Assembly: GCA_964364455.1 (NCBI GenBank)
Contig: CAYIMR010000002.1
Coordinates: 35,911 to 82,219, forward strand
Direction of reading: 5' to 3'
Source: an uncultured Planctomycetales bacterium
GTDB taxonomy: Bacteria > Omnitrophota > Gorgyraeia > Zapsychrales > Zapsychraceae
Length of the DNA stretch: 46,309 nucleotides
Shown: piece by piece, positions 1 to 46,309 of the stretch
Layout of the letters: every line of letters starts with the position of its first letter
Position numbering within the stretch: position 1 is the first letter of the stretch
Notes under the pieces: generated by a model
Database searches by the model: none
The model's input: only the letters and a program-made list of their open reading frames with translations
What the model was told of the DNA's origin: nothing
Translations under genes and position numbers: made by a program

Positions 1-1
1 T

Positions 2-2149
2 ATGAATTATCCGTTCCCGCCCTCCAACAGTTCCGGCCAAAATGGCTCTTCGCCGGTCCTGGAAAGCGTTGGCGCGCCTCGGATGACTACCGCGACATTC
101 GAGGAGGCCGATAAATTTTTGCGCGCCGCGCATGACGCGTTGGCCGGGAAAAAGGACTATTGGAGTCAAAAGATAGCTGCCAGCATCCGTGAGGCGTCGT
201 CTCCTGTCAGCGCCAGGAGTGATGATGCTGTGCCAGCCCTTGCCCAACGGGACACGCTTCCTGTCGCCGAGGCCATTGCCATTCAAGGCTACTCGGTTGT
301 CCCTGGCGTTGCCCCCGCCTCCAGCCCGGTGATGATGAAGACGTTCGAACGGATCGTTCAGGCGGTCAGAAGCGTTGATCGGCTGCCGGATGTGACGCGC
401 AGGACGTTCTTGCAATGGCTGGCTGCGGGAGTATTTGCCAGTGTTGTCGGTTGCGGCAAGGAAGATAAGGAGAATCCCGCGCCGCAGCCGCCGGTTTTGG
501 GTCTCATGGACACAGACGCGGGGCTAAACTGGTTGATTAATCGCATTGATCCCGCGACGAATCTGATCGCCAGTTTTGTAGATATTCCCGTTACGGATTC
601 TTCCTATGGCGTGACGTGGATTTTTAACCAAGCGCAGGCGATCGAAGCTTTTCTGGCGGCCGGTGATCTCGCGCGCGCCAGGCAATTGACCAAGCGGCTT
701 ATGGCACTGCAGGAATCCGGCGGGGCGTGGCGTAACGCTTATATCACCGCGACCGGGGCACCGTCGGCCAAAACGATTGAACATTCCCAGCGCTGGACGG
801 GGCCGAACGTGGCGGCCGGCGCCGTCATTCTGGAAGTAGCGGCCCTCACGCCTGAAGATCCATCTTATCTTGAATCCGCTCAACAGCTGGCCGGATGGCT
901 TGATCCTCTCTTTAATGATTTTGGTGATTTCGGATTTCTAAAAGGCGGCGATGAGGTCCCATGGGTCGCAACGGAACACAACATGCGCGCCATGCCTTAC
1001 TATGCGATGTTATTTGCCCAGACGGGGCTGGAAATCAATAACACGCGTTTGACGCAAACCAGCCGGTGGTTAAATGAGCGCATGTTCGCCGGCGATCATT
1101 ATGACGCAGGGCTTCTTTCCGTCAACCTAAACGATATCAACGGCGATTTCAATATAGCCACCGACATCCAGGCGATCGCCCCGATCATGGCCTTCCTCGC
1201 CGGGCTTGATCCTCTCAAATTCGCGGGCGGGCTGGACTGGCTTCTGGAATGGACAACACAAAGAGAGTATAACGGCACGACGTTGACGGGAATTCCGCGC
1301 TGGTTGACCTTGGGTTCATCGGTTTGGGCCGAAGGCACGTCGTATCTGGCCGCCGCGTTGATGCTTGTCGGGCGCGATCAGGAGGCCGTACCGTTTCTTA
1401 ACACGCTCGGGGCCATACAGGTTTCCGGCGGCGGGATTCTGGCGGCCATTGGAGAACCTTCCCAGGGCTGGCCCGGCGACTTCCGTTACTCCGCGGTGGA
1501 AGCGACCGCGCCGGCCATCGTGGCGACATTTGGCCTGCCGGAACATATTGCTGCCAAACCGTTACCCGCCAGCCCCGCCACCGGCGGGGCCAGCAGTCCG
1601 GTAACCGGCGATGATCAGGGGAAGGATGGTCCTTCCGCGTCGCGCAAGTTCGAACGGACGATCGGTCTGGCGCCGGGGGACAAGGCCTCCTCACCGGTCG
1701 TGGAAGGCAGGGGACAGGGTACAGGGTTCAGGGTTCAGGTGGCAGGTTTGAGGGGACAAGATGGAGAGCCCAGGCAATTTATCTGGGCATTGTGGTTCAA
1801 TCCGGATTATTACTGGCTGTGGGAGAAGATGCTGTTGAAACCGCACAAGAAAATCAGATGCTTGATCGTTCTCAACGTGCCGGAAGCCCTGAAGGAAGGG
1901 TCAATGATCAGGGTGCAGGGTACAGGGTACAGGGTACAGAGAAAAATTGCACGAACGACGAACGACGAGATACGAGCGACGAGTTCCCCGGTTGGCGCGG
2001 TGATTGTGGTTTCCTCTTCGCCGGTAGCTGATTGGAGTGACCCGGTCTGGGCGGCTTATCGGCTCAAGAAGGTGGAACAGGAGATGGCAAAAGCGAAAGG
2101 GGGCGATACCGGAGTTGTTTTTCATGTTTCCGGATCAGGTTCGAATTAA
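2..2149 (+). CDS. SSPV-motif protein, open at the 5' window edge; internal Tat/lipobox-like signal followed by an alpha/alpha-toroid-like domain; function unknown
   Basis: The ORF is uninterrupted from the window edge. Seven S-S-P-V motifs are encoded with varying Ser codons, which supports this frame. TRRTFLQWLAAGVFASVVGC (nt 395-454) resembles a Tat signal plus lipobox, so ATG 332 is a possible alternative start. The segment GLNWLI..AQAIEAFLAAGDLARARQL..GGAWRNAY has a helix-pair pattern typical of toroid folds. Heptamer DNA arrays at 1706-1761 and 1907-1983 are read through in frame. Confidence 0.55.
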   Translation: MNYPFPPSNSSGQNGSSPVLESVGAPRMTTATFEEADKFLRAAHDALAGKKDYWSQKIAASIREASSPVSARSDDAVPALAQRDTLPVAEAIAIQGYSVVPGVAPASSPVMMKTFERIVQAVRSVDRLPDVTRRTFLQWLAAGVFASVVGCGKEDKENPAPQPPVLGLMDTDAGLNWLINRIDPATNLIASFVDIPVTDSSYGVTWIFNQAQAIEAFLAAGDLARARQLTKRLMALQESGGAWRNAYITATGAPSAKTIEHSQRWTGPNVAAGAVILEVAALTPEDPSYLESAQQLAGWLDPLFNDFGDFGFLKGGDEVPWVATEHNMRAMPYYAMLFAQTGLEINNTRLTQTSRWLNERMFAGDHYDAGLLSVNLNDINGDFNIATDIQAIAPIMAFLAGLDPLKFAGGLDWLLEWTTQREYNGTTLTGIPRWLTLGSSVWAEGTSYLAAALMLVGRDQEAVPFLNTLGAIQVSGGGILAAIGEPSQGWPGDFRYSAVEATAPAIVATFGLPEHIAAKPLPASPATGGASSPVTGDDQGKDGPSASRKFERTIGLAPGDKASSPVVEGRGQGTGFRVQVAGLRGQDGEPRQFIWALWFNPDYYWLWEKMLLKPHKKIRCLIVLNVPEALKEGSMIRVQGTGYRVQRKIARTTNDEIRATSSPVGAVIVVSSSPVADWSDPVWAAYRLKKVEQEMAKAKGGDTGVVFHVSGSGSN
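1569..1596. repeat. family-C GC-rich hairpin element inside ORF1
   Basis: CCAGCCCCGCCACCGGCGGGGCCAGCAG, 27 of 28 identical to 21386-21413. Confidence 0.85.
1706..1761 (+). repeat. eight tandem degenerate heptamers (NNCAGGG) inside ORF1
   Basis: GGCAGGG GACAGGG TACAGGG TTCAGGG TTCAGGT GGCAGGT TTGAGGG GACAAGA. Confidence 0.85.
1907..1983 (+). repeat. two adjacent heptamer arrays (NNCAGGG x5, then ACGANNN x5) inside ORF1
   Basis: ATCAGGG TGCAGGG TACAGGG TACAGGG TACAGAG, then aaaaattgc, then ACGAACG ACGAACG ACGAGAT ACGAGCG ACGAG. Confidence 0.85.
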
Positions 2150-2239
2150 ATTTACATATCTTATTATGTAACAACAGGTTCCATTAATATAAACATAGTA
2201 TCTGTACTTGTTTTTATATATCAGGGAACAATAGGTGAC

Positions 2240-2656
2240 TTGCGTCCATGGATAGAAGATCCCTTGCATGAGGAATTTGCCGGGAGAATATTCGGGGATT
2301 TATCATCCGGGAAGATTACCGCGGCAGCGGAGTATGTGCAGCAAAACCCGAAACTAATCCAGAAGGGCGGGACAGTATTTTATAATAAGGTAAAGGGATC
2401 ATTGGAATTTGTGGAGAAGCTGGCCATGGGGCGCATGCTGAAAAAAGTTGATTTTGTAAAACAGCCTTTGGCAACATTCAATCACATATTTGCTATAAAC
2501 GCCTTGGAATCGATCAGTGAGCGTCAGATTCCTTTATATGTGAGAGTTGAAGACGGCGAATTTTTTACGGAGTTAGTGGGGGGGGGATATAGTAAATATT
2601 TTACAAAGAGAAGGATATGGGGTAGCGCATGTGGAAAGAAGAGTGCGAATCCATGA
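2240..2656 (+). CDS. hypothetical protein
   Basis: 138-aa ORF with a TTG start, lying after an AT-rich promoter-like spacer. It overlaps the next ORF by 26 nt. No motif was recognised. Confidence 0.4.
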   Translation: MRPWIEDPLHEEFAGRIFGDLSSGKITAAAEYVQQNPKLIQKGGTVFYNKVKGSLEFVEKLAMGRMLKKVDFVKQPLATFNHIFAINALESISERQIPLYVRVEDGEFFTELVGGGYSKYFTKRRIWGSACGKKSANP

Positions 2657-3725
2657 ATTAAAGGGGACCGCGAGTCTCATCCCGACAATTAGGACCGCCT
2701 ACATGCAGGATACAGGAAGAGAATCTTTGGAGAAAAAGCCGCTGACGGCGGTGAGCCTGAAGGGGTGGATGAAAGGCGCGACCCCAAGCGATAAAGCCCT
2801 TCCGGCTTTAATAGCTTTGAATAAAGAGACAAACATGGAAAACTTGCCGGCTGACGCAGTTTTTTTATTGGTGGCGCTTTACAGATATTTTGACCCCGGC
2901 CTCGTCGAGTCAATGCTGGATCGTGAAGGGATGTGGGATTTTGACGTAGCGGATAGAATTTTTGAAAGGTTTAGGGATGTCTTAACGAAACATCCCGAGT
3001 TGATTGATGAAATTAGCGCGAGAGCCGCTTCCTCGCCGGTATCGGAGCCGCTGTTAGAACCTGTTTCCAGCCCGGTGACGCTGGGCAAACAGGTTGAGGC
3101 TTTTATCGGGACATTGAGGCAAGAAGGTATACCGACTGGGCTATTGAAGAGAAAAAGCCTGCCGATAGAGCTTAAGGATGTCGGAGAGGCTTTGCTGAAA
3201 AATATAAAACCCGAGATTACGGGTGAAAAGGCGGACACGTTCCGCAACCAGCTTACAAATAAGAATGTTAACACAGCCCTTCTATCAATTTCCACTTCGG
3301 ATTTATGGAAGATCGTGGACCGGTGGAAATTTATTGCTTCTTTGACGCAATTATTTTCAGAGTATGGCGTATCTTACGTAGAGATCGAAGAAGCTGTCGT
3401 TCGATCCGGGTTGGGAACGGTGGCAGGGACCATCTCCAGCAGCCCGGTTGGGCAAGCGAAGGATGAGAAGGTCGGCGGTATCAATCTTGATCCGGCACTG
3501 CTCGACCTGCAGATCAGGCGCGACGCCAACTTCGTGCCTTTGCCGCTGCCGCAACAACCGATTCAGCAGATGCATATTGAAGGATTTATCCCGGTCATTA
3601 TCAACATTACGCCGGTGACGAACCTGCCGATGCTGTTAGGATTGGCGGATACAGAGCAGGACGCGGATGAAACAGGGCCGGCGATGAAAGCGCGCGAGCC
3701 GGAAGAGATAAGTGTGTTGAATTGA
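2631..3725 (+). CDS. SSPV-motif protein with a distinctive C-terminal module (GGINLDPALLDLQ...PVIINITPVTNLPMLLGL); function unknown
   Basis: 364-aa ORF with three SSPV motifs (AASSPVSE, VSSPVTLG, SSSPVGQA) encoded by different Ser codons. It sits directly downstream of the other SSPV protein. Confidence 0.55.
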   Translation: MERRVRIHELKGTASLIPTIRTAYMQDTGRESLEKKPLTAVSLKGWMKGATPSDKALPALIALNKETNMENLPADAVFLLVALYRYFDPGLVESMLDREGMWDFDVADRIFERFRDVLTKHPELIDEISARAASSPVSEPLLEPVSSPVTLGKQVEAFIGTLRQEGIPTGLLKRKSLPIELKDVGEALLKNIKPEITGEKADTFRNQLTNKNVNTALLSISTSDLWKIVDRWKFIASLTQLFSEYGVSYVEIEEAVVRSGLGTVAGTISSSPVGQAKDEKVGGINLDPALLDLQIRRDANFVPLPLPQQPIQQMHIEGFIPVIINITPVTNLPMLLGLADTEQDADETGPAMKAREPEEISVLN

Positions 3726-3748
3726 AAGTAAGGGGCAAGGATTCCTTA

Positions 3749-5590
3749 TTACTTGACCCTTAGAAATTGTTTGTCGAGGAAGTCTTCCGAAAGTTCTACG
3801 ACCGTCGGGCGTCCGTGCGGGCAAGTAAAAGGATCCAGGCACTGGATCAGTTCATCACGCATGTGCTCGGCCTGTTGGGGTTTCAAAACATCACCAGCCA
3901 TGACCGAGGAGCGGCAGGCGCGCCGGGCGAGCGCGTCGTGATCGCCGCGGCGCAGCGGGCCACCTCCCAGGATGTATCTTGCCGCTTTTTCAATATCCTT
4001 CAAGAACGTCGGATAACTGTGTACCGCGATCGTTTCCTTGTCCCAGAGGTTAGTGTCGAGGCCGATCGTATTGAATTGATCCCGCGCTTTCTCCCAGACG
4101 AGCATTTCCTGGGTGGAGAGTTTGAGCAAAACGGGGCTTAAAAGTCGCTGGACTTCGACATCGCCTTTATTCATCTGCCGGATGAGGCGTTCGTAGGTGA
4201 TCCGCTCGGCCGCGGCGTGTTGGTCGATAACAAGCATCGCGCGCCCCGCCTGGAACAGTTGATATTTGTTCAGTAAGGCCCCAATGTAAATCGCGCCGGA
4301 TAATTTGCTCTGAAGGTTTTCCTGGTGATTTAATTCGGGAACAAAGAAAGCCTGCTGTTCTCTCGTTGCCGTCACCGCAGGGTAAGCATAATCTCCGCCT
4401 TGGGCCGCCTCAAAAATTTCCGTTCCCGGCGCGGAATCGAACGTCACCTCCGACGGGTGCGCGCCCATGAGCGCCCGTTCAACGACATCTTCTCTGGTCC
4501 CTGGCCCCTGGCCTCTGGTCACTGCTTGCGTTTGTCCCGTTCCCAAAAGCGTCTCCTCGCACAGCCGCCGCAGGATCGAACAGATTTTTTGTTCATCCCT
4601 GATCTTGACCTCGCGTTTAGTCGGATGGATATTGACGTCGATCTCCTTCGCCGGGAGATGGAGGGAGACGACAAAAAGTGGATACAGGTCTTTGGGCATG
4701 ATGAGCCGGTATACCTGGTTGAGATGAAAGCTGATCGCTTTATTCTGCACCGGCCGGCCGTTGACGAAGATAAACTGCATGTCCCGGCGGGCGCGTTTGA
4801 TGTTGATATCACCGAGGATCAAATCGACACGTAGGGACAGGCCTAGGCCTGTCCCTACGGCCAAAAGATGTTTTTCATCGACGTGCAGGACGTGCGCCAC
4901 GCGGCTTTTCGCGTCTGAACAAGGCGCGGCATCGACCAGATCCCTGCCTTCATGGGTTAATTGAAACCGCACGTTATGATGAAGCAGGGCATAGGGGATA
5001 AAGGTGTTGAGGATCTGATGGATCTCGGTTGTATCGGATTTGAGGAATTTCCGCCGGGCAGGGGTGTTGAAGAATAGTCCCTTGACCTCGATCTCGGTTC
5101 CGTGCCCGGGCATGGCGCAGGGACGCAGATCGAGCCTTTTACCACCGCGTATATGAATTTGCCACCCCGCCAAAGGCGGGGTGCCCCCGCGCCTGGTTTC
5201 ACCGAAGGTGGAACCAGCGGGGGCTTCTTTACTGCGCAACGTCACATCCGCGATGGCGCCGATGGAATAAAGGGCCTCGCCGCGAAAGCCCAGGGACTGA
5301 ATGTCATAGAGGTCATCGGCTTTTTCAATTTTGCTGGTCGCGTGGCGTGAGAAAATTTTTTCCAGATCGTCGCGTTCGATACCGTGGCCGTTGTCTTTGA
5401 TCTTGATCAGTGTTTTGCCGGCTTCCCGCAGGGAAACTTCGATCGTGTCCGCGCCGCCCGCCTGCCGGCGAGGCAGGGCATCGAGGGCGTTCTCAACGAG
5501 CTCCTTGATGACGGAGGCGGGCCGCTCGATGACCTCGCCCGCGGCGATCTTGCTGATGACTTCTTCTTTCAGGATGTGGACGGTAGACAT
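3749..5590 (-). CDS. mutL: DNA mismatch repair protein MutL (endonuclease type)
   Basis: The N-terminus KIAAGEVIERPASVIKELVENALDA is the GHKL ATPase signature. Other motifs present are FNTPARRKF, DQHAAAERITYE and CPHGRPT. It carries several GC-rich palindromic in-frame segments. Confidence 0.95.
   Translation of the reverse strand: MSTVHILKEEVISKIAAGEVIERPASVIKELVENALDALPRRQAGGADTIEVSLREAGKTLIKIKDNGHGIERDDLEKIFSRHATSKIEKADDLYDIQSLGFRGEALYSIGAIADVTLRSKEAPAGSTFGETRRGGTPPLAGWQIHIRGGKRLDLRPCAMPGHGTEIEVKGLFFNTPARRKFLKSDTTEIHQILNTFIPYALLHHNVRFQLTHEGRDLVDAAPCSDAKSRVAHVLHVDEKHLLAVGTGLGLSLRVDLILGDINIKRARRDMQFIFVNGRPVQNKAISFHLNQVYRLIMPKDLYPLFVVSLHLPAKEIDVNIHPTKREVKIRDEQKICSILRRLCEETLLGTGQTQAVTRGQGPGTREDVVERALMGAHPSEVTFDSAPGTEIFEAAQGGDYAYPAVTATREQQAFFVPELNHQENLQSKLSGAIYIGALLNKYQLFQAGRAMLVIDQHAAAERITYERLIRQMNKGDVEVQRLLSPVLLKLSTQEMLVWEKARDQFNTIGLDTNLWDKETIAVHSYPTFLKDIEKAARYILGGGPLRRGDHDALARRACRSSVMAGDVLKPQQAEHMRDELIQCLDPFTCPHGRPTVVELSEDFLDKQFLRVK
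4831..4860. repeat. family-A GC-rich palindrome in frame inside mutL
   Basis: GTAGGGACAGGCCTAGGCCTGTCCCTAC is a perfect 28-nt palindrome. The 28 nt at 4833-4860 are identical to 10004-10031. It is translated as VGTGLGLSLR. Confidence 0.9.
5163..5224. repeat. two adjacent GC-rich hairpins in frame inside mutL
   Basis: CACCCCGCC-AAA-GGCGGGGTG (5163-5183), then the imperfect GCCCCCGCGCCTGGTTTCACC-GAA-GGTGGAACCAGCGGGGGC (5183-5224). Together they encode ..APAGSTFGETRRGGTPPLAGW... Confidence 0.7.
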
Positions 5591-5600
5591 TATTTTGTCA

Positions 5601-5672
5601 GGAAGATGGAAAATAGAAGATTGAAAATCGATTGTCGATTAACATCCATCTTCCATTCTCTATCTTCTATCC
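5601..5672. repeat. heptamer-word inverted array (GAAGATG/GAAAATA words) between mutL and mutS
   Basis: Central AATCGA-ttg-TCGATT. GAAGAT blocks at 5602-5607 and 5616-5621 pair with ATCTTC at 5662-5667 and 5648-5653. The right arm runs into the last mutS codons. Confidence 0.7.
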
Positions 5673-8278
5673 TCAAGGATTTCTTTCAATTCCCCTAATT
5701 TATTCATCGCCTCCAACGGCGTCATGGTATCAATGTCCATCGCCCGGATCGTTTCTTTGATGGTTTCCGCCATTGGGTCGACGGGCATGTGGAACATATC
5801 CAGTTGTTTTTCCGGCGCCTGTTCGCCTTTAAGATTTTCTTTCAAGTCATTTTTCAATTCTAATTGCGTCAATATGTGTTTGGCGCGGCCGATGATCGCC
5901 TTGGGGATGCCGGCCAATTTAGCGACGTAGATGCCGTAGCTGTCATCGGTCGAGCCGGGGATGATCTTGTGCAGGAAAATGACCTCATCTTTCCATTCTT
6001 TGACCGCGACGTTATAGTTTTTTGCGCCGGAGGCGCACCCGCCTTTGGCGGATACATTTCTGTCCGCAAGCGCCGTTAACTCATGGAAGTGGGTCGCGAA
6101 AAGCGTTCGCGTTTTGGTCGTTTGCAAATGTTCGGCGATCGCCCAGGCGAGGCTTAATCCGTCGTAGGTGCTCGTTCCCCGGCCGATCTCATCAAGGATG
6201 ATGAGGCTGCGGTTGGTCATGTTGTTGAGGATATCCGCCGTTTCGTTCATCTCGACCATAAAAGTGCTTTGGCCTTTGTTGATATCATCGTGCGCGCCGA
6301 TGCGCGTGAAAATTTTGTCGACGATCCCGATATGGGCGGAGGAGGCCGGGATAAAACTTCCCATCTGGGCCATGATGGTCAGGATGGCGGTTTGCCGGAT
6401 ATAGGTGGATTTCCCGGACATGTTCGGTCCGGTCAGGACGATCAGATGATTTTCTTCGCCATCGAGCAGGGTATCATTGGGCACAAAAGGACCGGCGAGT
6501 ATTTTTTCAACGACCGGGTGGCGGCCGTCTTTGATCTCCAGCAACGTATCATCGGCGATTCCCGGGGCAATGTAGCCCGGCGATTGGGCCAGCACGCGCA
6601 GGGAGTAGAGGGTATCGAGTGTGGCGATGTTTTGGCAAAATTGATGAAGCCGCGCCGAATGCGCCAGGACCTCCTGCTGGATTTCCTGCACGAGCGCGTT
6701 CTCGATCTTGGAGATCTTTTCTTCGGCGGTAAGGATCTTTTCTTCATATTCTTTGAGCGCGGGCGTGATGTATCGTTCGCCGTTAACGAGCGTTTGTTTG
6801 CGGATATAATCCTGTGGCGCAAGATGCTGGTTCGCCTTGGTGATCTCGATGTAGTATCCGAAAACCTGGTTGAACCCGACTTTAAGCGAATTGATCCCCG
6901 TGCGTTCGATCTCGTTTTCCTGGAATTTTTTAAGCCACTGCCGTCCGTTTTCTTGGATATCACGCAAGCTATCAAGTTCAGCGTGATATCCAACGCGGAT
7001 GATCTTTCCTTCGGGATGGGCGAGAGGGATCGTTTCATTGACGGCGCGGTCCAAATATTGGCGCAGGTCAGGGATGTCTTCGCAATCAAACAGGGAATTC
7101 CGGGACATGACGGGGTTGACCGCGTTCTGGATTGCGGGCAAAAGCGCTAACGTATTGCGGATCGCCAAAAGGTCTTTGGCGTGGGTGTAACCGCAACTTA
7201 ACCGTGAGATGTTTTTTTCAAGGTCTGGAATTTTATCGAGAAGATCTTTCAACTGCCGGCAGACTTCAGGATGGGCGCTTAACAGCCGGATAGCATCCTG
7301 GCGTTCGATAATATCCGGCACGTTTTTCAAGGGATGCGTCAGCCAGAACCGGAACATCCGCCGGCCCAGCGGCGTCAAAGTATGATCGAGCGTTTCGATG
7401 AGCGTGTCTAATTCCAGGCCGCGCGCGGCCGCCGGGGAGATAAAGACATAATCGTCGTCGTTGTACAGGGCGATACGGTCGATGTGTCTGAGCGGCTGTT
7501 TGTTCATCTCCCGCAGATATTCCAACAGCGCGCCGGCGCTTGAGGTGGCGCTGGTGAGTTCTTCGATGCCAAATCCATGAAGGTTGTGGACGGCAAAATG
7601 TTCGCACAGTGTTTTTCTGGCGATATCCTGGTTGAAGGACCATTCTCCGTACGGGCTTAAGGCGATATTTTTCGCGCGTAAAAGCGGATGTTCAAAAATA
7701 GGTTTGATTTTCGCTTCGGGTTCTTCCCCCTGCGGGTAAACGCATTCACAAATGGGGAGCTTGGCGATGAGTTCCGCCAGCCGCCCGTATCCCAGGGGAT
7801 ACTGGTTCGTTTGAATGGTCCCGCTGGTCGGATCGGTGAACGCAACTCCGATATTCTTTTCGTTGGGGCTTAAACACAACAGATACCGCGCGTCGCTGTT
7901 GTGCTCATCGAGATAGGTGCCGGCGGTGATGACGCGGATGACGTCGCGCCGGACAATGCCCTTGGCGAGCGCGGGCCGCCCATGGCGAGCCTCGCCTTCG
8001 GCGGGGTCTTCCATCTGTTCGCAAATGGCGACTTTGTAGCCGGATCTGATGATCCTGGCGATGTAATTGTCGGCGGCGTGCCAGGGCACCCCGCACATGG
8101 GGATCTTGTTCGAAGAACCTTTGCCGCGGGAGGTCAAAACGAGATCAAGCGTCCTGGATGCCAGCTTGGCATCATCATAAAACATCTCATAGAAATCGCC
8201 GAGGCGAAATAAGAGGATGCAGTCTTTGTGCTTCTCTTTTATAGAGCGGTACTGCGCGAGCATGGGGGTTTCGGACAT
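5660..8278 (-). CDS. mutS: DNA mismatch repair protein MutS
   Basis: MLAQYRSIKEKHKDCILLFRLGDFYEMFYDDA at the N-terminus, Walker A GPNMSGKSTYIRQ, STFMVEM and DEIGRGTSTYDG. Confidence 0.97.
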   Translation of the reverse strand: MSETPMLAQYRSIKEKHKDCILLFRLGDFYEMFYDDAKLASRTLDLVLTSRGKGSSNKIPMCGVPWHAADNYIARIIRSGYKVAICEQMEDPAEGEARHGRPALAKGIVRRDVIRVITAGTYLDEHNSDARYLLCLSPNEKNIGVAFTDPTSGTIQTNQYPLGYGRLAELIAKLPICECVYPQGEEPEAKIKPIFEHPLLRAKNIALSPYGEWSFNQDIARKTLCEHFAVHNLHGFGIEELTSATSSAGALLEYLREMNKQPLRHIDRIALYNDDDYVFISPAAARGLELDTLIETLDHTLTPLGRRMFRFWLTHPLKNVPDIIERQDAIRLLSAHPEVCRQLKDLLDKIPDLEKNISRLSCGYTHAKDLLAIRNTLALLPAIQNAVNPVMSRNSLFDCEDIPDLRQYLDRAVNETIPLAHPEGKIIRVGYHAELDSLRDIQENGRQWLKKFQENEIERTGINSLKVGFNQVFGYYIEITKANQHLAPQDYIRKQTLVNGERYITPALKEYEEKILTAEEKISKIENALVQEIQQEVLAHSARLHQFCQNIATLDTLYSLRVLAQSPGYIAPGIADDTLLEIKDGRHPVVEKILAGPFVPNDTLLDGEENHLIVLTGPNMSGKSTYIRQTAILTIMAQMGSFIPASSAHIGIVDKIFTRIGAHDDINKGQSTFMVEMNETADILNNMTNRSLIILDEIGRGTSTYDGLSLAWAIAEHLQTTKTRTLFATHFHELTALADRNVSAKGGCASGAKNYNVAVKEWKDEVIFLHKIIPGSTDDSYGIYVAKLAGIPKAIIGRAKHILTQLELKNDLKENLKGEQAPEKQLDMFHMPVDPMAETIKETIRAMDIDTMTPLEAMNKLGELKEILEDRR
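6023..6051. repeat. two small GC-rich hairpins in frame inside mutS
   Basis: TGCGCC-GGA-GGCGCA (6023-6037) and CCGCC-TTT-GGCGG (6039-6051). They encode the AKGGCASGA segment. Confidence 0.6.
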
Positions 8279-8385
8279 GGGGGATATATGCTCTGATTCA
8301 ACGATAACCGATTGATGGGCTGAATTCTATCATAAATCTCAAATAAGTGGAACAGAAAATTGGCAAGCTATGCTATACTTTTACT

Positions 8386-8826
8386 GTGGGCAATGCGCAT
8401 CGAACAAAACGGGCGTCCGGCTTCACCATGATCGAGCTTATGACCGTGGTCGTCGTCATCGGCATTTTGGCCGCTATCGCGTTCCCGAGCTACCGGATCC
8501 AGATGAGCAAAATGAGGAATCAGGAAGCGATCCGCGCGCTTATGGCCGTCTGGGACGCGCAGAAAGATTATTACCGGACCAATGGCGCCTATGCGGCGAT
8601 TATGGGGGATCTCGACGTCGAGTTTCCTTCGGGGTTGAAACATTTTAGCGGGCCGAATGTCATCGCCGGCGCTCCGGGTTCATGCGGCGGCCCCCCCACG
8701 CCGGTCCTGGCGACGGCGGTATCTCTGACGGAAGTGTATACCCTCTCGGCTTTGGACGACGGCCGCGTTGTTTGCTCTCCCTGCGGTGACGCGCGGTGCA
8801 CAAAGATGGGATTCCCCGGCTGGTGA
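8386..8826 (+). CDS. type IV pilin-like protein (prepilin N-terminal cleavage/methylation domain)
   Basis: G/FTMIELMTVVVVIGILAAIAFPSY is the class III signal and N-terminal helix. The track ORF starts at GTG 8347. GTG 8386 would give a 12-aa leader (MGNAHRTKRASG), which is more typical. Confidence 0.8.
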   Translation: MGNAHRTKRASGFTMIELMTVVVVIGILAAIAFPSYRIQMSKMRNQEAIRALMAVWDAQKDYYRTNGAYAAIMGDLDVEFPSGLKHFSGPNVIAGAPGSCGGPPTPVLATAVSLTEVYTLSALDDGRVVCSPCGDARCTKMGFPGW

Positions 8827-8852
8827 TGGCGATCATTCTTCCGGGTTTGGCG
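8823..8852 (+). repeat. left copy of a 30-bp direct repeat flanking the TA cassette (relic of the CPBP gene 5' end)
   Basis: GTGATGGCGATCATTCTTCCGGGTTTGGCG here versus GTGATGGCGATTGTTCTTCTTGGTTTGGCG at 9731-9760, 26 of 30 identical. This copy encodes MAIILPGLA, compared with MAIVLLGLA at the real gene start. Confidence 0.8.
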
Positions 8853-8866
8853 GCTAAAACAAAGAG

Positions 8867-8895
8867 TTGAAAATTTTTATTTTTTGTGGTATGCT
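8867..8895 (+). promoter_or_regulatory. sigma70-like promoter of the TA cassette
   Basis: TTGAAA (8867-8872), 17-nt spacer, TATGCT (8890-8895), with TG at -15/-14 giving an extended -10. Confidence 0.5.
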
Positions 8896-8897
8896 TT

Positions 8898-8930
8898 AGT
8901 AGGAAAGTAGGAAATAGTAGGAAAGGAAGG
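8898..8930 (+). promoter_or_regulatory. three direct AGTAGGAA repeats between the -10 and the RBS; possible AbrB-antitoxin operator
   Basis: The sequence is AGTAGGAA AGTAGGAAAT AGTAGGAAAGGAAGG. It ends in the RBS of the antitoxin gene. Confidence 0.4.
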
Positions 8931-8935
8931 ATTTT

Positions 8936-9178
8936 ATGGTTACGCGCATGAGGGAAAAAGGACAGGTCACCATTCCGGCACAGATACGGGAATCCCTGCA
9001 TCTGTCGAAGGATTCTTTGTTGTCTGTTGCCCGGGTCGGTGACGGGATTTTGTTGACACCGGGCCCCTCCGTCTTTGAATCCGTCTCGGCAAAGTTCGCG
9101 AAACAGGCGAAAGAAAAAGGTATCACCCTCCAGGATCTTTTGAAGGATTTGAAAAAAATCCGGCATCAAGAGTCGTAG
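8936..9178 (+). CDS. AbrB/SpoVT-family antitoxin
   Basis: GQVTIPAQIRESLHLSKDSLLSV is the SpoVT-AbrB swapped-hairpin motif. The protein is 80 aa, and the PIN gene starts immediately after its stop codon. Confidence 0.8.
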   Translation: MVTRMREKGQVTIPAQIRESLHLSKDSLLSVARVGDGILLTPGPSVFESVSAKFAKQAKEKGITLQDLLKDLKKIRHQES

Positions 9179-9640
9179 ATGGCCCTTCCTCAATACAGGA
9201 TTTTTTTCGATACGAGTGTGTATATCGCCGCCTTGCTTTCTCCCTGCGGCGCCGCCGGAGAACTCGTGCGTCTGGCTGAAACCGGTGTTATCCGGATGGT
9301 CGTTTCTGAAGAAGTGATCGTTGAGGCTGACCGGGTTTTGGCGGGGAAATTTCCGGAGTTAATCCAGGAAAGCCGCGGATTATGGAAACATCTCAACCCT
9401 GAAATGGCGCCCGATCCGACGGCAAGTCAAATCAAACCTTTCTTAGAGAAGCTCTCCAAAGGCGACGCTTCGATCCTTTGCGCGGCCCATCTGGCTTCTC
9501 CGAAGGTTTCAGCGTTTGTTACCTGGAATACCCGCGATTTTATGGCGCAGGGCGTTTCTTCCTTGGTGGATTGTCCGGTGGTTGTCCCGGCAGATTGCCT
9601 TATCCTTTTTAGAAAATGGGTAGCCCCTTTTTTGCGTTAA
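9179..9640 (+). CDS. PIN-domain toxin (PIN_3-like)
   Basis: FFDTSVYIAALLS (first acidic residue), SEEVIVEADRVL, GDASILCAAHLA and VTWNTRDF, in the order expected for PIN acidic residues. Confidence 0.8.
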   Translation: MALPQYRIFFDTSVYIAALLSPCGAAGELVRLAETGVIRMVVSEEVIVEADRVLAGKFPELIQESRGLWKHLNPEMAPDPTASQIKPFLEKLSKGDASILCAAHLASPKVSAFVTWNTRDFMAQGVSSLVDCPVVVPADCLILFRKWVAPFLR

Positions 9641-9730
9641 AATCATTATCCTTGAAAATTCAAATATATAGTTTGGTTTTTCAATGATGCGGAAGAAAAG
9701 CTACCGGATTCAGATGGAATTTTCCGACCT

Positions 9731-9760
9731 GTGATGGCGATTGTTCTTCTTGGTTTGGCG
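9731..9760 (+). repeat. right copy of the 30-bp direct repeat flanking the TA cassette
   Basis: See 8823-8852. Confidence 0.8.
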
Positions 9761-10729
9761 CTGATTGTTTATCTGGACGCCCGGATGCTGCGCCGGCTAT
9801 GCCGGCGCAGCCGTCGCGATGGGCGTTTGTTCAATGACGTATTTGCCGTTTCCCCGGTTTTAACCGTTATTATCGCGGGGTTAATTTTATTTCATCTTTT
9901 TGTCGTTGAGAACTCTCCGCAAAACCTGCCACAATTCCTTTTTGTCGCTTTGTTGCCGATCTACCTTTTGCGCCGGATACGTTTTCTAAAATCCGTTGGT
10001 GGCAGGGACAGGCCTAGGCCTGTCCCTACGGAGACCGAAACCCTGGTTTCCGACGCGTATAACGTCATCCTGATCTGGTTTCTGGCCATGGTCGTCACCG
10101 GCGCTTTTTTCAAAAGCGCTGGTGAAATATTCCCGGTATTTGAATCCCGAATGGGACAACTGCTTCTGTCCGCGGTTTTTTCCTCGGCCATCGCGCTTGT
10201 CCTGATCGCCAGGGCGTCACAAAAATTTTCTGATCAAGGATTTCTTTACAATGCCGGATTGCGTAAAGGCGAGAAATCCGTCATGGAGGTGTTCGTTGTC
10301 CCGGCGCTGGTCGGGGTGTTTTTTGCCGTCGTTTCTTCAGCGATCATCTGGCTGCGCCACGTGCAGCCGGTGACGCCTTTAAGCGCGGTCGTTGCCGCGA
10401 CGGATTCGGTTTGGTTGTTCGCGATATTTTTGGCCATGGCGATCCTGGTGGCGCCTTTGATCGAAGAGATCATCTTCCGGGGATATTTTTTCCACGTCAT
10501 CCACCGGGCCAAAGGCGAGCGGTCCGCCATTTATGTTATTTCCCTGGTGTTCGCTTTTCTTCACGTCGGGCAATATTGGGGGGACTGGCCCGCGATTGTG
10601 ATGGTCATGCTGCTGGGCTTTGCCTTGGCGATTTTACGGGCCCGGACGGGAACGACGCTGGCGAGTATCATTGCCCATTACGCATATAACGCCGGAGTGA
10701 CCATTATTCCATTCTATATGGTCAAATAG
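9731..10729 (+). CDS. CPBP-family intramembrane glutamic endopeptidase (CAAX protease-like)
   Basis: EEIIFRG, FAFLH and HYAYN motifs in a polytopic membrane protein. ATG 9734 is the likely start. It contains a palindromic insert at 10004-10031. Confidence 0.85.
   Translation: MMAIVLLGLALIVYLDARMLRRLCRRSRRDGRLFNDVFAVSPVLTVIIAGLILFHLFVVENSPQNLPQFLFVALLPIYLLRRIRFLKSVGGRDRPRPVPTETETLVSDAYNVILIWFLAMVVTGAFFKSAGEIFPVFESRMGQLLLSAVFSSAIALVLIARASQKFSDQGFLYNAGLRKGEKSVMEVFVVPALVGVFFAVVSSAIIWLRHVQPVTPLSAVVAATDSVWLFAIFLAMAILVAPLIEEIIFRGYFFHVIHRAKGERSAIYVISLVFAFLHVGQYWGDWPAIVMVMLLGFALAILRARTGTTLASIIAHYAYNAGVTIIPFYMVK
10004..10031. repeat. family-A GC-rich palindrome in frame inside the CPBP protease gene
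   Basis: AGGGACAGGCCTAGGCCTGTCCCTACGG, translated as RDRPRPVPT in a loop between TM segments. Confidence 0.9.
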
Positions 10730-10741
10730 CTATCATCCTGC

Positions 10742-10770
10742 TTGACAGTTTTGGGTAAATGTATGAGAAT
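10742..10770 (+). promoter_or_regulatory. possible promoter of the merR-secretin pair
   Basis: TTGACA (10742-10747), 17-nt spacer, GAGAAT (10765-10770). It is followed by a GCTATC-n6-GATAGC palindrome. Confidence 0.35.
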
Positions 10771-10794
10771 GCTATCTACTTGGATAGCAATAAT

Positions 10795-10870
10795 AAGTCG
10801 TAAGCGATAAGTCGTAAGCAAAGAATTTGATATTTTTTTGGCTTACCACTTATGGCTTGCGACTTACGAC
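10795..10870. repeat. heptamer-word inverted array (AAGTCGT/AAGCGAT words)
   Basis: AAGTCGTAAGCGATAAGTCGTAAGC pairs with GCTTACCACTTATGGCTTGCGACTTACGAC. Confidence 0.75.
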
Positions 10871-10878
10871 TAAATTTC

Positions 10879-11112
10879 ATGAAGAACATTTACCTCCTCA
10901 AAGACCTCGCCAAGCTCAGCGGGCATTCGACGCACACCCTGAAATATTATCTGCGGCTCGGGCTTTTCAGGGAGATTGGCCGTTCCCCAGCGACGAATTT
11001 CCGTTATTTTGATGATTCCTCCTGCGAACAATTAAAGAGGATACGCCGGCTCCAGAAGGAAAAATATTCCTTGAAAGAGATCTGCGAGCGGCTGGGCAAG
11101 AATGATGATTAG
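10879..11112 (+). CDS. minimal MerR-family transcriptional regulator
   Basis: MKNIYLLKDLAKLSGHSTHTLKYYLRLGL is a MerR HTH followed by a short coiled coil. The track start at 10852 lies inside the repeat array, so ATG 10879 is preferred. Confidence 0.85.
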   Translation: MKNIYLLKDLAKLSGHSTHTLKYYLRLGLFREIGRSPATNFRYFDDSSCEQLKRIRRLQKEKYSLKEICERLGKNDD

Positions 11113-12598
11113 AAAATGTATTTTTATTTTGATGATGGCCATTTGGGCCGCGGGTGGGACCCCTACGGGCCGCGCGCGGGCGCAATCTTTGAACGCGGTT
11201 TCAAACAGCGTCTCACAGCCGGATGGCCCTGAAACGACGACGTCCGCTGAAGTGACTGCCGCGAAAGTCGTTAAAACAACACTCGACACACTGGATGTCC
11301 AGGAAATGGACATTAAAGAGGTCCTCAAGAGAATAGCTTTTCAAAGCGGCCTTGAGATCATTTTAGACGAAGATATCAGCGCGCGGGTGACGATCTATTT
11401 GAAGGACGTCGATGTTTTTGACGCTTTGCGGATCATCCTGGATACCAATAACCTGGCTTACAGCCAGGATCCTGGAGAGACAGAAGGCAGGCAGGCCGCG
11501 GCCGTGCATGTGATGACGGCCCGGAATTTCGAGGGCCGCTTCGGTTATCCGTTCAGCCAGAAGATCCAAACGAAGATCATCCCGCTTTCCCACGCGCGGC
11601 CTGAGAAGGTAAGCGCGCTTTTGGACAAGATGAAAGGCGCGGCCGGCAAGGTCATTTACAGCGAGGGCACCAGATCGTTTATTCTCATCGACGCTGCGCA
11701 ACAGCTCACGTCCATGAGCGATCTTGTCCGGGAGATGGACGTTCCCGTGGAATCCAAAACGTTTGATCTGCGTCACGTAAAAGCCAGGGACATGGCCCCG
11801 CGTATCCAGGAATTCTTGACCAGGAACGTCGGGAGGGTCGAATTCGGCGAACGCGAAACGGCCTTGACCATCGATGACACGCCGGCGCGGCTCGTGGAGA
11901 TCGGTAAACGTATTGAAGAGCTCGACAAACCCGCCAAGGAGGTTTTTCTTGATGTCAAGATCCTTCAGATCATCCTGAACGACGAAAACCGCCAGGGAGT
12001 TGACTGGGAGGCGATCGTTTCCGATTATCAGAGTTTTCCTTTCACGGGTTTTGAGGGAAAAGGGGCCGGCATTCTAAGCGTTGGAACTGTTTCGGAAGAA
12101 GATTATGTCGTGCTCCTGGATGCCTTGGACACCGTCGGCATGCTTAATACGGTATCGAATTTGAAAATGACGGCGGGTGCCGCGGGGCGTAATGAAATTT
12201 TGATCCGGGGCAAGGACTTGCTGGCGGATTTTGAGCCGCAGGAACCGCAGGAGGGGTTGACGGGCAAAACGGAAGTGCTTTATGGTGTTGGTTCCAGGCT
12301 GGGAGATGACGCGCAGATCATGTTGGAGATCCAGCCACAGGTGCTGGGTGAGTCTGTCCCGCTCCGCGGGACCTACTCGGCCGGTGAGAAAAAAGGCCTA
12401 ACGCTCAAACTTCAGGAAGGCACCACGGTTGTCGTCGGCGGGCTGTTCAAGAGCGTTCATGTTGAGGCAACACGCAAGATCCCCTTACTCGGCGATCTGC
12501 CGTTATTGGGGTTCGCGTTCCGGCTGCAGGGACAACGCCTGCGGGAAACGGAGATCATCGTCTTTTTAACGCCGAAGGTGGTTGTGAAAGAAAAGTAA
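11102..12598 (+). CDS. secretin (short PilQ/GspD-family outer-membrane channel)
   Basis: A signal peptide is present. The N-domain reads DVQEMDIKEVLKRIAFQSGLEIILDEDI. The C-terminal secretin domain reads GTTVVVGGLF..KIPLLGDLPLLGFAFR..TEIIVFLTPKVV. It overlaps the merR stop by 11 nt. Confidence 0.85.
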   Translation: MMIRKCIFILMMAIWAAGGTPTGRARAQSLNAVSNSVSQPDGPETTTSAEVTAAKVVKTTLDTLDVQEMDIKEVLKRIAFQSGLEIILDEDISARVTIYLKDVDVFDALRIILDTNNLAYSQDPGETEGRQAAAVHVMTARNFEGRFGYPFSQKIQTKIIPLSHARPEKVSALLDKMKGAAGKVIYSEGTRSFILIDAAQQLTSMSDLVREMDVPVESKTFDLRHVKARDMAPRIQEFLTRNVGRVEFGERETALTIDDTPARLVEIGKRIEELDKPAKEVFLDVKILQIILNDENRQGVDWEAIVSDYQSFPFTGFEGKGAGILSVGTVSEEDYVVLLDALDTVGMLNTVSNLKMTAGAAGRNEILIRGKDLLADFEPQEPQEGLTGKTEVLYGVGSRLGDDAQIMLEIQPQVLGESVPLRGTYSAGEKKGLTLKLQEGTTVVVGGLFKSVHVEATRKIPLLGDLPLLGFAFRLQGQRLRETEIIVFLTPKVVVKEK

Positions 12599-12726
12599 GA
12601 AGTAAAGAGTGAGAAGTAAGAAGAGTAAAGAAAAAAGGTGGATAATGTAAAACTGAGGTAATCAGGCAGGCAAAATCCAAACCGGCGTTATTTTTTTTAC
12701 TTCTTACTTCCTTCTTCTTACTTCTA
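12594..12726. repeat. heptamer-word inverted array (AGTAAGA words) with a ~65-nt loop
   Basis: AGTAAGAAGTAAAGAGTGAGAAGTAAGAAGAGTAAAG pairs with TTTACTTCTTACTTCCTTCTTCTTACTTCTA. Confidence 0.75.
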
Positions 12727-12735
12727 ACTTTTACC

Positions 12736-13854
12736 GTGTATATGCTTCGAAATCATTTTTCAATTTGGCTGCTTATCTTGTCCCTCGCGCTGTTCGCCAG
12801 CGGCTGCGCGACAGTCCCCGGTGGGCGGATGACGGATTCCTCCCCGCGGCCAAAGGCTCCCCGCGGGGAGGGAGCCTTTGGCCGCAAGCGGATCTACCTT
12901 AAGGACCTGTGCGACCGGTATTCGCTCGCTTGGCAATGGGACCATATTTCCCAGACGGTGGACCTGAAAATAGACGGCATCAATGTCCGTCTTCTGGTCG
13001 GTAGCAGCGTCTTGTTGCTGGGCAAGGAGCAGGTCAGGCTGAACACTCCGGTTTTGATCGACCAGAGTTCGGTGATGCTGCCCTATGATTTCAAGGCAAA
13101 GGTGATGGACAGATTCCCAGATTTATTTACCGCGAAGGCGCCATCACGATCGCGGGTCACGCGGGTCCCGCGCGTGTTCCGCAAGCTCCGGGAAGTGGTC
13201 ATCGATGCCGGTCACGGCGGCAAAGATCCCGGCGCCATCGGCGTCACAGGCATGAAGGAAAAGACGGTCGTTCTTGATGTTGCCCAGCGGCTAAAAAAGT
13301 TACTGGAGGCCGCGGGGGTCAAGGTGACGATGACCCGCAAAGACGATACGTTCATTTCCCTGCAGGAGCGTACCGAGATCGCCAGCCGATCCAAGGCGGA
13401 TCTGTTTATCAGCATCCACGCGAACGCGAGCTCCGCGCGCAGCGTCCACGGCGTGGAGGCGTATTGTTTGAAGGATTTAGGGACACTTGAGAAAAATGAG
13501 GCCCAGCGCCAGTCGAACCATAAATTGATGTTCAAAAATCTGGCCATGAAAAAAGGTTCTTTGAACCTTGAGGATATCGTTGAGGATATGCTTTATACGC
13601 ACAAGCAGAGCGTTTCTCCAACACTGACGGCAAAACTTGCGGGCCGGGTGGCCCAGACGGCCAAGGCGAATGATCGGGGCGATAAGCAGTCGCGTTTTTT
13701 TGTCCTGCGCAACACGTTGATCCCGGCGGTGTTGGTGGAGATCGGTTTCGTGACCAATCCTAAAGAGGGGCGGTTACTGAAGACCGGCGATTACCGGCAG
13801 AGAATCGCCGAGGGACTGGCGAACGGGATTTTGGGATACAGGGATGGGAAATAA
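12736..13854 (+). CDS. N-acetylmuramoyl-L-alanine amidase (Amidase_3), lipoprotein
   Basis: Lipobox LFASGC, VVIDAGHGGKDPGAIG and DLFISIHANAS. It contains a 39-nt palindromic insert at 12847-12885. Confidence 0.9.
   Translation: MYMLRNHFSIWLLILSLALFASGCATVPGGRMTDSSPRPKAPRGEGAFGRKRIYLKDLCDRYSLAWQWDHISQTVDLKIDGINVRLLVGSSVLLLGKEQVRLNTPVLIDQSSVMLPYDFKAKVMDRFPDLFTAKAPSRSRVTRVPRVFRKLREVVIDAGHGGKDPGAIGVTGMKEKTVVLDVAQRLKKLLEAAGVKVTMTRKDDTFISLQERTEIASRSKADLFISIHANASSARSVHGVEAYCLKDLGTLEKNEAQRQSNHKLMFKNLAMKKGSLNLEDIVEDMLYTHKQSVSPTLTAKLAGRVAQTAKANDRGDKQSRFFVLRNTLIPAVLVEIGFVTNPKEGRLLKTGDYRQRIAEGLANGILGYRDGK
12847..12885. repeat. family-B 39-nt hairpin element in frame inside the amidase gene
   Basis: CGGCCAAAGGCTCCCCGCGGGGAGGGAGCCTTTGGCCGC with a 14-bp stem. 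Translated as RPKAPRGEGAFGR. Confidence 0.9.
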
Positions 13855-14698
13855 CAATCCAATAGGTGTTTTCGATTCCGGCTTGGGCGGGTTGACCGTG
13901 GTCAAGGAATTGATCCGGCAGCTGCCGCAAGAGAGCATCGTTTACTACGGCGATACCGCGCGCGTGCCTTACGGAACCAAGTCCAGGGAATCCATCATCC
14001 GCTTTTCCCATGAGAACACGCGGATCCTTTTAGAACGTGGCGTCAAAATGGTCGTTGTGGCGTGTAACACTTCTTCGAGTTACGCGCTTGTCCAATTGCG
14101 CAAGCATTTTCATTTACCGATCGTGGGCGTTATCGATCCCGGCGCGCGCAAGGCCGCGGAGGTGACGCGTAACCGAAAAGTGGGGGTCATCGCCACGCCG
14201 GCGACGGTCAACAGCCGTTCCTACGCCAAGGCCATTTTCCGTTACGACCGCGCGATTCAAGTGTCCAGCCAGGCGTGTCCTTTGTTCGTTCCATTGGTGG
14301 AGGAAGGCTGGCTGCGCAACCCCGTGACCACGGCCGTGGCCCGCGAATATTTGAAACCTTTACAAAAGACTGGTGTTGACACGCTGGTCTTGGGATGCAC
14401 GCATTATCCGTTGCTGAAAAGCGTTCTCAAAGACGTGATGGGAGCGAAGGTGGCCCTGATCGATTCCGCCACGGAGGTTGCCGCCGAGGTCAAACGTGTC
14501 TTGCAGGACAGACAACTATTGCGCCCGTCCGCCGTTAGGCTCCCTTCGGCCAAAGGCTCCCCGCGGGGAGGGAGCCTTTGGCCGCGGGGAGGAGGAAGAC
14601 GGGCGCAATACAGCTTTTTGATCAGCGACCGGCCGCAACAGTTCGAAAAAACGGCCAGGGAGTTTTTGGGGTACAATATCCGGGCGGTAAAAATCTAA
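13844..14698 (+). CDS. murI: glutamate racemase
   Basis: IGVFDSGLGGLTV, VVACNTSS and LGCTHYPLL. It contains the same 39-nt palindrome at 14547-14585. Confidence 0.93.
   Translation: MGNNNPIGVFDSGLGGLTVVKELIRQLPQESIVYYGDTARVPYGTKSRESIIRFSHENTRILLERGVKMVVVACNTSSSYALVQLRKHFHLPIVGVIDPGARKAAEVTRNRKVGVIATPATVNSRSYAKAIFRYDRAIQVSSQACPLFVPLVEEGWLRNPVTTAVAREYLKPLQKTGVDTLVLGCTHYPLLKSVLKDVMGAKVALIDSATEVAAEVKRVLQDRQLLRPSAVRLPSAKGSPRGGSLWPRGGGRRAQYSFLISDRPQQFEKTAREFLGYNIRAVKI
14547..14585. repeat. family-B 39-nt hairpin element in frame inside murI
   Basis: Identical 39 nt on the same strand, but read in a different frame as SAKGSPRGGSLWPR. Confidence 0.9.
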
Positions 14699-14704
14699 AT
14701 TGTT

Positions 14705-14772
14705 ACGTCGCTCGTCGTCCGTATCTCGTATTTCGTTACGAGATACGAGATACGAGCGACGAAATACGAAAT
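14705..14772. repeat. heptamer-word hairpin (ACGANNN words) between murI and queD
   Basis: Hand pairing of 14705-14736 with 14738-14772 gives about 25 bp with 1-2 mismatches or wobbles. Confidence 0.85.
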
Positions 14773-14773
14773 C

Positions 14774-15136
14774 ATGTTTGAGCTTTCCGTCAAAAGTCAT
14801 ATCGCCTCGGCCCATTTTCTAACAGGATACCAGGGCCGGTGCAAGGACCTGCACGGCCACACCTGGCACATCGAGGCCGTGATCGCCGGCGAAGAGCTGG
14901 ACAGAATCGGCATGGTGGCGGATTTCGCAGGTCTTAAGAAACAATTGAACGAATTCTTGATGCCCCTCGACCACGTGTGTCTGAATGATCTGGAGTATTT
15001 CAAGCGCAACAATCCGACGACTGAAAATATTGCCCAGTATGTCTACCAGAATTTTGCCAAGGTGATCGCTCCGTTGCAGATCAAAAGGGTCCAGGTGTGG
15101 GAATCGGAAACATCGAGTGTGGTGTATTACGAGTAA
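14774..15136 (+). CDS. queD: 6-carboxy-5,6,7,8-tetrahydropterin synthase
   Basis: SAHFL..CKDLHGHTW..GMVADFAGLK..LDHVCLND..NPTTENI matches the QueD/PTPS family pattern. Confidence 0.9.
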   Translation: MFELSVKSHIASAHFLTGYQGRCKDLHGHTWHIEAVIAGEELDRIGMVADFAGLKKQLNEFLMPLDHVCLNDLEYFKRNNPTTENIAQYVYQNFAKVIAPLQIKRVQVWESETSSVVYYE

Positions 15137-15197
15137 GTCACAAGGTCACAATGCCACCAAGTCACCTGTTTGACTTGTGACCTGGTGACCTGGTGAC
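15137..15197. repeat. heptamer-word hairpin (GTCACNN words) between queD and queC
   Basis: CAAGTCA-n6-TGACTTG core, with GGTCAC/GTGACC outer pairs. Confidence 0.8.
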
Positions 15198-15201
15198 TAA
15201 G

Positions 15202-15861
15202 ATGAAAAAAGCAATTGTGCTTCTCTCCGGCGGGCTGGATTCGAGTACGATCCTTTATTACGCCAAGGCCAGGGGATTTCAGCCGTCTTGTCTGATCTTC
15301 GATTACGGGCAGCGCCACCGCGTGGAACTAAAAAGGGCGGCGGCAATCGCGCGGCAGGCGGGGTGCCCGTACCGGATCGTGACGATCCGTCTGCCGTGGG
15401 GCGGGTCGGCGCTTTTGGACAAAAGGATCGGCTTGCCGAAACGGAAGGCGATCGATCCCCGGGAGATCCCCGTCACGTACGTGCCGTCGCGCAACATCAT
15501 CTTTTTAAGTTTCGCGGCGTCTTTCGCGGAAGCGATCGGCGCCCGGTCGATCTTTATCGGCGCCAACGCGATCGATTACTCCGGGTACCCGGATTGCCGG
15601 CCGGAATTTTTTCGCGCGTTCCAGCAGGCGCTGGACCGGGGGCTCAGATCCGGCGTTTCGAACAAGACGATTAAAATTTACGCGCCGCTTCTTCGCAAAA
15701 CCAAGGCGCAGATCATTCAAACGGGGTTGAAGTTGAAAGTCCCGTACGGCCGAACGTGGTCGTGCTACAGTGGCGGGCGCCGGCCTTGCGGCGTTTGCGA
15801 CAGTTGCCTCTTACGCCGCCGGGGATTTGAAGAGGCGGGCGTGGCAGATCCGCTAACTTAG
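15202..15861 (+). CDS. queC: 7-cyano-7-deazaguanine synthase
   Basis: KKAIVLLSGGLDSST, FDYGQRH and a C-terminal CGVCDSC zinc site. The track start GTG 15193 lies in the GTGAC array, so ATG 15202 is preferred. Confidence 0.93.
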   Translation: MKKAIVLLSGGLDSSTILYYAKARGFQPSCLIFDYGQRHRVELKRAAAIARQAGCPYRIVTIRLPWGGSALLDKRIGLPKRKAIDPREIPVTYVPSRNIIFLSFAASFAEAIGARSIFIGANAIDYSGYPDCRPEFFRAFQQALDRGLRSGVSNKTIKIYAPLLRKTKAQIIQTGLKLKVPYGRTWSCYSGGRRPCGVCDSCLLRRRGFEEAGVADPLT

Positions 15862-15869
15862 GTTGCAAT

Positions 15870-15922
15870 GTCACAAAGTTACTCGTCACGCGGGTGACCT
15901 GGCGACCTTGTGTCTTGGTGAC
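15870..15922. repeat. heptamer-word hairpin (GTCAC words) between queC and queE
   Basis: GTCACAAAGTTACTCGTCAC, loop gcgg, then GTGACCTGGCGACCTTGTGTCTTGGTGAC. Confidence 0.8.
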
Positions 15923-15929
15923 TTTGAAT

Positions 15930-16619
15930 ATGAAAGCTAAAATTTCCGAAATATTCCACTCCATCCAGGGCGAAGGCAAGTACACCGGCCGGGAGCAGGT
16001 GTTCGTGCGGTTCTTTGAGTGCAACATGCACTGCGTCTGGTGCGACACGCCCAATACCATCGGCGACACGACCCGCCATTACAAAGAGTACAGCCTTGAG
16101 GAATTGCTCTCCGAGGTGAGAGGCCTGTGGCCGGGCTGCCATTCGGTGAGCTTAACCGGCGGCGAGCCGCTGATGCAGAAGGATTTTATCAAAAAGCTTT
16201 TGCCGTCTTTAAAAAAAGAAGGGATGCGTTCCTGCCTGGAGACCAACGGGATCCTTGACCGGCACCTCGCCGAGATCATCGATGACGCGGATATTATCGC
16301 GATGGATTTCAAATTGCCCAGTTCGACCAAATGCCGGCCGTACTGGGAAGAACACGCGGCGTTCTTGCGGATCGCCCGGCAAAAAGAGGTTTTTATCAAG
16401 GCGGTCATCTCCAGCGACACGGACAAAGAGGATATCGCGCGTTCCGTGGAGCTGGTTGCGGGGATCGACCCGAACATTCTTTTTATCCTGCAGCCAAATT
16501 ATTTCGAGCGGCAAAACGGCGCCCTGGACCGCTGTCTGGATTATCAGGATTATTGCCGGCAATATCTCACCGACGTCAAAGTGATGTCGCAGATGCATAA
16601 GATGTGGAAAATTCGATGA
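15930..16619 (+). CDS. queE: 7-carboxy-7-deazaguanine synthase (radical SAM)
   Basis: ISEIFHSIQGEGKYTG and CNMHCVWCDT (CxxxCxxC). The track start at 15894 lies in the repeat array, so ATG 15930 is preferred. Confidence 0.9.
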   Translation: MKAKISEIFHSIQGEGKYTGREQVFVRFFECNMHCVWCDTPNTIGDTTRHYKEYSLEELLSEVRGLWPGCHSVSLTGGEPLMQKDFIKKLLPSLKKEGMRSCLETNGILDRHLAEIIDDADIIAMDFKLPSSTKCRPYWEEHAAFLRIARQKEVFIKAVISSDTDKEDIARSVELVAGIDPNILFILQPNYFERQNGALDRCLDYQDYCRQYLTDVKVMSQMHKMWKIR

Positions 16620-16698
16620 GTCACAAGGTCACAACGTCACCAGGTTACGCGGGTGACAGGTGACAGGTGACAGGTGACAGGTGACGTGGTGACCTGGT
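16620..16698. repeat. heptamer-word hairpin between queE and queF, with five perfect GTGACAG units
   Basis: GTCACAAGGTCACAACGTCACCAGGTTAC, loop gcgg, then (GTGACAG)x5 GTGACGTGGTGACCTGGT. Confidence 0.85.
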
Positions 16699-16721
16699 AA
16701 TAGTTAAAGAAGGATAAAATA

Positions 16722-17153
16722 ATGAAGAGAATAAAAAGTTCTTACGAAGACCTGCAAAATAATATCCGCGCGCTCAAGACACCGGAGATCGAGGTTTGGG
16801 AAAATAAATATCCCGACAGAGATTACACCGTGCAGCTGTCTATCCCCGAATGTACCTGCATTTGCCCCAAAACGGGCCTGCCGGATTTTGTGACGATCCA
16901 CGTGACCTACGGCCCTGATAAAACGTGCGTGGAGCTAAAGTCATTGAAGATGTACATTATCGCGTTTCGGAACGTGGGAATTTTCCACGAGCATCTGGTC
17001 AATAAGGTCCTTGATGATCTCGTCGCCGCCTGTCGTCCGCGCTGGGCGAAGGTTGAGGCGACTGTGAACCCACGCGGTGGCATTACGACGACGGTGACTG
17101 CCGAATATCGGAGAAAACGAAGTAGTCGCGAAGAGGGGATTTCATATGCCTAG
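16722..17153 (+). CDS. queF: NADPH-dependent 7-cyano-7-deazaguanine reductase (type I)
   Basis: CPKTGLPDF...[21 protein letters not shown]...NPRGGI closely matches the unimodular QueF pattern. Confidence 0.9.
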
Positions 17154-17865
17154 AACCGACGGCCGCAACCCGGATCAACTGCGTAAAATTAAAATTATTA
17201 AAAACTTCGTCAAGCACGCCGAAGGGTCGTGCTTGATCGAATGCGGTTTGACGCGGGTTATTTGCACGGCGAGCGTTGAGGAAAACGTCCCGCCTTTTTT
17301 AAAAGGCAAAGGCACCGGCTGGGTGACCGCCGAATACGGCATGCTGCCGCGCTCCACGGACACGCGGATGAGGCGGGAAAAAATACTCACCTCCGGACGG
17401 ACGCTGGAGATCCAGCGCCTGATAGGAAGGTCTTTGCGTGGCGTCGTTGATCTGAAACAACTGGGCGAGCGCACCGTTAAGATCGATTGCGACGTCATCC
17501 AGGCCGACGGGGGAACGCGCACGGCATCGATCACCGGCGGGTTTATCGCCCTGGCCCTGGCGCTTGGCAAAATTAAGAAACAAAATTTGATCGACCGCGT
17601 GCCCTTAACGGATTACGTGGCCGCCGTCAGCGTCGGCATTTATAAAGGACAACCGCTTCTTGATCTCAATTATGAGGAGGATTCTCGCGCGGACATGGAC
17701 ATGAATGTGGTGATGGTCGGCAGCGGAAAATTCGTGGAAGTGCAGGGTACCGCCGAGAAGAGGCCTTTTTCCAAAAATGAAATGGATCGGCTGCTGGATT
17801 TGGCGGGAAAGGGCATTCGGCAGTTAATCGAGATTCAAAGAAAGCATGTCGGGAAGATTGGTTAA
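17146..17865 (+). CDS. rph: ribonuclease PH
   Basis: [35 protein letters not shown] and [18 protein letters not shown]. Confidence 0.95.
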
Positions 17866-17943
17866 TAGTAAATGGTGAATGGTGAAAAATCAGGCCCGAA
17901 CCATCAGCCATTAACTACTAACCGTTTACCACGCACCATTTAC
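17866..17943. repeat. heptamer-word inverted array (AATGGTG words) between rph and rdgB
   Basis: GTAAATGGTG (17868-17877) is perfectly complementary to CACCATTTAC (17934-17943). Confidence 0.7.
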
Positions 17944-17952
17944 ATTCTGCTA

Positions 17953-18591
17953 ATGACTGAACTTATCATCGCCACCACCAATCCCGGCAAGCTGCGGGAG
18001 ATCAGGGAACTCCTCAAAGATTTGGATCTTGAGATCACTTCCTTATCCGATTATCCGGGCGCGCCAAAGGTCGAGGAAGATGGCAAGAATTTCGCCCAGA
18101 ACGCGCTCAAGAAAGCGGCTACCATCGCTTTGTACACGGGCAAACTCACCCTGGGAGAAGATTCGGGATTGGAAGTAAGGGCATTAGGAAATAAACCGGG
18201 AATTTATTCAGCCCGTTTTTCTCTGCCCAAGGCCAATAAATCCTCGGGCAGAGCCTGCTCGGCCGGGGCAAACGCGGTGGATAAAAGAAATAACGCCAAA
18301 TTGCTGCGGTCGCTTCGCGGCGTGTCTTTTAAAAAACGCCAGGCGCGTTACCGCTGTTTCGCCGCCCTGGTGGACGGTCAGCGCATCATCGACGTCGTGA
18401 GCGGCTCCTGCGCCGGGCTTATCGCGCTTCGCGGCCGCGGCAAAAACGGCTTCGGATACGATCCGCTGTTTTTCCTTCCGCGATACAACAAAACTTTCGG
18501 AGAGCTGGACCCGGCCATCAAAGCCAGGATCAGCCATCGGGCGAGAGCATTAAGCAAAGTAAAGAAAGTGTTAAAGAAATACATCGGATAG
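17953..18591 (+). CDS. rdgB: dITP/XTP pyrophosphatase (Ham1/RdgB family)
   Basis: LIIATTNPGKLREI, EDSGLEV and FGYDPLF..ISHRARAL. The track start at 17872 lies in the repeat array, so ATG 17953 is preferred. Confidence 0.9.
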   Translation: MTELIIATTNPGKLREIRELLKDLDLEITSLSDYPGAPKVEEDGKNFAQNALKKAATIALYTGKLTLGEDSGLEVRALGNKPGIYSARFSLPKANKSSGRACSAGANAVDKRNNAKLLRSLRGVSFKKRQARYRCFAALVDGQRIIDVVSGSCAGLIALRGRGKNGFGYDPLFFLPRYNKTFGELDPAIKARISHRARALSKVKKVLKKYIG

Positions 18592-18594
18592 TTG

Positions 18595-18656
18595 GTATCT
18601 CGTATCTCGTCGCTCGTATCTCGCACGAAATACGGTATACGAGATACGAAATACGA
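18595..18656. repeat. heptamer-word hairpin (ACGANNN words) between the convergent rdgB and AsmA-like genes
   Basis: GTATCTCGTATCTCGTCGCTCGTATCTCG pairs with CGAAATACGGTATACGAGATACGAAATACGA. Confidence 0.8.
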
Positions 18657-21600
18657 TTAAAAGATTCCCTTCAATATCGTCCCAATCCCCTCCTTCAACC
18701 CATCCTTGAGGATATCCGTCGTTTTTTCCAGGATATTGAAGGGAAGGGTCTGGACTTTGTACTGCGGATTGCGCAGGGTTCCGGTGAGCTTTATGGAAAC
18801 ATAATCTCCCTGGGACAGCAAAAGCGAAGGGATCTTTTTAAGCGACCTGGATTCGGCGGCGACCAGTTCCCCGAAGGTCGGCGCGATGTCGAAGTTGATG
18901 TTCCCCTCAAGGTTGATCCATCCTTGTCCTTTAAGACTGATGCTGCTGCTGTTCATCGTGGCGTCAGCGGTCGTGATCTTCCCGTCGGCCATGGTAAAAT
19001 TTGCCTGCCCGTCGGTAAAGACGACGTCCTTGAATTCCGGGATGAGCAGCACATCCGGAAGACCATCCAGGATGTTCCAGCGAAAAAGATGTCCTTTTGT
19101 GACGGACAACGAGCCGTCGCCTTTCCAGCGCGTTGGGTTTTGGGGATCACCGCTTAGATTAACCAGCGCGGAAAGACGTCCGGCCAGGAATTCGTTCTTC
19201 GGCAGGTTACTCTCTCGTAAAACGGCCAGGTCCATGCCTTCCAGTGATCCGGTCAACCGCGCGATGGGCTCATCCTGCGCCAGGTCCATCGAAGAAATGA
19301 GGTTGAGGTTGCCGTTATAGGCGCGGCCCGTGAGGTTGCACTTGCTGATGTGCCGGTCGCGCTGCGCGTATTCGATGGCCCCGTCATCGAGGTGAAACCT
19401 GTTGAGGGATACCGTCGGCGCGCGGGCGGTAAACGTCAGGTCCCAGTCCTGCCAGTTTTTCGGCCTTCCTTTAAACAGGCCTTCACCGGAGAACGTGCCG
19501 ACGGGCTGGAGTTTCACGAGACGGTCTTTAAGCGCGGACGGGAAGGCGCTTAAGTCCTCGAGGCTCAAGGTGAACGTTCCGCGGATGTCCATATCCGGCT
19601 CGTTTCCTTCCAGCAGGTGCACGTCGCCCCTGATGTCCAGCGAGCTGTTGAAATATTTTCCCGTCAGGAAAATAATTTGAAAGGCCTGGTTGAGGATCTT
19701 GAATTGGGCTGAGGCGTTGAGATCTCGCGAGGCCACCTGGAGGTCCACGACCGGCCGCGAAAAATCAGCGAACTGGCCGTTGAGGGTGTATTGGTTTTTT
19801 TGGTAAAGGCCCTGGAGATTTTTCCAGACGACCAGATCTTTTTGATAGGCGATCTCACCGGAAATATTCGTGATATCCCCTGAAATTTTTGGGCTGGCGA
19901 TCGCCGCGTTTTGGAATTTGGCGTTGAACCGGACGTCCGCGGCGGCGGGGTTCTGGACGTCTCCGATGTAAGAGGCCGCGGCGGCGGCCGTTCCGGCAGG
20001 GGCGATGTTCGTTTTTTCCGTCAGAACCGGAAAGGCCGTGAACAGTTTTTGCAGGTCAAGGTTGTCGGTTTTCGCCCGGACGTTCAAAACGGGCCTGGAA
20101 AAGTTGATCAAGGATCCGGAGAGCAGGATATCGGTTCCCTGCGTCTGAAAAGTGAACTGGCCGCTGGCAAGCCGGTTGGTCTCGATCTGGACCGTCCCGC
20201 GTATTTTCTCAACCGACCGGAGGTATGGGACATTTTTGAGGACCGCGTCGGTAAAATGCAATTCGCCGAAGTAGAGGTATTTATTGTCCTGGCCGTTGGG
20301 GTCGTATTGACAGGTCAAGTTCCCGTCGGGGTGCCCTTCCAGGGCGATCTGCGGCGTCAATTGCAGATGAGCATTCTTGAAATCCAGGTCTGACTTGACC
20401 TCGCAACCGTCTTGTTCACAGACCAATAAGGTCTGTGAACTTTTGAAGTCCGCCTGCAGGTATCTATCCGGGCCCCAATCCATACGCGCGCCGGATAATT
20501 GCAGGTCGCTTAAGATGCCGAGCTTTCCTTTGTCGAACGCGAACTTTGTTTTTTGCGTCGTCAGATCCCCGCGCAGTTTATAGTCAACGGAAAACGCCGC
20601 ATCCATCTCGTTGATGTTCAGGGCCGCTTCCAGGCGGATGCCACGCTCATCGTTACGCATGACAAAGTTGTCGGCCCGCAAGGCATGTGCGCGGATACCT
20701 TTGTTTTCCCCCGTGACCACGCGCGTTTCTTCCAGGATGAGGCTGCCATGGGCGGACATTCCCTGGGGAGCAATATCCAGCGATTTTATCTCGGCGCTTA
20801 TCTTGCCATTGACCGAACGTCCTTGCGCGAACGTGATAAAAGTTGAGTCAGATTCCAGATGCCCGCTGGCCGTCCAGCGCCCGTCCTGGCGGGTCAGGGA
20901 AACGCCGGTTGCCCGCGCCGAAGTGACGATCCTTTTCTCCCCCGCAAGCTCCACGTCCATCTTGTCGATGGTCACGCCGCCCTGGGCCTGCAGCCCGTCG
21001 CGTTCCCAATTCAGGTTCAAATCCAGCGCGGTGACGATACCGTCTTGAAAATGGATATCCTGCGGCAGGGGAATAAGGGACAAATATTGGGCCAGCGCGA
21101 TACGCTCCGCCATGACGCGGGTGGAAAGCTTGCGCGATTCGAGGTAATAATTCCCTTTGATGTTGATGGTGGCCTCCCTGCGAGGGATTTTACCTCCCAG
21201 GGTAAAGCGGACGATCTTGTTGAGCGAGAACCGGGCGTCGAGCTCGATGCCGCTGATGACCTCATGAAAATTTTCCGGTACGGTCCGGTCGGTGTAGGCG
21301 ATCTCACCGTCTTTGACGATGATTTTGCGCGGGGCGATGATCCAGGAGCTTTTGGTTTTGCCGGAGGTTGAAGATTTGTGGTCCTCCAGCCCCGCCAACG
21401 GCGGGGCCAGCAGATCGGAGAAATTCCATCGGGTCGTTTCTTCACGCGTGATCTGCGCGAACGGGCCGCTCACGCGTATCGACGGGATCAGGATGATCTT
21501 TTTCTGGAATACCGGCGCCAGCAGAACATGGAAGGTGACCTCATCGGCCTGCAGAAAGACGCGCGCGGGATCGTCTTTCTGGTAGACGGTCAAGTTACGC

Positions 21601-21794
21601 ACGACAAATCCACTCAAGGGGCTGAAGTGGATTTTATCGATGGTAACATTGCGGTGGAGATATTCCCGCGCCCGGGCGATGACGAAGCGCTTGAACTGCA
21701 CGGGTAAAAAGATGTTCTGAATATAGAAATAAAGAAAATAGGAGAGGATAAAGATCGTCAGGAGAGCATAAACAGTCTTGCGCGTCCAGTGCAT
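18657..21794 (-). CDS. AsmA-family (AsmA/TamB-like) envelope protein
   Basis: One N-terminal TM helix (YALLTIFILSYFLYFYI) is followed by about 1000 aa of beta-rich repetitive sequence typical of AsmA-like proteins. ATG 21794 (MHWTRKT) is preferred over the TTG at 21878. Confidence 0.7.
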   Translation of the reverse strand: MHWTRKTVYALLTIFILSYFLYFYIQNIFLPVQFKRFVIARAREYLHRNVTIDKIHFSPLSGFVVRNLTVYQKDDPARVFLQADEVTFHVLLAPVFQKKIILIPSIRVSGPFAQITREETTRWNFSDLLAPPLAGLEDHKSSTSGKTKSSWIIAPRKIIVKDGEIAYTDRTVPENFHEVISGIELDARFSLNKIVRFTLGGKIPRREATINIKGNYYLESRKLSTRVMAERIALAQYLSLIPLPQDIHFQDGIVTALDLNLNWERDGLQAQGGVTIDKMDVELAGEKRIVTSARATGVSLTRQDGRWTASGHLESDSTFITFAQGRSVNGKISAEIKSLDIAPQGMSAHGSLILEETRVVTGENKGIRAHALRADNFVMRNDERGIRLEAALNINEMDAAFSVDYKLRGDLTTQKTKFAFDKGKLGILSDLQLSGARMDWGPDRYLQADFKSSQTLLVCEQDGCEVKSDLDFKNAHLQLTPQIALEGHPDGNLTCQYDPNGQDNKYLYFGELHFTDAVLKNVPYLRSVEKIRGTVQIETNRLASGQFTFQTQGTDILLSGSLINFSRPVLNVRAKTDNLDLQKLFTAFPVLTEKTNIAPAGTAAAAASYIGDVQNPAAADVRFNAKFQNAAIASPKISGDITNISGEIAYQKDLVVWKNLQGLYQKNQYTLNGQFADFSRPVVDLQVASRDLNASAQFKILNQAFQIIFLTGKYFNSSLDIRGDVHLLEGNEPDMDIRGTFTLSLEDLSAFPSALKDRLVKLQPVGTFSGEGLFKGRPKNWQDWDLTFTARAPTVSLNRFHLDDGAIEYAQRDRHISKCNLTGRAYNGNLNLISSMDLAQDEPIARLTGSLEGMDLAVLRESNLPKNEFLAGRLSALVNLSGDPQNPTRWKGDGSLSVTKGHLFRWNILDGLPDVLLIPEFKDVVFTDGQANFTMADGKITTADATMNSSSISLKGQGWINLEGNINFDIAPTFGELVAAESRSLKKIPSLLLSQGDYVSIKLTGTLRNPQYKVQTLPFNILEKTTDILKDGLKEGIGTILKGIF
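21386..21413. repeat. family-C GC-rich hairpin element inside the AsmA-like gene
   Basis: CCAGCCCCGCCAACGGCGGGGCCAGCAG, read from the opposite strand as LLAPPLAGL. Confidence 0.85.
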
Positions 21795-22044
21795 AGTAAT
21801 TGTATTATAACCAAGCGCAGGATGTGTTGCAAAGAAAAACCGAGGGGAATCAGGGGACGGCCATTGTTCTCTGGTCAATTTTCAATTTTTTATTTTGCCC
21901 GGCGGGATTCTTTCCTGTACACTGTTATTGATTTTCTCTCTACCACTAAAAAGTCCGCATGGTTTGGTGAGCATCGTTTCAGCGGCGGCTCAGTTCCGTC
22001 GTTGGGTGCGAGCTTGCAGAGTGCCTACACGGCTGAAAGACGAG

Positions 22045-22626
22045 ATGAGAAGACAACATGTTTCCTTGCTGTCGCGATCCCCGACGTTTGCCGCGATCGA
22101 CTTCGAGACCGCGGACTACGGGCGCGATAGCGCGTGTGCCGTCGCACTCGTACGAGTTGAAGGCGGGGCTATCATCGATCGTGCCTTCCACTACATTCGT
22201 CCTCCACGCAAGGACTTCGTGTTCTCGTATTTGCACGGCATCTCGTGGAGTGACGTGGTTGACGCCCCGACATTTCGGGAGTTGTGGCCATCTCTTCGCG
22301 AGGGGCTTGCCGGCGTGGAGTTTCTCGCGGCACATAATGCCAGTTTCGACCGCTCCGTTCTGAATACGTGTTGTGAACGGGCTCGTCTGAGCGCGCCCTC
22401 TCACGCGTTTCAATGCACTGTCCGGCTTGCCCGGACTGTCTGGAATATCTACCCGACGACGCTGCCTGACGTCTGTAGACGCCTGCGGATCCCCCTTCGT
22501 CACCATCATGCCGGGTCTGACGCTGAAGCGTGCGCGAGGATTGTCATCGCGGCTGCAAAGACAGGGGCTGCCGCCGCCAAGGCCGTTCCTCGACAGTCCG
22601 TGGGGGCACGCGATGAGGTATGCTGA
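22045..22626 (+). CDS. DEDDh 3'-5' exonuclease (DnaQ/epsilon-like)
   Basis: AIDFETA (Exo I), AHNASFD (Exo II) and HHAGSDAEA (Exo III, H-x4-D). The internal ATG 22045 is preferred over the 21895 start. Confidence 0.8.
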   Translation: MRRQHVSLLSRSPTFAAIDFETADYGRDSACAVALVRVEGGAIIDRAFHYIRPPRKDFVFSYLHGISWSDVVDAPTFRELWPSLREGLAGVEFLAAHNASFDRSVLNTCCERARLSAPSHAFQCTVRLARTVWNIYPTTLPDVCRRLRIPLRHHHAGSDAEACARIVIAAAKTGAAAAKAVPRQSVGARDEVC

Positions 22627-22658
22627 GACTACCTGGCCATTAAAATGGGAGTGTCTGC

Positions 22659-22841
22659 TCATTTATCGCACTCTTCCGGGGGTTTGCCTTCTTTAAGGCA
22701 GGCGCAGGCATCGGGATCGATGGAACAGCCCCGGCGCAGGACTTTGCGGCCGGTAGGCTCCCTGCGGGAGGAAAACAAGAGCCCAATGGCCATCAGGCTG
22801 AAGCACAAAGATAATACAATTAGCGTCGTGAAAAATTCCAT
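22659..22841 (-). CDS. small membrane protein with a C-terminal Cys cluster (layout resembles NqrM/DUF539); tentative
   Basis: 60 aa with one TM helix (LIVLSLCFSLMAIGLLF), followed by RRGCSIDPDACACLKEG..EEC. Confidence 0.4.
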   Translation of the reverse strand: MEFFTTLIVLSLCFSLMAIGLLFSSRREPTGRKVLRRGCSIDPDACACLKEGKPPEECDK

Positions 22842-22861
22842 AATTGCAGTATATATTATTT

Positions 22862-22928
22862 AGGGGCAAGTAGCAAGGGTCAGGGAACAAGGTTTTTCCT
22901 TGCTCCTTGTTTCTTGCCCCTTGCCCCT
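22862..22928. repeat. heptamer-word hairpin (GGCAAGN words) between divergent genes
   Basis: AGGGGCAAGTAGCAAGGGTCAGGGAACAAGG, loop ttttt, then CCTTGCTCCTTGTTTCTTGCCCCTTGCCCCT. Confidence 0.8.
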
Positions 22929-22986
22929 TTTTGACTCTAATTTACTTCTTGGCTGCGATAATCTTTATGTTACAATAACGCTCTGT

Positions 22987-24219
22987 ATGGCCAAAACAGT
23001 CCACAAGAAGCTCAATATCAGCCCCGCCCAGGAGCTCGCAATTCTGCGCAGGATCGTCGAGATCACCAATTCCTCGCTTGATCTGAAATCGACCCTTGAT
23101 GAATTCGTCAAGGCGCTCAACGACATGACCAGCGCGGATTCGATCTTCATTTACCTTTTCGACGAGAACCGCACCCAGCTGACCCTGATGGCCTCCAAGA
23201 CCCCGCATAAAAAGGAATTGGGAAAAGTTATCCTCAAGGCCGGAGAGGGTATCGCCGGCTGGGTCGCCCGTGAAAACAAGACGGTCGCCATCAAGCAAAG
23301 CGCGTACAAGGATCCGCGCTTCAAACATTTCGACGTTTTGCCCGAGGACAAATACGAAGCCCTGCTTTCGCTTCCCATCATTTACAAGGGGAAATCCATC
23401 GGGGTCGTCAACATCCAGCACCGCAAGCCCCACGAATATGCCAAGAGCACTGTCGGATTATTCTCCATCATCGCCCAGCAAATAGGCGGGGTTATCGAGC
23501 ACGCCCGTTTGTACGAGGAGACCAGGAAAAAAGCGCTGCAGTTCGACAGCCTGGTGAAGGTCAGCCAGTCGATCACCTCGGAAAGTTATCTCGACCAAAT
23601 ATTGAACCTGATCGTGGTCGTCACCGCCGAGATGATGGATTCCAAGATCTGTTCGATCATGATCCTCGACGAAAAAGGCAAGGAGCTTGTGATCAGGGCG
23701 ACCCAAAGCTTGAGCGAGGAATACAAGAAAAAGCCCAACGTCAAGGTGGACTCGAGCATCAGCGGCGAGGTCATCAAGTCGAAAAAGCCTTTGGCCGTGT
23801 ATAATGTTTGCGAGGAGAAAAAATACAGCTACCGCGACCTGGCCGCGAAAGAAGGGCTTACCTCGATGCTGTCGGTGCCGATGGTCGTCAAGGACAAGGC
23901 CATCGGGATCATCAATGTTTATACCAAAGATCCGCATGATTTTGTCCAGGAAGAGATTGATGTCCTGCAAATGGTGGCTAACCAGGCGGCGGTCGCCATC
24001 GAGAACACGAAGCTGATGGAAGAGGCCATCAAGGCCAAAGAAGCGCTGGAGGCCCGCAAGCTCATTGAGCGCGCCAAAGGCATTCTGATGCGCCTGAACA
24101 ATCTAAGCGAAGAGGCCGCCCACCGGTTGATCCACAAAAAGAGCATGGATTCCTGCCGCTCGATGAAAGAGATCGCCGAGTCCGTTATCCTGATGGACGA
24201 GCTGCGTAGCGGAAAATAG
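22987..24219 (+). CDS. GAF-GAF-ANTAR RNA-binding antitermination regulator
   Basis: Two GAF-like segments (GEGIAGWVARENK.., ISGEVIKSKKP..) and a C-terminal ANTAR domain (LEARKLIERAKGILM..LSEEAAHRLIHKKSMDSCRSMKEIAESVI). The track TTG start at 22900 lies in the hairpin array. Confidence 0.85.
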   Translation: MAKTVHKKLNISPAQELAILRRIVEITNSSLDLKSTLDEFVKALNDMTSADSIFIYLFDENRTQLTLMASKTPHKKELGKVILKAGEGIAGWVARENKTVAIKQSAYKDPRFKHFDVLPEDKYEALLSLPIIYKGKSIGVVNIQHRKPHEYAKSTVGLFSIIAQQIGGVIEHARLYEETRKKALQFDSLVKVSQSITSESYLDQILNLIVVVTAEMMDSKICSIMILDEKGKELVIRATQSLSEEYKKKPNVKVDSSISGEVIKSKKPLAVYNVCEEKKYSYRDLAAKEGLTSMLSVPMVVKDKAIGIINVYTKDPHDFVQEEIDVLQMVANQAAVAIENTKLMEEAIKAKEALEARKLIERAKGILMRLNNLSEEAAHRLIHKKSMDSCRSMKEIAESVILMDELRSGK

Positions 24220-24225
24220 CCCGCC

Positions 24226-26490
24226 ATGAAACGTAATCACGCACAACTTATTTGCGACATTGGCGAGCTGGTCGGTCTTTTTGTGGACACGACGAGCCTA
24301 GAGGCCTTTTTGCAAAAGATCGTAGAGATGGTCTCGGAACATATGGGATCCGAGGTCTGTTCCATATATCTATTTTACGACGAGACTGAAGAGTTAGTTT
24401 TGAAAGCGACGCGAGGTTTGAAGCCCGAGGCTATCGGCAAGGTGCGCCTGAAGCTGGGCGAGGGTTTGACCGGAATAGCTATGAAAGAAATGCGCCCGAT
24501 CTGCGAGCGCAACGCCAGCAAAGCGCCGGGCTACCGTTATTTCCCGGGAATCGGAGAAGAGGTGTATGAGTCTTTTCTGGCTGTCCCGATCACGCGCGGG
24601 CAGACCCGCATCGGGGTTTTGGTCATTCAGAACAAGCGCAAAGATTATTTTGACGCCGAGGACGTCCAGGCGGTGCGGGCGATCGCTTCCCAGCTGGCCA
24701 ACACCATCGAAATGGCCAAGGTCCTGATCGGCCTTGAGGAAAAGCGTGAACATAAAACGCCGGAATCTCTCCACGAGGATTTGCTCCGCATCCCCTGCCG
24801 GATCGGGTCCGCGGGGCTGGCCGTGGGCGGGGCCATTATCGGCGACGAGCGTTATTCGTTCCGGGAACTTAAGGAAGCGGTGAAGAACAAAGACTACAGT
24901 CTCGAGGATTTCCGGGCGGCGTTGCGCCACACCGAAAGCGAACTCGAGGCCATGCAGCGGCAGATCGAGGAAAAGCTCGCTGACGTGGCGTCGCTTATTT
25001 TCGCGGCCCAAATTTTGATGCTCAAGGACGAAGCGTTCGTCGGGGCGATGACCGACCTTATCCGCCAGGAGGTGTCCCCGCCGGAGGCCATCATGAGCGT
25101 CGTTGAACATTACGTCCAGATGTTCGGCAAACTCTCCAACGACTATTTGCGCGAAAAACGCCAGGACGTCCAGGACATCGGCAAGAGACTGTTGCTGCAT
25201 CTTGTCGGCGACCCCGGGGGACTGCAAGACCACAAGGGCGGCATCATCATCGTCCAGGAGCTTTATCCGTCGGAGCTTTTGAAATTATCTTCACAAGGGG
25301 TCCAGGGGATCATCCTTTTAAGCGGCGGCATCACTTCGCATCTGTCGATCCTGGCGCGCTCGCTGGAGATCCCGATGGTCATTACCGAAACGCCGCAGCT
25401 TTTGCGGCTTCCGGCCGACACGCAGATCTTTCTGGACGCCGAAGAGGGTTTCGTGCACGTCAATCCTTCGAAGGGTGTGCTGGATCTCTTTGAGAAGATC
25501 AAGGCCCAGAAGGAAAAGCCGGGGGCGCGCAAGTTTTCCGCGGCGGCTGTCAAGAAAACGGTGACGAAGACCAAAGACGGCACGCGTGTCCAGCTTTTGG
25601 CCAACCTCAACCTTTTGAGCGATTTGAAACACGCCAAAGCGGTGGCGGCGCAGGGGGTAGGCCTTTACCGCACGGAATTCCCTTTTATGGTCCGGTCGGA
25701 TTTTCCGACGGAAGAAGAGCAATATATCGTTTACAAAAAGGTCGTCGACGCGCTTGACGGCCAGGAGTTGACCTTCCGCACGCTCGATATCGGCGGCGAC
25801 AAGATCCTTTCCTATTATGATTACGGCAAAGAGCAGAACCCTTTTTTGGGCATGCGTTCGATCCGGTTTTCTCTAAAGCACAAGGACGTGTTCCTCCAGC
25901 AGGTGCGGGCGATTCTCAGGGCGGGCGTGGGCGCGGATCTGAAGATCATGTTCCCCATGATCTCTTCCCTGGATGAATTTTTGGACGCGAAAGCCATAGT
26001 GCTGGAATGTATCAAAGATCTGTCCCTGGAAGGTATCGCCTGCCACAAAAAACCCAAGATCGGCCTGATGATCGAACTGCCGGCCGTGCTGGAGATCATC
26101 GATGACCTGGCACAGGAGGCCGATTTTTTCAGTATCGGTACCAACGATTTCGTCCAGTACATGCTGGCGGTCGACCGCACCAACGAAAAGGTCGCGGAAT
26201 TCTATTTGCCCCACCACCCCTCCATTTTACGGTCTTTGAAGAAAGTGATCGTTGCCGCCGACGGTCATGGCAAAGAAGTTTCCATTTGCGGCGACATGGC
26301 GCACGATGAGCGGTATATTTTCTATCTTCTGGGGATAGGCCTGCGGCGCTTCAGTCTGGATTCTTCCTACATTCCCAGCATACGTACCGTTATTGGGGGC
26401 ATAGACCTGGGTGGGGCAACGCGGATGACAACCCGGTTGCTGCGGTGCAATAAGATCAAAGATATCGACCGGCTTTTAAAGAATGGATAA
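24226..26490 (+). CDS. ptsP: phosphoenolpyruvate-protein phosphotransferase with an N-terminal GAF domain (EI-Ntr)
   Basis: A GAF domain is followed by GGITSHLSILARSLEIPMV (phospho-His), GLYRTEFPFM, RTLDIGGDK, NPFLGMRSIR and FFSIGTNDFVQY. Confidence 0.92.
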   Translation: MKRNHAQLICDIGELVGLFVDTTSLEAFLQKIVEMVSEHMGSEVCSIYLFYDETEELVLKATRGLKPEAIGKVRLKLGEGLTGIAMKEMRPICERNASKAPGYRYFPGIGEEVYESFLAVPITRGQTRIGVLVIQNKRKDYFDAEDVQAVRAIASQLANTIEMAKVLIGLEEKREHKTPESLHEDLLRIPCRIGSAGLAVGGAIIGDERYSFRELKEAVKNKDYSLEDFRAALRHTESELEAMQRQIEEKLADVASLIFAAQILMLKDEAFVGAMTDLIRQEVSPPEAIMSVVEHYVQMFGKLSNDYLREKRQDVQDIGKRLLLHLVGDPGGLQDHKGGIIIVQELYPSELLKLSSQGVQGIILLSGGITSHLSILARSLEIPMVITETPQLLRLPADTQIFLDAEEGFVHVNPSKGVLDLFEKIKAQKEKPGARKFSAAAVKKTVTKTKDGTRVQLLANLNLLSDLKHAKAVAAQGVGLYRTEFPFMVRSDFPTEEEQYIVYKKVVDALDGQELTFRTLDIGGDKILSYYDYGKEQNPFLGMRSIRFSLKHKDVFLQQVRAILRAGVGADLKIMFPMISSLDEFLDAKAIVLECIKDLSLEGIACHKKPKIGLMIELPAVLEIIDDLAQEADFFSIGTNDFVQYMLAVDRTNEKVAEFYLPHHPSILRSLKKVIVAADGHGKEVSICGDMAHDERYIFYLLGIGLRRFSLDSSYIPSIRTVIGGIDLGGATRMTTRLLRCNKIKDIDRLLKNG

Positions 26491-26501
26491 CGAAAAAAGT
26501 C

Positions 26502-26530
26502 TTGACAAAAATCGGGCCTGATTTTATACT
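26502..26530 (+). promoter_or_regulatory. sigma70-type promoter of glnN
   Basis: TTGACA (26502-26507), exactly 17 nt, TATACT (26525-26530). Confidence 0.6.
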
Positions 26531-26598
26531 GACAAAAATCTAGCGTCGCTGTTCGTCACGCAGGTGCCTATATTTTTAAAAGAAACGCAAGGGCGATG

Positions 26599-26645
26599 AA
26601 GTCCTCTTAACGGCCGGAATACGGCCTGCAGAGGACTTTTTATTT
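26599..26645 (+). terminator. intrinsic terminator/attenuator in the glnN 5' leader
   Basis: AAGTCCTCT..(GGCCG-GAATA-CGGCC)..AGAGGACTT followed by TTTTATTT. It lies about 70 nt downstream of the -10 and about 130 nt upstream of the start codon. Confidence 0.6.
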
Positions 26646-26775
26646 GATACCATTTCCCTGCATTAAGAAAAATGGTATCAAATAACCCTAAGCAAGCGAC
26701 GAGCGTAAGCGAGGAGCGCGGCGAAGGGTAACTTATCAAAGAAACTATCACACAACAGAATAAAGGAGATTTGTG

Positions 26776-28932
26776 ATGGGCGCAAGATCACGTATTTCAG
26801 AGATGGCTATCAACGAAAAAGGAGAAACGACGATGGAGACAGTAACCAGTATTGCCGGTGGAGTCAATTCGATCCAGGATATTTACGGCAGCAACGTTTT
26901 TAACTTAAAGACGATGCGTAACTATTTGTCCGAGAAGGCTTATACTTCCTTAAGCAAAACGATCAAAGACGCCGGAAAGCTCGACCCTTCGATCGCCGAT
27001 GAAGTGGCCGATGCCATGAAGAATTGGGCGCTTTCCAAAGGCGCTACGCATTACACGCACTGGTTCCAGCCTTTGACCGGATTGACGGCGGAGAAGCATG
27101 ATTCTTTTATTTCCCCGGACGGTGAGGGCGGCGTCGTTCTGGAATTCTCCGGAAGTGAACTCATCCAGGGCGAACCGGATGCCTCAAGCTTTCCTTCCGG
27201 CGGATTGAGACCGACCTTTGAAGCGCGCGGCTATACCGGCTGGGATCCTACAAGCCCGGCCTTTATTAAAGAAGGGCCCAAGGCAGCGACGCTGTGCATC
27301 CCGACGTATTTCGTCGGCTGGAAGGGCGAGGCGCTGGACAAGAAAACGCCTTTACTGCGTTCGATGAAAGCGTTGAACAAACAAGTCGAGCGTTTGGCCA
27401 AAATTCTTGGCATTAAAGCTACCCAAAAACCTTACGCGACCTTAGGCGGCGAGCAGGAATATTTTCTCATCGACCGCAACTATTACAACCAGAGAATTGA
27501 CCTGGTCCAGACCGGACGCACCTTGTACGGCAAAGAACCGGCCAAACACCAGCAGATGGCCGACCATTATTTCGGCGCCATCAAGGACCGCGTGATCGCG
27601 TTCATGGAAGATTTCGACCGCGAGATGTGGAAGTTAGGTGCTCCGAGCAAAACACGTCATAATGAAGTCGCTCCGGCGCAGTACGAGATCGCTCCGATCT
27701 TCGAAAATCAGAACCTCGCCGTCGATCACAATATGCTGTGCATGGAAGTGATGCAGCGGGTTGCCAAACGCCATGGGCTGGCGTGTTTGCTGCACGAGAA
27801 ACCTTTTTCCGGCATCAACGGTTCAGGAAAACATAACAATTGGTCGGTGACCGGTCCTGATGGGAAGAACTGGTTCTCTCCGGGAAGCAGTCCTCACGAG
27901 AACGAGCGGTTTTTGATCATGCTCGTCGCTGTTTTGCGGGCCGTTGATGAAAACGCCGCTTTGTTGCGCGCCGGTGTCGCCTCGGCCGCCAACGATCATC
28001 GCCTGGGATCTCATGAAGCTCCTCCGGCGATCATCTCGGTCTATCTGGGTGAGCAATTGACGGACATCATCGAGCAGATCGAAAAGGGCGGGGCCAAGTC
28101 GTCCAAAGTGGGCGGCACGCTGGAAGTCGGCGTCGATTCTTTGCCGATCCTGCCGCGTCACGCGTCGGATCGTAACAGAACTTCACCTTTCGCCTTTACA
28201 GGTTCGAAATTCGAGTTTCGCGCGGTGGGGTCTTCGATGAGCCTGGCCGGCCCGAACGTCATCCTCAACACGATCGTGGCGGATGCCATCGATCAGATTT
28301 GCGCCGAACTCGAATCCGCGGGCGGAGAGAACATCAACAAAGCTGTTCAGAAGCTTTTGCAGAATTATATCAAGAAGTACAAGAGGGTCATCTTCAACGG
28401 TGACAACTACACCGAGGTATGGGCCAAAGAAGCCAAGAAAAGAGGCCTTCCTAATTTGAAAACCACGCCGGAAGCCCTGGCTGTTACCAAAGACGCTAAA
28501 GTCATCGCGATGTTCGAGCGACATGGCGTATTGACCAAGACCGAGCTGGTTTCCCGTTACGATGTTTATATGGAAACCTACAACACGATCCTCAAATATG
28601 AGTCGGATCTGGCGGCCCAGATGGCCAAGAACATGATCATGCCGGCTGTTTTAAGCTATCAGGGGGGGTTGGCGGAGACCATTAAAGCCGTCGAGACCAG
28701 CAATAAGGGCAAGGTTACCGAGACCCGCAAGATCCTCAAGGAAGTCACAGACTTGACCGAGACTGCATGGGAACAAATCGTCAAGCTTGAAAAGGCCAGC
28801 CCCGGCGGTGTCGCGGAGAAGATCAAATCCGCCATGGAAGAACTGAGGGAGACCATAGACACGCTCGAAGGTTATGTTCCGGCAGAAACCTGGCCGTTGC
28901 CTTCATACGCGGAAATGTTGTTCCTTTCATAA
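26776..28932 (+). CDS. glnN: glutamine synthetase type III
   Basis: About 718 aa. [32 protein letters not shown] and [28 protein letters not shown] (26764-26768) lies 7 nt before ATG 26776. The track starts at GTG 26773. Confidence 0.93.
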
Positions 28933-28961
28933 AGGTTAAATAGTGGAGTCGAACGGATCAG

Positions 28962-29008
28962 CCCTTTGGTTCCTTGGTCGACAGACAAAAGTGAGCCAAA
29001 GGGTTTTT
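28962..29008 (+). terminator. possible terminator after glnN
   Basis: CCCTTTGG (28962-28969) pairs with CCAAAGGG (28996-29003) and is followed by TTTTT. The long loop makes it weak. Confidence 0.35.
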
Positions 29009-29024
29009 CCATCTACCTAATTCT

Positions 29025-29768
29025 ATGATCCTTATCTTTAAACACATCGAGATCGAAGGTCCGGAAACGATCGGCCAGTTTTTTGTTGATGAGGGTTTTG
29101 AGATCAAGATCCTTGGCCTGCATAAAGGGGATCGCCTTCCTGGAACATTTGATCATTTGGATGCCGTGATCAGCCTAGGCGGCCCGATGAATGTGTATGA
29201 GGAAGGCAAGTACCCGTTTTTAAAGGAAGAAAATGTCTTTTTGCAGGGGATTCTGGAGCAGGGGATTCCGTTTATGGGGATCTGTCTGGGAGGCCAGTTG
29301 CTCGCCAAAGCTTCCGGCTCAAAAGTGGGACGCTCACCGGAAAAAGAGATCGGATTTGCGCCGGTCCAGTTGACGGCCGCTGGTAAGAAAGATCCGTTAT
29401 TTCAAGGTGTTGCGGGACCATTGGACGTATTCCAATGGCATGAAGATATGTTTGAAGTTCCCGCCGCTGGCACGCTGCTGGCTTCATCGTCGGTGTGTCC
29501 TAACCAAGCGTTTCGCGTGGGCAAATGCGCTTACGGCGTGCAATTCCATATCGAGATCACCGATAAAAGCATCCGGGAATGGTCTGATGAATATTTTGAA
29601 GCAGGGGACCGGACATTTGCCGAAAAGAAGAAGGCGATGCTCGAGGATTATCAGAAGAAAAAAGACCAATTCCACGGCGTTGCTGATAAAATATACATGA
29701 ACTTTCTGGATATAATCTTGCAGTCACAAAGTCACCAGGTCACCAAGTCACCGGAAAAAATCGGGTGA
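29025..29768 (+). CDS. class I glutamine amidotransferase (GuaA-like GATase1 domain protein)
   Basis: PFMGICLGGQLL (nucleophile Cys) and GVQFHIE (His/Glu). The last ~15 codons read into the GTCAC array. Confidence 0.85.
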   Translation: MILIFKHIEIEGPETIGQFFVDEGFEIKILGLHKGDRLPGTFDHLDAVISLGGPMNVYEEGKYPFLKEENVFLQGILEQGIPFMGICLGGQLLAKASGSKVGRSPEKEIGFAPVQLTAAGKKDPLFQGVAGPLDVFQWHEDMFEVPAAGTLLASSSVCPNQAFRVGKCAYGVQFHIEITDKSIREWSDEYFEAGDRTFAEKKKAMLEDYQKKKDQFHGVADKIYMNFLDIILQSQSHQVTKSPEKIG

Positions 29769-29792
29769 CGGGTGACTTTGTGTCTTTGTGAC
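29723..29792. repeat. heptamer-word hairpin (GTCAC words) between the GATase gene and nadE
   Basis: GTCACAAAGTCACCAGGTCACCAAGTCACC pairs with GGGTGACGGGTGACTTTGTGTCTTTGTGAC. The GATase stop codon lies in the right arm. Confidence 0.8.
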
Positions 29793-29800
29793 CAACTGCT

Positions 29801-31474
29801 ATGTTGCGAGTCGCTCTAGCACAAATTAATCCTACCGTCGGCGATCTTCCCGGCAACCGCCAGAAGATCATCGAGTATATCGCGCGCGCCCGGGCCAAGG
29901 ACGCTGATATCGTGGTTTTCCCTGAATTGGCCGTCTGCGGCTACCCGCCGGAAGATCTGCTCCTCAAAGAACATTTCGTGCGCGATAACATCAAATCCTT
30001 GAATTTGTTGGCCCGCGAGGTCAAAGGTATCGCCGCCGTCATTGGATTTGTTGATATCGATAACAAAAAACGTTTGTACAACGCCGCCGCGGTCATTTCC
30101 GACGGCCGGTTAAAAGGCGTCTACCGCAAGAAAGAACTGCCCAATTATGGCGTATTCGATGAGAAACGTTATTTTACCGCCGGTAACGACGACGTTATTT
30201 TTTCTTTGGGCGGGCATGTCTTCGGCGTGACGATCTGCGAGGATATCTGGATCGAGGGGAGTGTTTATCAAAAACAGGTCAAAAGCGGCGCGGACCTTCT
30301 TATCAATATTTCCAGCTCACCGTACGACGTGGGGAAATTGAAGAAGCGGCGGGAGTTGCTGCGCAAAAGAGCGCGTCAGGCCAAAACTTTCATTTGTTAC
30401 ACAAATCTCGTTGGTGGTCAAGATGAGTTGGTTTTCGACGGCGGCAGCATGGTCATTGACCCGCGCGGCAAGACGCTTGCCTTCGGCAAATCGTTCGAAG
30501 AAGACTTGGTGATCGCGGATGTTCCCGTAAAGCAAAAGAAGAAAACGTCCAAAGCGGTTGTATTAAATAAAGATGTTTTTCATAAAGTACAGGCGCCGCT
30601 TGCGGCCCAGGTCGCGCCGGAGGGGACCGACCTTGAGCGGATCTATAAGGCGCTGGTCCTGGGCACGCGGGATTACGCGCGTAAAAACAAGTTCCGCGGT
30701 TGCTTGATCGGTTTAAGCGGCGGGATCGATTCGTCGCTCGTTGCCGCGATCGCCGTCGCTGCCCTCGGTAAAGAGAACGTGATCGGGGTTTCGATGTCTT
30801 CGCGCTTTACTTCCGCCGGAACGCGCGACGACGCCCGCGCGCTGGCCGGAAATCTGGGGATCAAATTCCACGAGATCCCCATTGAACGGATGTTCGTGAC
30901 GTACCTGGAACAGTTCAAGGAAATTTTTGGAGAACAGCCCTTCGGTCGGGCCGAGGAGAACCTGCAGGCCCGGATCCGGGGCACGCTTTTGATGACCCTC
31001 TCGAACCGCTGGGGCAGTCTGGTTTTGACCACGGGGAATAAAAGCGAGGTGGGTGTCGGTTATTGCACGTTATATGGAGATATGAGCGGTGGGTTTGCGG
31101 TCATTAAAGACGTTCCAAAGACGACCGTGTATCAATTGGCCCGGTTGGTCAATCAAGAGGCCGGGAAAGACCTCATCGCGCGAAGCGTTTTGGAGCGCGC
31201 GCCGACCGCGGAATTGAGGGAAAACCAGAAAGACCAGGATTCTTTGCCGCCGTACGATATTTTGGATGCAATGCTGCGTGAATACGTGGAAGAGCACCGG
31301 TCGTTGGCCTATATGGCGCGTAAAAATGACAAGGAACTGGTCAAAAAAGTCATTGCGATGGTCGACAGCAACGAATACAAGCGCCGCCAGGGGCCGCCGG
31401 GCATCAAAATCACGCCCCGCGCCTTCGGCAAAGACTGGCGTTTACCGATCACGAACAAGTACCGGGAGAGTTGA
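29801..31474 (+). CDS. nadE: glutamine-dependent NAD+ synthetase
   Basis: The N-terminal nitrilase domain has FPELAVCGYPPEDL. The C-terminal synthetase domain has GLSGGIDSS and TGNKSEVGVGYCTLYGDMSGG. Confidence 0.95.
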   Translation: MLRVALAQINPTVGDLPGNRQKIIEYIARARAKDADIVVFPELAVCGYPPEDLLLKEHFVRDNIKSLNLLAREVKGIAAVIGFVDIDNKKRLYNAAAVISDGRLKGVYRKKELPNYGVFDEKRYFTAGNDDVIFSLGGHVFGVTICEDIWIEGSVYQKQVKSGADLLINISSSPYDVGKLKKRRELLRKRARQAKTFICYTNLVGGQDELVFDGGSMVIDPRGKTLAFGKSFEEDLVIADVPVKQKKKTSKAVVLNKDVFHKVQAPLAAQVAPEGTDLERIYKALVLGTRDYARKNKFRGCLIGLSGGIDSSLVAAIAVAALGKENVIGVSMSSRFTSAGTRDDARALAGNLGIKFHEIPIERMFVTYLEQFKEIFGEQPFGRAEENLQARIRGTLLMTLSNRWGSLVLTTGNKSEVGVGYCTLYGDMSGGFAVIKDVPKTTVYQLARLVNQEAGKDLIARSVLERAPTAELRENQKDQDSLPPYDILDAMLREYVEEHRSLAYMARKNDKELVKKVIAMVDSNEYKRRQGPPGIKITPRAFGKDWRLPITNKYRES

Positions 31475-31530
31475 TATTACATATTGAAAGTTGTACTTGC
31501 AATATGTAAATTATATGTTATGCTGTTTTT

Positions 31531-32703
31531 ATGATCAAACGCGCCCTGGAAACAACGTTAAAACAAGCGGCCAGGCAGTATCCGGTCGTGCTCTTGACGG
31601 GCCCCCGGCAATCCGGGAAAACGACTTTGTGCCGGGCAGTTTTTCACGGCAAGCCCTATATTTCTTTTGAAAATCCCGATTACTGCGAGTTTGCCCGGAA
31701 AGATCCACGCGGTCTCCTGGACAAATACGGTGAAGGCGCGATTTTTGACGAAGTCCAGCGTTGTCCCGATATCCTGTCTTACCTCCAGGGGATTGTGGAC
31801 GAGCATCCCGGTAACGGCCGATATATCCTCACCGGCAGCCAGAATATCCTCCTTTTAAAATCCGTCCAGCAATCTTTGGCGGGGCGCGTTGCCATTTTAA
31901 GACTGCCGCCTTTTTCTTATAGCGAAGCGGCCAAAACTTTAGCGTCATATTCTTTGGACAAGATTTTGTATGCCGGCGGTTATCCCCGTATTTTTGACCA
32001 GAAGCTTGAGCCCGCCGATTACCTTCGCAATTACACCGCCAGTTATCTTGAGCGCGATGTGCGGGAGATCATCCACGTGAAAAATCTTTCCAGTTTCCAG
32101 AAATTTTTGAAGCTCTGCGCCGGGAGGGTTGGACAGATATTGAATTTATCGAGTATCGGCAATGACCTGGGGATCTCTCATACGACGATCAGGGAATGGC
32201 TGTCAGTTCTGGAAACCAGCTATATTGTCTATCTTTTGCCGGCGTATTACCGCAACTTCAAGAAACGTATCGTCAAGTCGCCCAAATTATATTTTCATGA
32301 TGTCGGACTGGCTTCCTATCTTTTGGGGATAGAAAGTTCCGAATATATGAGCCGGGATTCGTTAAGAGGAAATTTATTCGAGAATTATGTGGTAACCGAG
32401 ACAATCAAACATTTTTGGTCCCACGGCCGCAATGCCCCGCTTTATTTTTTCAGGGATAATATCGGTAATGAGGTGGACCTGCTTATTGAAAAAGCGCGTC
32501 AGGTCGCCGCCATCGAGATCAAGGCGGGGCAAACAGTCAACAGTGACTGGTTTAAAGGGCTGGAATATCTCAAGCGGGTGATGGGGAAAACGGTTTTATC
32601 GCGGCATCTGGTTTACGCCGGCAAAGAGGAATACGTAAGGGAAGGGACACAGGTCCTGTCCTTTCGCGGCGTCAGCGGGATGGTTGGATCGATAGAAAAA
32701 TAG
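31531..32703 (+). CDS. AAA_14/DUF4143-family ATPase
   Basis: Walker A GPRQSGKTT, DEVQRCPD (Walker B-like), LTGSQN and a C-terminal DUF4143-like region. Confidence 0.85.
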   Translation: MIKRALETTLKQAARQYPVVLLTGPRQSGKTTLCRAVFHGKPYISFENPDYCEFARKDPRGLLDKYGEGAIFDEVQRCPDILSYLQGIVDEHPGNGRYILTGSQNILLLKSVQQSLAGRVAILRLPPFSYSEAAKTLASYSLDKILYAGGYPRIFDQKLEPADYLRNYTASYLERDVREIIHVKNLSSFQKFLKLCAGRVGQILNLSSIGNDLGISHTTIREWLSVLETSYIVYLLPAYYRNFKKRIVKSPKLYFHDVGLASYLLGIESSEYMSRDSLRGNLFENYVVTETIKHFWSHGRNAPLYFFRDNIGNEVDLLIEKARQVAAIEIKAGQTVNSDWFKGLEYLKRVMGKTVLSRHLVYAGKEEYVREGTQVLSFRGVSGMVGSIEK

Positions 32704-32837
32704 AGCCGGGATATTTCTTGCCCTGATACTCGACCGCTGCGGCCGGGATGCGCGATGGGCGAAGCTCAAACAGGGAATGCCCATATTGATATGGTAATGA
32801 ATGTGGTAATCTCTACGGTGAAGGCGGCCTTGCCCGT

Positions 32838-32942
32838 AACGAATACAAGCGCCGTCAGGGGCCGCCGGGGGTCAAAATTATCCCCCGCGCCTTTGGGAAA
32901 GACTGGCGCCTGCCGATCACGAATAAATACCGGGAGAGTTGA
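32838..32942 (+). pseudogene. orphan diverged copy of the last 34 codons plus stop of nadE
   Basis: Aligns base for base with 31370-31474 at about 90% identity. The 11 single-base differences are mostly at third codon positions (2 amino-acid changes: I to V, T to I). It encodes [34 protein letters not shown]. Confidence 0.8.
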
Positions 32943-33228
32943 AATTTTTTTGCACTTACGGCTGGCCGTATGTTACAGTGGCTCGCGACGGTTTTGAGTA
33001 TTTTGAAGAAGGTGCATGGGTATGAATGACTTGGTTGATTTCAATGTATGACAATGGAAAAGATAGCGAAGGCGATTGTAACCCTTGAGTGAGCAAGGAG
33101 TTATGAAAGCATAGCAATACCTCCCCTTGATTCAGCGTGCGCAGAAGCAGTCTTGATCTCACCCCCTCCAAGAATCAAATTGGTATTTTCGTGTCAAAAT
33201 CAACTTTATAATCGTATTCAAATCTTCA

Positions 33229-33269
33229 TTGACAAGCTATAGGCTTGACGCTATAGTTGCGTTATAGCG
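33229..33269 (+). promoter_or_regulatory. promoter plus palindromic operator of the ArsR operon
   Basis: TTGACA (33229-33234), 17 nt, TATAGT (33252-33257). The perfect inverted repeat CGCTATA-n7-TATAGCG (33249-33269) overlaps the -10. Confidence 0.55.
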
Positions 33270-33294
33270 CAAGTATGCAATGCAGGAGGAAACT

Positions 33295-33672
33295 ATGTTA
33301 AAAGAGACAGAGATTCTAAAAGCCTTGGGAGAAACAACGAGACTCCGCATTATGAGGCTTCTTTTGGAAACAAAAAAAGAAATTTGCGGATGTGAATTTG
33401 TGGATTCTCTGGAAATCCCACAGTATAACCTTACCAAACATATCGATATCCTTTTTCACGCTGGTCTCGTCAAAATTAGGAAGGAAGGGCGATGGGTTTA
33501 TTATTCAGCTCAAACGGATGGGTCAACTTTTTGTCGGCTTGTTTGCGAAGGAATTTTAAAGGCCACAGATAATGTTTATATTGATGATTTGAGGAGGTTT
33601 AAACATAGGATGACACTACGTCAAGGAGGGAAATGCCTCTTGGGTATTCAGAATAAAAAATTTAGGACATAA
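33295..33672 (+). CDS. ArsR/SmtB-family metal(loid)-responsive repressor
   Basis: LKALGETTRLRIMRLL..EICGCEF has the HTH with a CxC at the position of the ArsR ELCVCDL site. AGGAGG lies 6 nt upstream of ATG 33295. Confidence 0.88.
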   Translation: MLKETEILKALGETTRLRIMRLLLETKKEICGCEFVDSLEIPQYNLTKHIDILFHAGLVKIRKEGRWVYYSAQTDGSTFCRLVCEGILKATDNVYIDDLRRFKHRMTLRQGGKCLLGIQNKKFRT

Positions 33673-33673
33673 T

Positions 33674-34570
33674 ATGTCGTTACCCGAAATCGTATATAAA
33701 ACCCTGAATGAATTTGTCTCTTTGACCTTAACGGTTATCCCTTACTTTATTCTAGGAAGCGCCTTTGGTGCCTTGATCAGATCTCACCTGAAACCAAATT
33801 TCGCTTACAAATATCTAAATAGCGGAACTTCTTCTGTAGTAAATGCGAGTATATTGGGGGCAATTCTTCCCGGATGCGCTTGTGCCACTATCCCTATGGC
33901 GGAGGGTTTGAAGGAAAAAGGGGCAAGGATTGGTACAGTTGCCGCATTTATAATGGTATCTCCGCTTTTGAGCCCTCAAACCGTCATCCTAACCTATGCC
34001 TTGCTTGGCTGGAAGTTTAGTCTTGCCAGAGTGGTCTTTTCTTTAGCCGGTGCGATCATCCTGGGAATAGCATTCAATTATTTTGAGAAAAATAAAATTA
34101 AGGGATTTGTTTCCCCTGACAAATTTTCATATGCTGAATGCAAATCATGTCCGCCAGCATACGAAGTAGGAAAAATAGGTTTTTGGAAGAGCTTTCTCGC
34201 CATCGTTAAAGAATTGGGTAAATATTTTCTTCTGGGGATGTTTATAGCAAGTCTGTTGACCGTCATTATTCCTGAGGAAACTATACCGAAATACATCGGT
34301 TCATCCGGATGGTTTGCGTATTTTGTCGCCGTTTTATTAGGCATCCCCATATACATATGTGAAGGCGAGGAGATCCCAATTACCTTGGCACTTTTAAAAC
34401 TCGGTCTAGGCAGCGGTCCTGCGTTTAGTTTCCTTTTAGGTTCGGTGGGAACATGCATTCCTACCATGATCATGGCGCAAAAGGTTATTGGCAGGAAGCC
34501 GGTTCTTTTTTACATCGTTTACTGGTTTTTATTTGCCGTTGGAGCAGGGTTAATATTTAGCCTATTTTAG
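33674..34570 (+). CDS. ArsP_1/DUF318-family permease
   Basis: Polytopic membrane protein. ILPGCACATIPMAEGL matches the P-x-C-x-C-x-x-P motif of this family. Confidence 0.75.
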   Translation: MSLPEIVYKTLNEFVSLTLTVIPYFILGSAFGALIRSHLKPNFAYKYLNSGTSSVVNASILGAILPGCACATIPMAEGLKEKGARIGTVAAFIMVSPLLSPQTVILTYALLGWKFSLARVVFSLAGAIILGIAFNYFEKNKIKGFVSPDKFSYAECKSCPPAYEVGKIGFWKSFLAIVKELGKYFLLGMFIASLLTVIIPEETIPKYIGSSGWFAYFVAVLLGIPIYICEGEEIPITLALLKLGLGSGPAFSFLLGSVGTCIPTMIMAQKVIGRKPVLFYIVYWFLFAVGAGLIFSLF

Positions 34571-34571
34571 A

Positions 34572-35522
34572 ATGAAAAACAGCACTCTGTTTTGGTTATT
34601 TTGCATGATGGTTTTTATTCCTGTCTTAGCGGAAGCAGGGTCTTTCCAGATTTCGGGTGGTATTGACGGAAGATATACTAATACAAACGGAAATGAGCAT
34701 GATGCACAACTGGAAGGCCTTTTTTTGAACTTAAGAAAGATATTTAGTGATAGTAAGGGTGACCGTTTGATTGCCGTTGCTCAAGTAGATGCAGATCACA
34801 ATCTTAAAGAGGTCAAGCCGTATCAAACCTATCTTCAGTACAAAGGGCCTTTGGGAAAATGGAATATCCGGGCAGGGCATTATATTCTTCCTTTTGGGCT
34901 GTTATCAGATTTTGATAGCGAACGGCTTGTTCTTCGGACTCTGGAGCCGTTGAGTTTAGGGATTAAATTGGATACGGGTGTCGAGCTGTTGGGATATATC
35001 AAGGACTTGGATTATGCCGTTTCCATTAGTCAAGGTGTAGGACGAAACAGATTAACTGATGTCGATAACGATAAACTTGTCACCGCAAGAATCGGCTGGC
35101 AAGGGGAAGATATCAATGTTGGTTTATCCGGCTTGATCGGTAATGTATTAACTGAAAAAGATTCTATAATTCGTGAGGATTTAGGAACGAACAACTTTTA
35201 TGCGAAACGTTTAGGGGTTGATATTACCAGACACGCCGGACCTTTGATTTTAAGATCGGAGTTTATAATCGGCGAAGATGGCGATGAAACCGTAAGAGGC
35301 GGCATCGCCAAAGCTGATTATGCCCTGACTTCAAAATTAGAACTAAATTTAAAATATGCCTATTGGCAGAGAAATGGTGATAGAAATTTTGTCGGAGCGG
35401 GATTCTCCTATGAACTGCAAAAAGGGCTGTTTTTCAGAATCGGAAATGAACATGAATTTGGTAAGGAGAGCAAAAATGTCGCTACAGTACAGACATACTT
35501 TGAGTTTGCCAAACAGTTTTAA
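34572..35522 (+). CDS. outer-membrane beta-barrel (porin-like) protein
   Basis: Signal peptide ending VLAEA. The sequence alternates beta-strand patterns and ends in the C-terminal aromatic residue ...FAKQF. Confidence 0.6.
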   Translation: MKNSTLFWLFCMMVFIPVLAEAGSFQISGGIDGRYTNTNGNEHDAQLEGLFLNLRKIFSDSKGDRLIAVAQVDADHNLKEVKPYQTYLQYKGPLGKWNIRAGHYILPFGLLSDFDSERLVLRTLEPLSLGIKLDTGVELLGYIKDLDYAVSISQGVGRNRLTDVDNDKLVTARIGWQGEDINVGLSGLIGNVLTEKDSIIREDLGTNNFYAKRLGVDITRHAGPLILRSEFIIGEDGDETVRGGIAKADYALTSKLELNLKYAYWQRNGDRNFVGAGFSYELQKGLFFRIGNEHEFGKESKNVATVQTYFEFAKQF

Positions 35523-36054
35523 AGTCTTTCTAATTGCTACTGCCTTTTTATCTATCTCATCGGCGGTATTTGCCGAGGTTTGTGTATGGAGAAATCCGGA
35601 AAGAACGATGACCCAGATTTTCCCGGAGGCCGGTGATTATAAGACAATCACGAAAGCTATCAGCGCCGAAGAAAGAATGGCGATTGAACAAAAGCTGGGA
35701 GCAACACTATCCGAAGACGAAAGTCAAGAGTGGATCTATTACGAAATAACGGACGGTCGAGGGGAGCCGCTGGGTTTTATCACCGCGGACGCAGAAAAGG
35801 GAGAATACGGTGTCATCGAAATGGTCATGGGTATAACGCCTGATGGAAAAGTCAAAGGAGTTTATATCCAAAGGTCTAGGGAAAAGGATACAGTGTTTAA
35901 ATCCAAACCCTTCCTAGACCAGTTCATTAATAAAACGGTTAGTGATTCTTTAGAACTTGGGAAGGATATTAAAGCATCCGAGGAATCAATGCCGGTCAAA
36001 CTGGTAGTTTTTGGCGTAAAGAAGATGTTGATCTTTTATGATCAGTTAAATTAA
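35476..36054 (+). CDS. secreted FMN_bind-like domain protein (no obvious SGAT flavinylation motif)
   Basis: RBS AAGGAG lies before ATG 35476. Signal peptide LSISSAVFAEV. GVIEMVMGITPDGKVKGVYIQRSREK resembles the FMN_bind core of NosR/RnfG-type domains. Confidence 0.55.
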   Translation: MSLQYRHTLSLPNSFKVFLIATAFLSISSAVFAEVCVWRNPERTMTQIFPEAGDYKTITKAISAEERMAIEQKLGATLSEDESQEWIYYEITDGRGEPLGFITADAEKGEYGVIEMVMGITPDGKVKGVYIQRSREKDTVFKSKPFLDQFINKTVSDSLELGKDIKASEESMPVKLVVFGVKKMLIFYDQLN

Positions 36055-36066
36055 AGGGGAGGAACC

Positions 36067-36444
36067 ATGATCATTAGGGGAAAATTCTTAATGTTACTTT
36101 TGGCCTTATCAATAACACAATGCGGATGTGCCGACCATGCCAAATTCAATAAAATCCAATTCGGGCAGGCGATACCCGAAAATGTCGAACTTGTCAAACT
36201 GAAACAAATCATGGAAGAACCAGCAACATACAATAATAAGGAAGTCCTGCTGGAGGGGCAGTTCGCCGGAATTTGTTGCGAGAGCGATTTCTTTTACAAA
36301 GAGGATTTTGAAACAATCGAGCTTTCTCCACAGGGTTTCCCGTCACCCAAATTGATCGTAGGGACACCGATCAGGGCTTATGGCATTGCCAGGGTTTCCG
36401 GCGATAGGATCCGGGTTGAAGTAAAGGGGGTAGAGGTAAAATGA
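36067..36444 (+). CDS. small exported Cys-containing protein, possible lipoprotein
   Basis: Signal peptide with QCGC, and an internal GICCESDFF. GGGGAGG RBS upstream. Its stop overlaps the next gene start (ATGA). Confidence 0.5.
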   Translation: MIIRGKFLMLLLALSITQCGCADHAKFNKIQFGQAIPENVELVKLKQIMEEPATYNNKEVLLEGQFAGICCESDFFYKEDFETIELSPQGFPSPKLIVGTPIRAYGIARVSGDRIRVEVKGVEVK

Positions 36445-37601
36445 CATTCCTTTCACTGGCTTTTAAAAATCTTCAACGGCATAAAATTCGCACCATCCTT
36501 ACGGCTTCAGGCATAGCCATTGCCGCAGCGACATTGTTTTCTATCCTTTCGTTCGACCGTGGTTATAAGACGGCGTTAGAAGAGGAGATTTTAGGTTCTG
36601 GCATTCATATGTTTGTTTCAACCGAAGGGTGTCCTCTCGAAGCCGCATCCTTGATTATTAGAGGAGGAGAAATTCCGCGGTTTTTGCCGATGAGTAGTTT
36701 GGAAATTGTAAAAAAGGTGGAAGGAGTTAAGGAAGCGGGAGGATTTTTGATATTTTCTATTACTGCTCCTGACGGCTCGAAGGTGGATCTTTTTTACGGG
36801 ATCACCGAGGATGTTCTTAAGCTAAAGCCAAATTGGGAAATTAGGGGAAACTGGTTTAAGGATGAAAATTCCATCATTCTTGGTTCTGAAGTCGCGCTGC
36901 TGGAAAAACGGGATGTCGGCGATAAGGTTTACATTGAAAGCATTGATAAAGAATTTATGGTCTCCGGTATTTTGGAGAAAACTTTCGGACAGGACGATGG
37001 TTTTTATTTTCTTCCCATCGAAACAGCACAAAAATATTTTAAAAAGGAAGGCAAACTCACGGCCATCGGCGTTCAGCTGTTTGATCCGACTAAAATGGTC
37101 GATGTAAAAACAGAATTGGAGAAACTTCCGGAAACCTATGTGGTTCCTTCAGAGCAGATGAGTAAGGAGATACTTACGTTGGTTGGGGGCACTAAAGCTC
37201 TCATGCATTCCATTCTTTATATTGTGTTAATTGTAAGCACATTAGGTCTGTTAAATACCATTTTAATGGCTACCTTTGAGAGGCAAAAGGAATTTGGCTA
37301 TTTGAGATGTGTCGGCGCAGGGAGGAAAGATATCCTAAAGTTGATTTTCTTAGAGACACTGATTCTGTGTACCGCCGGAGGACTTTTGGGTTTATTGCTT
37401 GGCTTTGTCCTTTCCTCTGGCATGGATCAGTGGGTACGTCAATTCCTGCCTTATGTTCCCGCCGGAAAACTCTTAAGGCCGAATGCAATTGTATTCTTGT
37501 TGTCAATAGGCATAGTCCTAAGCCTTGGCTTACTAGCAGGTCTTTTCCCGGGATACAGGGCATCGCGGGTATCACCAATGGAGGCCATCAGAAATGAGTA
37601 A
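36441..37601 (+). CDS. ABC transporter permease, FtsX/MacB type
   Basis: LAFKNLQRHKIRTILTASGIAIAAA at the N-terminus, a periplasmic domain, and a C-terminal FtsX 3-TM bundle ending PMEAIRNE. Confidence 0.88.
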   Translation: MTFLSLAFKNLQRHKIRTILTASGIAIAAATLFSILSFDRGYKTALEEEILGSGIHMFVSTEGCPLEAASLIIRGGEIPRFLPMSSLEIVKKVEGVKEAGGFLIFSITAPDGSKVDLFYGITEDVLKLKPNWEIRGNWFKDENSIILGSEVALLEKRDVGDKVYIESIDKEFMVSGILEKTFGQDDGFYFLPIETAQKYFKKEGKLTAIGVQLFDPTKMVDVKTELEKLPETYVVPSEQMSKEILTLVGGTKALMHSILYIVLIVSTLGLLNTILMATFERQKEFGYLRCVGAGRKDILKLIFLETLILCTAGGLLGLLLGFVLSSGMDQWVRQFLPYVPAGKLLRPNAIVFLLSIGIVLSLGLLAGLFPGYRASRVSPMEAIRNE

Positions 37602-38280
37602 AATCATTGAATTAAATAATGTCATAAAGTTGTATCAAAGGGGCAACGAGAAGGTTCATGCTCTGGATGGTATAAGTTTATCAATTGAAGAAGGTGAGCT
37701 TGTTGCTGTGGTGGGGCCCTCAGGTTCCGGCAAGACAACTTTTTTGAACATGATCGGATGTGTTGATAAACCAACCTCCGGCTCTGTTCATTTGAACGGC
37801 CAGGAAACGACAGACTTCAAAGACAAAGAATTGACACACATCAGGTCAAAAACGATTGGATTTATTTTTCAACAGTTTTTTCTTCTGCCGACATTAACGG
37901 CGCTGGAGAATATTCAACTGCCAGCCCTTTTCATCGCCAATAGAAAGGAGAAAATAAAGGAACGATCCAGGGAGGTGCTTGAACTGGTAGGTTTGGCTAA
38001 TCGTTCAAACCATTTACCTTCGCAATTGTCAGGCGGTGAGATGCAAAGGGTAGCCATAGCCAGAGCCCTTGTCAATGACCCCAAGATTCTTTTAGCAGAT
38101 GAGCCAACGGGTAATCTTGATTCTCACAATGCCCAAATAATGCTAGAACTCTTAAGAAAGTTGAACCGACAAGGAATCACTGTCATTATTGTTACCCATA
38201 ATTTGGAGCTCGCAAAGTCAGCCCAAAGAATTCTAAGCTTGAAAGACGGGAAAATTACGACGCAAGTCTCTTTTTCTTGA
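37594..38280 (+). CDS. ABC transporter ATP-binding protein (MacB/LolD-like)
   Basis: [24 protein letters not shown] and [11 protein letters not shown]. Confidence 0.95.
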
Positions 38281-38291
38281 AGGATTAGGAA

Positions 38292-38872
38292 ATGAACGCG
38301 AATCTACGCAAAGCTGTTACTGTTGTTGCTTCCCTGAATTTGGCCTATTTTGGTGTTGAATTTGCGGTTGCTTCGGCCATCGGCTCGGTTTCGCTTTTCG
38401 CCGACAGTATTATTTTTTGGAAGATACCTCACTCAATTTTTTGATCGCTATCGCGCTGGGATGGAGCGCAACTAACCGGGCTCGCTTGGGAATGGTCCTT
38501 GCTGGCATTTTGCTCATCCCTGGTCTCGCTACACTGTGGACAGCGTGGCAGAAGTTCATGGCTCCGTTGCCGCCTGCGCCTGTTCCTCTATCGCTGGCCG
38601 GTGTTGGTGCCCTGGCTGTCAATTTGTCATGTGCGTTTATTTTAGTTCGTTTCCGTATACACAGCGGTAGTTTGACGCGGGCGGCATTTTTGTCGGCTCG
38701 AAATGATGCCTTAGCGAATATTGCAATTATTGCGGCTGGATTCATGACAGCCTACACGCTTTCCGGATGGCCTGACTTAATCGTTGGGCTTGGGATTATG
38801 GCAATGAACGCTCATGCCGCACAAGAAGTCTGGAACGTCGCACATGAAGAACACCGGGCGGCAAATGCTTGA
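38292..38872 (+). pseudogene. short cation diffusion facilitator (CDF) gene with a 1-nt frameshift
   Basis: From ATG 38292 the frame reads ..GSVSLFADSIIFWKIPHSIF*. The shifted frame from 38417 continues with EDTSLNFLIAIALGW.., which is the expected CDF TM2 continuation (ADS-x-DFLEDTS). The shift is near 38411-38418. Confidence 0.7.
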
Positions 38873-39145
38873 ACAGAGTTCGAATAGTTGAATCACGCTT
38901 GTTTATTAAAGAAAGCGAAAGAGTTGAGACGTCTTAATTCCTCTTTATTTTGCCTCAATAATTAATTATACTTAATCTCAATCAATTAAAAGCGTCGAAA
39001 TTAATATAATCACGTATGACTACACCAAAAAAAATTTATATTTGGACAGCGGGATGACAGATGAATGAGCACGATGTTTTATGATATTTAAACCGTAAGC
39101 TTGGATAATGCATGATGCTGAAATTTCTTATCATTGAGGTGCGTG

Positions 39146-39346
39146 ATGGCATTTAGCCCGAAATACACTATAACTCCGAAGATCAATAAGGCGCTCGTGG
39201 AGATCGAGCGGGTGCGGGGGTTCCTGGACGCGGTCAAGCTCAAGGACGACTGGATCGCCGATATGCAGAAAAAGGCGCTTATCCTTGAGTCGCACCATTC
39301 CACGCATATCGAAGGCACGGCCTTAAGCCTTGAGCAGGCACAATAA
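39146..39346 (+). pseudogene. N-terminal fragment of a Fic-family protein (Fic_N region only)
   Basis: KINKALVEIERVRGFLD...ESHHSTHIEGTALSLEQA then a stop. There is no Fic core (HPFxxGNGR) downstream. Confidence 0.55.
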
Positions 39347-39556
39347 GGGACAAATTTACTGTGACATACTGTGACACGCTACTGTGACATGTAATGTTTT
39401 TTATTAATCAGATGTATCTGTATGCTTCTCAATTGGTTAGGTGTATATTCGTGGAGGCCAGACAAGCCGGAATTTTAGGTTGAATTCTGCGGGGAAAATC
39501 GGTACAATAAAAACGCTAGATTTTGGGATATTGTTGAATAAATAGAGGAGAAAAAC

Positions 39557-39592
39557 ATGCCGGTTATTTCGATATTTTATTGGAATTTATGA
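39557..39592 (+). pseudogene. 11-codon remnant of a DUF4160 gene
   Basis: MPVISIFY matches the conserved DUF4160 start (MPxISxFYGI). The ORF stops after 11 codons and keeps an ATGA overlap with the DUF2442 gene. Confidence 0.35.
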
Positions 39593-39828
39593 ATCCAAGA
39601 GTCAAAGACGTTAAGTCCAGTGTCGATTATACCCTGACCATTCTTTTTGATAATGGAGAGCGGAAGGTCTTTGATGTGAAGCCTTATCTGGATAAGGGAA
39701 TTTTCAGGGAATTAAAAGACCCGAAGGTTTTTAATGCTGTCCGGCCTTTTTTGGGAAGCATTGAGTGGCCCCACGGTCAGGATTTTTGTCCAGACACGCT
39801 TTATTTGGAAGCGGTGGCATTGAAGTAA
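39589..39828 (+). CDS. DUF2442-family protein
   Basis: VKDVKSSVDYTLTILFDNGERKVFDVKPYLDKGIF..L is the typical DUF2442 pattern. Confidence 0.75.
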   Translation: MNPRVKDVKSSVDYTLTILFDNGERKVFDVKPYLDKGIFRELKDPKVFNAVRPFLGSIEWPHGQDFCPDTLYLEAVALK

Positions 39829-39845
39829 TTAATGAGAAAACCAGC

Positions 39846-42800
39846 ATGATGCCCGAACAATACATGCCTAAACAAGGATTATACGACCCGCGCTTCGAGC
39901 ATGACAGCTGCGGTGTTGGCTTTGTCGCTCACCTTAAAGGGCAAAAATCCCACGCGATCATTCGTAACGGCATCCAGGTTTTGGAGAATTTGAGCCATCG
40001 CGGCGCTTGCGGATGCGATCCTGAAACCGGTGACGGCGCCGGGATCACCATCCAGATGCCGGATACATTTTTGCGCAAGAAATGCGCGCAATTGCACATC
40101 GATCTGCCGCCCTTGGGCGATTATGGCGCTGGGATCGTCTTTTTGCCGCCGCTCGCCGAAGACCGCAATATCATCGAGCAATGGACCGAGCATATTATCC
40201 GCGAGGAAGGCCAGAAATTTTTAGGCTGGCGCGAGGTGCCGCATGATCCGACCAAAATAGGCAAGGTCGCCCGTTCCGTGATGCCAGCCTTTAAGCAGCT
40301 TTTTATCGGCCGGGGAAAAAATACCGCCTCCGACGCCTTCGAGCGCAAACTCTACGTGATCCGCAAGCGCCTCTACAACAAGGTGCAGGATTCCGTCCTT
40401 AATCAGCGCAATTATTATTACTTCTGCAGCCTTTCCAACAAAACGCTTGTCTATAAAGGACAATTGCTGGCCGAACAGCTGGACCGTTTTTTCCCGGACT
40501 TAAGCGATCCCGACATGACCTCGGCATTGGCCATGGTGCACTCACGTTACAGCACCAACACGTTCCCGACGTGGGCGCTGGCGCATCCGTACCGCATGAT
40601 CGCGCATAATGGGGAAATTAATACCTTGCGCGGCAATATCAACTGGACGCACGCGCGCGAAATGCAGTTTGTCAGCAAGGCTTTCGGCAAAGACCTCAAG
40701 AAAGTCCTCTCGATCGTCGTGCCTCACGGCAGCGACTCAGCGACATTTGATAATGTTTTTGAGATGCTTGTTCTCTCCGGGCGCTCGCTCGCGCACGCGA
40801 TCATGATGATGATCCCCGAGGCCTGGAACGGCCACGAAAGCATGTCCAAAGAAAAGAAAGATTTTTACGAATACCATTCGTGCCTGATGGAGCCGTGGGA
40901 CGGGCCCGCCTCGATGACTTTTACCGACGGACGCTACATCGGCGCCGTGCTCGACCGTAACGGTCTGCGTCCTTCGCGGTATTGGTTGACCAAAGACGAT
41001 CTGGTCATCATGGCCTCCGAAACAGGCGTGTTGCCGGTTGAAACGGATAAAATTCTGAAGAAGTGGCGTCTGCAGCCGGGCAAAATATTCTTGATCGACA
41101 CCCAGGCCGGGCGCATCATCGACGACGAAGAGATCAAGGGCGGATACGCGACCCGCAAGCCTTACGGCAAATGGCTCAAGGAAAACCTGGTGACCCTCGA
41201 AAACTTGCCCAAGCCCAAAAAGGTGAACGGATTTAACGCGAAAACGCTCCTCGAGCGTCAGAAGGCCTTTGGTTACACGCTGGAGGATTTGAAGATCCTT
41301 TTGCAGCCGATGGCCACCACGGGGCTGGAGGCAACCGGTTCAATGGGCACCGACACGCCGCTGGCGGTTTTGTCGCAGCGCCCGCAGCTTCTCTTTAATT
41401 ATTTCAAACAGCTTTTCGCGCAGGTCACCAATCCGCCTATCGATTCGATCCGCGAAGAGGTCGTCATGGACGAATCCATGATGCTCGGCAGTGAGGGAAA
41501 TCTTCTCGATGAAACGCCGGAGCACGCTCATCGTCTGCGCGTCGCGCGGCCGATCCTGACTAACGAAGAGCTGGAAAAGATCCGTCACGTGAATATCGGC
41601 AGCCTCAAGGCGACGACGCTGTCCTCGGTTTTTAAGGCAGTCAAAGGACCGGAAGGCCTGGAGCTGGCCATGGAAAAATTGTCCCGCGAAGCGGACAAAG
41701 TTATTGAAGAAGGCTACACGATTTTGATTTTGTCCGACCGGGATGTTAGCAAAGACAACGTCCCGATCCCGTCTTTGCTGGCCTGTTCTGGATTGCATCA
41801 TCATTTGATCCGTCGGGGGACACGTACCAAAGTGAGCCTGGTCATGGAAACGGGCGAGGCCCGCGAGATGCACCATTTTGCCGTGTTGATCGGCTACGGG
41901 GCGAACGCTATCAATCCGTATCTGGCTTTTGAAACGATCGAAAATGAGATTCGGAAAAAGGTCTATCCGGAAAACCTTGACATCGATCACGCGCAGAAGA
42001 ATTTTTTGAAAGCGACCCACAAGGGGTTGCTGAAGATCATCGCCAAGATGGGGATCTCCACGATCCAGTCGTACTGCGGGGCGCAGATCTTTGAAGCGGT
42101 CGGCCTGGGGGAAGAACTGGTGAAGAAATATTTTACCGCGACACCTTCAAGGATCGGCGGCATCGGCATCGAGACCGTGGCCGAGGAGGCGCTGCGCCGG
42201 CACAAGACGGGCTATCCGACGGAAAACGTCTACGACACGATGCTTGAGGAAGGCGGCAATTATCATTGGCGCAAAGAAGGCGAGCACCACCAGCTTAACC
42301 CCAGAACCGTGGCCATGCTCCAGCACGCGGTGCGTAGCTGCAAATACGACCTTTACAAACAATTCGCGCAGATCGTTAACAGCCAGGAAGCGAATTTTGC
42401 CAGCATCCGCGGATTGATGAAATTTAAAACGGGCAGGCCTGTTCCTGTTGAAGAAGTCGAGCCTGCCTCCGAGATCGTGAAGCGTTTCGCCACCGGGGCC
42501 ATGAGCTACGGCTCTATTTCCAAAGAAGCGCATGAGACGCTCGCTATCGCGATGAACCGTATGGGCGGGTTTTCCAACACGGGTGAAGGCGGGGAAGATG
42601 CCGACCGGTTCAAGAAAGATCCCAACGGCGACTGGCGGCGCAGCCGCATCAAGCAGGTCGCGCAGGGGCGCTTTGGTGTTACTATCGAATATCTGGTCAA
42701 TGCTGACCAGATGCAGATCAAAATGGCACAGGGCGCCAAACCCGGCGAGGGCGGACAGCTTCCCGGGCACAAGGTGAGCAAGGAAATCGCCGCGACCCGT

Positions 42801-44414
42801 CATACGATGCCGGGCGTGGGACTGATTTCGCCGCCGCCCCACCACGACATTTATTCCATTGAAGACCTGGCGCAGCTTATTCATGATCTGAAAAATGCCA
42901 ATCCAAGGGCGGATGTGAGCGTAAAGCTCGTTTCCGAGATCGGCGTGGGCACGATCGCCGCCGGTGTTTCCAAGGGTAAATCCGACCATGTTTTGATCAG
43001 CGGTTTTGAAGGCGGCACGGGCGCCTCGCCGCAGACTTCGATCAAGCACGCCGGGTTACCGATGGAATTGGGCATCGCTGAAACGCAGCAGGTTCTGGTC
43101 ATGAACGATCTGCGCGGGCGTATCCGCGTGCAGACCGACGGACAATTGAAGACCGGCCGCGACGTCGTCATCGCCGCGATGCTCGGCGCCGATGAGTTTG
43201 GTTTTGCCACGATCGCCTTGGTGTCGCTGGGCTGTATTTTGTTGCGCAAGTGTCACTTGAATACCTGTTCGGTAGGGATCGCGACCCAGGACAAAGAACT
43301 GCGCAGACAATTTGCCGGCCAACCCGCGCACGTGGTCAATTTTTTTAGTTTTGTCGCCGAGGAAGTGCGGGAGATCATGGCGGAATTGGGATTCCGTAAA
43401 TTCGAGGACATGGTCGGGCGCGTGGACATGCTCGAGGCCAGGGACGTGATCGATCATTGGAAATCCAAAGGGATTGATCTCACCAATATTTTGCATAAAC
43501 CCGATGTGCCCGCGAATATCGCGATCCGTCACGTGGGGCGTCAGGACCACGGGCTGGAGCGGGCCCTGGACAATCGTCTCATTGCCGACTGCCGCGCGGC
43601 CATCGACAAGAAAACGCCGGTCAAATTGAATTATCCTATCCAGAATACCAACCGTACCGTCGGGACGATGTTGAGTTCCGAGATCGCGCGTAAATACGGT
43701 CTCGCCGGATTGCCGGAAGATACAATAAAAATAAAATTCGAAGGTTCTGCCGGACAGAGTTTCGCCGCGTTTTTGTCGCACGGGGTGACCCTTACGCTCG
43801 AAGGTGACACCAATGATTACGTCGGTAAAGGTCTCTCGGGTGGCAAGCTGATCGTGTATCCGCCGAAAAAAGCGGTTTTTGTGCCGGAGGAGAATATCCT
43901 CGTCGGTAATGTTGTTCTCTACGGCGCTGTTCGCGGAGAGGCGTATTTTCGCGGCATTGCCGGGGAACGTTTTTGCGTGCGCAACAGTGGCGCCATTACC
44001 GTTGTTGAAGGTGTGGGCGACCACGGATGCGAATACATGACCGGCGGGCGCGCCGTTATTCTGGGACGCACCGGACGCAATTTTGCCGCTGGGATGAGCG
44101 GTGGGATCGCTTACGTGTGGGATGTGGACGGTCAATTCAAGACGCGGTGCAATATGGGAATGGTGGAATTATTTCCCGTCGATCACGAAGCGGATATCCA
44201 GGAATTAAAACAGCTTATCGGGAATCACGCCCAACACACGGACAGTTCCGTTGCCAAACGTATTCTGGATAATTGGAAAAAGACCCTGCCGCAGTTCGTC
44301 AAGGTGTATCCGGCTGATTACCGGTGGGTCGTGGAACAGGCCGCTGAGGCGGCGGCACTTCCGAATGAAAAGGAATTAGTCTCAGGTGTGGCCGCGCGCA
44401 AGGACGGGAATTAA
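39846..44414 (+). CDS. gltB: glutamate synthase large subunit
   Basis: FEHDSCGVGFVAH (Ntn Cys). The FMN and 3Fe-4S regions read GAMSYGSIS, KPGEGGQLPG and LRKCHLNTCSVGIATQ. A C-terminal GXGXG beta-helix is present. The track start at 39765 is an upstream extension. Confidence 0.97.
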   Translation: MMPEQYMPKQGLYDPRFEHDSCGVGFVAHLKGQKSHAIIRNGIQVLENLSHRGACGCDPETGDGAGITIQMPDTFLRKKCAQLHIDLPPLGDYGAGIVFLPPLAEDRNIIEQWTEHIIREEGQKFLGWREVPHDPTKIGKVARSVMPAFKQLFIGRGKNTASDAFERKLYVIRKRLYNKVQDSVLNQRNYYYFCSLSNKTLVYKGQLLAEQLDRFFPDLSDPDMTSALAMVHSRYSTNTFPTWALAHPYRMIAHNGEINTLRGNINWTHAREMQFVSKAFGKDLKKVLSIVVPHGSDSATFDNVFEMLVLSGRSLAHAIMMMIPEAWNGHESMSKEKKDFYEYHSCLMEPWDGPASMTFTDGRYIGAVLDRNGLRPSRYWLTKDDLVIMASETGVLPVETDKILKKWRLQPGKIFLIDTQAGRIIDDEEIKGGYATRKPYGKWLKENLVTLENLPKPKKVNGFNAKTLLERQKAFGYTLEDLKILLQPMATTGLEATGSMGTDTPLAVLSQRPQLLFNYFKQLFAQVTNPPIDSIREEVVMDESMMLGSEGNLLDETPEHAHRLRVARPILTNEELEKIRHVNIGSLKATTLSSVFKAVKGPEGLELAMEKLSREADKVIEEGYTILILSDRDVSKDNVPIPSLLACSGLHHHLIRRGTRTKVSLVMETGEAREMHHFAVLIGYGANAINPYLAFETIENEIRKKVYPENLDIDHAQKNFLKATHKGLLKIIAKMGISTIQSYCGAQIFEAVGLGEELVKKYFTATPSRIGGIGIETVAEEALRRHKTGYPTENVYDTMLEEGGNYHWRKEGEHHQLNPRTVAMLQHAVRSCKYDLYKQFAQIVNSQEANFASIRGLMKFKTGRPVPVEEVEPASEIVKRFATGAMSYGSISKEAHETLAIAMNRMGGFSNTGEGGEDADRFKKDPNGDWRRSRIKQVAQGRFGVTIEYLVNADQMQIKMAQGAKPGEGGQLPGHKVSKEIAATRHTMPGVGLISPPPHHDIYSIEDLAQLIHDLKNANPRADVSVKLVSEIGVGTIAAGVSKGKSDHVLISGFEGGTGASPQTSIKHAGLPMELGIAETQQVLVMNDLRGRIRVQTDGQLKTGRDVVIAAMLGADEFGFATIALVSLGCILLRKCHLNTCSVGIATQDKELRRQFAGQPAHVVNFFSFVAEEVREIMAELGFRKFEDMVGRVDMLEARDVIDHWKSKGIDLTNILHKPDVPANIAIRHVGRQDHGLERALDNRLIADCRAAIDKKTPVKLNYPIQNTNRTVGTMLSSEIARKYGLAGLPEDTIKIKFEGSAGQSFAAFLSHGVTLTLEGDTNDYVGKGLSGGKLIVYPPKKAVFVPEENILVGNVVLYGAVRGEAYFRGIAGERFCVRNSGAITVVEGVGDHGCEYMTGGRAVILGRTGRNFAAGMSGGIAYVWDVDGQFKTRCNMGMVELFPVDHEADIQELKQLIGNHAQHTDSSVAKRILDNWKKTLPQFVKVYPADYRWVVEQAAEAAALPNEKELVSGVAARKDGN

Positions 44415-44415
44415 T

Positions 44416-44525
44416 AGAGTAAAGAGTAAGGAGTAAGAAGTAAGAAGAAAAAAAGAAGAAAAAATATCCAGGCACGAATGCCGAGCGGGATATAGGAATA
44501 TAATTCCTTCTTACTTCTTACTTTT
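44416..44525. repeat. heptamer-word inverted array (AGTAAGA words) between gltB and gltD
   Basis: AGAGTAAAGAGTAAGGAGTAAGAAGTAAGAAG pairs with CTTCTTACTTCTTACTTTT. It uses the same word family as 12594-12726. Confidence 0.75.
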
Positions 44526-44537
44526 AAGATTAATACA

Positions 44538-45986
44538 ATGGGTGACGTAACCGGATTTATAAAATATAGCAGGGAGGACCTCCACAAGGAGTCCGTCGTC
44601 GAGCGCCTGAAGCATTGGAAAGAGTTCTACGAGCCGATGCCCGAGGCAGATCTCAAGAACCAGGGCGCGCGGTGCATGGACTGCGGCATTCCGTTTTGTC
44701 AGGAAGGCTGTCCTATCGGCAACATCATTCCCGACTGGAACGATCTGGTTTATCGCGGCCGCTGGCAGGAGGCCATCGAACGCCTGCACAAGACCAACAA
44801 CTTTCCGGAATTTACCGGCCGCGTTTGCCCGGCGCCGTGCGAAAATTCCTGTGTTCTGGGGATCAACGCGCCACCGGTCACCATCAAAAATATCGAAGTT
44901 TCCATTATCGAACGAGCGTACAAGGAAGGCTGGGTCAAACCTGAACCGCCCAAGAAAAGGACCGGAAAGACCATCGCGGTTATCGGCTCCGGCCCCGCGG
45001 GGTTGGCCTGCGCGGACCAGCTCAACAAAGCCGGGCACAAAGTGACTGTTTTTGAAAAGAATGAATATTTGGGCGGGTTGCTGCGTCTGGGGATCCCGGA
45101 TTTTAAATTAGAGAAGTGGATCGTGGAGCGGCGTTTAAAACGCATGGAAGCCGAAGGTGTGAAGTTCAAGACAAAAACTAACGTCGGTGTGGACATTAAA
45201 GCCGCGGAACTGCGTGAGAAATTCGACGCGATCGTTCTGTGCGGCGGCGCACAACAGCCCCGGGATTTGCCTGTTGAGGGAAGGAACCTCAAGGGCGTTT
45301 ATTTCGCGATGGATTATTTGACCCAGCAGAACCGGATCAATTTCGGACAAAATGTTACTGCTAAAGCGCGCGTCAGCGCCGAGGGGCAAAATGTCGTTGT
45401 GCTCGGCGGTGGCGACACTGGATCGGACTGTGTGGGCACGGCCAATCGCCAGGGCGCGAAAGTCGTCCGGCAGTTCGAGCTTTTAGCGCGCCCGCCCAAG
45501 AACCGCAATCCGGAAAATCCCTGGCCGCAATGGGCGTTTATCGAGCGCGCCTCCACATCACATGAAGAAGGCGTTGAGCGCGATTATTCCATCATGACCA
45601 AGAAGTTCAGCGGTGAGAAGGGTGCGGTTAAAAAGCTGCACGGCGTGAAGTTGCAATTTGGGCCGAAGGATCCAAAGACTGGGCGTTCGGCAATGACCGA
45701 GGTGCCGGGTTCAGAATTTATAGTGGACGCGGATCTGGTCTTATTGGCAATGGGATTTTTAGGGCCGGTCAAGAGCGGTTTACTGGAAGATTTCGGCGTG
45801 GAATTAGACGAGCGCAGCAACGTCAAAGCGGACAAGAACAAAATGACGAGCGTCCCGGGTATTTTCACCGCCGGGGACATGACGCGCGGACAATCGCTGG
45901 TTGTCTGGGCCATCCACGAAGGCCGCGCCGCCGCTCAAGGTGTGCATAACTACTTAATGCAACCAGTCGTAAGCCCGCCAAATTGA
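44538..45986 (+). CDS. gltD: glutamate synthase small subunit (NADPH)
   Basis: CMDCGIPFC, CPAPCENSC, VIGSGPAGLACA and VLGGGDTGSDC. Confidence 0.96.
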   Translation: MGDVTGFIKYSREDLHKESVVERLKHWKEFYEPMPEADLKNQGARCMDCGIPFCQEGCPIGNIIPDWNDLVYRGRWQEAIERLHKTNNFPEFTGRVCPAPCENSCVLGINAPPVTIKNIEVSIIERAYKEGWVKPEPPKKRTGKTIAVIGSGPAGLACADQLNKAGHKVTVFEKNEYLGGLLRLGIPDFKLEKWIVERRLKRMEAEGVKFKTKTNVGVDIKAAELREKFDAIVLCGGAQQPRDLPVEGRNLKGVYFAMDYLTQQNRINFGQNVTAKARVSAEGQNVVVLGGGDTGSDCVGTANRQGAKVVRQFELLARPPKNRNPENPWPQWAFIERASTSHEEGVERDYSIMTKKFSGEKGAVKKLHGVKLQFGPKDPKTGRSAMTEVPGSEFIVDADLVLLAMGFLGPVKSGLLEDFGVELDERSNVKADKNKMTSVPGIFTAGDMTRGQSLVVWAIHEGRAAAQGVHNYLMQPVVSPPN

Positions 45987-46025
45987 ATAAATTTGGCGGG
46001 GTCTCGCCGAAATTTCATTTCGGCG
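45974..46025 (+). terminator. two tandem perfect hairpins after gltD (no U-tract)
   Basis: CCCGCCAAATT-GAATA-AATTTGGCGGG (45974-46000) includes the stop codon. CGCCGAAAT-TTC-ATTTCGGCG follows at 46005-46025. Confidence 0.4.
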
Positions 46026-46081
46026 GACAATAAGTCGCGAGTATGAGAGTTTCGCAAAGTTTTTGACCGTGATTAAAACAA

Positions 46082-46118
46082 ACGAAATACGAACGACGAA
46101 CGACGAGCGACGAACGAC
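46082..46118 (+). repeat. single-arm heptamer array (ACGANNN x5) upstream of glpK
   Basis: ACGAAAT ACGAACG ACGAACG ACGAGCG ACGAACG. No clear complementary arm was seen nearby. Confidence 0.7.
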
Positions 46119-46122
46119 AAGC

Positions 46123-46309
46123 ATGAAGCGTCAAACACAATACATTCTCGCTCTTGACCAAGGTACTACCGGGTCGAGAGCGTTTTTATTTGACGCGCGA
46201 GGCAGCGTTGTTGCCAGCGACTACAAGGAATTTCCGCAGTATTTTCCCAAGCCAGGCTGGGTCGAGCACGATGCCGACGAGATTTGGGCGTCCTGTGTTG
46301 CCGTTATTA
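46123..46309 (+). CDS. glpK: glycerol kinase, 5' part (runs off the window)
   Basis: [18 protein letters not shown]...[12 protein letters not shown]. Confidence 0.85.

Follow-up and report, generated by a model that had tools for sequence, protein, structure and literature searches.

A candidate REP-like palindromic element of 21 nucleotides inside bacterial genes

Two protein-coding genes on a groundwater Omnitrophota contig carry nearly the same GC-rich hairpin within their reading frames, and the question arises whether the resemblance reflects chance, a shared peptide, a structure selected by the host or a repeat that spreads. The stretch analysed, hereafter the window, comprises 46,309 nucleotides and is rich in heptanucleotide tandem repeats. 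A sequence-only reading had proposed near-identical hairpins at 1569-1596 and 21386-21413, and both are present: the first interval holds CCAGCCCCGCCACCGGCGGGGCCAGCAG and the second CCAGCCCCGCCAACGGCGGGGCCAGCAG, with 27 of 28 bases identical (Table 1). The single difference, which that reading had placed in the loop, is indeed the middle base of the three-nucleotide loop, C at 1581 and A at 21398. In both copies the stem comprises 8 bp (GCCCCGCC/GGCGGGGC); in copy 1 it pairs 1572-1579 with 1583-1590 around a loop at 1580-1582, and the predicted folding energies are -11.7 kcal/mol for the DNA hairpin and -20.8 kcal/mol for the RNA hairpin.

Table 1. Coordinates of the two hairpin copies, their host genes and the other hairpins considered in the window
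Feature	Position	Strand	Description
Copy 1	1569..1593	+	CCAG 1569-1572, hairpin CCCCGCC-ACC-GGCGGGG 1573-1589, CCAG 1590-1593
Copy 2	21386..21410	+	CCAG 21386-21389, hairpin CCCCGCC-AAC-GGCGGGG 21390-21406, CCAG 21407-21410
Host gene 1, ORF1	2..2149	+	C-terminal end (full ORF on the source contig called at 11,306 aa)
Host gene 2, AsmA/DUF748/YhdP-family protein	18657..21794	-	1045 aa from ATG
mutL hairpin sharing the core	5163..5183	-	21-nt perfect hairpin CACCCCGCC-TTT-GGCGGGGTG on the gene strand
mutS hairpin	6029..6054	-	24-nt window-specific in-frame insertion; not a family member
gltD hairpin	45974..46000	+	11-bp stem CCCGCCAAATT-GAATA-AATTTGGCGGG, overlaps the gltD stop codon

Two copies read in opposite directions

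Copy 2 has the same chromosomal orientation as copy 1, yet it lies within a minus-strand gene, and the opposite reading proposed for the two (PASPATGGAS in ORF1, LLAPPLAGL in the AsmA-like gene) is borne out by the frames. In ORF1, where the element occupies residues 524-531, the plus strand reads gcc agc ccc gcc acc ggc ggg gcc agc (A S P A T G G A S), so that the hairpin is translated in sense orientation as (A)SPATGGA(S). On the strand of the AsmA-like gene the element is CTGG-CCCCGCC-GTT-GGCGGGG-CTGG, translated as L-APPLAGL-E through the codons ctg gcc ccg ccg ttg gcg ggg ctg (L A P P L A G L), and it sits in a length-variable loop just after a conserved WNFSDL motif (residues 129-135). 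Selection acting on a peptide motif, or gene conversion linking the two genes, would be compatible with the Pro/Ala/Gly-rich linkers that both copies encode and with a similarity that runs a few bases past the element (32 of 36). This very improbable reading is effectively refuted by the opposite-strand reading, in different frames that give unrelated peptides, and by the occurrence of the element DNA in all six reading frames across genomes. Moreover, the right flank in the AsmA-like gene, CAGCAGATC, belongs to the ancestral coding sequence (FSDLL) and occurs in alleles without the element too.

Being GC-rich and hairpin-like, the motif might also be thought a product of composition, as the few single matches in genomes of 63-74% GC (Bradyrhizobium, Cupriavidus, Polymorphospora and a Hyphomicrobiales MAG) could be, given that about 1-5 chance matches are expected per 100 Gb at that composition. 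The pattern CCCCGCC-N3-GGCGGGG, however, occurs three times in the window against an expectation of 0.005 under Markov models of orders 1, 3 and 5, so that composition does not explain it and the outcome that the sequence-only reading had named as a refutation did not arise; 100 dinucleotide shuffles yielded no match to the hairpin copies. Copies are also present in genomes of 41-51% GC, and the chance expectation is negligible at 41-52% GC. An assembly artefact is contradicted by the recovery of copy 1 in another, independent Hainich assembly (contig L001) and of the AsmA-gene copy both in L202 and in L200, which Logan assembled from a different sample, as well as by orthologous AsmA copies in other species that have different loops. 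For the window copies, chance, composition and artefact are thus refuted, with next to no probability left to them.

Hairpins in mutL, mutS and gltD

Hairpins in three further genes had been described as related to the two copies. All three exist, and they were scored together with the copies by a covariance model trained solely on copies outside the window. Copies 1 and 2 obtain 47.2 and 46.4 bits, respectively (E about 2e-9), the mutL hairpin 18.7 bits (E 0.02), and the mutS stretch 6039-6051 remains at noise level (E > 2), while the gltD hairpin gives no match. The proposed relationship therefore survives only for mutL, whose hairpin shares the core, has different flanks and is a borderline relative of the family.

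On the plus strand the mutL hairpin reads CACCCCGCC-AAA-GGCGGGGTG; it encodes (G)TPPLAG(W) and is flanked by CA/TG, not CCAG. It lies within a block of 14 additional residues (42 nt) that is absent from most orthologues, the window MutL shows two 7-residue gaps against Aquifex MutL, and the inserted segments are low-confidence loops in the AlphaFold model. Residues 136-142 (GTPPLAG) are all occupied in 8 of 119 MutL orthologues, with L, S or K as the loop codon, and 109 of the 119 are without the element; the hairpin is likewise absent from the mutL of L205.

The mutS hairpin, CCGCC-AAA-GGCGG on the plus strand and CCGCC-TTT-GGCGG on the gene strand, was rejected as a family member on its covariance-model score. 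The insertion that contains it corresponds to an 8-residue gap against E. coli MutS, is absent in L204 and L205, and folds together with the adjoining downstream bases into a further small hairpin, TGCGCC-TCC-GGCGCA. The gltD hairpin, which is followed by a second one at 46005-46025, was rejected for its different sequence and its position at the 3' end of a gene in addition to the missing model match. A 21-nt insert of mutL is located at 5457-5477. The insertions in mutL and mutS, one of them within the MutL ATPase motif, may alter mutation rates in these populations.

A 21-nucleotide insertion beside CCAG

The repeat is real, but its unit is not the 28 bases first put forward: it is an insertion of 21 nt, made up of the 17-nt hairpin and a second CCAG (CTGG on the gene strand), beside a pre-existing CCAG. 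As 21 is a multiple of three, the host gene gains exactly seven codons. Filled alleles of the AsmA-like gene are longer than empty ones by exactly 21 nt, and the empty site has a lone CTGG (CTGCTGG^AC in L079, CTGCTGG^AA in L203, CTGTTGG^AA in L201 and GATCTGG^CA in L077), and CCAG is thus found once at empty sites and twice at filled ones. On the AsmA tree the element is present in the window, P0001, P0035, P0003 and P0014/15, and it is absent in 17 of the 23 orthologues of the aligned set, among them P0002. For ORF1, no homologues were found outside its own 90% cluster, and the homologue search gave no empty allele, all four cluster members that cover the site carrying the element. The predicted empty junctions are ...CCCGCCAG^CAGTCC... 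for ORF1 and ...CTGCTGG^AGGAC... for the AsmA-like gene.

Other host genes add to this picture. The DNA polymerase I of another Omnitrophota genome (L060) contains a full copy, whose seven residues, APPKAGL, make up the one gap in an alignment of 281 residues. In CysRS (L052) and ThiE (L075), alignments with PDB sequences revealed no clean 7-residue gap, the element being located in length-variable regions. A tandem copy in L055 shares one CCAG between its units and has a period of 21. The direct repeat stretches to GCCAGC, with G at position -1 in 71% of copies and C at position +1 in 83%. It is not universal, since one copy (L078) has the inverted flanks TTGG...CCAA in place of direct ones.

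Junctions of this kind may also be produced by templated insertion without a dedicated enzyme. A nascent end at CCAG would anneal by microhomology beside a hairpin copy elsewhere during replication or repair, copy the hairpin and the next CCAG, and then return; with the hairpin itself promoting stalling and switching, a 21-nt insert with direct CCAG repeats would result. The tendency of the junction repeats to reach GCCAGC agrees with this, and the lineage clearly makes hairpins by template switching, as seen in the mutS of L205, where a 21-nt local inverted duplication, CCTCTGGAATACGA|TCGTATTCCAGAGG, was built from its own flank. In L078 the right flank has been converted to the complement of the left one, giving a 27-nt perfect palindrome, and in L076 the loop AAC is the reverse complement of the window loop GTT at the same site. 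The failure to find a transposase, either in the window or in other element-bearing loci, points the same way. Left unexplained, however, is the recurrence of 22 specified bases in Acidobacteriota, Omnitrophota and Patescibacteria; conservation of the arms from phylum to phylum would call for a partner that recognises the sequence, and long-distance ectopic switching on 4-6 nt of microhomology is expected to be rare. We regard templated insertion as rather unlikely.

Spread, candidate mechanism and known repeat systems

That the family extends far beyond the window was established by a scan of 185,579 species genomes with the pattern CCAG-CCCCGCC-NNN-GGCGGGG-CCAG. Seventy loci were found in Acidobacteriota, Patescibacteria and Omnitrophota (the last usually placed, like Opitutus, in the PVC group), with unrelated flanks and varied loops. 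Because the pattern demanded perfect arms and CCAG flanks, the conservation of the arms and the uniformity of the flanks are partly products of the search. About 18 of the 70 loci are in one Acidiferrales MAG, against some 5e-5 expected per genome, and of the 16 copies in low-GC genomes 15 are intragenic, in ORFs of 194-1074 codons. These observations confirm a real repeat family that is not a product of composition. Bare cores from viral contigs had CCAG flanks in 0 of 130 cases and were mostly terminator-like, usually with TTTT next, and no family match was found in 2.9 million viral contigs, so that no vector for spread between phyla emerged. Among additional bare cores in element-bearing genomes, 6 of 14 had flanks that match each other at three or more of four bases, compared with 13% in the viral control (p = 0.006); this is suggestive of 4-nt direct repeats around the bare core in general, but comes from a post hoc comparison on a small sample. 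The only larger relative was a 67-nt hairpin with identical termini (L029).

The loop base that distinguishes the two window copies is variable as noted at the outset, yet this is not peculiar to the pair. In a set of 72 copies the loop follows RNY: the first position is a purine in 61, the third is a pyrimidine in 62, and the middle base is free. The combinations G..C, G..T and A..C occur 19, 17 and 17 times, respectively, and A..T never (Fisher p = 3e-4), which is consistent with an original G-N-C loop that decays through C-to-T changes. The middle base is uniformly distributed, which is odd for descent from one master and speaks against a mobile element.

Could the hairpin instead be a DNA or mRNA structure selected by the host, serving as a translational pause between domains, in mRNA stabilisation or as a binding site for a protein or nuclease? 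The RNA hairpins are very stable (-21 to -23 kcal/mol, z about -3.3), G-U pairs can extend the stem on the CTGG strand, and in strain variants of ORF1 the loop codon is T or I while the arms remain perfect; in addition, a different palindrome in mutL (4830-4859) has kept its symmetry in L205 through a compensatory T>C / A>G change. The absence of the element from most AsmA and MutL orthologues nevertheless argues against such selection, as do the functionally unrelated host genes and the mixture of sense (34) and antisense (39) copies with respect to the mRNA. The frames, too, are distributed roughly as are the CCAG/CTGG tetranucleotides in coding frames. No Rfam family matched in the window at the gathering score. 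A host-selected motif is accordingly judged improbable. The commonest frame, LAPPxAGL (24 of 73), had been considered as a sign of peptide selection; this was rejected, as it is largely accounted for by CTG|G, the phase in which CTGG most often falls in coding sequence (40% of sites in the genes of the window). Nor do the two window copies qualify as intrinsic terminators, both being in mid-gene with no T run.

The two copies are probably members of a family of REP-like palindromic insertion elements, non-autonomous and very small, with the consensus (G)CCAG-CCCCGCC-RNY-GGCGGGG-CCAG(C) and an insertion step that would duplicate the target CCAG. The single-stranded hairpin might be mobilised to sites beside CCAG by a putative trans-acting HUH/Y1 enzyme of the RAYT or IS200-IS605 kind, and identical arms in distant phyla would then point to a putative hairpin-processing activity that is shared horizontally. 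The element would have no host function, copies would be gained and lost over short evolutionary timescales, and the loop would decay fast by C-to-T changes with the arms remaining complementary. Toleration within genes can be attributed to a frame-neutral length, to the near lack of stops (five of six frames have no stop, and in the sixth an RNY loop prevents one) and to a Pro/Ala/Gly-rich heptapeptide whose surviving copies are found in surface loops and linkers. No transposase is encoded in the window, and a tblastn search of about 600 kb of element-bearing loci with an approximate IS200 TnpA query, a weak test, detected no Y1 transposase, the best match (E 0.65, in L029) lying inside a TPR protein gene. 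Orientation relative to local GC skew showed no bias (29 vs 43, p = 0.12), the skew in the 8-kb loci mostly tracking gene direction and the comparison therefore being uninformative.

More tentatively, and with a probability well short of even, the hairpins may represent a codon-phased class of about the smallest mobile element described. It would comprise 21-nt hairpins at CCAG with arms common to Acidobacteriota, Omnitrophota and Patescibacteria, a sister family CCTGCC...GGCAGG, also of 21 nt, and a putative hairpin-recognising enzyme, and it would continue to supply loop insertions on a large scale, those in mismatch-repair genes among them, in small-genome groundwater bacteria. If the mobile reading is true, mobile DNA may be as small as seven codons and live mainly inside genes, an intragenic niche that repeat finders and gene annotators overlook. 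It would then provide a concrete source for the many short loop insertions, specific to single lineages, in the proteins of uncultured bacteria with small genomes, and strain-level markers as well, filled and empty alleles being found between genomes that are 96% identical.

Among repeats already known, the element is most similar to the short palindromic ones inside some bacterial genes. Repair genes, Pol I and aminoacyl-tRNA synthetases are reported hosts of intragenic REPs tagged with GTAG or CGTC, and Opitutus terrae has the most intragenic GTAG REPs, in a study that treats Planctomycetes, Verrucomicrobia and Chlamydiales as one group (Di Nocera et al. 2013, PMC3733652); the hosts here include mutL, Pol I and CysRS. 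Like the repeats of REP/RAYT systems (PMC3733652; Bertels & Rainey 2011, PMC3116915), the present element forms a small GC-rich hairpin, its stem measuring 7-8 bp as against 5-13 bp in REPs, with a conserved tetranucleotide left unpaired at its foot, and it is dispersed and patchy between species and strains. With an 8-bp stem, 70 loci and about 18 copies in one MAG, it answers to the description of a REP as a short (about 20-40 nt), dispersed, GC-rich palindromic stem-loop. In contrast, REPs have GTAG or CGTC at one end, whereas CCAG stands here at both ends as a direct repeat, and the present element is smaller (17 + 4 nt) and strictly 21 nt long. REPs are mainly extragenic and downstream of genes, unlike the predominantly intragenic element, identical arms recur here across phyla, and neither REP dimers (REPINs) nor, in the window and the element-bearing loci searched, a flanking RAYT gene was seen.

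The resemblance to IS200/IS605 and their miniature derivatives (PATEs) concerns mechanism only, namely the recognition of a hairpin and insertion beside a specific tetranucleotide that is also needed at the element end. The CA/CA mismatch that interrupts an otherwise complete quasi-palindrome of 12 bp would enable a protein to distinguish the strands, as TnpA does with imperfect hairpins; here, however, there is a single hairpin without distinct left and right ends, no TnpA was found, and no strand bias was detected. The inverted termini and target-site duplication of MITEs have counterparts in the 7-8 nt arms and in the CCAG present once in empty and twice in filled sites, but MITEs typically measure 50-500 bp and derive from an autonomous IS with the same ends, which mobilises them, whereas no parent was found for the present element of 17 + 4 nt.

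The Rickettsia palindromic elements (RPE), which Ogata and colleagues reportedly described in 2000 and which PMC3733652 cites, are said to be of about 100-150 bp (30-50 residues) and limited to Rickettsia and relatives. As palindromic selfish repeats that lie in-frame in protein-coding genes and add a peptide at tolerated positions they are similar to the present element, which differs in its 21 nt (seven residues) and its presence in several phyla. Closer in size are the cyanobacterial SDR4-6, reportedly described by Elhai and colleagues in 2008 as dispersed hairpins of 21-27 nt that insert precisely at a specific short target. Compared by description only, they share with the element its size class, hairpin, dispersal and precise insertion (here 21 nt at CCAG), and differ from it in phyla and probably in sequence, the coding-region habit and the 21-nt quantum being much stronger in the present family. 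The SDR host genomes are said to be rich in heptanucleotide tandem repeats, which are abundant in the window as well.

Two copies of a hairpin in the window

The window, which comes from a groundwater (Hainich) metagenome contig, holds two copies of the CCAG-flanked hairpin at the positions where the sequence-only reading had placed them. In both, the loop is closed by an 8-bp stem consisting entirely of GC pairs, and the single base that distinguishes them is the middle one of the 3-nt loop. As had also been proposed, they are read in opposite orientation, as A-S-P-A-T-G-G-A-S in the sense direction of ORF1 and as L-A-P-P-L-A-G-L, from the other strand, in the AsmA-like gene. ORF1 forms the terminal part of an ORF with a called length of 11,306 aa; this part has homologues only within its own cluster, and the peptide SSPV occurs in it seven times, which is a protein-level motif because the codons differ between occurrences. 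The AsmA and MutL orthologues carry Omnitrophica/Omnitrophota annotation, and five contigs, among them an ENA contig of 84.8 kb, encode an identical mutS protein.

Base composition does not explain the motif. No match arose in 100 dinucleotide shuffles, and when the Markov test suggested at the outset was run (orders 1, 3, and 5), CCCCGCC-N3-GGCGGGG was observed three times in the window vs. 0.005 expected. Perfect hairpins with stems of at least 9 bp numbered nine, with approximately one expected from Markov backgrounds. A covariance model, also suggested there and trained on 71 external copies only, scored the window copies at 47.2 and 46.4 bits. The wider grouping made by eye held in part: the mutL hairpin is a weak match (5159-5186, 18.7 bits, E 0.02), that of mutS, thought to be related, scored within noise, and the gltD hairpin, described as similar, gave no match. 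Neither a transposase nor an Rfam family was found within the window.

Gain and loss of 21 nt at CCAG

The element is gained and lost precisely, as 21 nt at CCAG. In an alignment of 23 AsmA orthologues (98% to 40% identical), which is clean around the conserved WNFSDL motif, only the window, P0001, P0035, P0003, and P0014/15 carry the element-encoded peptide. The filled allele reads GAT CTG CTG G-CC CCG CCG TTG GCG GGG CTG G-AG, and four empty alleles were recovered at loci of other genomes (L079, GAT CTG CTG G^AC; L203, GAT CTG CTG G^AA; L201, CTG TTG G^AA; L077, GAT CTG G^CA). The target tetranucleotide CTGG (CCAG on the other strand) occurs once when the site is empty; a filled site has thus gained the 17-nt hairpin and another CTGG, 21 nt in all. 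In a neighbor-joining tree, the carriers do not form one clade: P0002 lacks the element, yet the tree does not separate it from the carriers P0003 and the window/P0001, and the carriers P0014/15 are distant. Gains or precise losses have thus recurred. The same quantum is found in independent cases. The 281-residue alignment between Bacillus Pol I and the DNA polymerase I of L060, another Omnitrophota genome, contains only one gap, which corresponds to the 7 element-encoded residues APPKAGL, and window MutL shows 7-residue gaps relative to Aquifex MutL.

This lineage has acquired other hairpins as well. In L200, from a strain with 96.4% DNA identity, the only indel in the AsmA gene relative to the window is a hairpin laid out as CCTGCCTG-TCCGG-CAGGCAGG directly before CTGG, which represents a sister family. 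Related 21-nt copies, GCCTGCC-TACCGCA-GGCAGGC, occur in acidobacterial loci that also hold the main family. A sequence related to the L200 hairpin forms an insertion in window mutL that encodes LPRRQAG and splits the ENALDAGA ATPase motif between D-A and G-A. None of the 119 other orthologues has this insertion, not even one that is 91% identical, and it might impair mismatch repair. An exact copy of a 26-nt stretch that includes it lies in the variable loop of the L079 AsmA gene. Comparison of the mutS-mutL region with loci L204 (88.9% identical) and L205 (87.1%) revealed four lineage-specific in-frame hairpin insertions in the window (see table). Both mutS insertions contain small GC hairpins, the 30-nt one carrying a decayed CCCCGCC-GAA-GGCGAGG. 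The element is tolerated in loops, and in an AlphaFold model (pTM 0.82) both segments inserted in MutL are low-confidence coil, located between elements of regular secondary structure. The mutS gene of L205 has its own local inverted duplication, built from its flank and yielding a 28-nt perfect palindrome, CCTCTGGAATACGA|TCGTATTCCAGAGG, the signature of a template switch.

Positions of hairpins, repeats, and genes (window coordinates unless a locus is named)
Feature	Position	Length	Remark
Element, ORF1	1569-1596		CCAGCCCCGCCACCGGCGGGGCCAGCAG
Element, AsmA-like gene	21386-21413		CCAGCCCCGCCAACGGCGGGGCCAGCAG
Hairpin insertion, mutS	~7976-8005	30 nt	absent from L204 and L205
Hairpin insertion, mutS	~6029-6054	24 nt	absent from L204 and L205
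Hairpin insertion, mutL	~5457-5477	21 nt	CCTGCCTCGCCGGCAGGCGGG, minus strand; absent from L204 and L205
Hairpin insertion, mutL	~5186-5231	42 nt	holds hairpin 5163-5183; absent from L205 only
Hairpin indel, L200 AsmA gene	L200:600-635 vs. 21330-21345	21 nt	CCTGCCTGTCCGGCAGGCAGG
Inverted duplication, L205 mutS	L205:820-850	21 nt	
Large hairpin	L029:3970-4044	67 nt	
Perfect palindrome, mutL	4830-4859	30 nt	CGTAGGGACAGGCCTAGGCCTGTCCCTACG
Copy of its core, Rce1-like gene	10004-10027	24 nt	
Complex palindrome, two copies	12838-12893; 14540-14593	46-47 nt	CTCCCCGCGGCCAAAGGCTCCCCGCGGGGAGGGAGCCTTTGGCCGC, 96% identity
Heptanucleotide repeats, intergenic (examples)	12593-12734; 14703-14771; 18595-18656; 44417-44523; 46089-46118		
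Heptanucleotide repeats, ORF1	1708-1739; 1909-1939; 1951-1983		
ORF1 tail	2-2149		
NAD synthase gene end, two copies	31370-31478; 32838-32946	~105 nt	87-88% identity
AAA/DUF4143 ATPase gene	31531-32703		
Low-GC region	32000-40000		GC 41-45% vs. 51-56% elsewhere
Pilin and secretin genes	8347-8826; 11102-12598		

Distribution and possible mobilization of the family

The element is dispersed to unrelated genes and genomes. Scanning one genome for each of 185,579 species with CCAGCCCCGCCNNNGGCGGGGCCAG gave 70 loci, most of them in a few Acidobacteriota MAGs (approximately 18 in DATEUS01 and 10 in JBOGNW01), with seven in five Omnitrophota MAGs, further ones titled Falkowbacteria or Patescibacteria (41-51% GC) and Planctomycetales, and a few single matches in high-GC genomes, all taxon names being those of the record titles only. 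The flanks of the external copies are unrelated and their loops differ. By simple composition, ~5e-5 copies would be expected per 65%-GC genome and ~1e-6 or fewer at 52% GC or below; chance thus does not account for the multi-copy and low-GC cases, while it may account for the single high-GC matches. In low-GC genomes, 15/16 copies lie inside ORFs of 194-1074 codons, including those of CysRS, Pol I, a BioD-BioA fusion, a hydrogenase-like large subunit, a secretin, a TolC-like signal-peptide region, and a sigma-54 regulator linker. Locus L055 has a tandem pair with period 21, the middle CCAG being common to both, and L075 has three copies in a single ThiE gene of 241 residues. Among 130 control sites in viral contigs, the bare core was mostly a terminator with a T run and never had CCAG flanks; the full motif was absent from viral contigs.

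Of the 72 distinct copies, 71% have G at position -1 and 83% have C at +1, so that the direct repeat tends to GCCAGC. The loop follows RNY (N1 purine in 61/72, N3 pyrimidine in 62/72, N2 free), with N1/N3 combinations G..C in 19, G..T in 17, A..C in 17, and A..T in none (Fisher p = 3e-4). This would be expected if the founder was CCG-N-CGG, a 17-nt perfect odd palindrome, from which copies took at most one C-to-T change on either strand in the exposed loop. Decay of the loop is rapid, and it is exactly in the loop that close strains vary, ORF1 having T or I and the AsmA protein L, S, or T. A unit of 21 nt with a stem of 9 and a loop of 3 is found again in mutL and at L055 484. Taken as a 25-mer, the element forms a quasi-palindrome with an internal CA/CA mismatch, which on the opposite strand becomes G-T/T-G and, as RNA, lengthens the stem; this asymmetry could let a protein tell the strands apart.

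A host-selected structural role for the hairpin is less likely than the two accounts that follow, since the element is missing from most orthologues and is found in sense (34) as well as antisense (39) orientation. Its frame distribution tracks where coding frames offer CCAG/CTGG and does not point clearly to selection on the peptide. On balance, we favor a non-autonomous REP-like element that would be mobilized as a single-stranded hairpin next to the CCAG tetranucleotide; the enzyme would be of the HUH/Y1 type, in analogy to REP/RAYT and IS200/IS605 (PMC3116915, PMC3733652). The main competing account requires no enzyme: template switching on CCAG microhomology would give a templated insertion. 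Palindromes have demonstrably been made and perfected in this way in the lineage (in L205, in L078, and in the loop, which is inverted, GTT/AAC, between the window and locus L076), but identical arms across phyla are left unexplained, and we consider this account improbable.

The nearest described counterparts of the element are the tagged REPs. Opitutus terrae is a species of Verrucomicrobia, in the PVC group. Repair genes, Pol I, and aminoacyl-tRNA synthetases are reported hosts of intragenic REPs, which are most abundant in that species (PMC3733652). The element was nevertheless not filed as a REP because it lacks the defining GTAG/CGTC tag and extragenic location, and no RAYT gene was found for it. 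It differs from REPs in having a CCAG tag at both ends, in being 21-nt phased and mainly intragenic, and in being common to several phyla. The very small cyanobacterial SDRs are also close, SDR5 having a precise target. No description of the element was found in the Omnitrophota literature searched.

Other repeats and gene arrangements

The 67-nt hairpin of L029, a locus from another genome, shares the termini and flanks of the element (CCAG-CCCCGC...GCGGGG-CCAG) and is possibly a larger relative; it apparently sits in the intergenic space between ispE and a TPR gene. The perfect palindrome in mutL is kept in L205 with a different center and compensatory T>C / A>G changes in the two arms, and the complex palindrome is hosted by adjacent amidase and Asp/Glu racemase genes.

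Heptanucleotide tandem repeats (AAGTAAG, ACGAGAT, CAGGGTA, GGTGACA, and others) are widespread, in most intergenic regions and also within ORF1, and recall the cyanobacterial STRR repeats; they often form inverted arrays, which would fold into long hairpins between genes. The end of the NAD synthase gene is duplicated on the far side of the AAA/DUF4143 gene, which looks as if it arrived with a replacement copy of its target's 3' end. The low-GC region, with ArsR, a permease, FtsX/ABC transporter genes, and several ORFs lacking a Pfam match, may be an acquired island. Near the secretin gene, a pilin with an N-terminal methylation motif weakly matches ComP, the DNA-uptake-sequence receptor, and the two may belong to DNA-uptake machinery.

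Follow-up and report, generated by a model that had tools for sequence, protein, structure and literature searches.

A Ser-Ser-Pro-[VIL] motif very likely marks module boundaries in long chain-like proteins of Omnitrophota

The window analysed here, a stretch of 46,309 nucleotides, carries at its left end three forward-strand ORFs: ORF1 (positions 2-2149, 715 aa), ORF2 (2240-2656, 138 aa) and ORF3 (2631-3725, 364 aa). A six-frame scan reproduced exactly the ten SSPV tetrapeptides that an earlier note on this DNA had reported in ORF1 and ORF3. Copies 1 to 7 lie in ORF1 as GSSPVL (47-58, codons TCT TCG CCG GTC), ASSPVS (197-208, TCG TCT CCT GTC), ASSPVM (320-331), ASSPVT (1592-1603, AGC AGT CCG GTA), ASSPVV (1688-1699), TSSPVG (1982-1993) and SSSPVA (2015-2026), and copies 8 to 10 lie in ORF3 as ASSPVS (3030-3041), VSSPVT (3066-3077) and SSSPVG (3438-3449), all on the forward strand. 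Composition predicts 0.016 copies for ORF1 and 0.007 for ORF3 (~0.02 together) and 0.145 for the whole window (~13,500 aa in 31 likely genes), and every SSP and every SPV tripeptide of the two ORFs falls within an SSPV. That the motif occurs nowhere else in the window, as the note had stated, is true for genes: four further matches on the minus strand (1021-1032, 1603-1614, 41318-41329 and 42115-42126) all run antisense to genuine genes (gltB or ORF1), two of them directly after a stop codon. The Ser-Ser codon pairs of copies 1-5 (TCT-TCG, TCG-TCT, TCC-AGC, AGC-AGT, TCC-TCA) and copies 6-10 (AGT-TCC, TCT-TCG, TCC-TCG, TCC-AGC, AGC-AGC) are drawn from both serine codon families, indicating that selection acts on the SSPV peptide and bearing out the suggestion that conservation is at the peptide level.

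ORF1 is a modular ORF rich in junctions: three short mini-modules at the N-terminus precede a Tat-lipoprotein module, and four SSPV copies and three heptamer arrays lie in its C-terminal tail. Because the ORF begins at window base 2, its actual 5' end is uncertain; it has neither the C-terminal constant module nor, within the window, the N-domain described below. Its homologues are P0050, which is identical and called from M28, and P0051, which is 37% identical in the central domain only. Directly after copy 3 come MMKTFER... and an embedded twin-arginine lipoprotein signal, TRRTFLQWLAAGVFASVVGC (395-454, forward strand, aa 132-151, lipobox VVGC), in agreement with the placement of one SSPV immediately before a Tat-like signal. 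The consensus was read from the sequence; Pfam TAT_signal scored 14.1 bits on it, under the 22.7 cut-off, and P0051 carries a like embedded signal, TRRNFLKG. The central folded module (464-1561, forward strand, about aa 155-520) was not recognised as a member of any family: it matched P0051 at 37% identity across 55% of the query, gave a faint squalene-hopene-cyclase-type hint only (Pfam SQHop_cyclase_C, E = 0.04) and had zero sequence matches in PDB. The three arrays of the tail, also on the forward strand, are (CAGGGTA) x4.6 at 1708-1739, translating to GQGTGFRVQ, (CAGGGTA) x4.4 at 1909-1939, translating to VQGTGYRVQ, and (ACGAGCG) x4.7 at 1951-1983, which translates to TTNDEIRAT and runs into SSPV copy 6.

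ORF2, for which the fragment alone had no match in Pfam or NCBIfam, corresponds by comparison with locus L080 to the C-terminal ~140 aa of a cargo module, its counterpart there closing an 863-aa ORF whose start is the family signal peptide and N-domain. Window 2215-3040 and L080 2257-3079 share 96% nucleotide identity, and the AT-rich spacer at 2150-2239 is the left breakpoint of a rearrangement; homology to the canonical gene of L080 begins at window 2215. The reading frame switches from ORF2 to ORF3 at a forward-strand run of nine G (2578-2586), the ORF3 frame being open from 2577, and L083 and L080-L082, which are independent assemblies, show the same frame break. Homologues and a module profile divide ORF3 into two cargo modules separated by SSPV, followed by a C-terminal constant module, GGINLDPALLDLQIRRDANFVPLPLPQQPIQQMHIEGFIPVIINITPVTNLPMLLGLADTEQ (3474-3665), and an acidic tail ending KAREPEEISVLN (3666-3722), both on the forward strand; some family members share the ending E-E-[IV]-S-x-L-N. 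At the constant module, the sole copy in the window, the profile of 49 homologues scored 118 bits, and synteny with L003 (79% nucleotide identity) begins exactly at 3474, the first base of this module. P0002/L080 is without window 3041-3470, a whole-module indel that breaks on the left where SSPV copy 8 ends and on the right where the C-terminal module starts. By these comparisons ORF2 and ORF3 are the rearranged remnant of one modular-family gene, and modules behave as motif-bounded cassettes.

Nearly all of the 49 homologues of ORF3 have only the C-terminal module in common, fused to unrelated parts (PGK, TIM, PMM, REC, methyltransferase), and SSP[VIL] is present in most of them. The ~65-aa module has no model in Pfam or NCBIfam; its profile matched 4,816 times among 1.84 billion representative proteins, always near the C-terminus and in proteins of up to 4,969 aa. 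Genome loci of the family came from Omnitrophota MAGs in 79 of 79 cases, a few of which are labelled Planctomycetales or 'bacterium', and on the evidence so far the family is confined to Omnitrophota. The 97 family ORFs on recovered loci, called by a crude longest-ORF rule, average 1,587 aa, with full-length members ranging from 1,000 to over 3,400 aa. A canonical member starts with a Sec-type signal peptide (..PPGYA|Q) and a constant N-domain of ~330 aa ending IPRKYFSGG, continues with a variable chain of complete proteins and ends with the constant proline-rich hydrophobic module (GGI[DN]LNP...PVIIN.TPV.NLP.LLG), which is rich in Pro and Asn, is extended and free of secondary structure in its model, and leads into an acidic tail of 20-50 aa. 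The cargo consists mostly of central-metabolism enzymes (PGK, PGI, TIM, FBA, ICL, malate synthase, PPDK and others), with receiver domains and a small number of proteins bearing Tat signals besides; most modules are cytoplasmic enzymes that depend on ATP or a cofactor. Neither His nor Cys is invariant in the N-domain, which has no PDB sequence match, and its model (pLDDT 65) found no Foldseek match (best E-value 0.9). Such a family of long chain-like ORFs joining whole metabolic enzymes has apparently not been described before.

The placement of the motif at apparent domain boundaries, proposed from the two window ORFs, agrees with its position relative to receiver domains, enzymes and the C-terminal module across this family. 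Among 17 receiver domains, strand 1 is preceded at a distance of 1-12 residues by the end of a strict motif in 13 (1-5 residues in 11 of these), and three of the other four have a variant (ASPI, STPI or SSPA). NCBIfam response-regulator models start, at model position 1-2, on the residue immediately after SSPV, and in a genome with D-x-A-M at its junctions the M lines up with Met1. The PGK of L002 (aa 1112-1525) is flanked by motifs at 1098 and 1568, and the FBA of L042 (2347-2646) by motifs at 2280 and 2690, while none of 12 Pfam domain stretches examined had a strict motif inside. A strict motif lies within 40 aa upstream of 39% of C-terminal modules as compared with 7% of random windows; it is contiguous with the module in several cases (e.g. 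SSPL-GGINLNP), it precedes the module of ORF3 by 8 residues (copy 10), and 38% of the modules have no recognisable motif within the same 40 aa. A mid-chain twin-arginine signal follows a junction motif by 0-45 residues in window ORF1, L022, P0096 and P0137, two of these four independent proteins having a lipobox. We are therefore highly confident that [AS]-S-S-P-[VIL] is a module-boundary motif of the Omnitrophota modular family. The earlier description of SSPV as the mark of two neighbouring proteins caught a real motif and was too narrow, given that the junction motif spans the whole family.

Proteome frequency and conservation in homologues, both proposed earlier as possible refutations, did not refute the observation. 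In genomes of the SSP type, ordinary ORFs contain SSP[VILM] 9 times against 3.5 expected (78,933 aa), five of the nine being one conserved MenD motif, as compared with 138 times against 2.1 expected in family ORFs (40,910 aa). In orthologues that are 47% identical, the motif is kept exactly at seven of the ten aligned positions and two further positions hold the near-variants ASPI and STPI; indels accumulate just upstream of the conserved motif, and the linkers are not conserved. At boundaries of the same sort, before receiver domains, the C-terminal module and embedded Tat signals, sister Omnitrophota genomes have D-x-A-M, N-S-A-M or N-A-A-V, forms with no conserved hydroxyl residue. The SSP type (e.g. 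CAYIQK01, JACRHP01, JAGLHE01) and the D-x-A-M type (e.g. DATDQB01, JAJDCA01, JAVCCJ01) are mutually exclusive between genomes, with one type across all loci of a genome; in some genomes the motifs are weak or different, and the general motif is partly our own reading of the pattern. SSPV is this lineage's form of a junction motif at the N-terminal edge of each module.

The motif is best read as a site recognised, and probably cleaved, by a co-evolving factor, this being the processing or docking role that the earlier note had thought fitting. That the chain is cut at the motif into separate proteins we infer tentatively, as a serious possibility. Because motif type is uniform within a genome and mutually exclusive between genomes, one trans-acting factor per genome would read the motif as a peptide and co-evolve with it. 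This factor would most likely be an endopeptidase whose cut falls immediately N-terminal to the hydrophobic residue (SSP|V, DxA|M); the cut would free each module with its own N-terminus, as in the maturation of viral polyproteins. Two features suggest that modules need free N-termini: the mid-chain twin-arginine signals after junction motifs, and the presence of cytoplasmic ATP- or cofactor-dependent cargo in a chain that starts with a Sec signal. However, Pro directly before the scissile bond is an unusual protease specificity, which counts against a cut at SSP|V.

It is possible, though we consider it doubtful, that the chains remain whole, as multi-enzyme megaproteins tethered to the membrane, the motif being an uncleaved hinge, N-cap or docking site bound at every module start by a chaperone, scaffold or partner. 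Intact multi-enzyme fusions such as Thermotoga PGK-TIM are well known, and concatenation alone is no sign of processing. A TM-like segment directly after the N-domain in several members, e.g. P0067, P0154 and P0056 (MAWKLGGLKTLGAFALGTLLSFG), would keep the cargo cytoplasmic and tethered to the membrane, and the hydrophobic C-terminal module is modelled as extended, as docking peptides are; moreover, the flanks of family loci have ordinary neighbour genes and no constantly accompanying, dedicated protease. However, the majority of members have no TM segment there, so that the Sec signal would export ATP-dependent enzymes, and mid-chain Tat-lipoprotein signals need a free N-terminus or an equivalent event. 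A hinge, furthermore, would not call for a tetrapeptide that is strictly conserved, uniform within a genome and set where Met1 would be.

Free N-termini could also arise co-translationally without a protease, through internal translation starts at the junctions or a 2A-like skip of the peptide bond, and the N-terminal Sec and internal Tat signals could then each work normally. In D-x-A-M genomes the M of the motif, encoded by ATG, aligns with Met1 of free-standing homologues, and ATG ATG comes after SSPV copy 3 in the window. By contrast, at the fourth codon of the motif in SSP-type genomes GTG or TTG is matched in frequency by GTC, GTT, GTA, ATC, CTT, CTC or TTA, most of which are not initiation codons, and conserved Shine-Dalgarno-like DNA is absent at the junctions. 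Given that the ribosome is conserved, a skip signal should match across lineages, whereas the motif varies by genome. We know of no bacterial precedent for 2A-type skipping, and consider co-translational separation improbable.

O-glycosylation or phosphorylation of serines in the inter-domain linkers, a role named in the earlier note, is disfavoured and at best a slim prospect. Ser-Ser-Pro does resemble the Ser/Pro-rich linkers that bear O-glycans in secreted bacterial proteins, and a Sec signal opens the canonical chains; yet the boundary forms of sister genomes are without the conserved hydroxyl, the cargo is mostly cytoplasmic enzymes and receiver domains, and no glycosyltransferase or kinase is consistently adjacent to family loci, one TPR/PMT_2 family occurring in only 11 of 80. 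Finally, a functionless by-product (chance or composition, a translated DNA repeat, or a scar of cassette-shuffling recombination) is close to refuted: although one heptamer array enters SSPV copy 6 and the motif coincides with module indel breakpoints, the ten copies exceed the expected ~0.02, use both Ser codon families with CCGGT as the only common DNA word and are kept at aligned positions at 47% identity, and heptamer arrays are no more frequent in giant ORFs than in ordinary ones (0.33 vs 0.30 per 10 kb), only 6 of 17 lying within 30 aa of a junction.

Omnitrophota are already known for the giant 'Archaeovorins' of over 10-30 kaa, whose authors also suspected post-translational cleavage (West-Roberts et al. 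2023, bioRxiv 10.1101/2023.11.21.568195; 2026 complete-genome preprint, 10.64898/2026.06.07.730766). These share the phylum and unusual length with the modular chains but are an order of magnitude longer and combine numerous TM helices with adhesion, carbohydrate-binding and peptidase domains; neither text, searched by term, contained a polyprotein, fusion, linker motif or conserved C-terminal module. Intact fusions (Thermotoga PGK-TIM, fungal AROM) likewise join enzymes of successive pathway steps in a single polypeptide, PGK and TIM being among the cargo here, but have far fewer units and no junction tetrapeptide, constant terminal modules or embedded signal peptides. LPXTG/sortase, PEP-CTERM/exosortase and GlyGly-CTERM/rhombosortase systems also place a short C-terminal element on many unrelated proteins of one lineage; their signals comprise a motif, TM helix and basic tail of roughly 25-35 aa, unlike the ~65-aa Pro/Asn-rich module with its acidic tail. 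The gingipain/HagA polyproteins of Porphyromonas gingivalis similarly combine a Sec signal at the N-terminus with several domains that are processed at short sites, and have a conserved C-terminal module in common with many otherwise unrelated proteins, yet they do not carry cytoplasmic enzymes, and the T9SS CTD is an Ig-like beta-sandwich of ~80 aa whereas the Omnitrophota module has no predicted fold. MARTX toxins of Vibrio and relatives are likewise single ORFs of several thousand residues, constant at both ends, in which unrelated functional modules form a central array reshuffled between strains and each inter-module linker carries a short motif, cleavage being known there and inferred here. 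However, MARTX cargo is toxins rather than housekeeping enzymes, its architecture is that of a T1SS substrate rather than of a chain with a Sec-type N-terminus, and Pfam detected no RTX/glycine-rich repeats or cysteine protease domain in the Omnitrophota chains. The Omnitrophota chains differ from viral polyproteins in belonging to cellular genomes, with dozens of different chains per phylum, in their constant terminal modules and in that no protease was identified inside or beside them; like those of picornaviruses (3C, Q|G) and potyviruses (NIa sites), they hold independent proteins head-to-tail in one ORF, with the same short, lineage-specific motif at each junction, which in the viruses co-evolves with one protease.

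A six-frame scan placed ten SSPV copies in two neighbouring ORFs of the forward strand, as the earlier note had reported, with seven in ORF1 (2-2149, 715 aa) and three in ORF3 (2631-3725, 364 aa); each of the four further matches lies antisense to a real gene. Amino acid composition predicts 0.016 copies for ORF1, 0.007 for ORF3 and 0.145 for all ~31 likely genes of the window (13,505 aa), and no SSP or SPV tripeptide of either ORF stands outside an SSPV. TCN and AGY codons are mixed in the Ser-Ser pairs in many combinations, indicating that the constraint lies at the level of the peptide rather than of a DNA word, as had been claimed. Proteome-wide frequency and conservation at aligned positions, the two comparisons on which the earlier note had staked its proposal, bear on selection. 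In genomes using this motif, ORFs of the protein family described below carry 138 copies versus 2.1 expected, while ordinary ORFs carry 9 versus 3.5, with five of the nine representing one MenD active-site motif; the motif is confined to the family in these genomes. Orthologous chains with 47% identity keep the motif exactly at 7 of 10 positions and show ASPI and STPI at two more, and the residues just upstream are variable, with indels accumulating there. Since both comparisons came out in favour of the motif, it is real and selected, and it extends to something larger than was first seen.

A homology search with ORF3 returned 49 proteins, almost all of which matched its last ~90 residues only. 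Their ORF3-type C-terminus was fused to unrelated N-terminal parts (phosphoglycerate kinase, triosephosphate isomerase, phosphomannomutase, receiver domains, HATPase and methyltransferase), and most of them carry [AST]SSP[VILM] between the parts, with 63 SSP copies in 21 kaa and V, I or L following the proline in 54. A profile of the ~65-aa C-terminal module (alignment A1; consensus GGI[DN]LNP..LQI[KR]RD..PLP..QP...I.GF.P[VI]II..P...LP.LLG) matched 4,816 representative proteins at E <= 1e-3 among 1.84 billion, always within ~100 residues of the C-terminus and in host proteins of up to 4,969 aa. Searching one genome per species confirmed 348 stretches with the module, the best 79 of which are all from Omnitrophota MAGs; several genomes supply more than one locus, and some of these loci are automatically labelled Planctomycetales or 'bacterium'. 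On those loci, 97 ORFs with the module were called, with a mean length of 1,587 aa, and many extend past the 10-kb flank.

The other end of the chain is also constant. Nearly all complete members start with what reads as a Sec-type signal peptide, made up of a basic n-region, then a hydrophobic helix, then ..PPGYA|Q. Directly after it stands a strongly conserved N-domain of ~330 aa, running from LNLP.PGTM through WVNLSPYE to IPRKYFSGG. This domain has no Pfam or NCBIfam model, its profile gave no match in a sequence search of PDB, and Foldseek searching of PDB with its AF2 model (pLDDT 65, pTM 0.63) gave a best E-value of 0.9, that is, no match. Around residues 225-250 of the N-domain alignments (A3/A4) sits one hypervariable low-complexity insert of low pLDDT, such as SHQSSDVSHQKENKNLTTDDRRLTT or NQGTGDRVQGTEELNPEPRTLNPE, resembling translated short DNA repeats in places. 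For the C-terminal module, no NCBIfam match was found in the N-domain proteins searched, and the AF2 model (pLDDT 76) is almost devoid of secondary structure, so that the module resembles an extended peptide, hydrophobic and rich in Pro, more than a folded domain. An LPXTG, PEP-CTERM, GlyGly-CTERM or T9SS-CTD signal was considered and rejected, as ORF3 has no Pfam or NCBIfam match at E <= 1; a sorting signal built of motif, TM segment and basic tail, or of a beta-sandwich, does not agree with the acidic tail and the nearly absent secondary structure. A subset of the family (window 3666-3722 and many loci, for example L001, L009, L019, L022, L024 and L078) ends in K-A-R-E-x-E-E-[IV]-S-x-L-N after an acidic tail of variable length. 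Such a conserved extreme C-terminus suggests that the free C-terminus is recognised.

Between the constant ends, the cargo comprises PGK, PGI, PGM/PMM, TIM, class-I FBP aldolase, FBPase, a phosphoglycerate-mutase-type phosphatase, PPDK, isocitrate lyase, malate synthase, methylmalonyl-CoA mutase with MeaB, GH77, UDP-glucose pyrophosphorylase, aminotransferase, ACC carboxyltransferase and receiver domains. These units are whole proteins elsewhere; PGK covers positions 3-379 of the 379 of its Pfam model, and PGI and GH77 are matched at E = 4e-194 and 6e-157, respectively. One locus (L042, 2-10297) is a single ORF of more than 3,432 aa with malate synthase, isocitrate lyase, class-I FBP aldolase and 13 D-x-A-M junctions. 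In one recent survey, the glyoxylate shunt was scored absent in all of 176 complete Omnitrophota genomes, a genome set other than ours (10.64898/2026.06.07.730766); KO-based scoring might miss enzymes that are embedded in chains of this kind.

The earlier note had placed SSPV at apparent domain boundaries, and the family chains bear this out. In 13 of 17 receiver domains, a strict SSP[VILM] or D.AM ends 1-12 residues (1-5 in 11 of them) before strand 1, as in SSPV-IKK-ILVVDD, and three of the remaining four carry ASPI, STPI or SSPA. NCBIfam response-regulator models begin, at model position 1-2, on the residue right after SSPV, and in a D-x-A-M genome the motif M is aligned with Met1. Motifs at 1098 and 1568 flank the PGK of locus L002 (1112-1525), motifs at 2280 and 2690 flank the aldolase of L042 (2347-2646), and none of the 12 Pfam stretches examined contains a strict motif. 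The C-terminal module is often preceded by the motif as well, at times contiguously (SSPL-GGINLNP): a strict motif lies within 40 aa upstream in 39% of cases versus 7% of random windows, and any variant in 62% versus 12%. That the motif marks module boundaries in family chains is well supported. The position-specific profile of the SSP type is [A37 S26]-S-S-P-[V58 I23 L15 M4]-[T/G/E/S]. Chains of other Omnitrophota genomes have no SSP[VIL] and repeat D-x-A-M-[LVMTI]-[ATSG] or N-S-A-M, N-S-A-V or T-N-A-A-V. The SSP type (CAYIQK01, JACRHP01, JAGLHE01, SBBO01 and JAKQKX01) and the DxAM type (DATDQB01, JAJDCA01, JAVCCJ01 and JADFZM01) are mutually exclusive, with one type across all loci of a genome. 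In a crude UPGMA tree of N-domains, confounded by paralogy, the motif type was genome-consistent and yet did not form a single clean clade.

The window holds one copy of the C-terminal module by profile scan, at ORF3 residues 282-345 (118 bits, E = 5e-36; window 3474-3665). The signal and N-domain are absent from ORF1, ORF2 (2240-2656) and ORF3, and ORF1, truncated 5' by the window edge or beginning shortly before it, has seven motif copies and neither constant end. Pfam and NCBIfam searches of the three ORFs gave only a sub-threshold TAT_signal match, and ORF1 had no match in a sequence search of PDB. The ORF1 tail (aa ~530-715) is unusual in containing three heptamer DNA arrays. A regex match suggesting a second family member at 39765-44414 was a false positive, being glutamate synthase. 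The closest MAG, JACRHP01, uses the same SSP-type motif, and its contig JACRHP010000079 (L003) is syntenic with the window through mutL and mutS at ~79% nucleotide identity. The first homologous base is 3474, precisely where the C-terminal module begins; upstream of it, L003 carries an unrelated chain of 2,176 aa made up of N-domain, FBPase and PGM. Contigs L080-L082, which like L083 come from Hainich groundwater (H51/H52) and are nearly identical to the window, carry the parent of ORF2 and ORF3, in which an 863-aa ORF is followed by an ORF3-like gene. In the 863-aa ORF, the signal and N-domain are followed by TSSPI and then by a cargo module; ORF2 corresponds to the final ~140 aa of this module, and window 2215-3040 is 96% identical to the parent gene in nucleotide sequence. 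The first ~700 codons of the parent are missing from the window, with ORF1 and an AT-rich spacer (2150-2239) in their place; an independent sample (L083, 98% identity) has the same arrangement as the window. Given that the N-domain is present in the L080 parent but not in the window ORFs, the window copy is a truncated remnant. L080, in turn, has no counterpart of 3041-3470, one whole module, and the breakpoints of this deletion lie where SSPV copy 8 ends and where the C-terminal module begins, indicating that gain and loss proceed by whole modules, as in-frame cassettes that the motif delimits.

The reading frame changes from ORF2 to ORF3 at a G9 run (2578-2586), the two ORFs overlapping at 2631-2656. 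The same frame break occurs in independent assemblies: in L083, which has an identical G9 run, and in L080-L082, where the protein reads EL-GGG-Y versus ELV-GGG-Y in the window. The gene may truly be split, or else slippage during transcription or programmed frameshifting may be at work. Tandem repeats of 7 nt (some of 8 nt) with differing units occupy almost every intergenic spacer of the window (10793-10871, 12593-12734, 14737-14769, 15135-15197, 16620-16698, 18595-18656, 22897-22929, 29722-29792, 44417-44523 and 46089-46118) and are reminiscent of cyanobacterial STRR repeats. Across all 80 sources, period-7 arrays number 6.8 per 10 kb in intergenic sequence versus 0.3 per 10 kb in ORFs. Heptamer repeats as a general trait of junction linkers were considered and rejected, with the arrays no denser in giant than in ordinary ORFs and only 6 of 17 near a junction. 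Within mutL, a heptamer array (CTGGCCC x3.6, 4494-4518) falls, we presume, in the linker between two MutL domains. A few kb downstream are a pilin-like gene with an N-terminal methylation motif (8347-8826) and a secretin gene (11102-12598) that L003 and L080 have in synteny; both are ordinary type IV pilus or T2SS context.

A Tat signal functions only at a free N-terminus. Residues 132-151 of ORF1 (TRRTFLQW-LAAGVFASV-VGC) fit, as read from the sequence, [ST]-R-R-x-F-L-K, a hydrophobic h-region and the lipobox [LVI][ASTVI][GAS]C, and score 14.1 bits against Pfam TAT_signal, below its cut-off of 22.7. This signal is not N-terminal, starting at residue 132, 21 residues after SSPV copy 3, and its position in mid-ORF argues for processing or a later start. 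Twin-arginine signals shortly after a junction motif were found in mid-chain in four independent family proteins, namely ORF1 (SSPV-MMKTFER...TRRTFLQWLAAGVFASVVGC), the chain at locus L022 (SSPM...SSPD..MGRRTFLRN...AGGC), and the homologous proteins P0096 (DSAM-VAEGSKGITRRAFFGKG) and P0137. The sole distant homologue of ORF1, P0051, has an internal TRRNFLKG and scores 19.7 bits.

Within a genome the tetrapeptide is constant, between genomes it changes, and it occupies the Met1 position of each module; a single co-evolving trans-acting reader would produce such a pattern. One such reader per genome would co-evolve with the junction tetrapeptide, and the simplest would be an endopeptidase cutting before the hydrophobic residue (SSP|V or DxA|M), which would leave every module with the kind of N-terminus that its free-standing relatives have. 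The chain starts with a Sec signal, and yet most of the cargo is made up of cytoplasmic enzymes that depend on ATP, GTP, B12 or NAD. One and the same destination cannot suit both N-domain and cargo; either the two are separated or a stop-transfer segment lies between them, and a TM-like segment follows the N-domain in only some members. We infer, tentatively and with the balance close to even, that the junction motif is a cleavage site.

The motif might instead be an uncleaved hinge or docking site, the latter having been among the earlier suggestions. A flanking-gene comparison found no protease consistently accompanying the family; receiver proteins, TPR/PMT_2, ABC ATPase, histidine kinase, menaquinone genes and, in one synteny group, M48 peptidase turn up repeatedly around the chains, but none of them is universal. 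With the Met1 placement and the embedded Tat signals on the other side, we consider a hinge or docking site rather unlikely. The sole protease candidates seen near some family genes belong to the two CAAX-protease-type membrane protease families: a Rce1-like/CPBP protease (window 9731-10729; L080 3903-4898), and, in one synteny group, an M48 protease encoded by the second gene upstream of the giant ORF (L013 5487-6275, L025 60-917, L026 2591-3454, L030 2658-3464 and L048 2624-3481). Both families being common, this proximity may be chance. Co-translational separation of the modules would likewise yield free N-termini; internal initiation is rejected on codon grounds for SSP-type genomes, and we regard this route as improbable. 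Serine modification, which the earlier note had proposed as O-glycosylation or phosphorylation, is hard to square with the D-x-A-M dialect, which has no hydroxyl to modify: its second position is more commonly A, K, E or Q than S (S 8%), its third is a fixed Ala, and for an O-glycosylation sequon such as the Bacteroidota D-[ST]-[AILVMT] the equivalent site in the family has no conserved hydroxyl acceptor. Modification is therefore disfavoured and quite improbable. A product of DNA-level repetition or chance is very hard to credit against the mixed serine codons and the copy numbers.

Extended to the whole system, the cleavage reading holds that, in many Omnitrophota, much of the enzyme set of central metabolism, together with some regulators, may be produced as long polyproteins with an exported constant start and a constant hydrophobic end, that a genome-specific endopeptidase would cut the SSP|V- or DxA|M-type junctions, and that whole enzymes would be swapped between chains as cassettes, giving cells an equivalent of the polyprotein expression of viruses; we put this forward as possible, with the weight leaning against it as a whole. 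If processing does take place at the junction, housekeeping metabolism via polyproteins would be known for the first time in bacteria. This would bear on the control of enzyme stoichiometry in ultra-small, possibly host-dependent cells with few promoters and ribosomes, on metabolic reconstruction, where enzymes inside multi-kb 'hypothetical' ORFs are easily mis-scored, and on gene gain and loss as in-frame cassettes. Whether or not cleavage occurs, the N-domain, the C-terminal module with its 4,816 representatives and the genome-specific junction motif are elements with no Pfam, NCBIfam or PDB counterpart, and both annotation and structure prediction can use the motif to divide giant ORFs into their modules.

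No papers on the SSPV motif were found in the literature searched, and term searches of PMC10066038, 10.1101/2023.11.21.568195 and 10.64898/2026.06.07.730766 returned no mention of the family or the junction motif. The latter two concern far larger adhesin-like Omnitrophota giants, and one of the two calls cleavage points unknown. Within the literature and databases searched, the family and its junction motif appear to be undescribed, with no published name found. In architecture, the closest systems are MARTX toxins and viral polyproteins, and gingipain-type polyproteins with a shared C-terminal domain are also similar; none of the defining domains of the three was found in the family chains examined. 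MARTX toxins have N- and C-terminal glycine-rich RTX-type repeats, whereas none occurred among the Pfam matches to 27 giant ORFs; an internal cysteine protease cuts MARTX linkers, whereas the family chains have no peptidase domain among the Pfam matches listed (the top 25 of 50 families). Viral-type polyproteins have a cognate protease and demonstrated cleavage, whereas in the family M48 and Rce1-like proteases stand near some loci only and cleavage is proposed from sequence. The family chains nevertheless share with viral-type polyproteins the organization of one ORF into complete free-standing units with the same short motif at the junctions.

Follow-up and report, generated by a model that had tools for sequence, protein, structure and literature searches.

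A probable double-foot GTAG REP palindrome in frame in mutL and a CPBP protease gene of an Omnitrophota groundwater bacterium

Why should two unrelated genes share a long palindrome, and how could it have settled within both reading frames? The question is raised by a 46,309-nt stretch of DNA (the window, meaning this whole stretch), in which mutL and a gene for a CPBP/Rce1-like intramembrane protease each carry one copy. The features concerned are:

3749 to 5590, minus strand: mutL, 613 aa, with matches to Pfam HATPase_c, DNA_mis_repair and MutL_C; hosts copy 1
4831 to 4858, no strand assigned: REP copy 1, a double-foot palindrome within mutL, GTAG-GGACAGG-CCTAGG-CCTGTCC-CTAC
9731 to 10729, plus strand: CPBP/Rce1-like intramembrane protease gene, 332 aa; hosts copy 2
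10002 to 10029, no strand assigned: REP copy 2, GCAGGGACAGGCCTAGGCCTGTCCCTAC, within the CPBP/Rce1-like gene

Copy 1 (GTAGGGACAGGCCTAGGCCTGTCCCTAC) is a perfect 28-nt palindrome, as a sequence-only reading of this DNA had proposed, and grows to 30 nt if the flanking C...G is counted (4830-4859). String comparison also bore out the proposed sharing of 28 nt between the two genes, positions 4833-4860 being identical to 10004-10031. The copies differ at their feet: copy 1 reads GTAG...CTAC and has both, and copy 2 reads GCAG...CTAC, with 13 of 14 pairs complementary and a single intact GTAG foot, seen on the minus strand. The window contains the 24-nt core two times, and 100 dinucleotide-preserving shuffles gave no match; the mutL copy folded as single-stranded DNA at -16.2 kcal/mol (z = -6.7). 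The window held 12 hairpins against about 3 in Markov simulations (simulated maximum 11), a modest excess that we do not count as evidence. No Rfam covariance model matched the window above its gathering threshold.

The palindrome is translated as VGTGLGLSL(R) from the minus strand in MutL and as RDRPRPVPT from the plus strand in the CPBP ORF; its third reading frame contains two TAG stops. These are the peptides that the sequence-only reading had given (VGTGLGLSLR and RDRPRPVPT), and its statement that the genes use different frames was equally correct, the two peptides being unrelated. The frame difference refutes the idea that the shared sequence results from selection on the peptide as a useful loop motif, to which we attach next to no probability: a beta-hairpin of the same length was indeed replaced in MutL, but the frames and peptides of the two genes disagree, and changes between genomes are compensated at the DNA level, such as GGCCTAGGCC to GGTCTAGACC, regardless of the amino acids.

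In MutL, copy 1 encodes residues 245-253, in the variable beta-hairpin that opens the DNA_mis_repair domain; Aquifex MutL (PDB 5X9Y) reads "AEREGITLRAFV" there. Six contigs encode the exact MutL protein. Logan supplied one of them and ENA assemblies of Hainich groundwater the other five, and all are 99.4-99.9% identical to the window; the named homologues of both MutL and the CPBP protein belong to Candidatus Omnitrophica/Omnitrophota. Polymorphism between samples, raised as a possibility earlier, was not seen: neither palindrome site varies among these six same-population assemblies. In one related locus, L015, and in all more distant orthologues, MutL has a palindrome-free loop; these loops are homologous among themselves (e.g., RGQFPEYGLKAF, KQAFAEEHLFAH) and clearly ancestral. 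The palindrome-free loop is one codon longer than that of the window (45 versus 42 nt), so the 28-mer replaced about 31 nt and is not simple added length. In a neighbour-joining tree the carriers at this site fall in three separate clades, which points to recurrent gain at one site or to recombinational spread. A second MutL site carries the same REP, read as RDRSRPVPT, in P0004 (the MutL of L013), P0011 and P0014; the corresponding stretch of the window (5161-5217) is occupied by two unrelated hairpins. The MutL of L015 contains a different 28-mer built on the same plan, GCAGGGAACGCAGATCTGCGTTCCCTAC.

The loop that hosts copy 2 is variable and precedes the Rce1-like Pfam domain on its N-terminal side. 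Many CPBP orthologues, at 72-100% identity, contain RDR[PSA]RPVPTE, and others (P0124, P0135, P0141, P0144 and P0152) are without the element and have a loop of the same length. The PVP residues common to some of these "empty" loops are a hint that an element may have decayed there. Alignment thus supports one part of the earlier description as a family of in-frame palindromic insertions and corrects another. A repeated element does stand in frame in two unrelated genes, and its encoded residues are not conserved in many MutL and CPBP orthologues, but it is not a plain insertion: across the insertion points codons have been replaced, with the MutL loop 3 nt shorter (45 to 42) and the CPBP loop unchanged in length. 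The copies do not resemble clean insertions: about the same length of target is missing, a loss for which no published REP mechanism accounts, and this weighs against the REP reading given below.

Both window palindromes are members of a family with the pattern GTAGGGACAGG-N6-CCTGTCCCTAC. A scan of metagenome contigs that demanded one CTAC foot found, among the matches listed, more than 120 loci with at least 129 copies, at 31-68% G+C, so further copies, on which the sequence-only reading had staked its insertion family, are many. Among these listed copies, GT...AC is present on both sides in 101 of 129, and on the unconstrained side a GT foot is present in about 80-85%. The centres are most often TCGCGA (76 of the 129 listed copies), followed by GCATGC (12) and TCTAGA (4), and include the single CpG-transition variants TCACGA/TCGTGA (10) and TCGCAA (3). 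Of the 129 listed copies, 108 fall outside long ORFs. The remaining 21 are inside them in open frames: the VGTG frame accounts for 16, the RDR frame for 3 and the third frame for 2, both of which have lost the TAG by mutation. The selection for frame suggested earlier is plausible, since TAG stops occupy one of the three frames and the long-ORF copies avoid TAG. Viral contigs scanned with AGGGACAGG-N6-CCTGTCCCT gave 20 matches, five of which read GTAGGGACAGGTCGCGACCTGTCCCTAC. Loci with this element also contain further exact 28-nt palindromes of the type GTAG-N20-CTAC whose inner arms are different but compensated (e.g., GTAGGGGCACGGCGCGCCGTGCCCCTAC, GTAGAGACGCGATTAATCGCGTCTCTAC). A scan of a genome collection with the 20-nt core gave six loci, none of them from the source species: two contig ends from one Omnitrophota MAG, and four terminator-like hairpins from unrelated phyla, without GTAG feet; this matches what a 10-nt half-site yields among many hairpins. 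Literature searches for the exact sequence and peptide found nothing, and the arm sequence GGGACAGG was not found in the supplements of PMC3733652 or in the other literature searched.

The spread of one sequence over so many sites bears on whether each hairpin could have arisen where it stands, by template switching (snap-back synthesis) that makes a hairpin from a loop-coding stretch with no mobile element. This lineage does make such hairpins: the mutS of a syntenic locus (L014) contains a 30-nt perfect palindrome (7771-7800) that is an inverted duplication of adjacent sequence, and many coding indels among the four syntenic genomes are hairpins with lengths that are multiples of 3. Against this stand the 28 identical nucleotides in two unrelated genes, the recurrence of the same arms at more than 120 unrelated loci and around RAYT-like genes, and the fact that the arms are not derivable from the flanking sequence at each site. 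Because the same sequence stands at unrelated sites, local template switching cannot be its source, and we regard an independent local origin as scarcely credible.

The family is linked to a transposase. Using E. coli TnpA_REP (identical to PDB 4ER8 chain A) as a probe in local phmmer, and then an HMM built from the matches, we found RAYT-like ORFs in 13 metagenome loci, all of which had been fetched only via the palindrome. The probe itself gave no match in Pfam. In NCBIfam the ORFs hit NF047646, "REP-associated tyrosine transposase," with E-values of 1e-10 to 1e-16 and scores of 41-61 bits that lie under the curated cut-off of 80, partly owing to inserts that split the match; they match Pfam Y1_Tnp weakly, and carry the motifs PNH[IVF]HG, WQRSF and YIxNNP. 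These genes have REP copies on either side, at a distance of 6-130 nt, and an in-frame REP in the interval from HuH to Y, where all nine aligned ORFs encode a VGTGRDLSL-type peptide; in one locus (L149) the inner and flanking copies are both GCATGC-centred. A profile search found at least 7975 relatives, under the JGI name "REP element-mobilizing transposase RayT." Those with named hosts are from Bacteroidota, Patescibacteria, Spirochaetota (Leptospiraceae) and Cloacimonadota, with no Omnitrophota among the named top matches. Nearly all of the 120 relatives listed have the VGTGRDLSL-type peptide at that place, often with half-REP arrays, a share inflated by the gathering of candidates through shared 5-residue words. 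Neither the 46-kb window nor any of the syntenic Omnitrophota loci searched (L007-L015, L156, L157) yielded a RAYT-like ORF. A Pfam scan of 150 ORFs adjoining copies (E <= 1e-5) returned housekeeping genes only and no transposase enrichment; it missed the RAYT-like ORFs because most score too weakly on PF01797. The transposase association is shown for the palindrome family in related loci, but not for this genome.

These properties are those of a described class. TnpA_REP of subclass 2.4, which corresponds to Bertels group 4, carries the motifs NH[IFV]H, WQ and YIxNNP, and its REPs include a "double foot" form with 5' GT[AG]G and 3' C[TC]AC; REPs within tnpA_REP between HuH and Y, with the frame intact, were called a unique feature (Quentin et al., 2018, BMC Genomics 19:475; PMC6006769). 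The palindromes and ORFs found here share with that subclass the feet on a long perfect hairpin, the transposase motifs, the flanking and in-frame internal REPs, and a distribution scattered over many phyla. The window element has the structure that defines a double-foot GTAG REP. The window copies differ in lying in housekeeping genes, in Omnitrophota, with no RAYT gene within the window, and that paper (PMC6006769) describes neither symmetric centres specific to a genome nor a loss of target codons.

We compared the centres in syntenic loci of related species, namely L013, L014 and L015 (about 80-92% DNA identity to the window), L156 and L157. Copies were as follows:

Window: 2 copies, centre CCTAGG
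L013: 3 copies, centre TCTAGA
L014: 2 copies, centres TTTTAAA and TTTA
L156: 1 copy, centre TCGCGA
L157: 1 copy, centre decayed, CCGCGG-like

At orthologous sites the arms are constant, and the central hexamer differs between genomes and is common within each; the centres of L014 are 4 and 7 nt long. Differences between genomes are paired substitutions that leave the palindrome perfect. Such paired, palindrome-keeping differences would not result from independent drift of each copy, and require recent copying or overwriting from a genome-specific source. Centres that are genome-specific yet always symmetric imply copying within each genome. Copy density is 2 in 46 kb in the window, 3 in 22 kb in L013 and 2 in 22 kb in L014, figures biased by the choice of loci via the palindrome.

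Symmetry of this kind could also be expected if the 11-6-11 palindrome served a dimeric DNA enzyme as its binding or crossover site, be it a tyrosine recombinase of Xer type or a restriction-modification enzyme that reads the central hexamer, and were kept for that function. The 11-nt arms are conserved, the 6-nt centre varies yet stays palindromic even at would-be hairpin-loop positions, and CCTAGG, TCTAGA, TCGCGA and GCATGC are all classic recognition sequences of type II enzymes. We nevertheless hold this to be very improbable: no recombinase or restriction-modification gene is enriched beside the copies, and the clear gene association is with the Y1 HUH transposase; the 4- and 7-nt centres of L014 do not suit such a site, and unoriented recombination sites scattered through essential genes would be harmful. 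A simple origin has moreover been offered for a symmetric centre, the central deletion in an inverted REP dimer from which a double-foot REP could stem (PMC6006769).

A function for the host at the RNA or DNA level, with the hairpin kept as a terminator, mRNA stabiliser or translation pause and co-opted in genes, has some evidence among the intergenic copies. GCATGC-centred copies usually cap longer locus-specific hairpins, some of them terminator-like, and some intergenic copies, in L046, L119 and L062, form the tips of hairpins that resemble terminators, with their runs of A and T; REPs in general have been proposed as RNA elements (PMC3733652). A terminator within mutL or the CPBP gene would be harmful, however, the element is patchy among close orthologues, and Rfam holds no matching family: a search of 14 loci gave only sub-threshold generic hairpin matches at the palindromes and no relevant family. 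We consider such a function very improbable as the reason for the shared sequence.

The window element also has a place in the wider GTAG-tagged REP superfamily, which spans eight phyla including Planctomycetes and Verrucomicrobia, has in-frame intragenic members that are commonest in the Verrucomicrobium Opitutus terrae and many of which lie in replication or repair genes, and has a tag whose TAG can act as a stop codon (Di Nocera, De Gregorio and Rocco, 2013, BMC Genomics 14:522; PMC3733652). Neither mutL nor CPBP is among the listed hosts of intragenic GTAG REPs (PMC3733652). In common are a short GTAG-tagged palindrome, mostly extragenic with a minority in frame in ORFs, and the presence in bacteria of the PVC superphylum. 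Classical GTAG REPs differ in having one unpaired tag and imperfect stems, mostly of 6-9 bp (at most 13 bp), whereas the window element is a perfect 28-mer in mutL with a pairing tag at both ends.

The REPIN/RAYT system of Pseudomonas fluorescens, reportedly described by Bertels and Rainey in 2011, has in common with our case the within-genome copying of a hairpin by a domesticated Y1 transposase and the genome-specific variants. REPINs differ: each is made of two imperfect REPs in inverted orientation, spans about 100 nt and is strictly extragenic. Rickettsia palindromic elements (RPE), said to have been reported by Ogata and colleagues in Science in 2000, are likewise selfish palindromes that stand in frame in genes, where surface regions tolerate them, and that only some orthologues carry. 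With a length of about 100-150 bp, RPE-1 is confined to Rickettsia and has no known transposase. The window element is unrelated to it in sequence, measures 28 nt, has an Omnitrophota host and is linked to RAYT. RPE-1, RPE-4 and RPE-6 are mentioned in the survey of GTAG REPs (PMC3733652).

A DDE-dependent MITE was rejected: the copies have no consistent target-site duplication, and no DDE transposase is enriched near them. The inverted-repeat match of the flanks ends at GT/AC in 59 of the 129 listed copies, and other extensions are locus-specific.

We conclude that the palindrome is likely a double-foot GTAG REP, moved by a RAYT/TnpA_REP of subclass 2.4, that has settled in frame in loops, and we infer that a RAYT in the window's own genome moved the two copies. 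According to Messing (2012) and Corneloup (2021), the Y1 HUH enzyme TnpA_REP binds the REP hairpin with its GTAG foot and cleaves it, and REP dissemination is still poorly understood. In the mechanism that we propose, TnpA_REP (Y1 HUH, subclass 2.4) would recognise the hairpin as single-stranded DNA, and REP copies would spread, or be overwritten, within a genome from a genome-specific source, most of them landing in intergenic DNA. A copy that fell in a coding region would survive if the net change were a multiple of three, the frame free of TAG and the surface loop tolerant, and the mutL and CPBP copies would be two such survivors in an Omnitrophota groundwater bacterium. The overwriting of earlier REP remnants is one possible route by which target sequence could have been lost.

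A stronger form of overwriting, which we put forward as a doubtful but conceivable extension, is that in this Omnitrophota lineage a genome's current REP variant repeatedly overwrites in-gene REPs and the loops in which they stand, through cassette-like exchange at the two GTAG feet by TnpA_REP. Such exchange would account for symmetric genome-specific centres at orthologous sites, for the MutL and CPBP loops being occupied in separate lineages, and for replacement of codons without net change in length. If this is true, precise excision of the 28-mer would put mutL out of frame, and the REP would be a reversible mutator switch.

Whatever the exchange mechanism, the element class is already described, and the case is real and fairly ordinary. 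Four aspects may be new: the Omnitrophota groundwater lineage as host, the replacement of loop codons rather than the addition of length, the presence of the element at one MutL loop and one CPBP loop in each of several separate lineages, and the genome-specific, always symmetric central hexamers. On the preferred reading of the palindrome as a double-foot GTAG REP, RAYT-linked REP hairpins extend past the catalogued phyla into Omnitrophota, and reshape loops on the surface of core proteins, MutL being one. For annotation, VGTG[RL][DG]LSL and RDR[SP]RPVPT in metagenomic proteins are marks of REP insertion and not functional motifs. The series of orthologous sites that are empty, occupied, decayed or furnished with different centres offers natural material for the question of how REPs are disseminated and homogenised.

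The coding regions of the window carry hairpins beyond the 28-nt GTAG palindrome (REP) copies in mutL and the CPBP/Rce1-like protease gene. The following lie within genes:

5161-5217, mutL (minus strand): two neighbouring hairpins adding 14 codons (EAPAGSTFGETRRGGTPPLAG)
5457-5477, mutL (minus strand): lineage-specific hairpin-forming insertion, 21 nt
6029-6052, mutS: lineage-specific hairpin-forming insertion, 24 nt
7976-8005, mutS: lineage-specific hairpin-forming insertion, 30 nt
9797-9814, CPBP gene (plus strand): lineage-specific hairpin-forming insertion, 18 nt
12838-12885, amidase gene: palindrome of a second family, ~46 nt, CGGCCAAAGGCTCCCCGCGGGGAGGGAGCCTTTGGCCG
14540-14593, Asp/Glu racemase gene: palindrome of the same second family
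1563-1601, giant protein C-terminus: 36-nt hairpin, CCAGCCCCGCC-ACC/AAC-GGCGGGGCCAG
21380-21418, AsmA/DUF748-like gene: second copy of the 36-nt hairpin

The 21-, 24-, 30- and 18-nt insertions in mutL, mutS and the CPBP gene all have lengths that are multiples of 3. The 21-nt mutL insertion falls immediately past ATPase motif I (ENALDA|LPRRQAG|GA), while the 18-nt CPBP insertion generates a palindrome at 9787-9811 and is variably present across close orthologues. Among syntenic loci from related species, the mutL site at 5161-5217 is empty in L014 and L015 and occupied by a GGGACAGG REP in L013; the 14-codon insert itself recurs in four separate MutL clades. The mutS orthologue of L014 holds a perfect 30-nt palindrome, TCCTCTGGAATACGATCGTATTCCAGAGGA (L014 7771-7800), created when 21 nt duplicating the neighbouring sequence in inverted orientation were inserted, which is the signature of replication template switching.

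The ~46-nt family in the amidase and racemase genes has no GTAG feet, and its distribution differs among the syntenic loci: L013 lacks it in both genes; L015 lacks it in the amidase gene and retains a short related stretch in the racemase gene; and L014 has a shorter form in its amidase gene, whereas the copy in its racemase gene is similar in length. The two copies of the 36-nt hairpin are 89% identical, and may represent a further in-gene repeat family.

The giant gene that hosts the first of these copies enters the window by its 3′ end (2-2149) and continues upstream (13442-21842 of the syntenic Omnitrophota locus L007); on the source contig its called product exceeds 11,000 aa. The last 715 aa of the protein have no Pfam match, and syntenic genomes encode giant proteins of fused glycolytic enzymes (PGK/PGM/PGI domains) at this position. 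Two further features concern gene content:

8936-9640: MazE-like antitoxin and PIN-domain toxin pair, between a pilin-like gene and the CPBP gene
31370-31478 and 32838-32946: 109-nt direct repeat, 87% identical, flanking an AAA_14/DUF4143 ATPase gene (31531-32703)

The toxin-antitoxin pair is missing from the syntenic loci L013, L014 and L156. In L015 and L157 an AAA_14/DUF4143-type ATPase gene lies elsewhere, beside the CPBP position; this differing position, together with the bracketing direct repeat, suggests a mobile cassette.

Many intergenic spacers of the window contain tandem 7-8-nt repeats (1708-1939, 12593-12734, 14703-14771, 15136-15197, 16619-16685, 18589-18656, 29722-29752, 44417-44464 and 46075-46135), with units including CAGGGTA, AAGTAAG, TACGAGA, GGTGACA and ACGAACG. 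Inverted blocks able to pair as long hairpins are common, and unit sequence varies by spacer and among syntenic genomes.

The 20-nt core of the REP, GGACAGGCCTAGGCCTGTCC, also turns up a single time in each of the unrelated genomes L001, L002, L003 and L005 (Dehalococcoidia, Bacilli, Acidobacteriaceae and Pontibacter), as a hairpin without GTAG feet and in some cases with A-rich/T-rich, terminator-like flanks. With so many hairpins to match, these copies could be due to chance, or they could be distantly related to the REP family.

In metagenome loci fetched via the palindrome (L046, L059, L067, L094, L103, L119, L127, L135, L149 and L153), REPs with a GCATGC centre are nearly always the tip of a longer perfect hairpin with 5-21 extra bp of locus-unique sequence, some with A-runs and T-runs resembling bidirectional terminators. 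This capping points to insertion of REPs into hairpin tips or to outward growth of the palindrome. Within genes for RAYT, the Y1 HUH transposase tied to the REP family, the REP is often enlarged to half-REP arrays, such as repeated VGTGRD or (QQSVDLSL)n (RAYT-like proteins P0241, P0254, P0265, P0269, P0274, P0309, P0316 and P0343). Because the embedded REP expands in this way, the loop that separates the HuH motif from the Y motif in RAYT-like proteins varies from ~20 to ~90 residues.

Follow-up and report, generated by a model that had tools for sequence, protein, structure and literature searches.

Why should the same 39-nt sequence, CGGCCAAAGGCTCCCCGCGGGGAGGGAGCCTTTGGCCGC, lie within two neighbouring cell-wall genes and be read there as two different peptides, and is what the genes share a mobile piece of DNA, a selected nucleic acid structure or a protein motif? 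We addressed this question in a stretch of 46,309 nucleotides of Omnitrophota DNA, referred to here in its entirety as the window. An exact search bears out the preliminary description of the repeat: the 39-mer has exactly two occurrences in the window, one in an amidase gene and one in murI, both on the plus strand (Table 1), with no third match there when up to three mismatches are allowed and no match in any of 100 dinucleotide-preserving shuffles. Its core is a hairpin with a 14-bp stem (GGCCAAAGGCTCCC / GGGAGCCTTTGGCC; 15–16 bp once the adjacent C/G pairs are counted) and an 8-nt loop. The codon phases are indeed one apart: the first base of the 39-mer is the first of a codon in the amidase (RPKAPRGEGAFGR) and the second of a codon in MurI (SAKGSPRGGSLWPR). 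As argued below, the 39-mer is probably the central part of a GC-rich palindrome of 63 nt that is dispersed in a clade of groundwater Omnitrophota and behaves as a small, selfish and non-autonomous hairpin element, of a kind with REPs or RPEs.

Although the sequence first described stands, its size as an element does not. Flanks common to the copies delimit a repeated unit of 63 nt with 75% G+C, and the net inserts are 63 nt in murI and 42 nt in the amidase, which holds 44 nt of the element. Likewise, the earlier statement that both copies lie on the same strand holds for the palindromic core and fails for the flanks. Specifically, the left flank of the amidase copy, TCCTCCCCGC, once reverse-complemented reads as the right flank of the murI copy, GCGGGGAGGA, and the nhmmer score of the amidase copy is higher on the minus strand (48.8 bits) than on the plus strand (34.6 bits); this opposite orientation was masked because the core is palindromic. 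The murI unit folds with an energy of −51 kcal/mol (z = −4.8), and its loop, CGCGGGGA, is inverted relative to the loops TCCCCGCG, TCCCCTCG and TCCCCGTG of the other three known copies when the flanks are oriented alike. Four of the six reading frames of the element are free of stops.

Table 1. Features of the two host genes and their element copies (window coordinates).
Feature	Position	Strand	Basis or remark
N-acetylmuramoyl-L-alanine amidase lipoprotein gene (host gene 1)	12736..13854	+	Pfam, lipobox, syntenic orthologues
TTC directly 5′ of the element end in the amidase gene	12837..12839	+	Also at the orthologues' empty site, GGATTC/GCG
Truncated, reversed element copy: CTCCCCGC + arm + loop CGCGGGGA + arm	12840..12883	-	Alignment, flank, nhmmer
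39-mer, copy 1	12847..12885	+	In amidase gene
Glutamate racemase gene murI (host gene 2)	13844..14698	+	Pfam, PDB matches, orthologues
Full 63-nt unit: CCGTTAGGCTCCCTTC+GGCCAAAGGCTCCC+CGCGGGGA+GGGAGCCTTTGGCC+GCGGGGAGGAG	14532..14594	+	Encodes residues 230-250
39-mer, copy 2	14547..14585	+	In murI
Left arm of murI core hairpin	14548..14561	+	
8-nt loop CGCGGGGA of murI copy	14562..14569	+	
Right arm of murI core hairpin	14570..14583	+	
GAA (TTC on the minus strand) adjoining the CTCCTCC element end in murI	14595..14597	-	

Comparison with orthologues identifies both segments as lineage-specific insertions. The amidase carries the lipobox LFASGC (Cys24), a Cu_amine_oxidN1 match at residues 57–124 and an Amidase_3 match (PF01520, E 3.5e-56) at residues 154–365, and its insert encodes S36–G49, SPRPKAPRGEGAFG, a segment missing from all three syntenic orthologues (L002, L004 and L005), whose DNA aligns with a 42-nt gap opposite it. 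The same three loci show a 63-nt gap opposite the insert in murI, the product of which matches Pfam Asp_Glu_race (E 6e-25) and glutamate racemases in the PDB (down to E 4e-68), with 120 orthologues listed. The 21 residues contributed to MurI, AVRLPSAKGSPRGGSLWPRGG, are absent from 18 of 19 aligned homologues (those 18 being 59–89% identical), the sole exception being a protein of the same population that is 99% identical, and close orthologues at 75–89% identity are without either window segment. Both insertion points lie in places likely to be tolerant. In the amidase the insert sits in the linker between lipobox and domains, 11 residues past the lipobox cysteine and ahead of both Pfam matches; MurI as modelled by AlphaFold2 (mean pLDDT 87) has a single long stretch of low confidence (pLDDT < 50), residues 231–250, which is coil between the helix at 208–222 and the strand at 256–260.

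That the sequence might be shared as a module of the protein, a peptide motif or linker under selection, or through an assembly chimera, is scarcely credible in light of these and related observations. All of the encoded peptides are rich in Pro, Gly and Arg, which agrees with a protein module, although apart from this only the initial coincidence speaks for it; the peptides themselves are unlike, the element being read on different strands and in different frames, and one copy is non-coding. As for a chimera, both copies recur base for base in two further assemblies of Hainich groundwater (ERZ1292631, coverage 67; ERZ1292636, coverage 85), and the murI copy is also unchanged in a third (ERZ1292620, coverage 27), which excludes an assembly artefact. 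The preliminary proposal that the conserved unit is a DNA or RNA hairpin and not a protein motif is therefore supported, by the differing peptides and by the intergenic copy described next; every check put forward with it gave a favourable outcome, and what recurs is the palindrome in the DNA.

Copies are also found beyond the two window sites. A full 63-nt copy lies in a gene for a RumA/TrmA-like RNA methyltransferase (P0121/L061), where it is read in another frame as SSSPRPKAPHGEGAFGRREPNG, and a different Omnitrophota metagenome-assembled genome (L001) has an intergenic 63-nt copy, 25 nt downstream of an ORF, in the spacer that separates a lacI-type gene from the 3′ end of a gene for a coiled-coil protein. 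This brings the known independent sites to four; they are unlinked, come from three genomes or more and have the non-palindromic flanks in common as well. The RumA-like site is especially informative, existing as an empty site in L066 (AAATTC/CGCG), as a 42-nt form in L067 that has a deletion between GGGAGCC direct repeats, as a 21-nt remnant in L068 and as an 84-nt variant in L069 whose two arms carry matching changes. In a rough neighbour-joining tree of these proteins carriers and empty sites are intermixed, so that one has to assume either several precise losses or several insertions at the one site.

Broader searches suggest that the copy number of the family may be low, unlike that of classical REPs or RPEs. 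An nhmmer search over 136 kb of related loci gave no copy beyond the four known sites, and a scan of genome contigs with the 14-nt arms returned L001 only, where a looser pattern might have yielded more. A search with twelve concatenated element-encoded peptides against 5.8 billion proteins found, at E ≤ 1, just two proteins, each with a full copy, at poor sensitivity: composition-bias correction lowered the scores to the point that a 100%-identical 22-mer earned 32 bits, making this search unusable for copy number. The 53 loci retrieved from metagenome contigs with the pattern CCAAAGGCTCCC-N4-12-GGGAGCCTTTGG were rejected as family members, their flanks being all unrelated; a large share of them is one recurrent locus on contigs labelled as human gut.

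The surroundings of the four sites bear on how the element arrives. At all four, TTC abuts the CTCC(TCC)CCGC end of the element on its 5′ side, and TTC was already in place at both closely comparable empty sites; comparisons of filled with empty sites at the amidase, murI and RumA positions reveal no target-site duplication. With four sites only, the adjacency could reflect shared microhomology instead of a recognised target. We suggest that insertion would proceed through a single-stranded hairpin intermediate, handled either by an HUH/Y1 transposase of the IS200/IS605–RAYT type encoded elsewhere in the genome or by microhomology-primed copying from another copy of the element. The intragenic copies have lengths that are multiples of three, each lies in one of the four stop-free frames, and all occupy DNA for a flexible loop or linker. 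From this conservation of reading frame we infer that the inserts are translated, presumably as disordered loops rich in Pro, Gly, Arg, Ala and Ser that do little harm. With the frame kept, no stops and none of 13 syntenic genes broken, removal at the RNA level or ribosomal bypass of the inserts is unlikely.

After insertion, the copies appear to change in three ways, each suggested by an observed state: inversion of the loop (murI), correction of mismatched arms to perfect complementarity (L067) and internal deletion between short direct repeats, which would leave the 42-nt and 21-nt remnants (amidase, L067 and L068). With the dispersed element as the source, the two window cores are identical because both descend from the 63-nt family, and for the loop orientation that they have in common on the plus strand the best explanation is inversion of a loop or gene conversion between the two copies, 1.7 kb apart.

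It is also worth considering whether each hairpin formed where it stands and owes nothing to a mobile or dispersed element, its source being template switching during replication, with fold-back or inverted duplication of the sequence next to it. The window contains cases that look like this. In the gene for a CPBP protease, an 18-nt insert at 9794–9811 is an inverted copy of the adjoining ancestral GCTGCGCCGGC, and a second palindrome at 10004–10027 is palindromic in three lineages by way of symmetric changes. The corrected arms of L067 and the flipped loop of murI fit as well, in agreement with the published behaviour of inverted repeats (PMC5941160, PMC8604942, PMC8794818), in which homogenisation of arms and inversion of spacers through template switching have been described (PMC8604942, PMC5941160). 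However, the orthologues have neither arm at the murI and amidase sites, leaving no arm there to copy, and the recurrence of 63 nt together with non-palindromic flanks at unlinked places in several genomes makes an independent local origin impossible. As a general account we therefore regard local template switching as improbable: it is contradicted for the 63-nt family and remains a good explanation for several of the unique hairpins.

An equally doubtful proposition is that the hairpins are selected mRNA or DNA structures, serving in processing or stability, as pause sites or as binding sites for dimeric proteins. Perfect complementarity is kept at orthologous sites across lineages about 20% apart in DNA while both arms change (the second CPBP palindrome and the L069 variant), and the L001 copy lies just 3′ of an ORF in the manner of a REP, both of which would be expected of a functional structure. 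Nonetheless, the symmetric changes are explicable by arm-to-arm correction without selection (PMC5941160), and a selected function sits poorly with the patchy presence among close relatives, the decayed remnants, the unrelated host genes and the lack of any consistent sense/antisense asymmetry in folding energy over 14 inserts. A terminator was likewise rejected, since no T-run follows the hairpins and a consensus scan was not enriched, and the window has no match to an Rfam family at gathering thresholds.

The selfish dispersed element is one case of a broader pattern of hairpin insertion, in that most small gene insertions in this lineage are hairpins. In statistics restricted to in-frame ORFs and passed through flank-quality filters, strong hairpins make up 8 of the 13 lineage-specific in-frame insertions (13 syntenic genes), as against 5.6% of controls; all 13 syntenic genes are intact ORFs, and every insert length is therefore a multiple of three. 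Several hairpin inserts are present in mutS and mutL, and mutL has at 4830–4859 a palindrome that differs from the 63-nt element and begins with GTAG. Other repeats of the window are a 28-mer shared by mutL and the CPBP gene and another shared by ORF1 and asmA, and hairpins with heptamer repeats occupy nearly every intergenic spacer. It is tempting to speculate that throughout the genomes of this clade a process generates perfect palindromes in coding DNA, disperses and maintains them, and is the main source of in-frame insertions, although we hold this possibility only tentatively and would sooner doubt it. Such a process may involve a new class of TTC-targeting hairpin element, or an unusually active template-switch pathway that may also be able to copy palindromes between unlinked loci; if it exists, the 63-nt family, both 28-mers and the spacer hairpins would be products of one mechanism.

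Intragenic palindromic repeats are rare and known mainly in Rickettsia and a few REP-rich bacteria, and the route by which they arrive is unsolved. At defined sites, the compact 63-nt element can be compared in its filled, empty, truncated and remnant forms; it has a candidate target, TTC, it clearly bears the marks of inverted loops and corrected arms, and its host belongs to an uncultivated phylum for which many metagenomes are on hand. Together these make the spread and decay of coding hairpins testable by comparative genomics. It also shows that the length variation of housekeeping enzymes in this lineage (MurI, MutS, MutL, Ham1, QueC, secretin) is largely hairpin DNA and not the outcome of protein selection, a point of consequence for annotation, phylogeny based on alignments and the reading of "lineage-specific loops".

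Among known systems, intragenic REPs provide a close parallel (Di Nocera et al. 2013, PMC3733652). These are short, GC-rich, dispersed stem-loops, mostly near the 3′ ends of ORFs and also within them, that add roughly 7–30 residues to known proteins; intragenic REPs are most numerous in R. conorii and in Opitutus terrae, the latter being the richest known case for GTAG repeats and belonging to the PVC group, of which Omnitrophota are relatives, and many of their host genes act in DNA repair, as do the hairpin-bearing mutS and mutL of the window. REPs typically measure 20–40 bp with stems of 6–9 bp; here the core hairpin is 36–39 nt, while the repeated unit is longer, at 63 nt, with an outer 5-bp stem beyond the 14-bp core. 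The REP tag GTAG/CGTC does not match at the stem: the unpaired motif next to it varies between copies, being GTTAG in murI, L001 and L061, ATTAG in L068 and GTCAG in L069, and GTTAG lies outside the allowed variants GYAG, GYRG, GTRG, GTMG and GTGG (PMC3733652). In location, both copies of the 46-kb window are intragenic and the L001 copy is intergenic; and where REPs have tens to thousands of copies per genome and are associated with RAYTs, very few copies of the element are known, and no RAYT was seen in the available sequence.

The preliminary likening to Rickettsia palindromic elements (RPE-1 to RPE-10) holds for behaviour, which resembles that of intragenic REPs as well; the element does not belong to an RPE family. 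RPEs are palindromes inserted in frame in unrelated housekeeping genes and read through, with fold-compatible added peptides and with intergenic copies too (Ogata et al. 2000, as summarised in PMC10969869); similarly, the element forms in-frame inserts in three unrelated genes, on two of its strands and frames, at loop or linker sites. In contrast, RPEs are about 100–150 bp long, reside in AT-rich genomes and encode one conserved peptide per family, whereas the element is 63 nt, GC-rich and read on both strands, and is apparently unrelated in sequence. The hosts also differ, Rickettsia on the one hand and a free-living or episymbiotic groundwater phylum on the other.

Palindromic elements derived from IS200/IS605 and REPINs, moved by the HUH Y1 TnpA or RAYT, share with the element a hairpin inserted 3′ of a fixed short neighbour without target duplication (here TTC at four of four sites, a small sample); the missing duplication also sets it apart from MITEs. 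Yet these have two subterminal hairpins or a REP doublet where the element has a single hairpin, and neither the window nor any of the loci retrieved, L001 included, encodes a transposase, whether Y1_Tnp, RAYT or another. We know of no parent IS.

Template-switch inverted repeats and coding palindromes (PMC5941160, PMC8604942, PMC8794818; Nematomorpha mitochondria, PMC6649704) are likewise perfect and within coding sequence, with homogenised arms, inverted spacers and palindromes kept through changes in both arms. They are local, however, or overlie conserved protein regions, whereas the 63-nt element has reached unlinked genes, whose products gain new residues. The mobile GC clusters of yeast mitochondria and their byp elements are 30–60-nt GC-rich hairpins that invade coding sequence; ribosomes bypass the byp elements, and the frame need not be kept. 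In contrast, the Omnitrophota inserts are all in frame and free of stops, which points to their translation.

The 39-nt hairpin sequence CGGCCAAAGGCTCCCCGCGGGGAGGGAGCCTTTGGCCGC, which folds into a perfect 14–16-bp stem with an 8-nt loop, occurs exactly twice in the window, both times on the forward strand; no further match with up to three mismatches was found in the window, and none is expected by chance. As the preliminary description had claimed, one copy lies in an Amidase_3 lipoprotein gene and the other in murI (glutamate racemase), each within a long open reading frame, and the codon phases are one apart, giving RPKAPRGEGAFGR in the amidase and SAKGSPRGGSLWPR in MurI. The finding is real, and the way it was first interpreted stands once four points are corrected: the repeated unit measures 63 nt, the window copies face opposite ways, the one in the amidase gene is truncated, and that in murI has a flipped loop.

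The expectation that these segments would prove lineage-specific is borne out by the orthologues. Specifically, the 21 residues AVRLPSAKGSPRGGSLWPRGG are present in only one of 19 aligned MurI homologues, the one that is 99% identical; in the other 18 (59–89% identical), ...LLR.S joins G.R...F.ISDRPQ directly. Likewise, DNA alignment with the syntenic loci of three related genomes (L002/L003, L004 and L005; secretin, amidase, murI, queD, queC, queE, queF, rph and ham1) places clean gaps in all three relatives, 63 nt long in murI and 42 nt long in the amidase gene. On these alignments the two segments are insertions, and longer than 39 nt. Support beyond one assembly comes from two other Hainich groundwater metagenome assemblies, ERZ1292631 (56-kb contig, coverage 67) and ERZ1292636 (85-kb contig, coverage 85), which encode the exact window MurI protein and carry both copies identical base for base despite nearby differences from the window. 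A third, ERZ1292620 (2.3-kb contig), encodes a 99%-identical MurI and contains the murI copy. The alternative that the pair arose as an assembly chimera is ruled out by these recurrences. Both the names given to homologues and the single genome hit point to Candidatus Omnitrophota as the source.

Copies also exist beyond the window. One turned up in the Omnitrophota MAG JACROV01 (L001) when a single genome was scanned for each species, and a six-frame peptide search with the element returned another (L061). The JACROV01 and murI copies have in common the arms plus the flanks ...CCGTTAGGCTCCCTT and GCGGGGAGGAG..., and in the resulting 63-nt unit (folding energy −51 kcal/mol) an outer stem, CTCCC/GGGAG, encloses the core hairpin. 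Hence the 39-mer exists as described, but it is the core of a longer repeat. The same holds for its apparent co-orientation, which applies to the core only: the two window copies seem co-oriented because the core is palindromic, but the left flank of the amidase copy, TCCTCCCCGC, corresponds to the reverse complement of the right flank in murI, and against the 63-nt profile in nhmmer this copy gains 48.8 bits when read on the minus strand versus 34.6 on the plus strand. The amidase copy is, by these measures, truncated (44 nt of element, net +42) and reversed relative to that in murI. With the flanks aligned alike, the loops read TCCCCGCG (amidase), TCCCCTCG (L001), TCCCCGTG (L061) and CGCGGGGA (murI); reverse-complementing the amidase loop gives exactly that of murI, which is therefore inverted. 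A metagenome scan for the arm pair yielded only unrelated hairpins sharing the arms. In these contigs (L008–L060) CCAAAGGCTCCC...GGGAGCCTTTGG recurs between unrelated flanks; a large share belong to a single locus found again and again, in several cases on contigs with the label human-gut metagenome. The arm pair alone is not diagnostic of the family.

The copy found by peptide search lies in a gene for a RumA/TrmA-like RNA methyltransferase (P0121, containing SSSPRPKAPHGEGAFGRREPNG), where the complete 63-nt unit stands in reverse orientation. Among 22 aligned orthologues, five examined at the DNA level display a series of states at this one site: empty in L066 (GAAAATTC/CGCGATG, the slash marking the junction); full in L061; a 42-nt form in L067, in which the segment between two GGGAGCC direct repeats is missing and an internal mismatch, TTC:GCG, is now a perfect TTC:GAA; a 21-nt remnant, CTCCCGAAGGGAGCCTAATGG, in L068, with the same peptide in the homologue P0126; and an 84-nt variant in L069, in which each arm has departed from the standard sequence and the changes on the two sides match. 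Because carriers and empty sites interleave in a rough NJ tree, either the insert has been lost several times or the site has been hit repeatedly. These methyltransferases (L061, L069 and the wider alignment, A2) have two more insertion points, after GFTP and after AFDCW, which vary among close relatives; the AFDCW insert of L069 folds at −32 kcal/mol.

At each of the four independent sites, TTC directly precedes the CTCC(TCC)CCGC end of the element: GGATTC in the amidase gene, AAATTC in the RumA-like gene, and, on the minus strand, CGTCTTC in murI and GGCATTC in L001. Both closely comparable empty sites already have TTC at the junction (GGATTC/GCG in amidase orthologues, AAATTC/CGCG in RumA); insertion leaves a single TTC, with no target duplication at the junctions. 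Across these four sites, the pattern fits an element that inserts 3′ of a short target, as those of the IS200/IS605 and RAYT (REP-associated Y1 transposase) systems do, and we regard this as a lead rather than proof; microhomology-primed copying also fits.

The unit is open in four of its six frames, the other two being stopped by the TAG or TAA of a GTTAGG motif; murI reads the forward strand, and the amidase and RumA genes share one reverse-strand frame. The surface-loop expectation for MurI agrees with an AlphaFold2 model (mean pLDDT 87, pTM 0.85), which is confident except at residues 231–250, the insert, modelled as coil between helix 208–222 and strand 256–260. The conserved C-terminal segment continues in frame past it, and the simplest reading is that the hairpin would be translated through. 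In the amidase, the insert (S36–G49) follows the lipidated Cys24 and precedes the first domain. The MurI loop also holds an insert in P0027 (L065, 3001–3852), a more distant MurI from Omnitrophota: 14 different residues, GESPRRTGRPAYLS, for which the DNA again consists of GC-rich hairpins, unrelated to the 63-nt unit.

More surprising than the unit itself is that hairpins appear to dominate the in-frame insertions of this clade. A census of 13 syntenic genes in the window against L002, L004 and L005 (lineage-specific in-frame insertions of at least 5 residues, well-aligned flanks) yielded 13 insertions with a median folding z-score of −3.1; eight had z ≤ −2.5, versus 5.6% of 250 control coding segments (Mann-Whitney p = 6e-7). 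Hairpin inserts, differing in sequence, lie in several genes of the window (see the table), and the relatives carry them in queC, ham1 and the gene for secretin. Perfect stems of at least 9 bp occupy 14 window loci versus 2.45 in shuffles, and those of at least 11 bp, 8 versus 0.2. Some hairpins look locally made: the 18-nt CPBP insert repeats the adjoining ancestral GCTGCGCCGGC in inverted form, and the palindrome at 10004–10027 stays palindromic in three lineages while its centre and arms undergo symmetric changes. Such features match the published signs of template switching, in which arms are homogenised and spacers inverted (PMC5941160, PMC8604942, PMC8794818).

Other palindromes recur within the window. 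A 28-nt stretch of the perfect palindrome AGGGACAGGCCTAGGCCTGTCCCTACGG is identical in mutL, as a perfect 30-mer starting GTAG, and in the CPBP/Rce1-like protease gene 5 kb away. Since the CPBP copy is kept in position, with symmetric changes, in L005 (AGGGACAGGTCGCGACCTGTCCCT) and L004 (ATAGCGACAGGTTCACCTGTCGCTAT), the mutL copy most probably derives, recently, from the window-specific version. A third two-copy family, CCAGCCCCGCCAMCGGCGGGGCCAGCAG, is 89% identical across 36 nt, its asmA copy being a lineage-specific 10-residue insert. Together mutL and mutS hold at least five hairpin segments, echoing the reported DNA-repair-gene bias of intragenic REPs (repetitive extragenic palindromes). 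Nearly all intergenic spacers contain tandem repeats with a period of 7 or 8 in two arrays, inverted relative to each other and together forming a long imperfect hairpin, with a unit that differs per spacer (CAGGGTA, TAAGTCG, AAGTAAG, TACGAGA, GGTGACA and others); the murI–queD spacer is 1 nt in L004, so that array pair, at least, is specific to the window's lineage. Elsewhere, the nadE 3′ end recurs as a 109-nt direct repeat (87% identical) beyond a DUF4143/AAA_14 ATPase gene, an arrangement resembling the trace of an inserted gene, and a low-GC block encoding an ArsR-type regulator, an ArsP-like permease and a MacB/FtsX ABC transporter may be horizontally acquired.

Coordinates of hairpin elements, host genes and other features in the window
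Feature	Position	Details
39-mer, amidase gene	12847–12885	
39-mer, murI	14547–14585	
63-nt unit	14532–14594	CCGTTAGGCTCCCTTC / GGCCAAAGGCTCCC / 8-nt loop / GGGAGCCTTTGGCC / GCGGGGAGGAG
Amidase_3 lipoprotein ORF	12736..13854	lipobox LFASGC; Pfam Cu_amine_oxidN1 residues 57–124, Amidase_3 residues 154–365
Glutamate racemase ORF (murI)	13844..14698	Asp_Glu_race match; PDB glutamate racemases to E 4e-68; many Omnitrophota orthologues
mutL and mutS	3749–8278	
Hairpin inserts, mutS	7976–8005, 6032–6055	
Hairpin inserts, mutL	5456–5476, 5171–5218	
Hairpin insert, ham1	18223–18264	
Hairpin insert, CPBP protease gene	9794–9811	
Hairpin insert, secretin gene	12353–12376	
Hairpin insert, asmA-like gene	21375–21404	
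28-nt palindrome, mutL	4830–4859	hairpin segment
28-nt palindrome, CPBP/Rce1-like gene	10004–10031	
CCAGCCCCGCCAMCGGCGGGGCCAGCAG family, copy 1	1566–1601	ORF 2..2149
CCAGCCCCGCCAMCGGCGGGGCCAGCAG family, copy 2	21383–21418	asmA-like gene, minus strand
Spacer repeat arrays	1708–1939, 10793–10871, 12593–12734, 14703–14769, 15135–15197, 16620–16698, 18595–18656, 29722–29792, 44417–44523, 46089–46118	
nadE 3′-end repeats	31370–31478, 32838–32946	
DUF4143/AAA_14 ATPase gene	31531..32703	
Low-GC block	33000–40000	GC 0.41–0.46 vs ~0.53 elsewhere

As to the nature of the element, the window gave no Rfam match, the hairpins have no intrinsic-terminator tail and no sense/antisense folding asymmetry suggestive of an RNA-only role, and no transposase gene was found in the window or L001. 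We consider it probable that the 63-nt unit is a selfish dispersed palindrome, which would land adjoining TTC, survive as copies where the frame is kept within a loop, and then decay or be reshaped through palindrome-specific mutation; that a Y1 transposase moves it seems less likely than not. The likeness to Rickettsia palindromic elements (RPEs), the classic case of in-frame insertion (PMC10969869), was well drawn as to behaviour: the unit works like RPEs and like intragenic REPs. However, its sequence shows no apparent relation to RPEs, it is longer than REPs, and its motif (GTTAG, variable) does not match the REP tag, and we have therefore filed it in neither family. The closest described behaviour is that of the intragenic REPs of Di Nocera et al. 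(PMC3733652), which can occupy ORFs and then add 20–30 residues; this is commonest in Opitutus terrae (PVC) and R. conorii, and DNA-repair genes are frequent hosts.

Follow-up and report, generated by a model that had tools for sequence, protein, structure and literature searches.

Hairpins built from 7-8-nt words in the gene spacers of a groundwater Omnitrophota bacterium

Genes and hairpins of the window

The window, the whole 46,309-nucleotide stretch of DNA analysed here, belongs to a Candidatus Omnitrophota bacterium sourced from Hainich groundwater. Most gaps between genes of this host genome are occupied by hairpin-forming repeat families with arms composed of 7-8-nt words. About 6.5% of the window is intergenic, and among the genes it encodes are both mutS and mutL. 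The following features were assigned, each with a z-score from folding by RNAfold against 200 dinucleotide shuffles per locus.

5601-5672, minus strand: GAAGATG/GAAAATA-word hairpin between mutS (5660-8278, minus strand) and mutL (3749-5590, minus strand), z -4.5
10795-10870, plus strand: AAGTCGT/AAGCGAT-word hairpin in the leader of a merR-like gene, z -10.2
12594-12726, plus strand: AGTAAGA-word hairpin, loop of about 50 nt, between secretin and amidase genes, z -6.6
14705-14772, plus strand: ACGANNN (CGTATCT/ACGAGAT) hairpin between murI and queD, z -7.2
15137-15197, plus strand: GTCAC/GTGAC hairpin of 8-nt words between queD and queC, z -3.2
15870-15922, plus strand: decayed GTCAC-family hairpin between queC and queE, z -0.55
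16620-16698, plus strand: GTCAC-family hairpin between queE and queF, z -3.6
17866-17943, plus strand: AATGGTG-word hairpin between rph (RNase PH) and rdgB, z -4.2
18595-18656, no strand: ACGANNN-family hairpin that spans the convergent gap from the rdgB stop codon to that of an AsmA-like gene, z -5.8
22862-22928, plus strand: GGGGCAAG/CTTGCCCC hairpin upstream of a GAF-domain gene, z -6.8
29723-29792, plus strand: GTCAC-family hairpin between a glutamine amidotransferase gene and nadE, z -8.2
44416-44525, plus strand: AGTAAGA-word hairpin, loop of about 60 nt, between gltB and gltD, z -5.8
46082-46118, plus strand: ACGAACG array, one arm only, ending 5 nt before the glpK ATG, z +0.24

All 13 loci had been proposed in the initial annotation and all are present where it placed them, with a period-7 or period-8 array identified by TRF at each. 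The hairpins are real. Eleven of the 12 fold far below the shuffled controls (z -3.2 to -10.2), the exception in this strain being 15870-15922, and the arms were paired by an inverted-repeat search. The shuffle-based z-scores are the informative measure, as ranking 80-nt windows by raw MFE failed to tell hairpins from G+C-rich coding windows. The array at 46082-46118 is, as described, a lone arm with no complementary partner.

Periodicity of 7 nt is a property of intergenic DNA only, with a lag-7 base identity of 0.332 there as opposed to 0.242 in coding DNA; lags on either side give 0.26-0.29. Tandem head-to-tail arrays number 20 with period 7 and seven with period 8. Words are 7-8 nt, sometimes 10 nt, long and have a conserved core of 4-5 nt. 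Their description as heptamers does not suit the GTCAC family, which has period 8 save for the expanded GTGACAG run. The five perfect units reported for that run are borne out by TRF (16652-16685, 4.9 copies, 100% matches) and represent a one-arm expansion.

The comparison set comprised strains L161, L163 and L164, relatives L001, L002, L081, L082, L083, L084 and L114, and the more distant Omnitrophota L003, L085 and L086. Low-complexity palindromes are prone to assembly error, and L161, a long-read-like contig, carries many 1-nt indels, observations that might point to an assembly or sequencing artefact. However, orthologous hairpins recur in assemblies made separately (ENA, JGI, Logan and GTDB), with inherited sequence and differences that are coherent word units. 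The presence of the same elements in independent assemblies refutes an artefact, the probability of which we consider negligible.

The 11 well-folding hairpins all lie within, or overlap the edge of, intergenic DNA. Stems start a median of 1.5 nt past a stop codon and end a median of 8.5 nt before an ATG. The 5' arm of the 5601-5672 hairpin, on the sense strand, covers the final mutS codons and stop; the first word at 12594-12726 includes the stop codon TAA; the hairpin at 22862-22928 starts inside the TAG of a 72-residue ORF. Between queD and queC the first base of the hairpin directly follows TAA and the last lies 4 nt upstream of ATG. The hairpin at 14705-14772 ends 2-7 nt upstream of the queD ATG and that at 29723-29792, with the upstream stop codon in its 3' arm, 8 nt before the nadE ATG. 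In the merR-like leader a promoter-like TTGACA-17-GAGAAT lies upstream of the hairpin at 10742-10770, and the called ATG (10852) is inside the 3' arm. A Shine-Dalgarno-like AAGGA is placed between the queE|queF hairpin and the queF ATG. A missing Shine-Dalgarno sequence was considered as a mark of hairpin-preceded genes and rejected, since many hairpin-free genes here also lack one.

NCBIfam verified the identities of QueD, QueC, QueE and QueF, and hairpins separate all four genes as annotated. Hairpins had been placed at both convergent and divergent junctions. The convergent case stands (18595-18656), but none of the approximately four divergent spacers in the window is occupied. Relative L001 does carry a hairpin in one divergent spacer (3849-3985). 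The low-GC island at 32.7-39.7 kb contains no hairpins.

Strong stems directly after stop codons, the convergent pair included, might be U-tract-independent transcription terminators or attenuators following most genes. There is a precedent in REP325 of E. coli, a terminator that is partly Rho-dependent and lacks a canonical U-tract (bioRxiv 10.64898/2026.03.23.713779). Only one of the 12 hairpins has at least 5 T within 8 nt after the stem, in agreement with the annotation that most lack a U-tract. They were uncalled by a consensus terminator scan, the output of which was mostly noise, and the intrinsic (Rho-independent) terminator reading was rejected. Several observations argue against termination. 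The T-run is missing in 11 of 12, and the genome also possesses a canonical terminator, stem plus TTTTT, at about 28985-29012. Hairpins occur inside the expected co-transcribed units queDCEF and gltBD and in a 5' leader (10795-10870), and full termination at these places would shut off downstream genes for which no separate promoter-like site is seen. We regard this explanation as quite improbable.

Word families and their change between genomes

At least eight unrelated word cores, or families of imperfect palindromes, occur in 46 kb. Loci with a word in common align over approximately 60 nt as copies of a single dispersed element and lie at unrelated gene junctions. The GTCAC family has four such copies in the window, and the CAGTC family has 14 members among the relatives, with identity of up to 97.5% over 40 nt between copies inside one genome. 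A composite family of about 140 nt occupies non-orthologous sites in L001 and L083, and the family at 22862-22928 is found at three non-orthologous sites in L002. The most similar pairs are usually orthologous copies (0.90-0.92), which indicates that most copies are vertically inherited and that mobility is occasional. The ORFs of the window include neither a transposase nor a RAYT-like gene. Comparing empty L082 sites with filled sites gave short, inconsistent matches (ATGA, TAAG) and no definable target-site duplication. A second palindrome, GC-rich, has recently been inserted in frame at two sites, which shows that palindromes are still mobile in the lineage.

In the family alignments the word cores do not vary and form the paired columns, whereas those word positions that vary are for the most part unpaired. 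No compensatory change was seen in the CAGTC family (19 predicted pairs) or the GTCAC family (18 predicted pairs); with paired columns that do not vary, this carries no information against selected pairing. The proposal that structure rather than sequence is maintained is not upheld. Because the paired columns are invariant cores of dispersed copies, self-complementarity would follow from a palindromic origin, with selection for pairing no more than a hypothesis.

Invariant cores with variable, mostly unpaired linkers might also suit protein-binding arrays, the cores (GTCAC, TCAGNC, ACGA, GTAAG and GGCAAG) being putative units for a DNA- or RNA-binding protein. The 7-8-nt register would match, for example, a cold-shock or S1-type protein on single strands, with inversion producing two opposed arrays. 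Single arms directly before start codons, as at 46082-46118, are compatible with this and resemble the TAACTGA arrays of Beggiatoaceae (PMC4679880). Nevertheless, at least eight unrelated cores in 46 kb call for many specificities, or none, families are interchangeable within a slot, and no candidate protein was identified. We consider binding arrays improbable.

Strains were compared by pairwise alignment, with indels counted from short-read contigs. Slippage, which had been suggested, is directly displayed as word-sized indels between approximately 99%-identical strains. In strains that are 98.7-99.7% identical every indel falls within hairpins (+8 CTTGTGAC, +7 GGTGACA and +1), with none outside them in about 14.6 kb. 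The queD|queC hairpin is one 8-nt word longer in L161, L163 and L164, and the GTGACAG run at queE|queF is repeated five times here and six in L163. The queC|queE copy is decayed here; its ortholog in L163, a 98.8% identical strain, folds at -27 kcal/mol as opposed to -20 kcal/mol. Substitutions number 5/1322 in hairpins against 43/4821 at third codon positions, about half the rate, although the difference is not significant. That hairpin substitutions are no faster than those at third codon positions hints at some constraint or at arm-to-arm correction.

Among genomes that are 85-90% identical we observe inversion in place, family swaps within a slot and slots that are cleanly empty; swaps and losses at orthologous slots are seen in genomes of 77-89% identity. 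The rdgB/AsmA-like hairpin matches that of L001 at 56 of 62 positions when flipped and 48 of 62 directly; the slot carries the GGGGCAAG family in L002 and an AGACCAT family in L082 and L114. The murI|queD slot retains ACGANNN in L001, L002 and L084, with a spacer of 4 nt in L082. At queD|queC there is a CAGTC-family hairpin in L001, L081 and L084, an AGAAGCA family in L002, and an ATGA stop/start overlap with no hairpin in L082. At rph|rdgB the CAGTC family occurs in L001, L002 and L114, and L082 has a 15-nt spacer. The merR-like leader carries other families in L001 (CCGGATA) and L002 (AGTGATC). Adjacent or nested hairpins are present in L081 and L114 (queC|queE), L002 (4316-4525) and L083 (734-883). 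Hairpins are thus lacking at several slots in close relatives, and in the more distant L003, L085 and L086 spacers of 11-30 nt are hairpin-free.

Are the hairpins selected as RNA? Operon mRNA might need a strong stem-loop between cistrons, the words being filler, to provide 3'-end protection, processing or coupling of cistron termination to the next initiation. Slots that remain filled across genomes despite family change are in keeping with such punctuation, as are stems adjoining stop and start codons, divergent promoter-only spacers of the window without hairpins and the lower, though not significantly so, substitution rate. There is also a weak sense-strand bias in curated sets, crude ORF models being too noisy for this comparison, with 82 G·U pairs against 61 and a ddG of -1.8 kcal/mol. 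The bias is not significant (p=0.13), nor is there a significant bias in folding energy, and in other phyla it disappears (27 versus 28 pairs). The hairpin-free junctions of L082 and distant Omnitrophota, the queC|queE copy with z of -0.55 and the hairpin-free genes of the low-GC island all argue against the idea. So does tolerance of in-place inversion and of one-arm expansions that worsen pairing. We judge selected punctuation possible but unlikely.

Relation to described repeats

The STRR of the cyanobacteria Calothrix and Nostoc are tandem 7-nt words in several families per genome, intergenic and in some cases within operons, and the Omnitrophota repeats are similar in each respect. STRR are described mainly as direct arrays of cyanobacterium-specific words (CCCCAGT, TTGGTCA and CAACAGT) and, to our knowledge, not as inverted pairs of arrays that occupy the whole gap from a stop codon to the next start. 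The Omnitrophota arrays, from a different phylum, are of that paired, inverted type, and their words (GTCAC.., ACGA..., AGTAAGA, GGCAAG.) are not those of STRR.

In Xanthomonas, GGGAATC heptamer arrays are concentrated beside or over stop codons, as here, and form 70-75 convergent inverted pairs capable of stem-loops; array length varies among related species while type, single or inverted, is kept (PMC4692102). That system employs a single G-rich, quadruplex-prone word whereas the Omnitrophota use many words, free of G-runs, with degenerate linkers and 8- or 10-nt variants. The TAACTGA arrays of Beggiatoaceae, for which binding of S1, Csp or CsrA was proposed, end a few nt before start codons where Shine-Dalgarno sequences are rare (PMC4679880), another shared property; the lone arm at 46082-46118 is an array of this type. 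They consist of one word, nearly always in direct repeats with one inverted case among 170 sets (PMC4679880), in contrast to many words mostly in inverted pairs.

The REP, BIME and REPIN elements of Enterobacteria and Pseudomonas are dispersed imperfect-palindrome families in co-directional and convergent spacers, mostly just 3' of coding regions; they are transcribed into mRNA hairpins, vary in location among close strains and adopt adjacent and inverted arrangements (PMC3733652, PMC3116915). The Omnitrophota hairpins share these traits. Dispersed short palindromes are represented by the four GTCAC copies of the window, the 14 CAGTC copies of the relatives and further families, and all 12 hairpins occupy unidirectional or convergent spacers or a leader, the few divergent spacers being empty. 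In REP families one end bears an unpaired tag, GTAG or CGTC (PMC3733652). Such a tag is lacking here; the tetramer occurs at only two of 12 hairpin ends, there within paired words. Further differences are that REP arms are unique sequence, not tandem 7-8-nt words, that at least eight families share 46 kb with no RAYT gene among the window ORFs, and that the Omnitrophota stems often take in the stop codon.

MITEs, Rickettsia palindromic elements and integron attC sites are likewise small self-complementary inserts at gene boundaries, and attC sites lie just after the stop codons of cassettes and are better conserved in structure than in sequence. Unlike MITEs, the hairpins have no definable terminal inverted repeats with flanking target duplications. 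Unlike attC cassettes, their neighbours are core syntenic housekeeping genes, and by inspection the ends lack RYYYAAC/GTTRRRY core sites; the attC reading was rejected. CRISPR was rejected, the words being contiguous with no spacers between units, as was a preQ1 riboswitch, the defining features of which are absent. Covariance models of Rfam 15 gave no match at gathering score across the whole window.

The suggestion that the architecture matches no described repeat class must therefore be revised since relatives are known among REP/BIME-type palindromes, STRR heptamers and the Xanthomonas arrays (PMC4692102). The word-built palindromic form itself seems undescribed. We found no description of such hairpins in literature on Omnitrophota or Acidobacteria; similar hairpins are present in Thermoanaerobaculia and other phyla.

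Origin and possible effects

The reading we favour, with confidence about evenly divided, is that the hairpins are REP/MITE-like DNA palindromes, grown by slippage, spread by copying, tolerated in transcribed spacers and probably exerting REP-like effects on mRNA. The documented changes are whole-word slippage, in-place inversion, family replacement, adjacent or nested insertion and loss. Arrays would lengthen by replication slippage, with 7-8-nt loops escaping the MutS/MutL repair encoded in the window. Fold-back or template-switch copying, or a putative hairpin-specific enzyme, may account for the origin and spread of the palindromes. New copies would survive mainly in transcribed non-coding spacers because there a self-folding insert, by keeping stop and start codons adjacent, does least harm.

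Once folded in operon mRNA the hairpins may work as REP do in E. coli, for which dual terminator and stabiliser action is reported (bioRxiv 10.64898/2026.03.23.713779). By that analogy they would impede 3' exonucleases and, with no need of a U-tract, partly slow both transcription and terminating ribosomes, and might tune expression ratios inside operons. Any such effect would be a by-product or a weakly selected trait and no conserved signal. It is an even call, in our estimation, that the hairpins are not conserved RNA signals but behave as genomic passengers of the REP type that change quickly. Counting against the DNA-repeat reading, different families fill the same slots, which selection for a hairpin there also fits, and it does not account for words of 7 nt being preferred to those of 5, 6 or 9 nt.

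A broader proposal, to which we assign only a small chance as a whole, is a general class of mobile or self-renewing palindromes, specified by structure, that would span mostly uncultured Omnitrophota, Thermoanaerobaculia and Gemmatimonadota. In this proposal the mRNA stem would bring the upstream stop and downstream start codons together, and terminating ribosomes would re-initiate across the stem base without a Shine-Dalgarno sequence, a bacterial counterpart of ribosome shunting. Arms of tandem words would re-pair in shifted registers and so set the strength of coupling. If the shunting reading were true, slippage by word units would make operon stoichiometry rapidly evolvable.

Heptamer repeats were reportedly recognised as over-represented in bacterial intergenic DNA as early as 1990, and once more in 2007. 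The role of intergenic heptamer repeats is essentially unworked (PMC4692102; 2022 preprint 10.1101/2022.06.06.494920). The present lineage offers an unusually clean system, with many word families per genome and defined hairpin slots between known housekeeping genes, and joins two literatures, on REP-type palindromes and on STRR-type simple repeats. Public groundwater metagenomes hold a natural allelic series of word gain and loss, flips, swaps and empty sites, and the pattern reaches several poorly known phyla. Were the hairpins to tune expression inside operons, these ultra-small groundwater bacteria would have in them a non-coding route to rapid variation in regulation. There are practical consequences also. 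Hairpins can lengthen or truncate reading frames and they confuse the calling of start codons, as naive ORFs start within the arms. In addition, assembly breaks concentrate at them, and they are likewise hot spots in strain typing.

Heptamer hairpins between stop and start codons

The flanking genes of the window were named by NCBIfam.

First stretch: mutL, mutS, CPBP protease, merR-like regulator, secretin, amidase, murI
Middle: queD, queC, queE, queF, rph, rdgB, AsmA-like gene
Further along: DnaQ-like exonuclease, ptsP, type III glnA, glutamine amidotransferase, nadE, gltB, gltD, glpK

The initial annotation described hairpins of 7-nt words at 14705-16698 and at other gene junctions, and repeat and inverted-repeat searches bear this out. 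Tandem Repeats Finder gives 43 rows for the window, mostly of period 7 and some of period 8, covering every such locus, and the arms pair at 74-95% complementarity. Eleven of the 12 proposed hairpins fold better than 200 dinucleotide-preserving shuffles, at z values of -3.2 to -10.2. The exception among the twelve is 15870-15922 (z -0.55), and 46082-46118, a single arm as originally called, is a second exception to strong folding. The autocorrelation proposed at the outset, run on the window, reveals a lag-7 base identity of 0.332 in intergenic as opposed to 0.242 in coding sequence and, at lag 14, 0.309 as opposed to 0.248, with no comparable intergenic excess at adjacent lags. About 6.5% of the window is non-coding and every hairpin lies within, or overlaps the edge of, that fraction. 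There are no Rfam matches over the whole window.

Across the window and its relatives, 26 junctions were curated. Their main stems begin at a median distance of 1.5 nt past the stop codon, which in many cases contributes 1-3 bases to the stem, and end a median of 8.5 nt before the next ATG. The spacer is essentially the hairpin itself. Hairpins overlap the stop codons of mutS and the secretin gene, the amidotransferase stop at 29766-29768 falls within a hairpin 3′ arm and, in the retrieved locus L166, the glpK stop is placed in a hairpin loop. The hairpin at 10795-10870 is a 5′-leader copy; a promoter-like site precedes it, and the called start codon falls within it. A T-run follows the stem in only one of the 12 hairpins, in agreement with the early remark that most lack a 3′ U-tract; a canonical terminator (stem plus TTTTT) is present in the genome near 28985-29012. 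Longest-ORF starts lie inside hairpin arms at 17872 (versus 17953), 15193 (versus 15202), 15894 (versus 15930) and 22900, with the true starts, judged by homology and strain annotations, directly past the 3′ arm. The repeats will therefore mislead automatic start-codon calling.

Repeat families, slippage and turnover

The hairpins are repeat families rather than independent structures. Over approximately 60 nt, order of word variants included, the window's four GTCAC hairpins can be aligned with one another, and copies from two relatives, L001 and L081, join the same alignment. Clustering of all arrays in the clade places 14 members in the CAGTC family and reveals recurrence of ACGANNN, GTCAC, AGTAAGA, GGGGCAAG and other families at non-orthologous sites; hairpin pairs within a genome reach 97.5% identity over 40 nt. 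A composite family of approximately 140 nt, in which one hairpin is nested inside another, occurs in L001 upstream of mutS and in the amidase gene/murI spacer, and at queC/queE in the relatives L083 and L084. In the same genome as the window a single-arm GGGGCAAG array lies within the carA coding region, in an inter-domain linker (L166 19429-19460), and the carA/carB spacer (L166 20022-20170) is filled by a hairpin of about 150 nt made of 10-nt words.

QueC-based searches assign the window to Candidatus Omnitrophota, and the closest GTDB MAG is L001 (JACROV010000083; QueC identity 91%, nucleotide identity 85-89%), followed by L002 (UBA10147; 82% and 77-83%). Exact-protein look-ups identified near-identical contigs in Hainich groundwater samples (ENA ERZ1292636, ERZ1292631, ERZ1292621 and others), one JGI metagenome and one Logan assembly.

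At queD/queC the window has a GTCAC hairpin, L001, L081 and L084 have a CAGTC one, and L002 has an AGAAGCA one with a loop of 60 nt; L082 has no hairpin there but an ATGA overlap. Similar swaps occur at queC/queE, queE/queF, rph/rdgB and the convergent rdgB/AsmA slot among genomes 77-90% identical, the variants including a G+C-rich non-heptamer hairpin and one-arm expansions, for example 9 × CTGAAGA in L084. The rdgB/AsmA hairpin matches that of L001 at 56 of 62 positions when flipped as opposed to 48 of 62 directly, indicating inversion in place. Where families are retained the most similar pairs are orthologous copies (0.90-0.92), so copies pass mainly by vertical descent and are occasionally replaced. 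The sequences show that these hairpins slip, are copied, invert and turn over. In three more distant Omnitrophota (L003, L085 and L086, 58% QueC identity) the spacers are 11-30 nt and carry no hairpins.

A low-GC island in the window at 32700-39700 (GC 0.42-0.45 versus 0.51-0.58) carries genes for ArsR, a Cu/Zn efflux protein and an ABC/MacB-like transporter, with a DUF4143 ATPase just upstream. It is probably acquired DNA, and neither heptamer hairpins nor arrays occur across its 32.7-39.7 kb.

Slippage, one of the origins first proposed, is demonstrated by strains 98.7-99.7% identical. The short-read contigs L162-L165 yield four indel calls within hairpins and none in approximately 14.6 kb of other sequence. 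An 8-nt insertion at 15174-15183 in L163 (CTTGTGAC) and L164 (aligned as TTGTGACT) is also present in the long-read-like contig L161. L163 further carries +7 nt, GGTGACA, at 16652, giving six copies as opposed to five in the window, and +1 nt at 15905. The word-size indels (+8 and +7) are confined to hairpins in the short-read contigs. In E. coli, loops of 7-8 nt escape MutS-dependent repair; mutS and mutL are both encoded in the window and, by analogy, such escape is assumed for this organism. The reason for a 7-nt unit, the copying mechanism and any RNA function are matters that we infer.

Substitutions affect 5 of 1322 hairpin sites and 43 of 4821 third codon positions, so the hairpins are not fast-evolving in this respect. 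All four substitutions in L163, each a transition, lie within the queC/queE hairpin (window 15870-15922, L163 1606-1674) and, with one indel, occupy about 45 nt in strains otherwise approximately 1% diverged. The L163 version folds at -27 kcal/mol as opposed to -20 kcal/mol for the window, and canonical GTCAC words are intact in the L163 and L001 versions. This pattern suggests one of two histories: hypermutation confined to this spot, with decay, in the lineage of the window, or conversion by another copy.

Probable DNA palindromes and known repeat classes

Selection on the stems at transcript level should leave more G·U pairs and more stable folding on the sense strand. In a curated set of 35 hairpins there are 82 G·U pairs on the sense and 61 on the antisense strand, with a mean energy difference of -1.8 kcal/mol (20 versus 15 loci, Wilcoxon p=0.13); in 16 queC-adjacent hairpins from other phyla the G·U counts are 27 and 28. 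No transcript-specific refinement is demonstrable in these sets of 35 and 16 hairpins. Family alignments show that the invariant cores, GTCAC/GTGAC and TCAG/CTGA, make up the paired columns, the variable word positions being mostly unpaired to leave 5-6-bp helices broken every 7-8 nt. None of the 19 predicted pairs of the CAGTC family, and none of the 18 of the GTCAC family, carries a compensatory double change in these alignments. Orthologous junctions show the anticipated word turnover, as family swaps between relatives. With no significant sense-strand bias and no compensatory pairs, and with decay, flips and swaps, the initial view that structure rather than sequence is maintained is not supported. 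With the dispensability of the elements added, we read them as primarily DNA palindromes, with self-complementarity derived from their origin.

Given their position inside operons the hairpins should fold in mRNA and, by analogy with REPs, might influence 3′-end stability, read-through and termination-proximal ribosomes. One point of analogy is the work of Liang, Rudd and Deutscher (2015) on those REPs that lie within 15 nt of stop codons. Similar support by analogy comes from a preprint (bioRxiv 10.64898/2026.03.23.713779).

In 11 of 14 retrieved Thermoanaerobaculia loci, queC is flanked by hairpins of period 7 or 8 whose words are specific to the locus; such hairpins are also found at queC in one Gemmatimonadaceae contig, a further Omnitrophota lineage (L006) and several metagenome contigs without assignment. 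None is present at 122 of the 161 loci, most of these 122 coming from Proteobacteria and other phyla. Heptamer or octamer hairpins, again with locus-specific words, are seen at queC junctions in L013, L031, L035, L041, L042, L070, L078 and others, the hosts being Thermoanaerobaculia, other Acidobacteriota and Gemmatimonadaceae MAGs, and some loci have arrays of 10-14 copies.

The initial annotation recognized no described class, and this stands in part. Location and family structure are common to REPs, but the REP GTAG/CGTC tag is absent. Among the ORFs of the window there is no RAYT-like gene. The tandem heptamer nature is shared with STRRs, whereas words and lineage differ. The nearest published description is of Xanthomonas GGGAATC arrays, which in many cases lie next to stop codons as convergent inverted pairs (PMC4692102), and Beggiatoaceae TAACTGA arrays (PMC4679880) resemble the single arm upstream of glpK. 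An incomplete literature search, and hence weak evidence, found no description of such elements for Omnitrophota or Acidobacteriota. They are a real and striking variant, apparently undescribed, that unites REP-like and STRR-like properties.

Other repeats and palindromes in the region

The ORF at 2-2149 (see also L168 13442-21842) forms the C-terminus of a giant gene for which 11,306 aa are called in the contig of origin, and this part has no Pfam or NCBIfam match. It contains the following in-frame single-arm heptamer arrays.

1708-1739, heptamer array
1909-1939, heptamer array (CAGGGTA)
1951-1983, heptamer array (ACGAGCG)

The 39-nt G+C-rich palindrome GGCCAAAGGCTCCCCGCGGGGAGGGAGCCTTTGGCC occurs as two identical in-frame inserts, in the amidase N-terminal region (12847-12885) and the murI C-terminal tail (14547-14585). 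At the orthologous position of the amidase gene L001, L002 and L084 lack its core, as do L001 and L002 at that of murI; a search for the murI copy in L084 gave no match. The murI copy sits within a structure of approximately 100 nt with outer arms TTGCGCCCGTC/GACGGGCGCAA (-72.7 kcal/mol). GGCCAAAGGCTCCCCGCGGGGAGGGAGCCTTTGGCC represents a second class of palindrome, apparently one of recent mobility.

In the long spacer upstream of gltB the 10-11-nt unit TACTGTGACA occurs as three direct repeats (39357-39390), which look like an operator and fall outside the hairpin class. Upstream of type III glnA, a perfect 16-bp inverted repeat, TTATTTGATACCATTT(n14)AAATGGTATCAAATAA (26640-26685), lies downstream of an 11/12 sigma-70-like promoter (26502-26530), is followed by a 13-nt tandem, AAGCGACGAGCGT ×1.9, and may be a regulator site. 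An array of AGTAGGAA ×3 at 8898-8925 adjoins a MazE/PIN-like toxin-antitoxin pair (window about 8.9-9.6 kb) and is kept in L002 (1656-1682), its sequence conserved in contrast to the hairpins.
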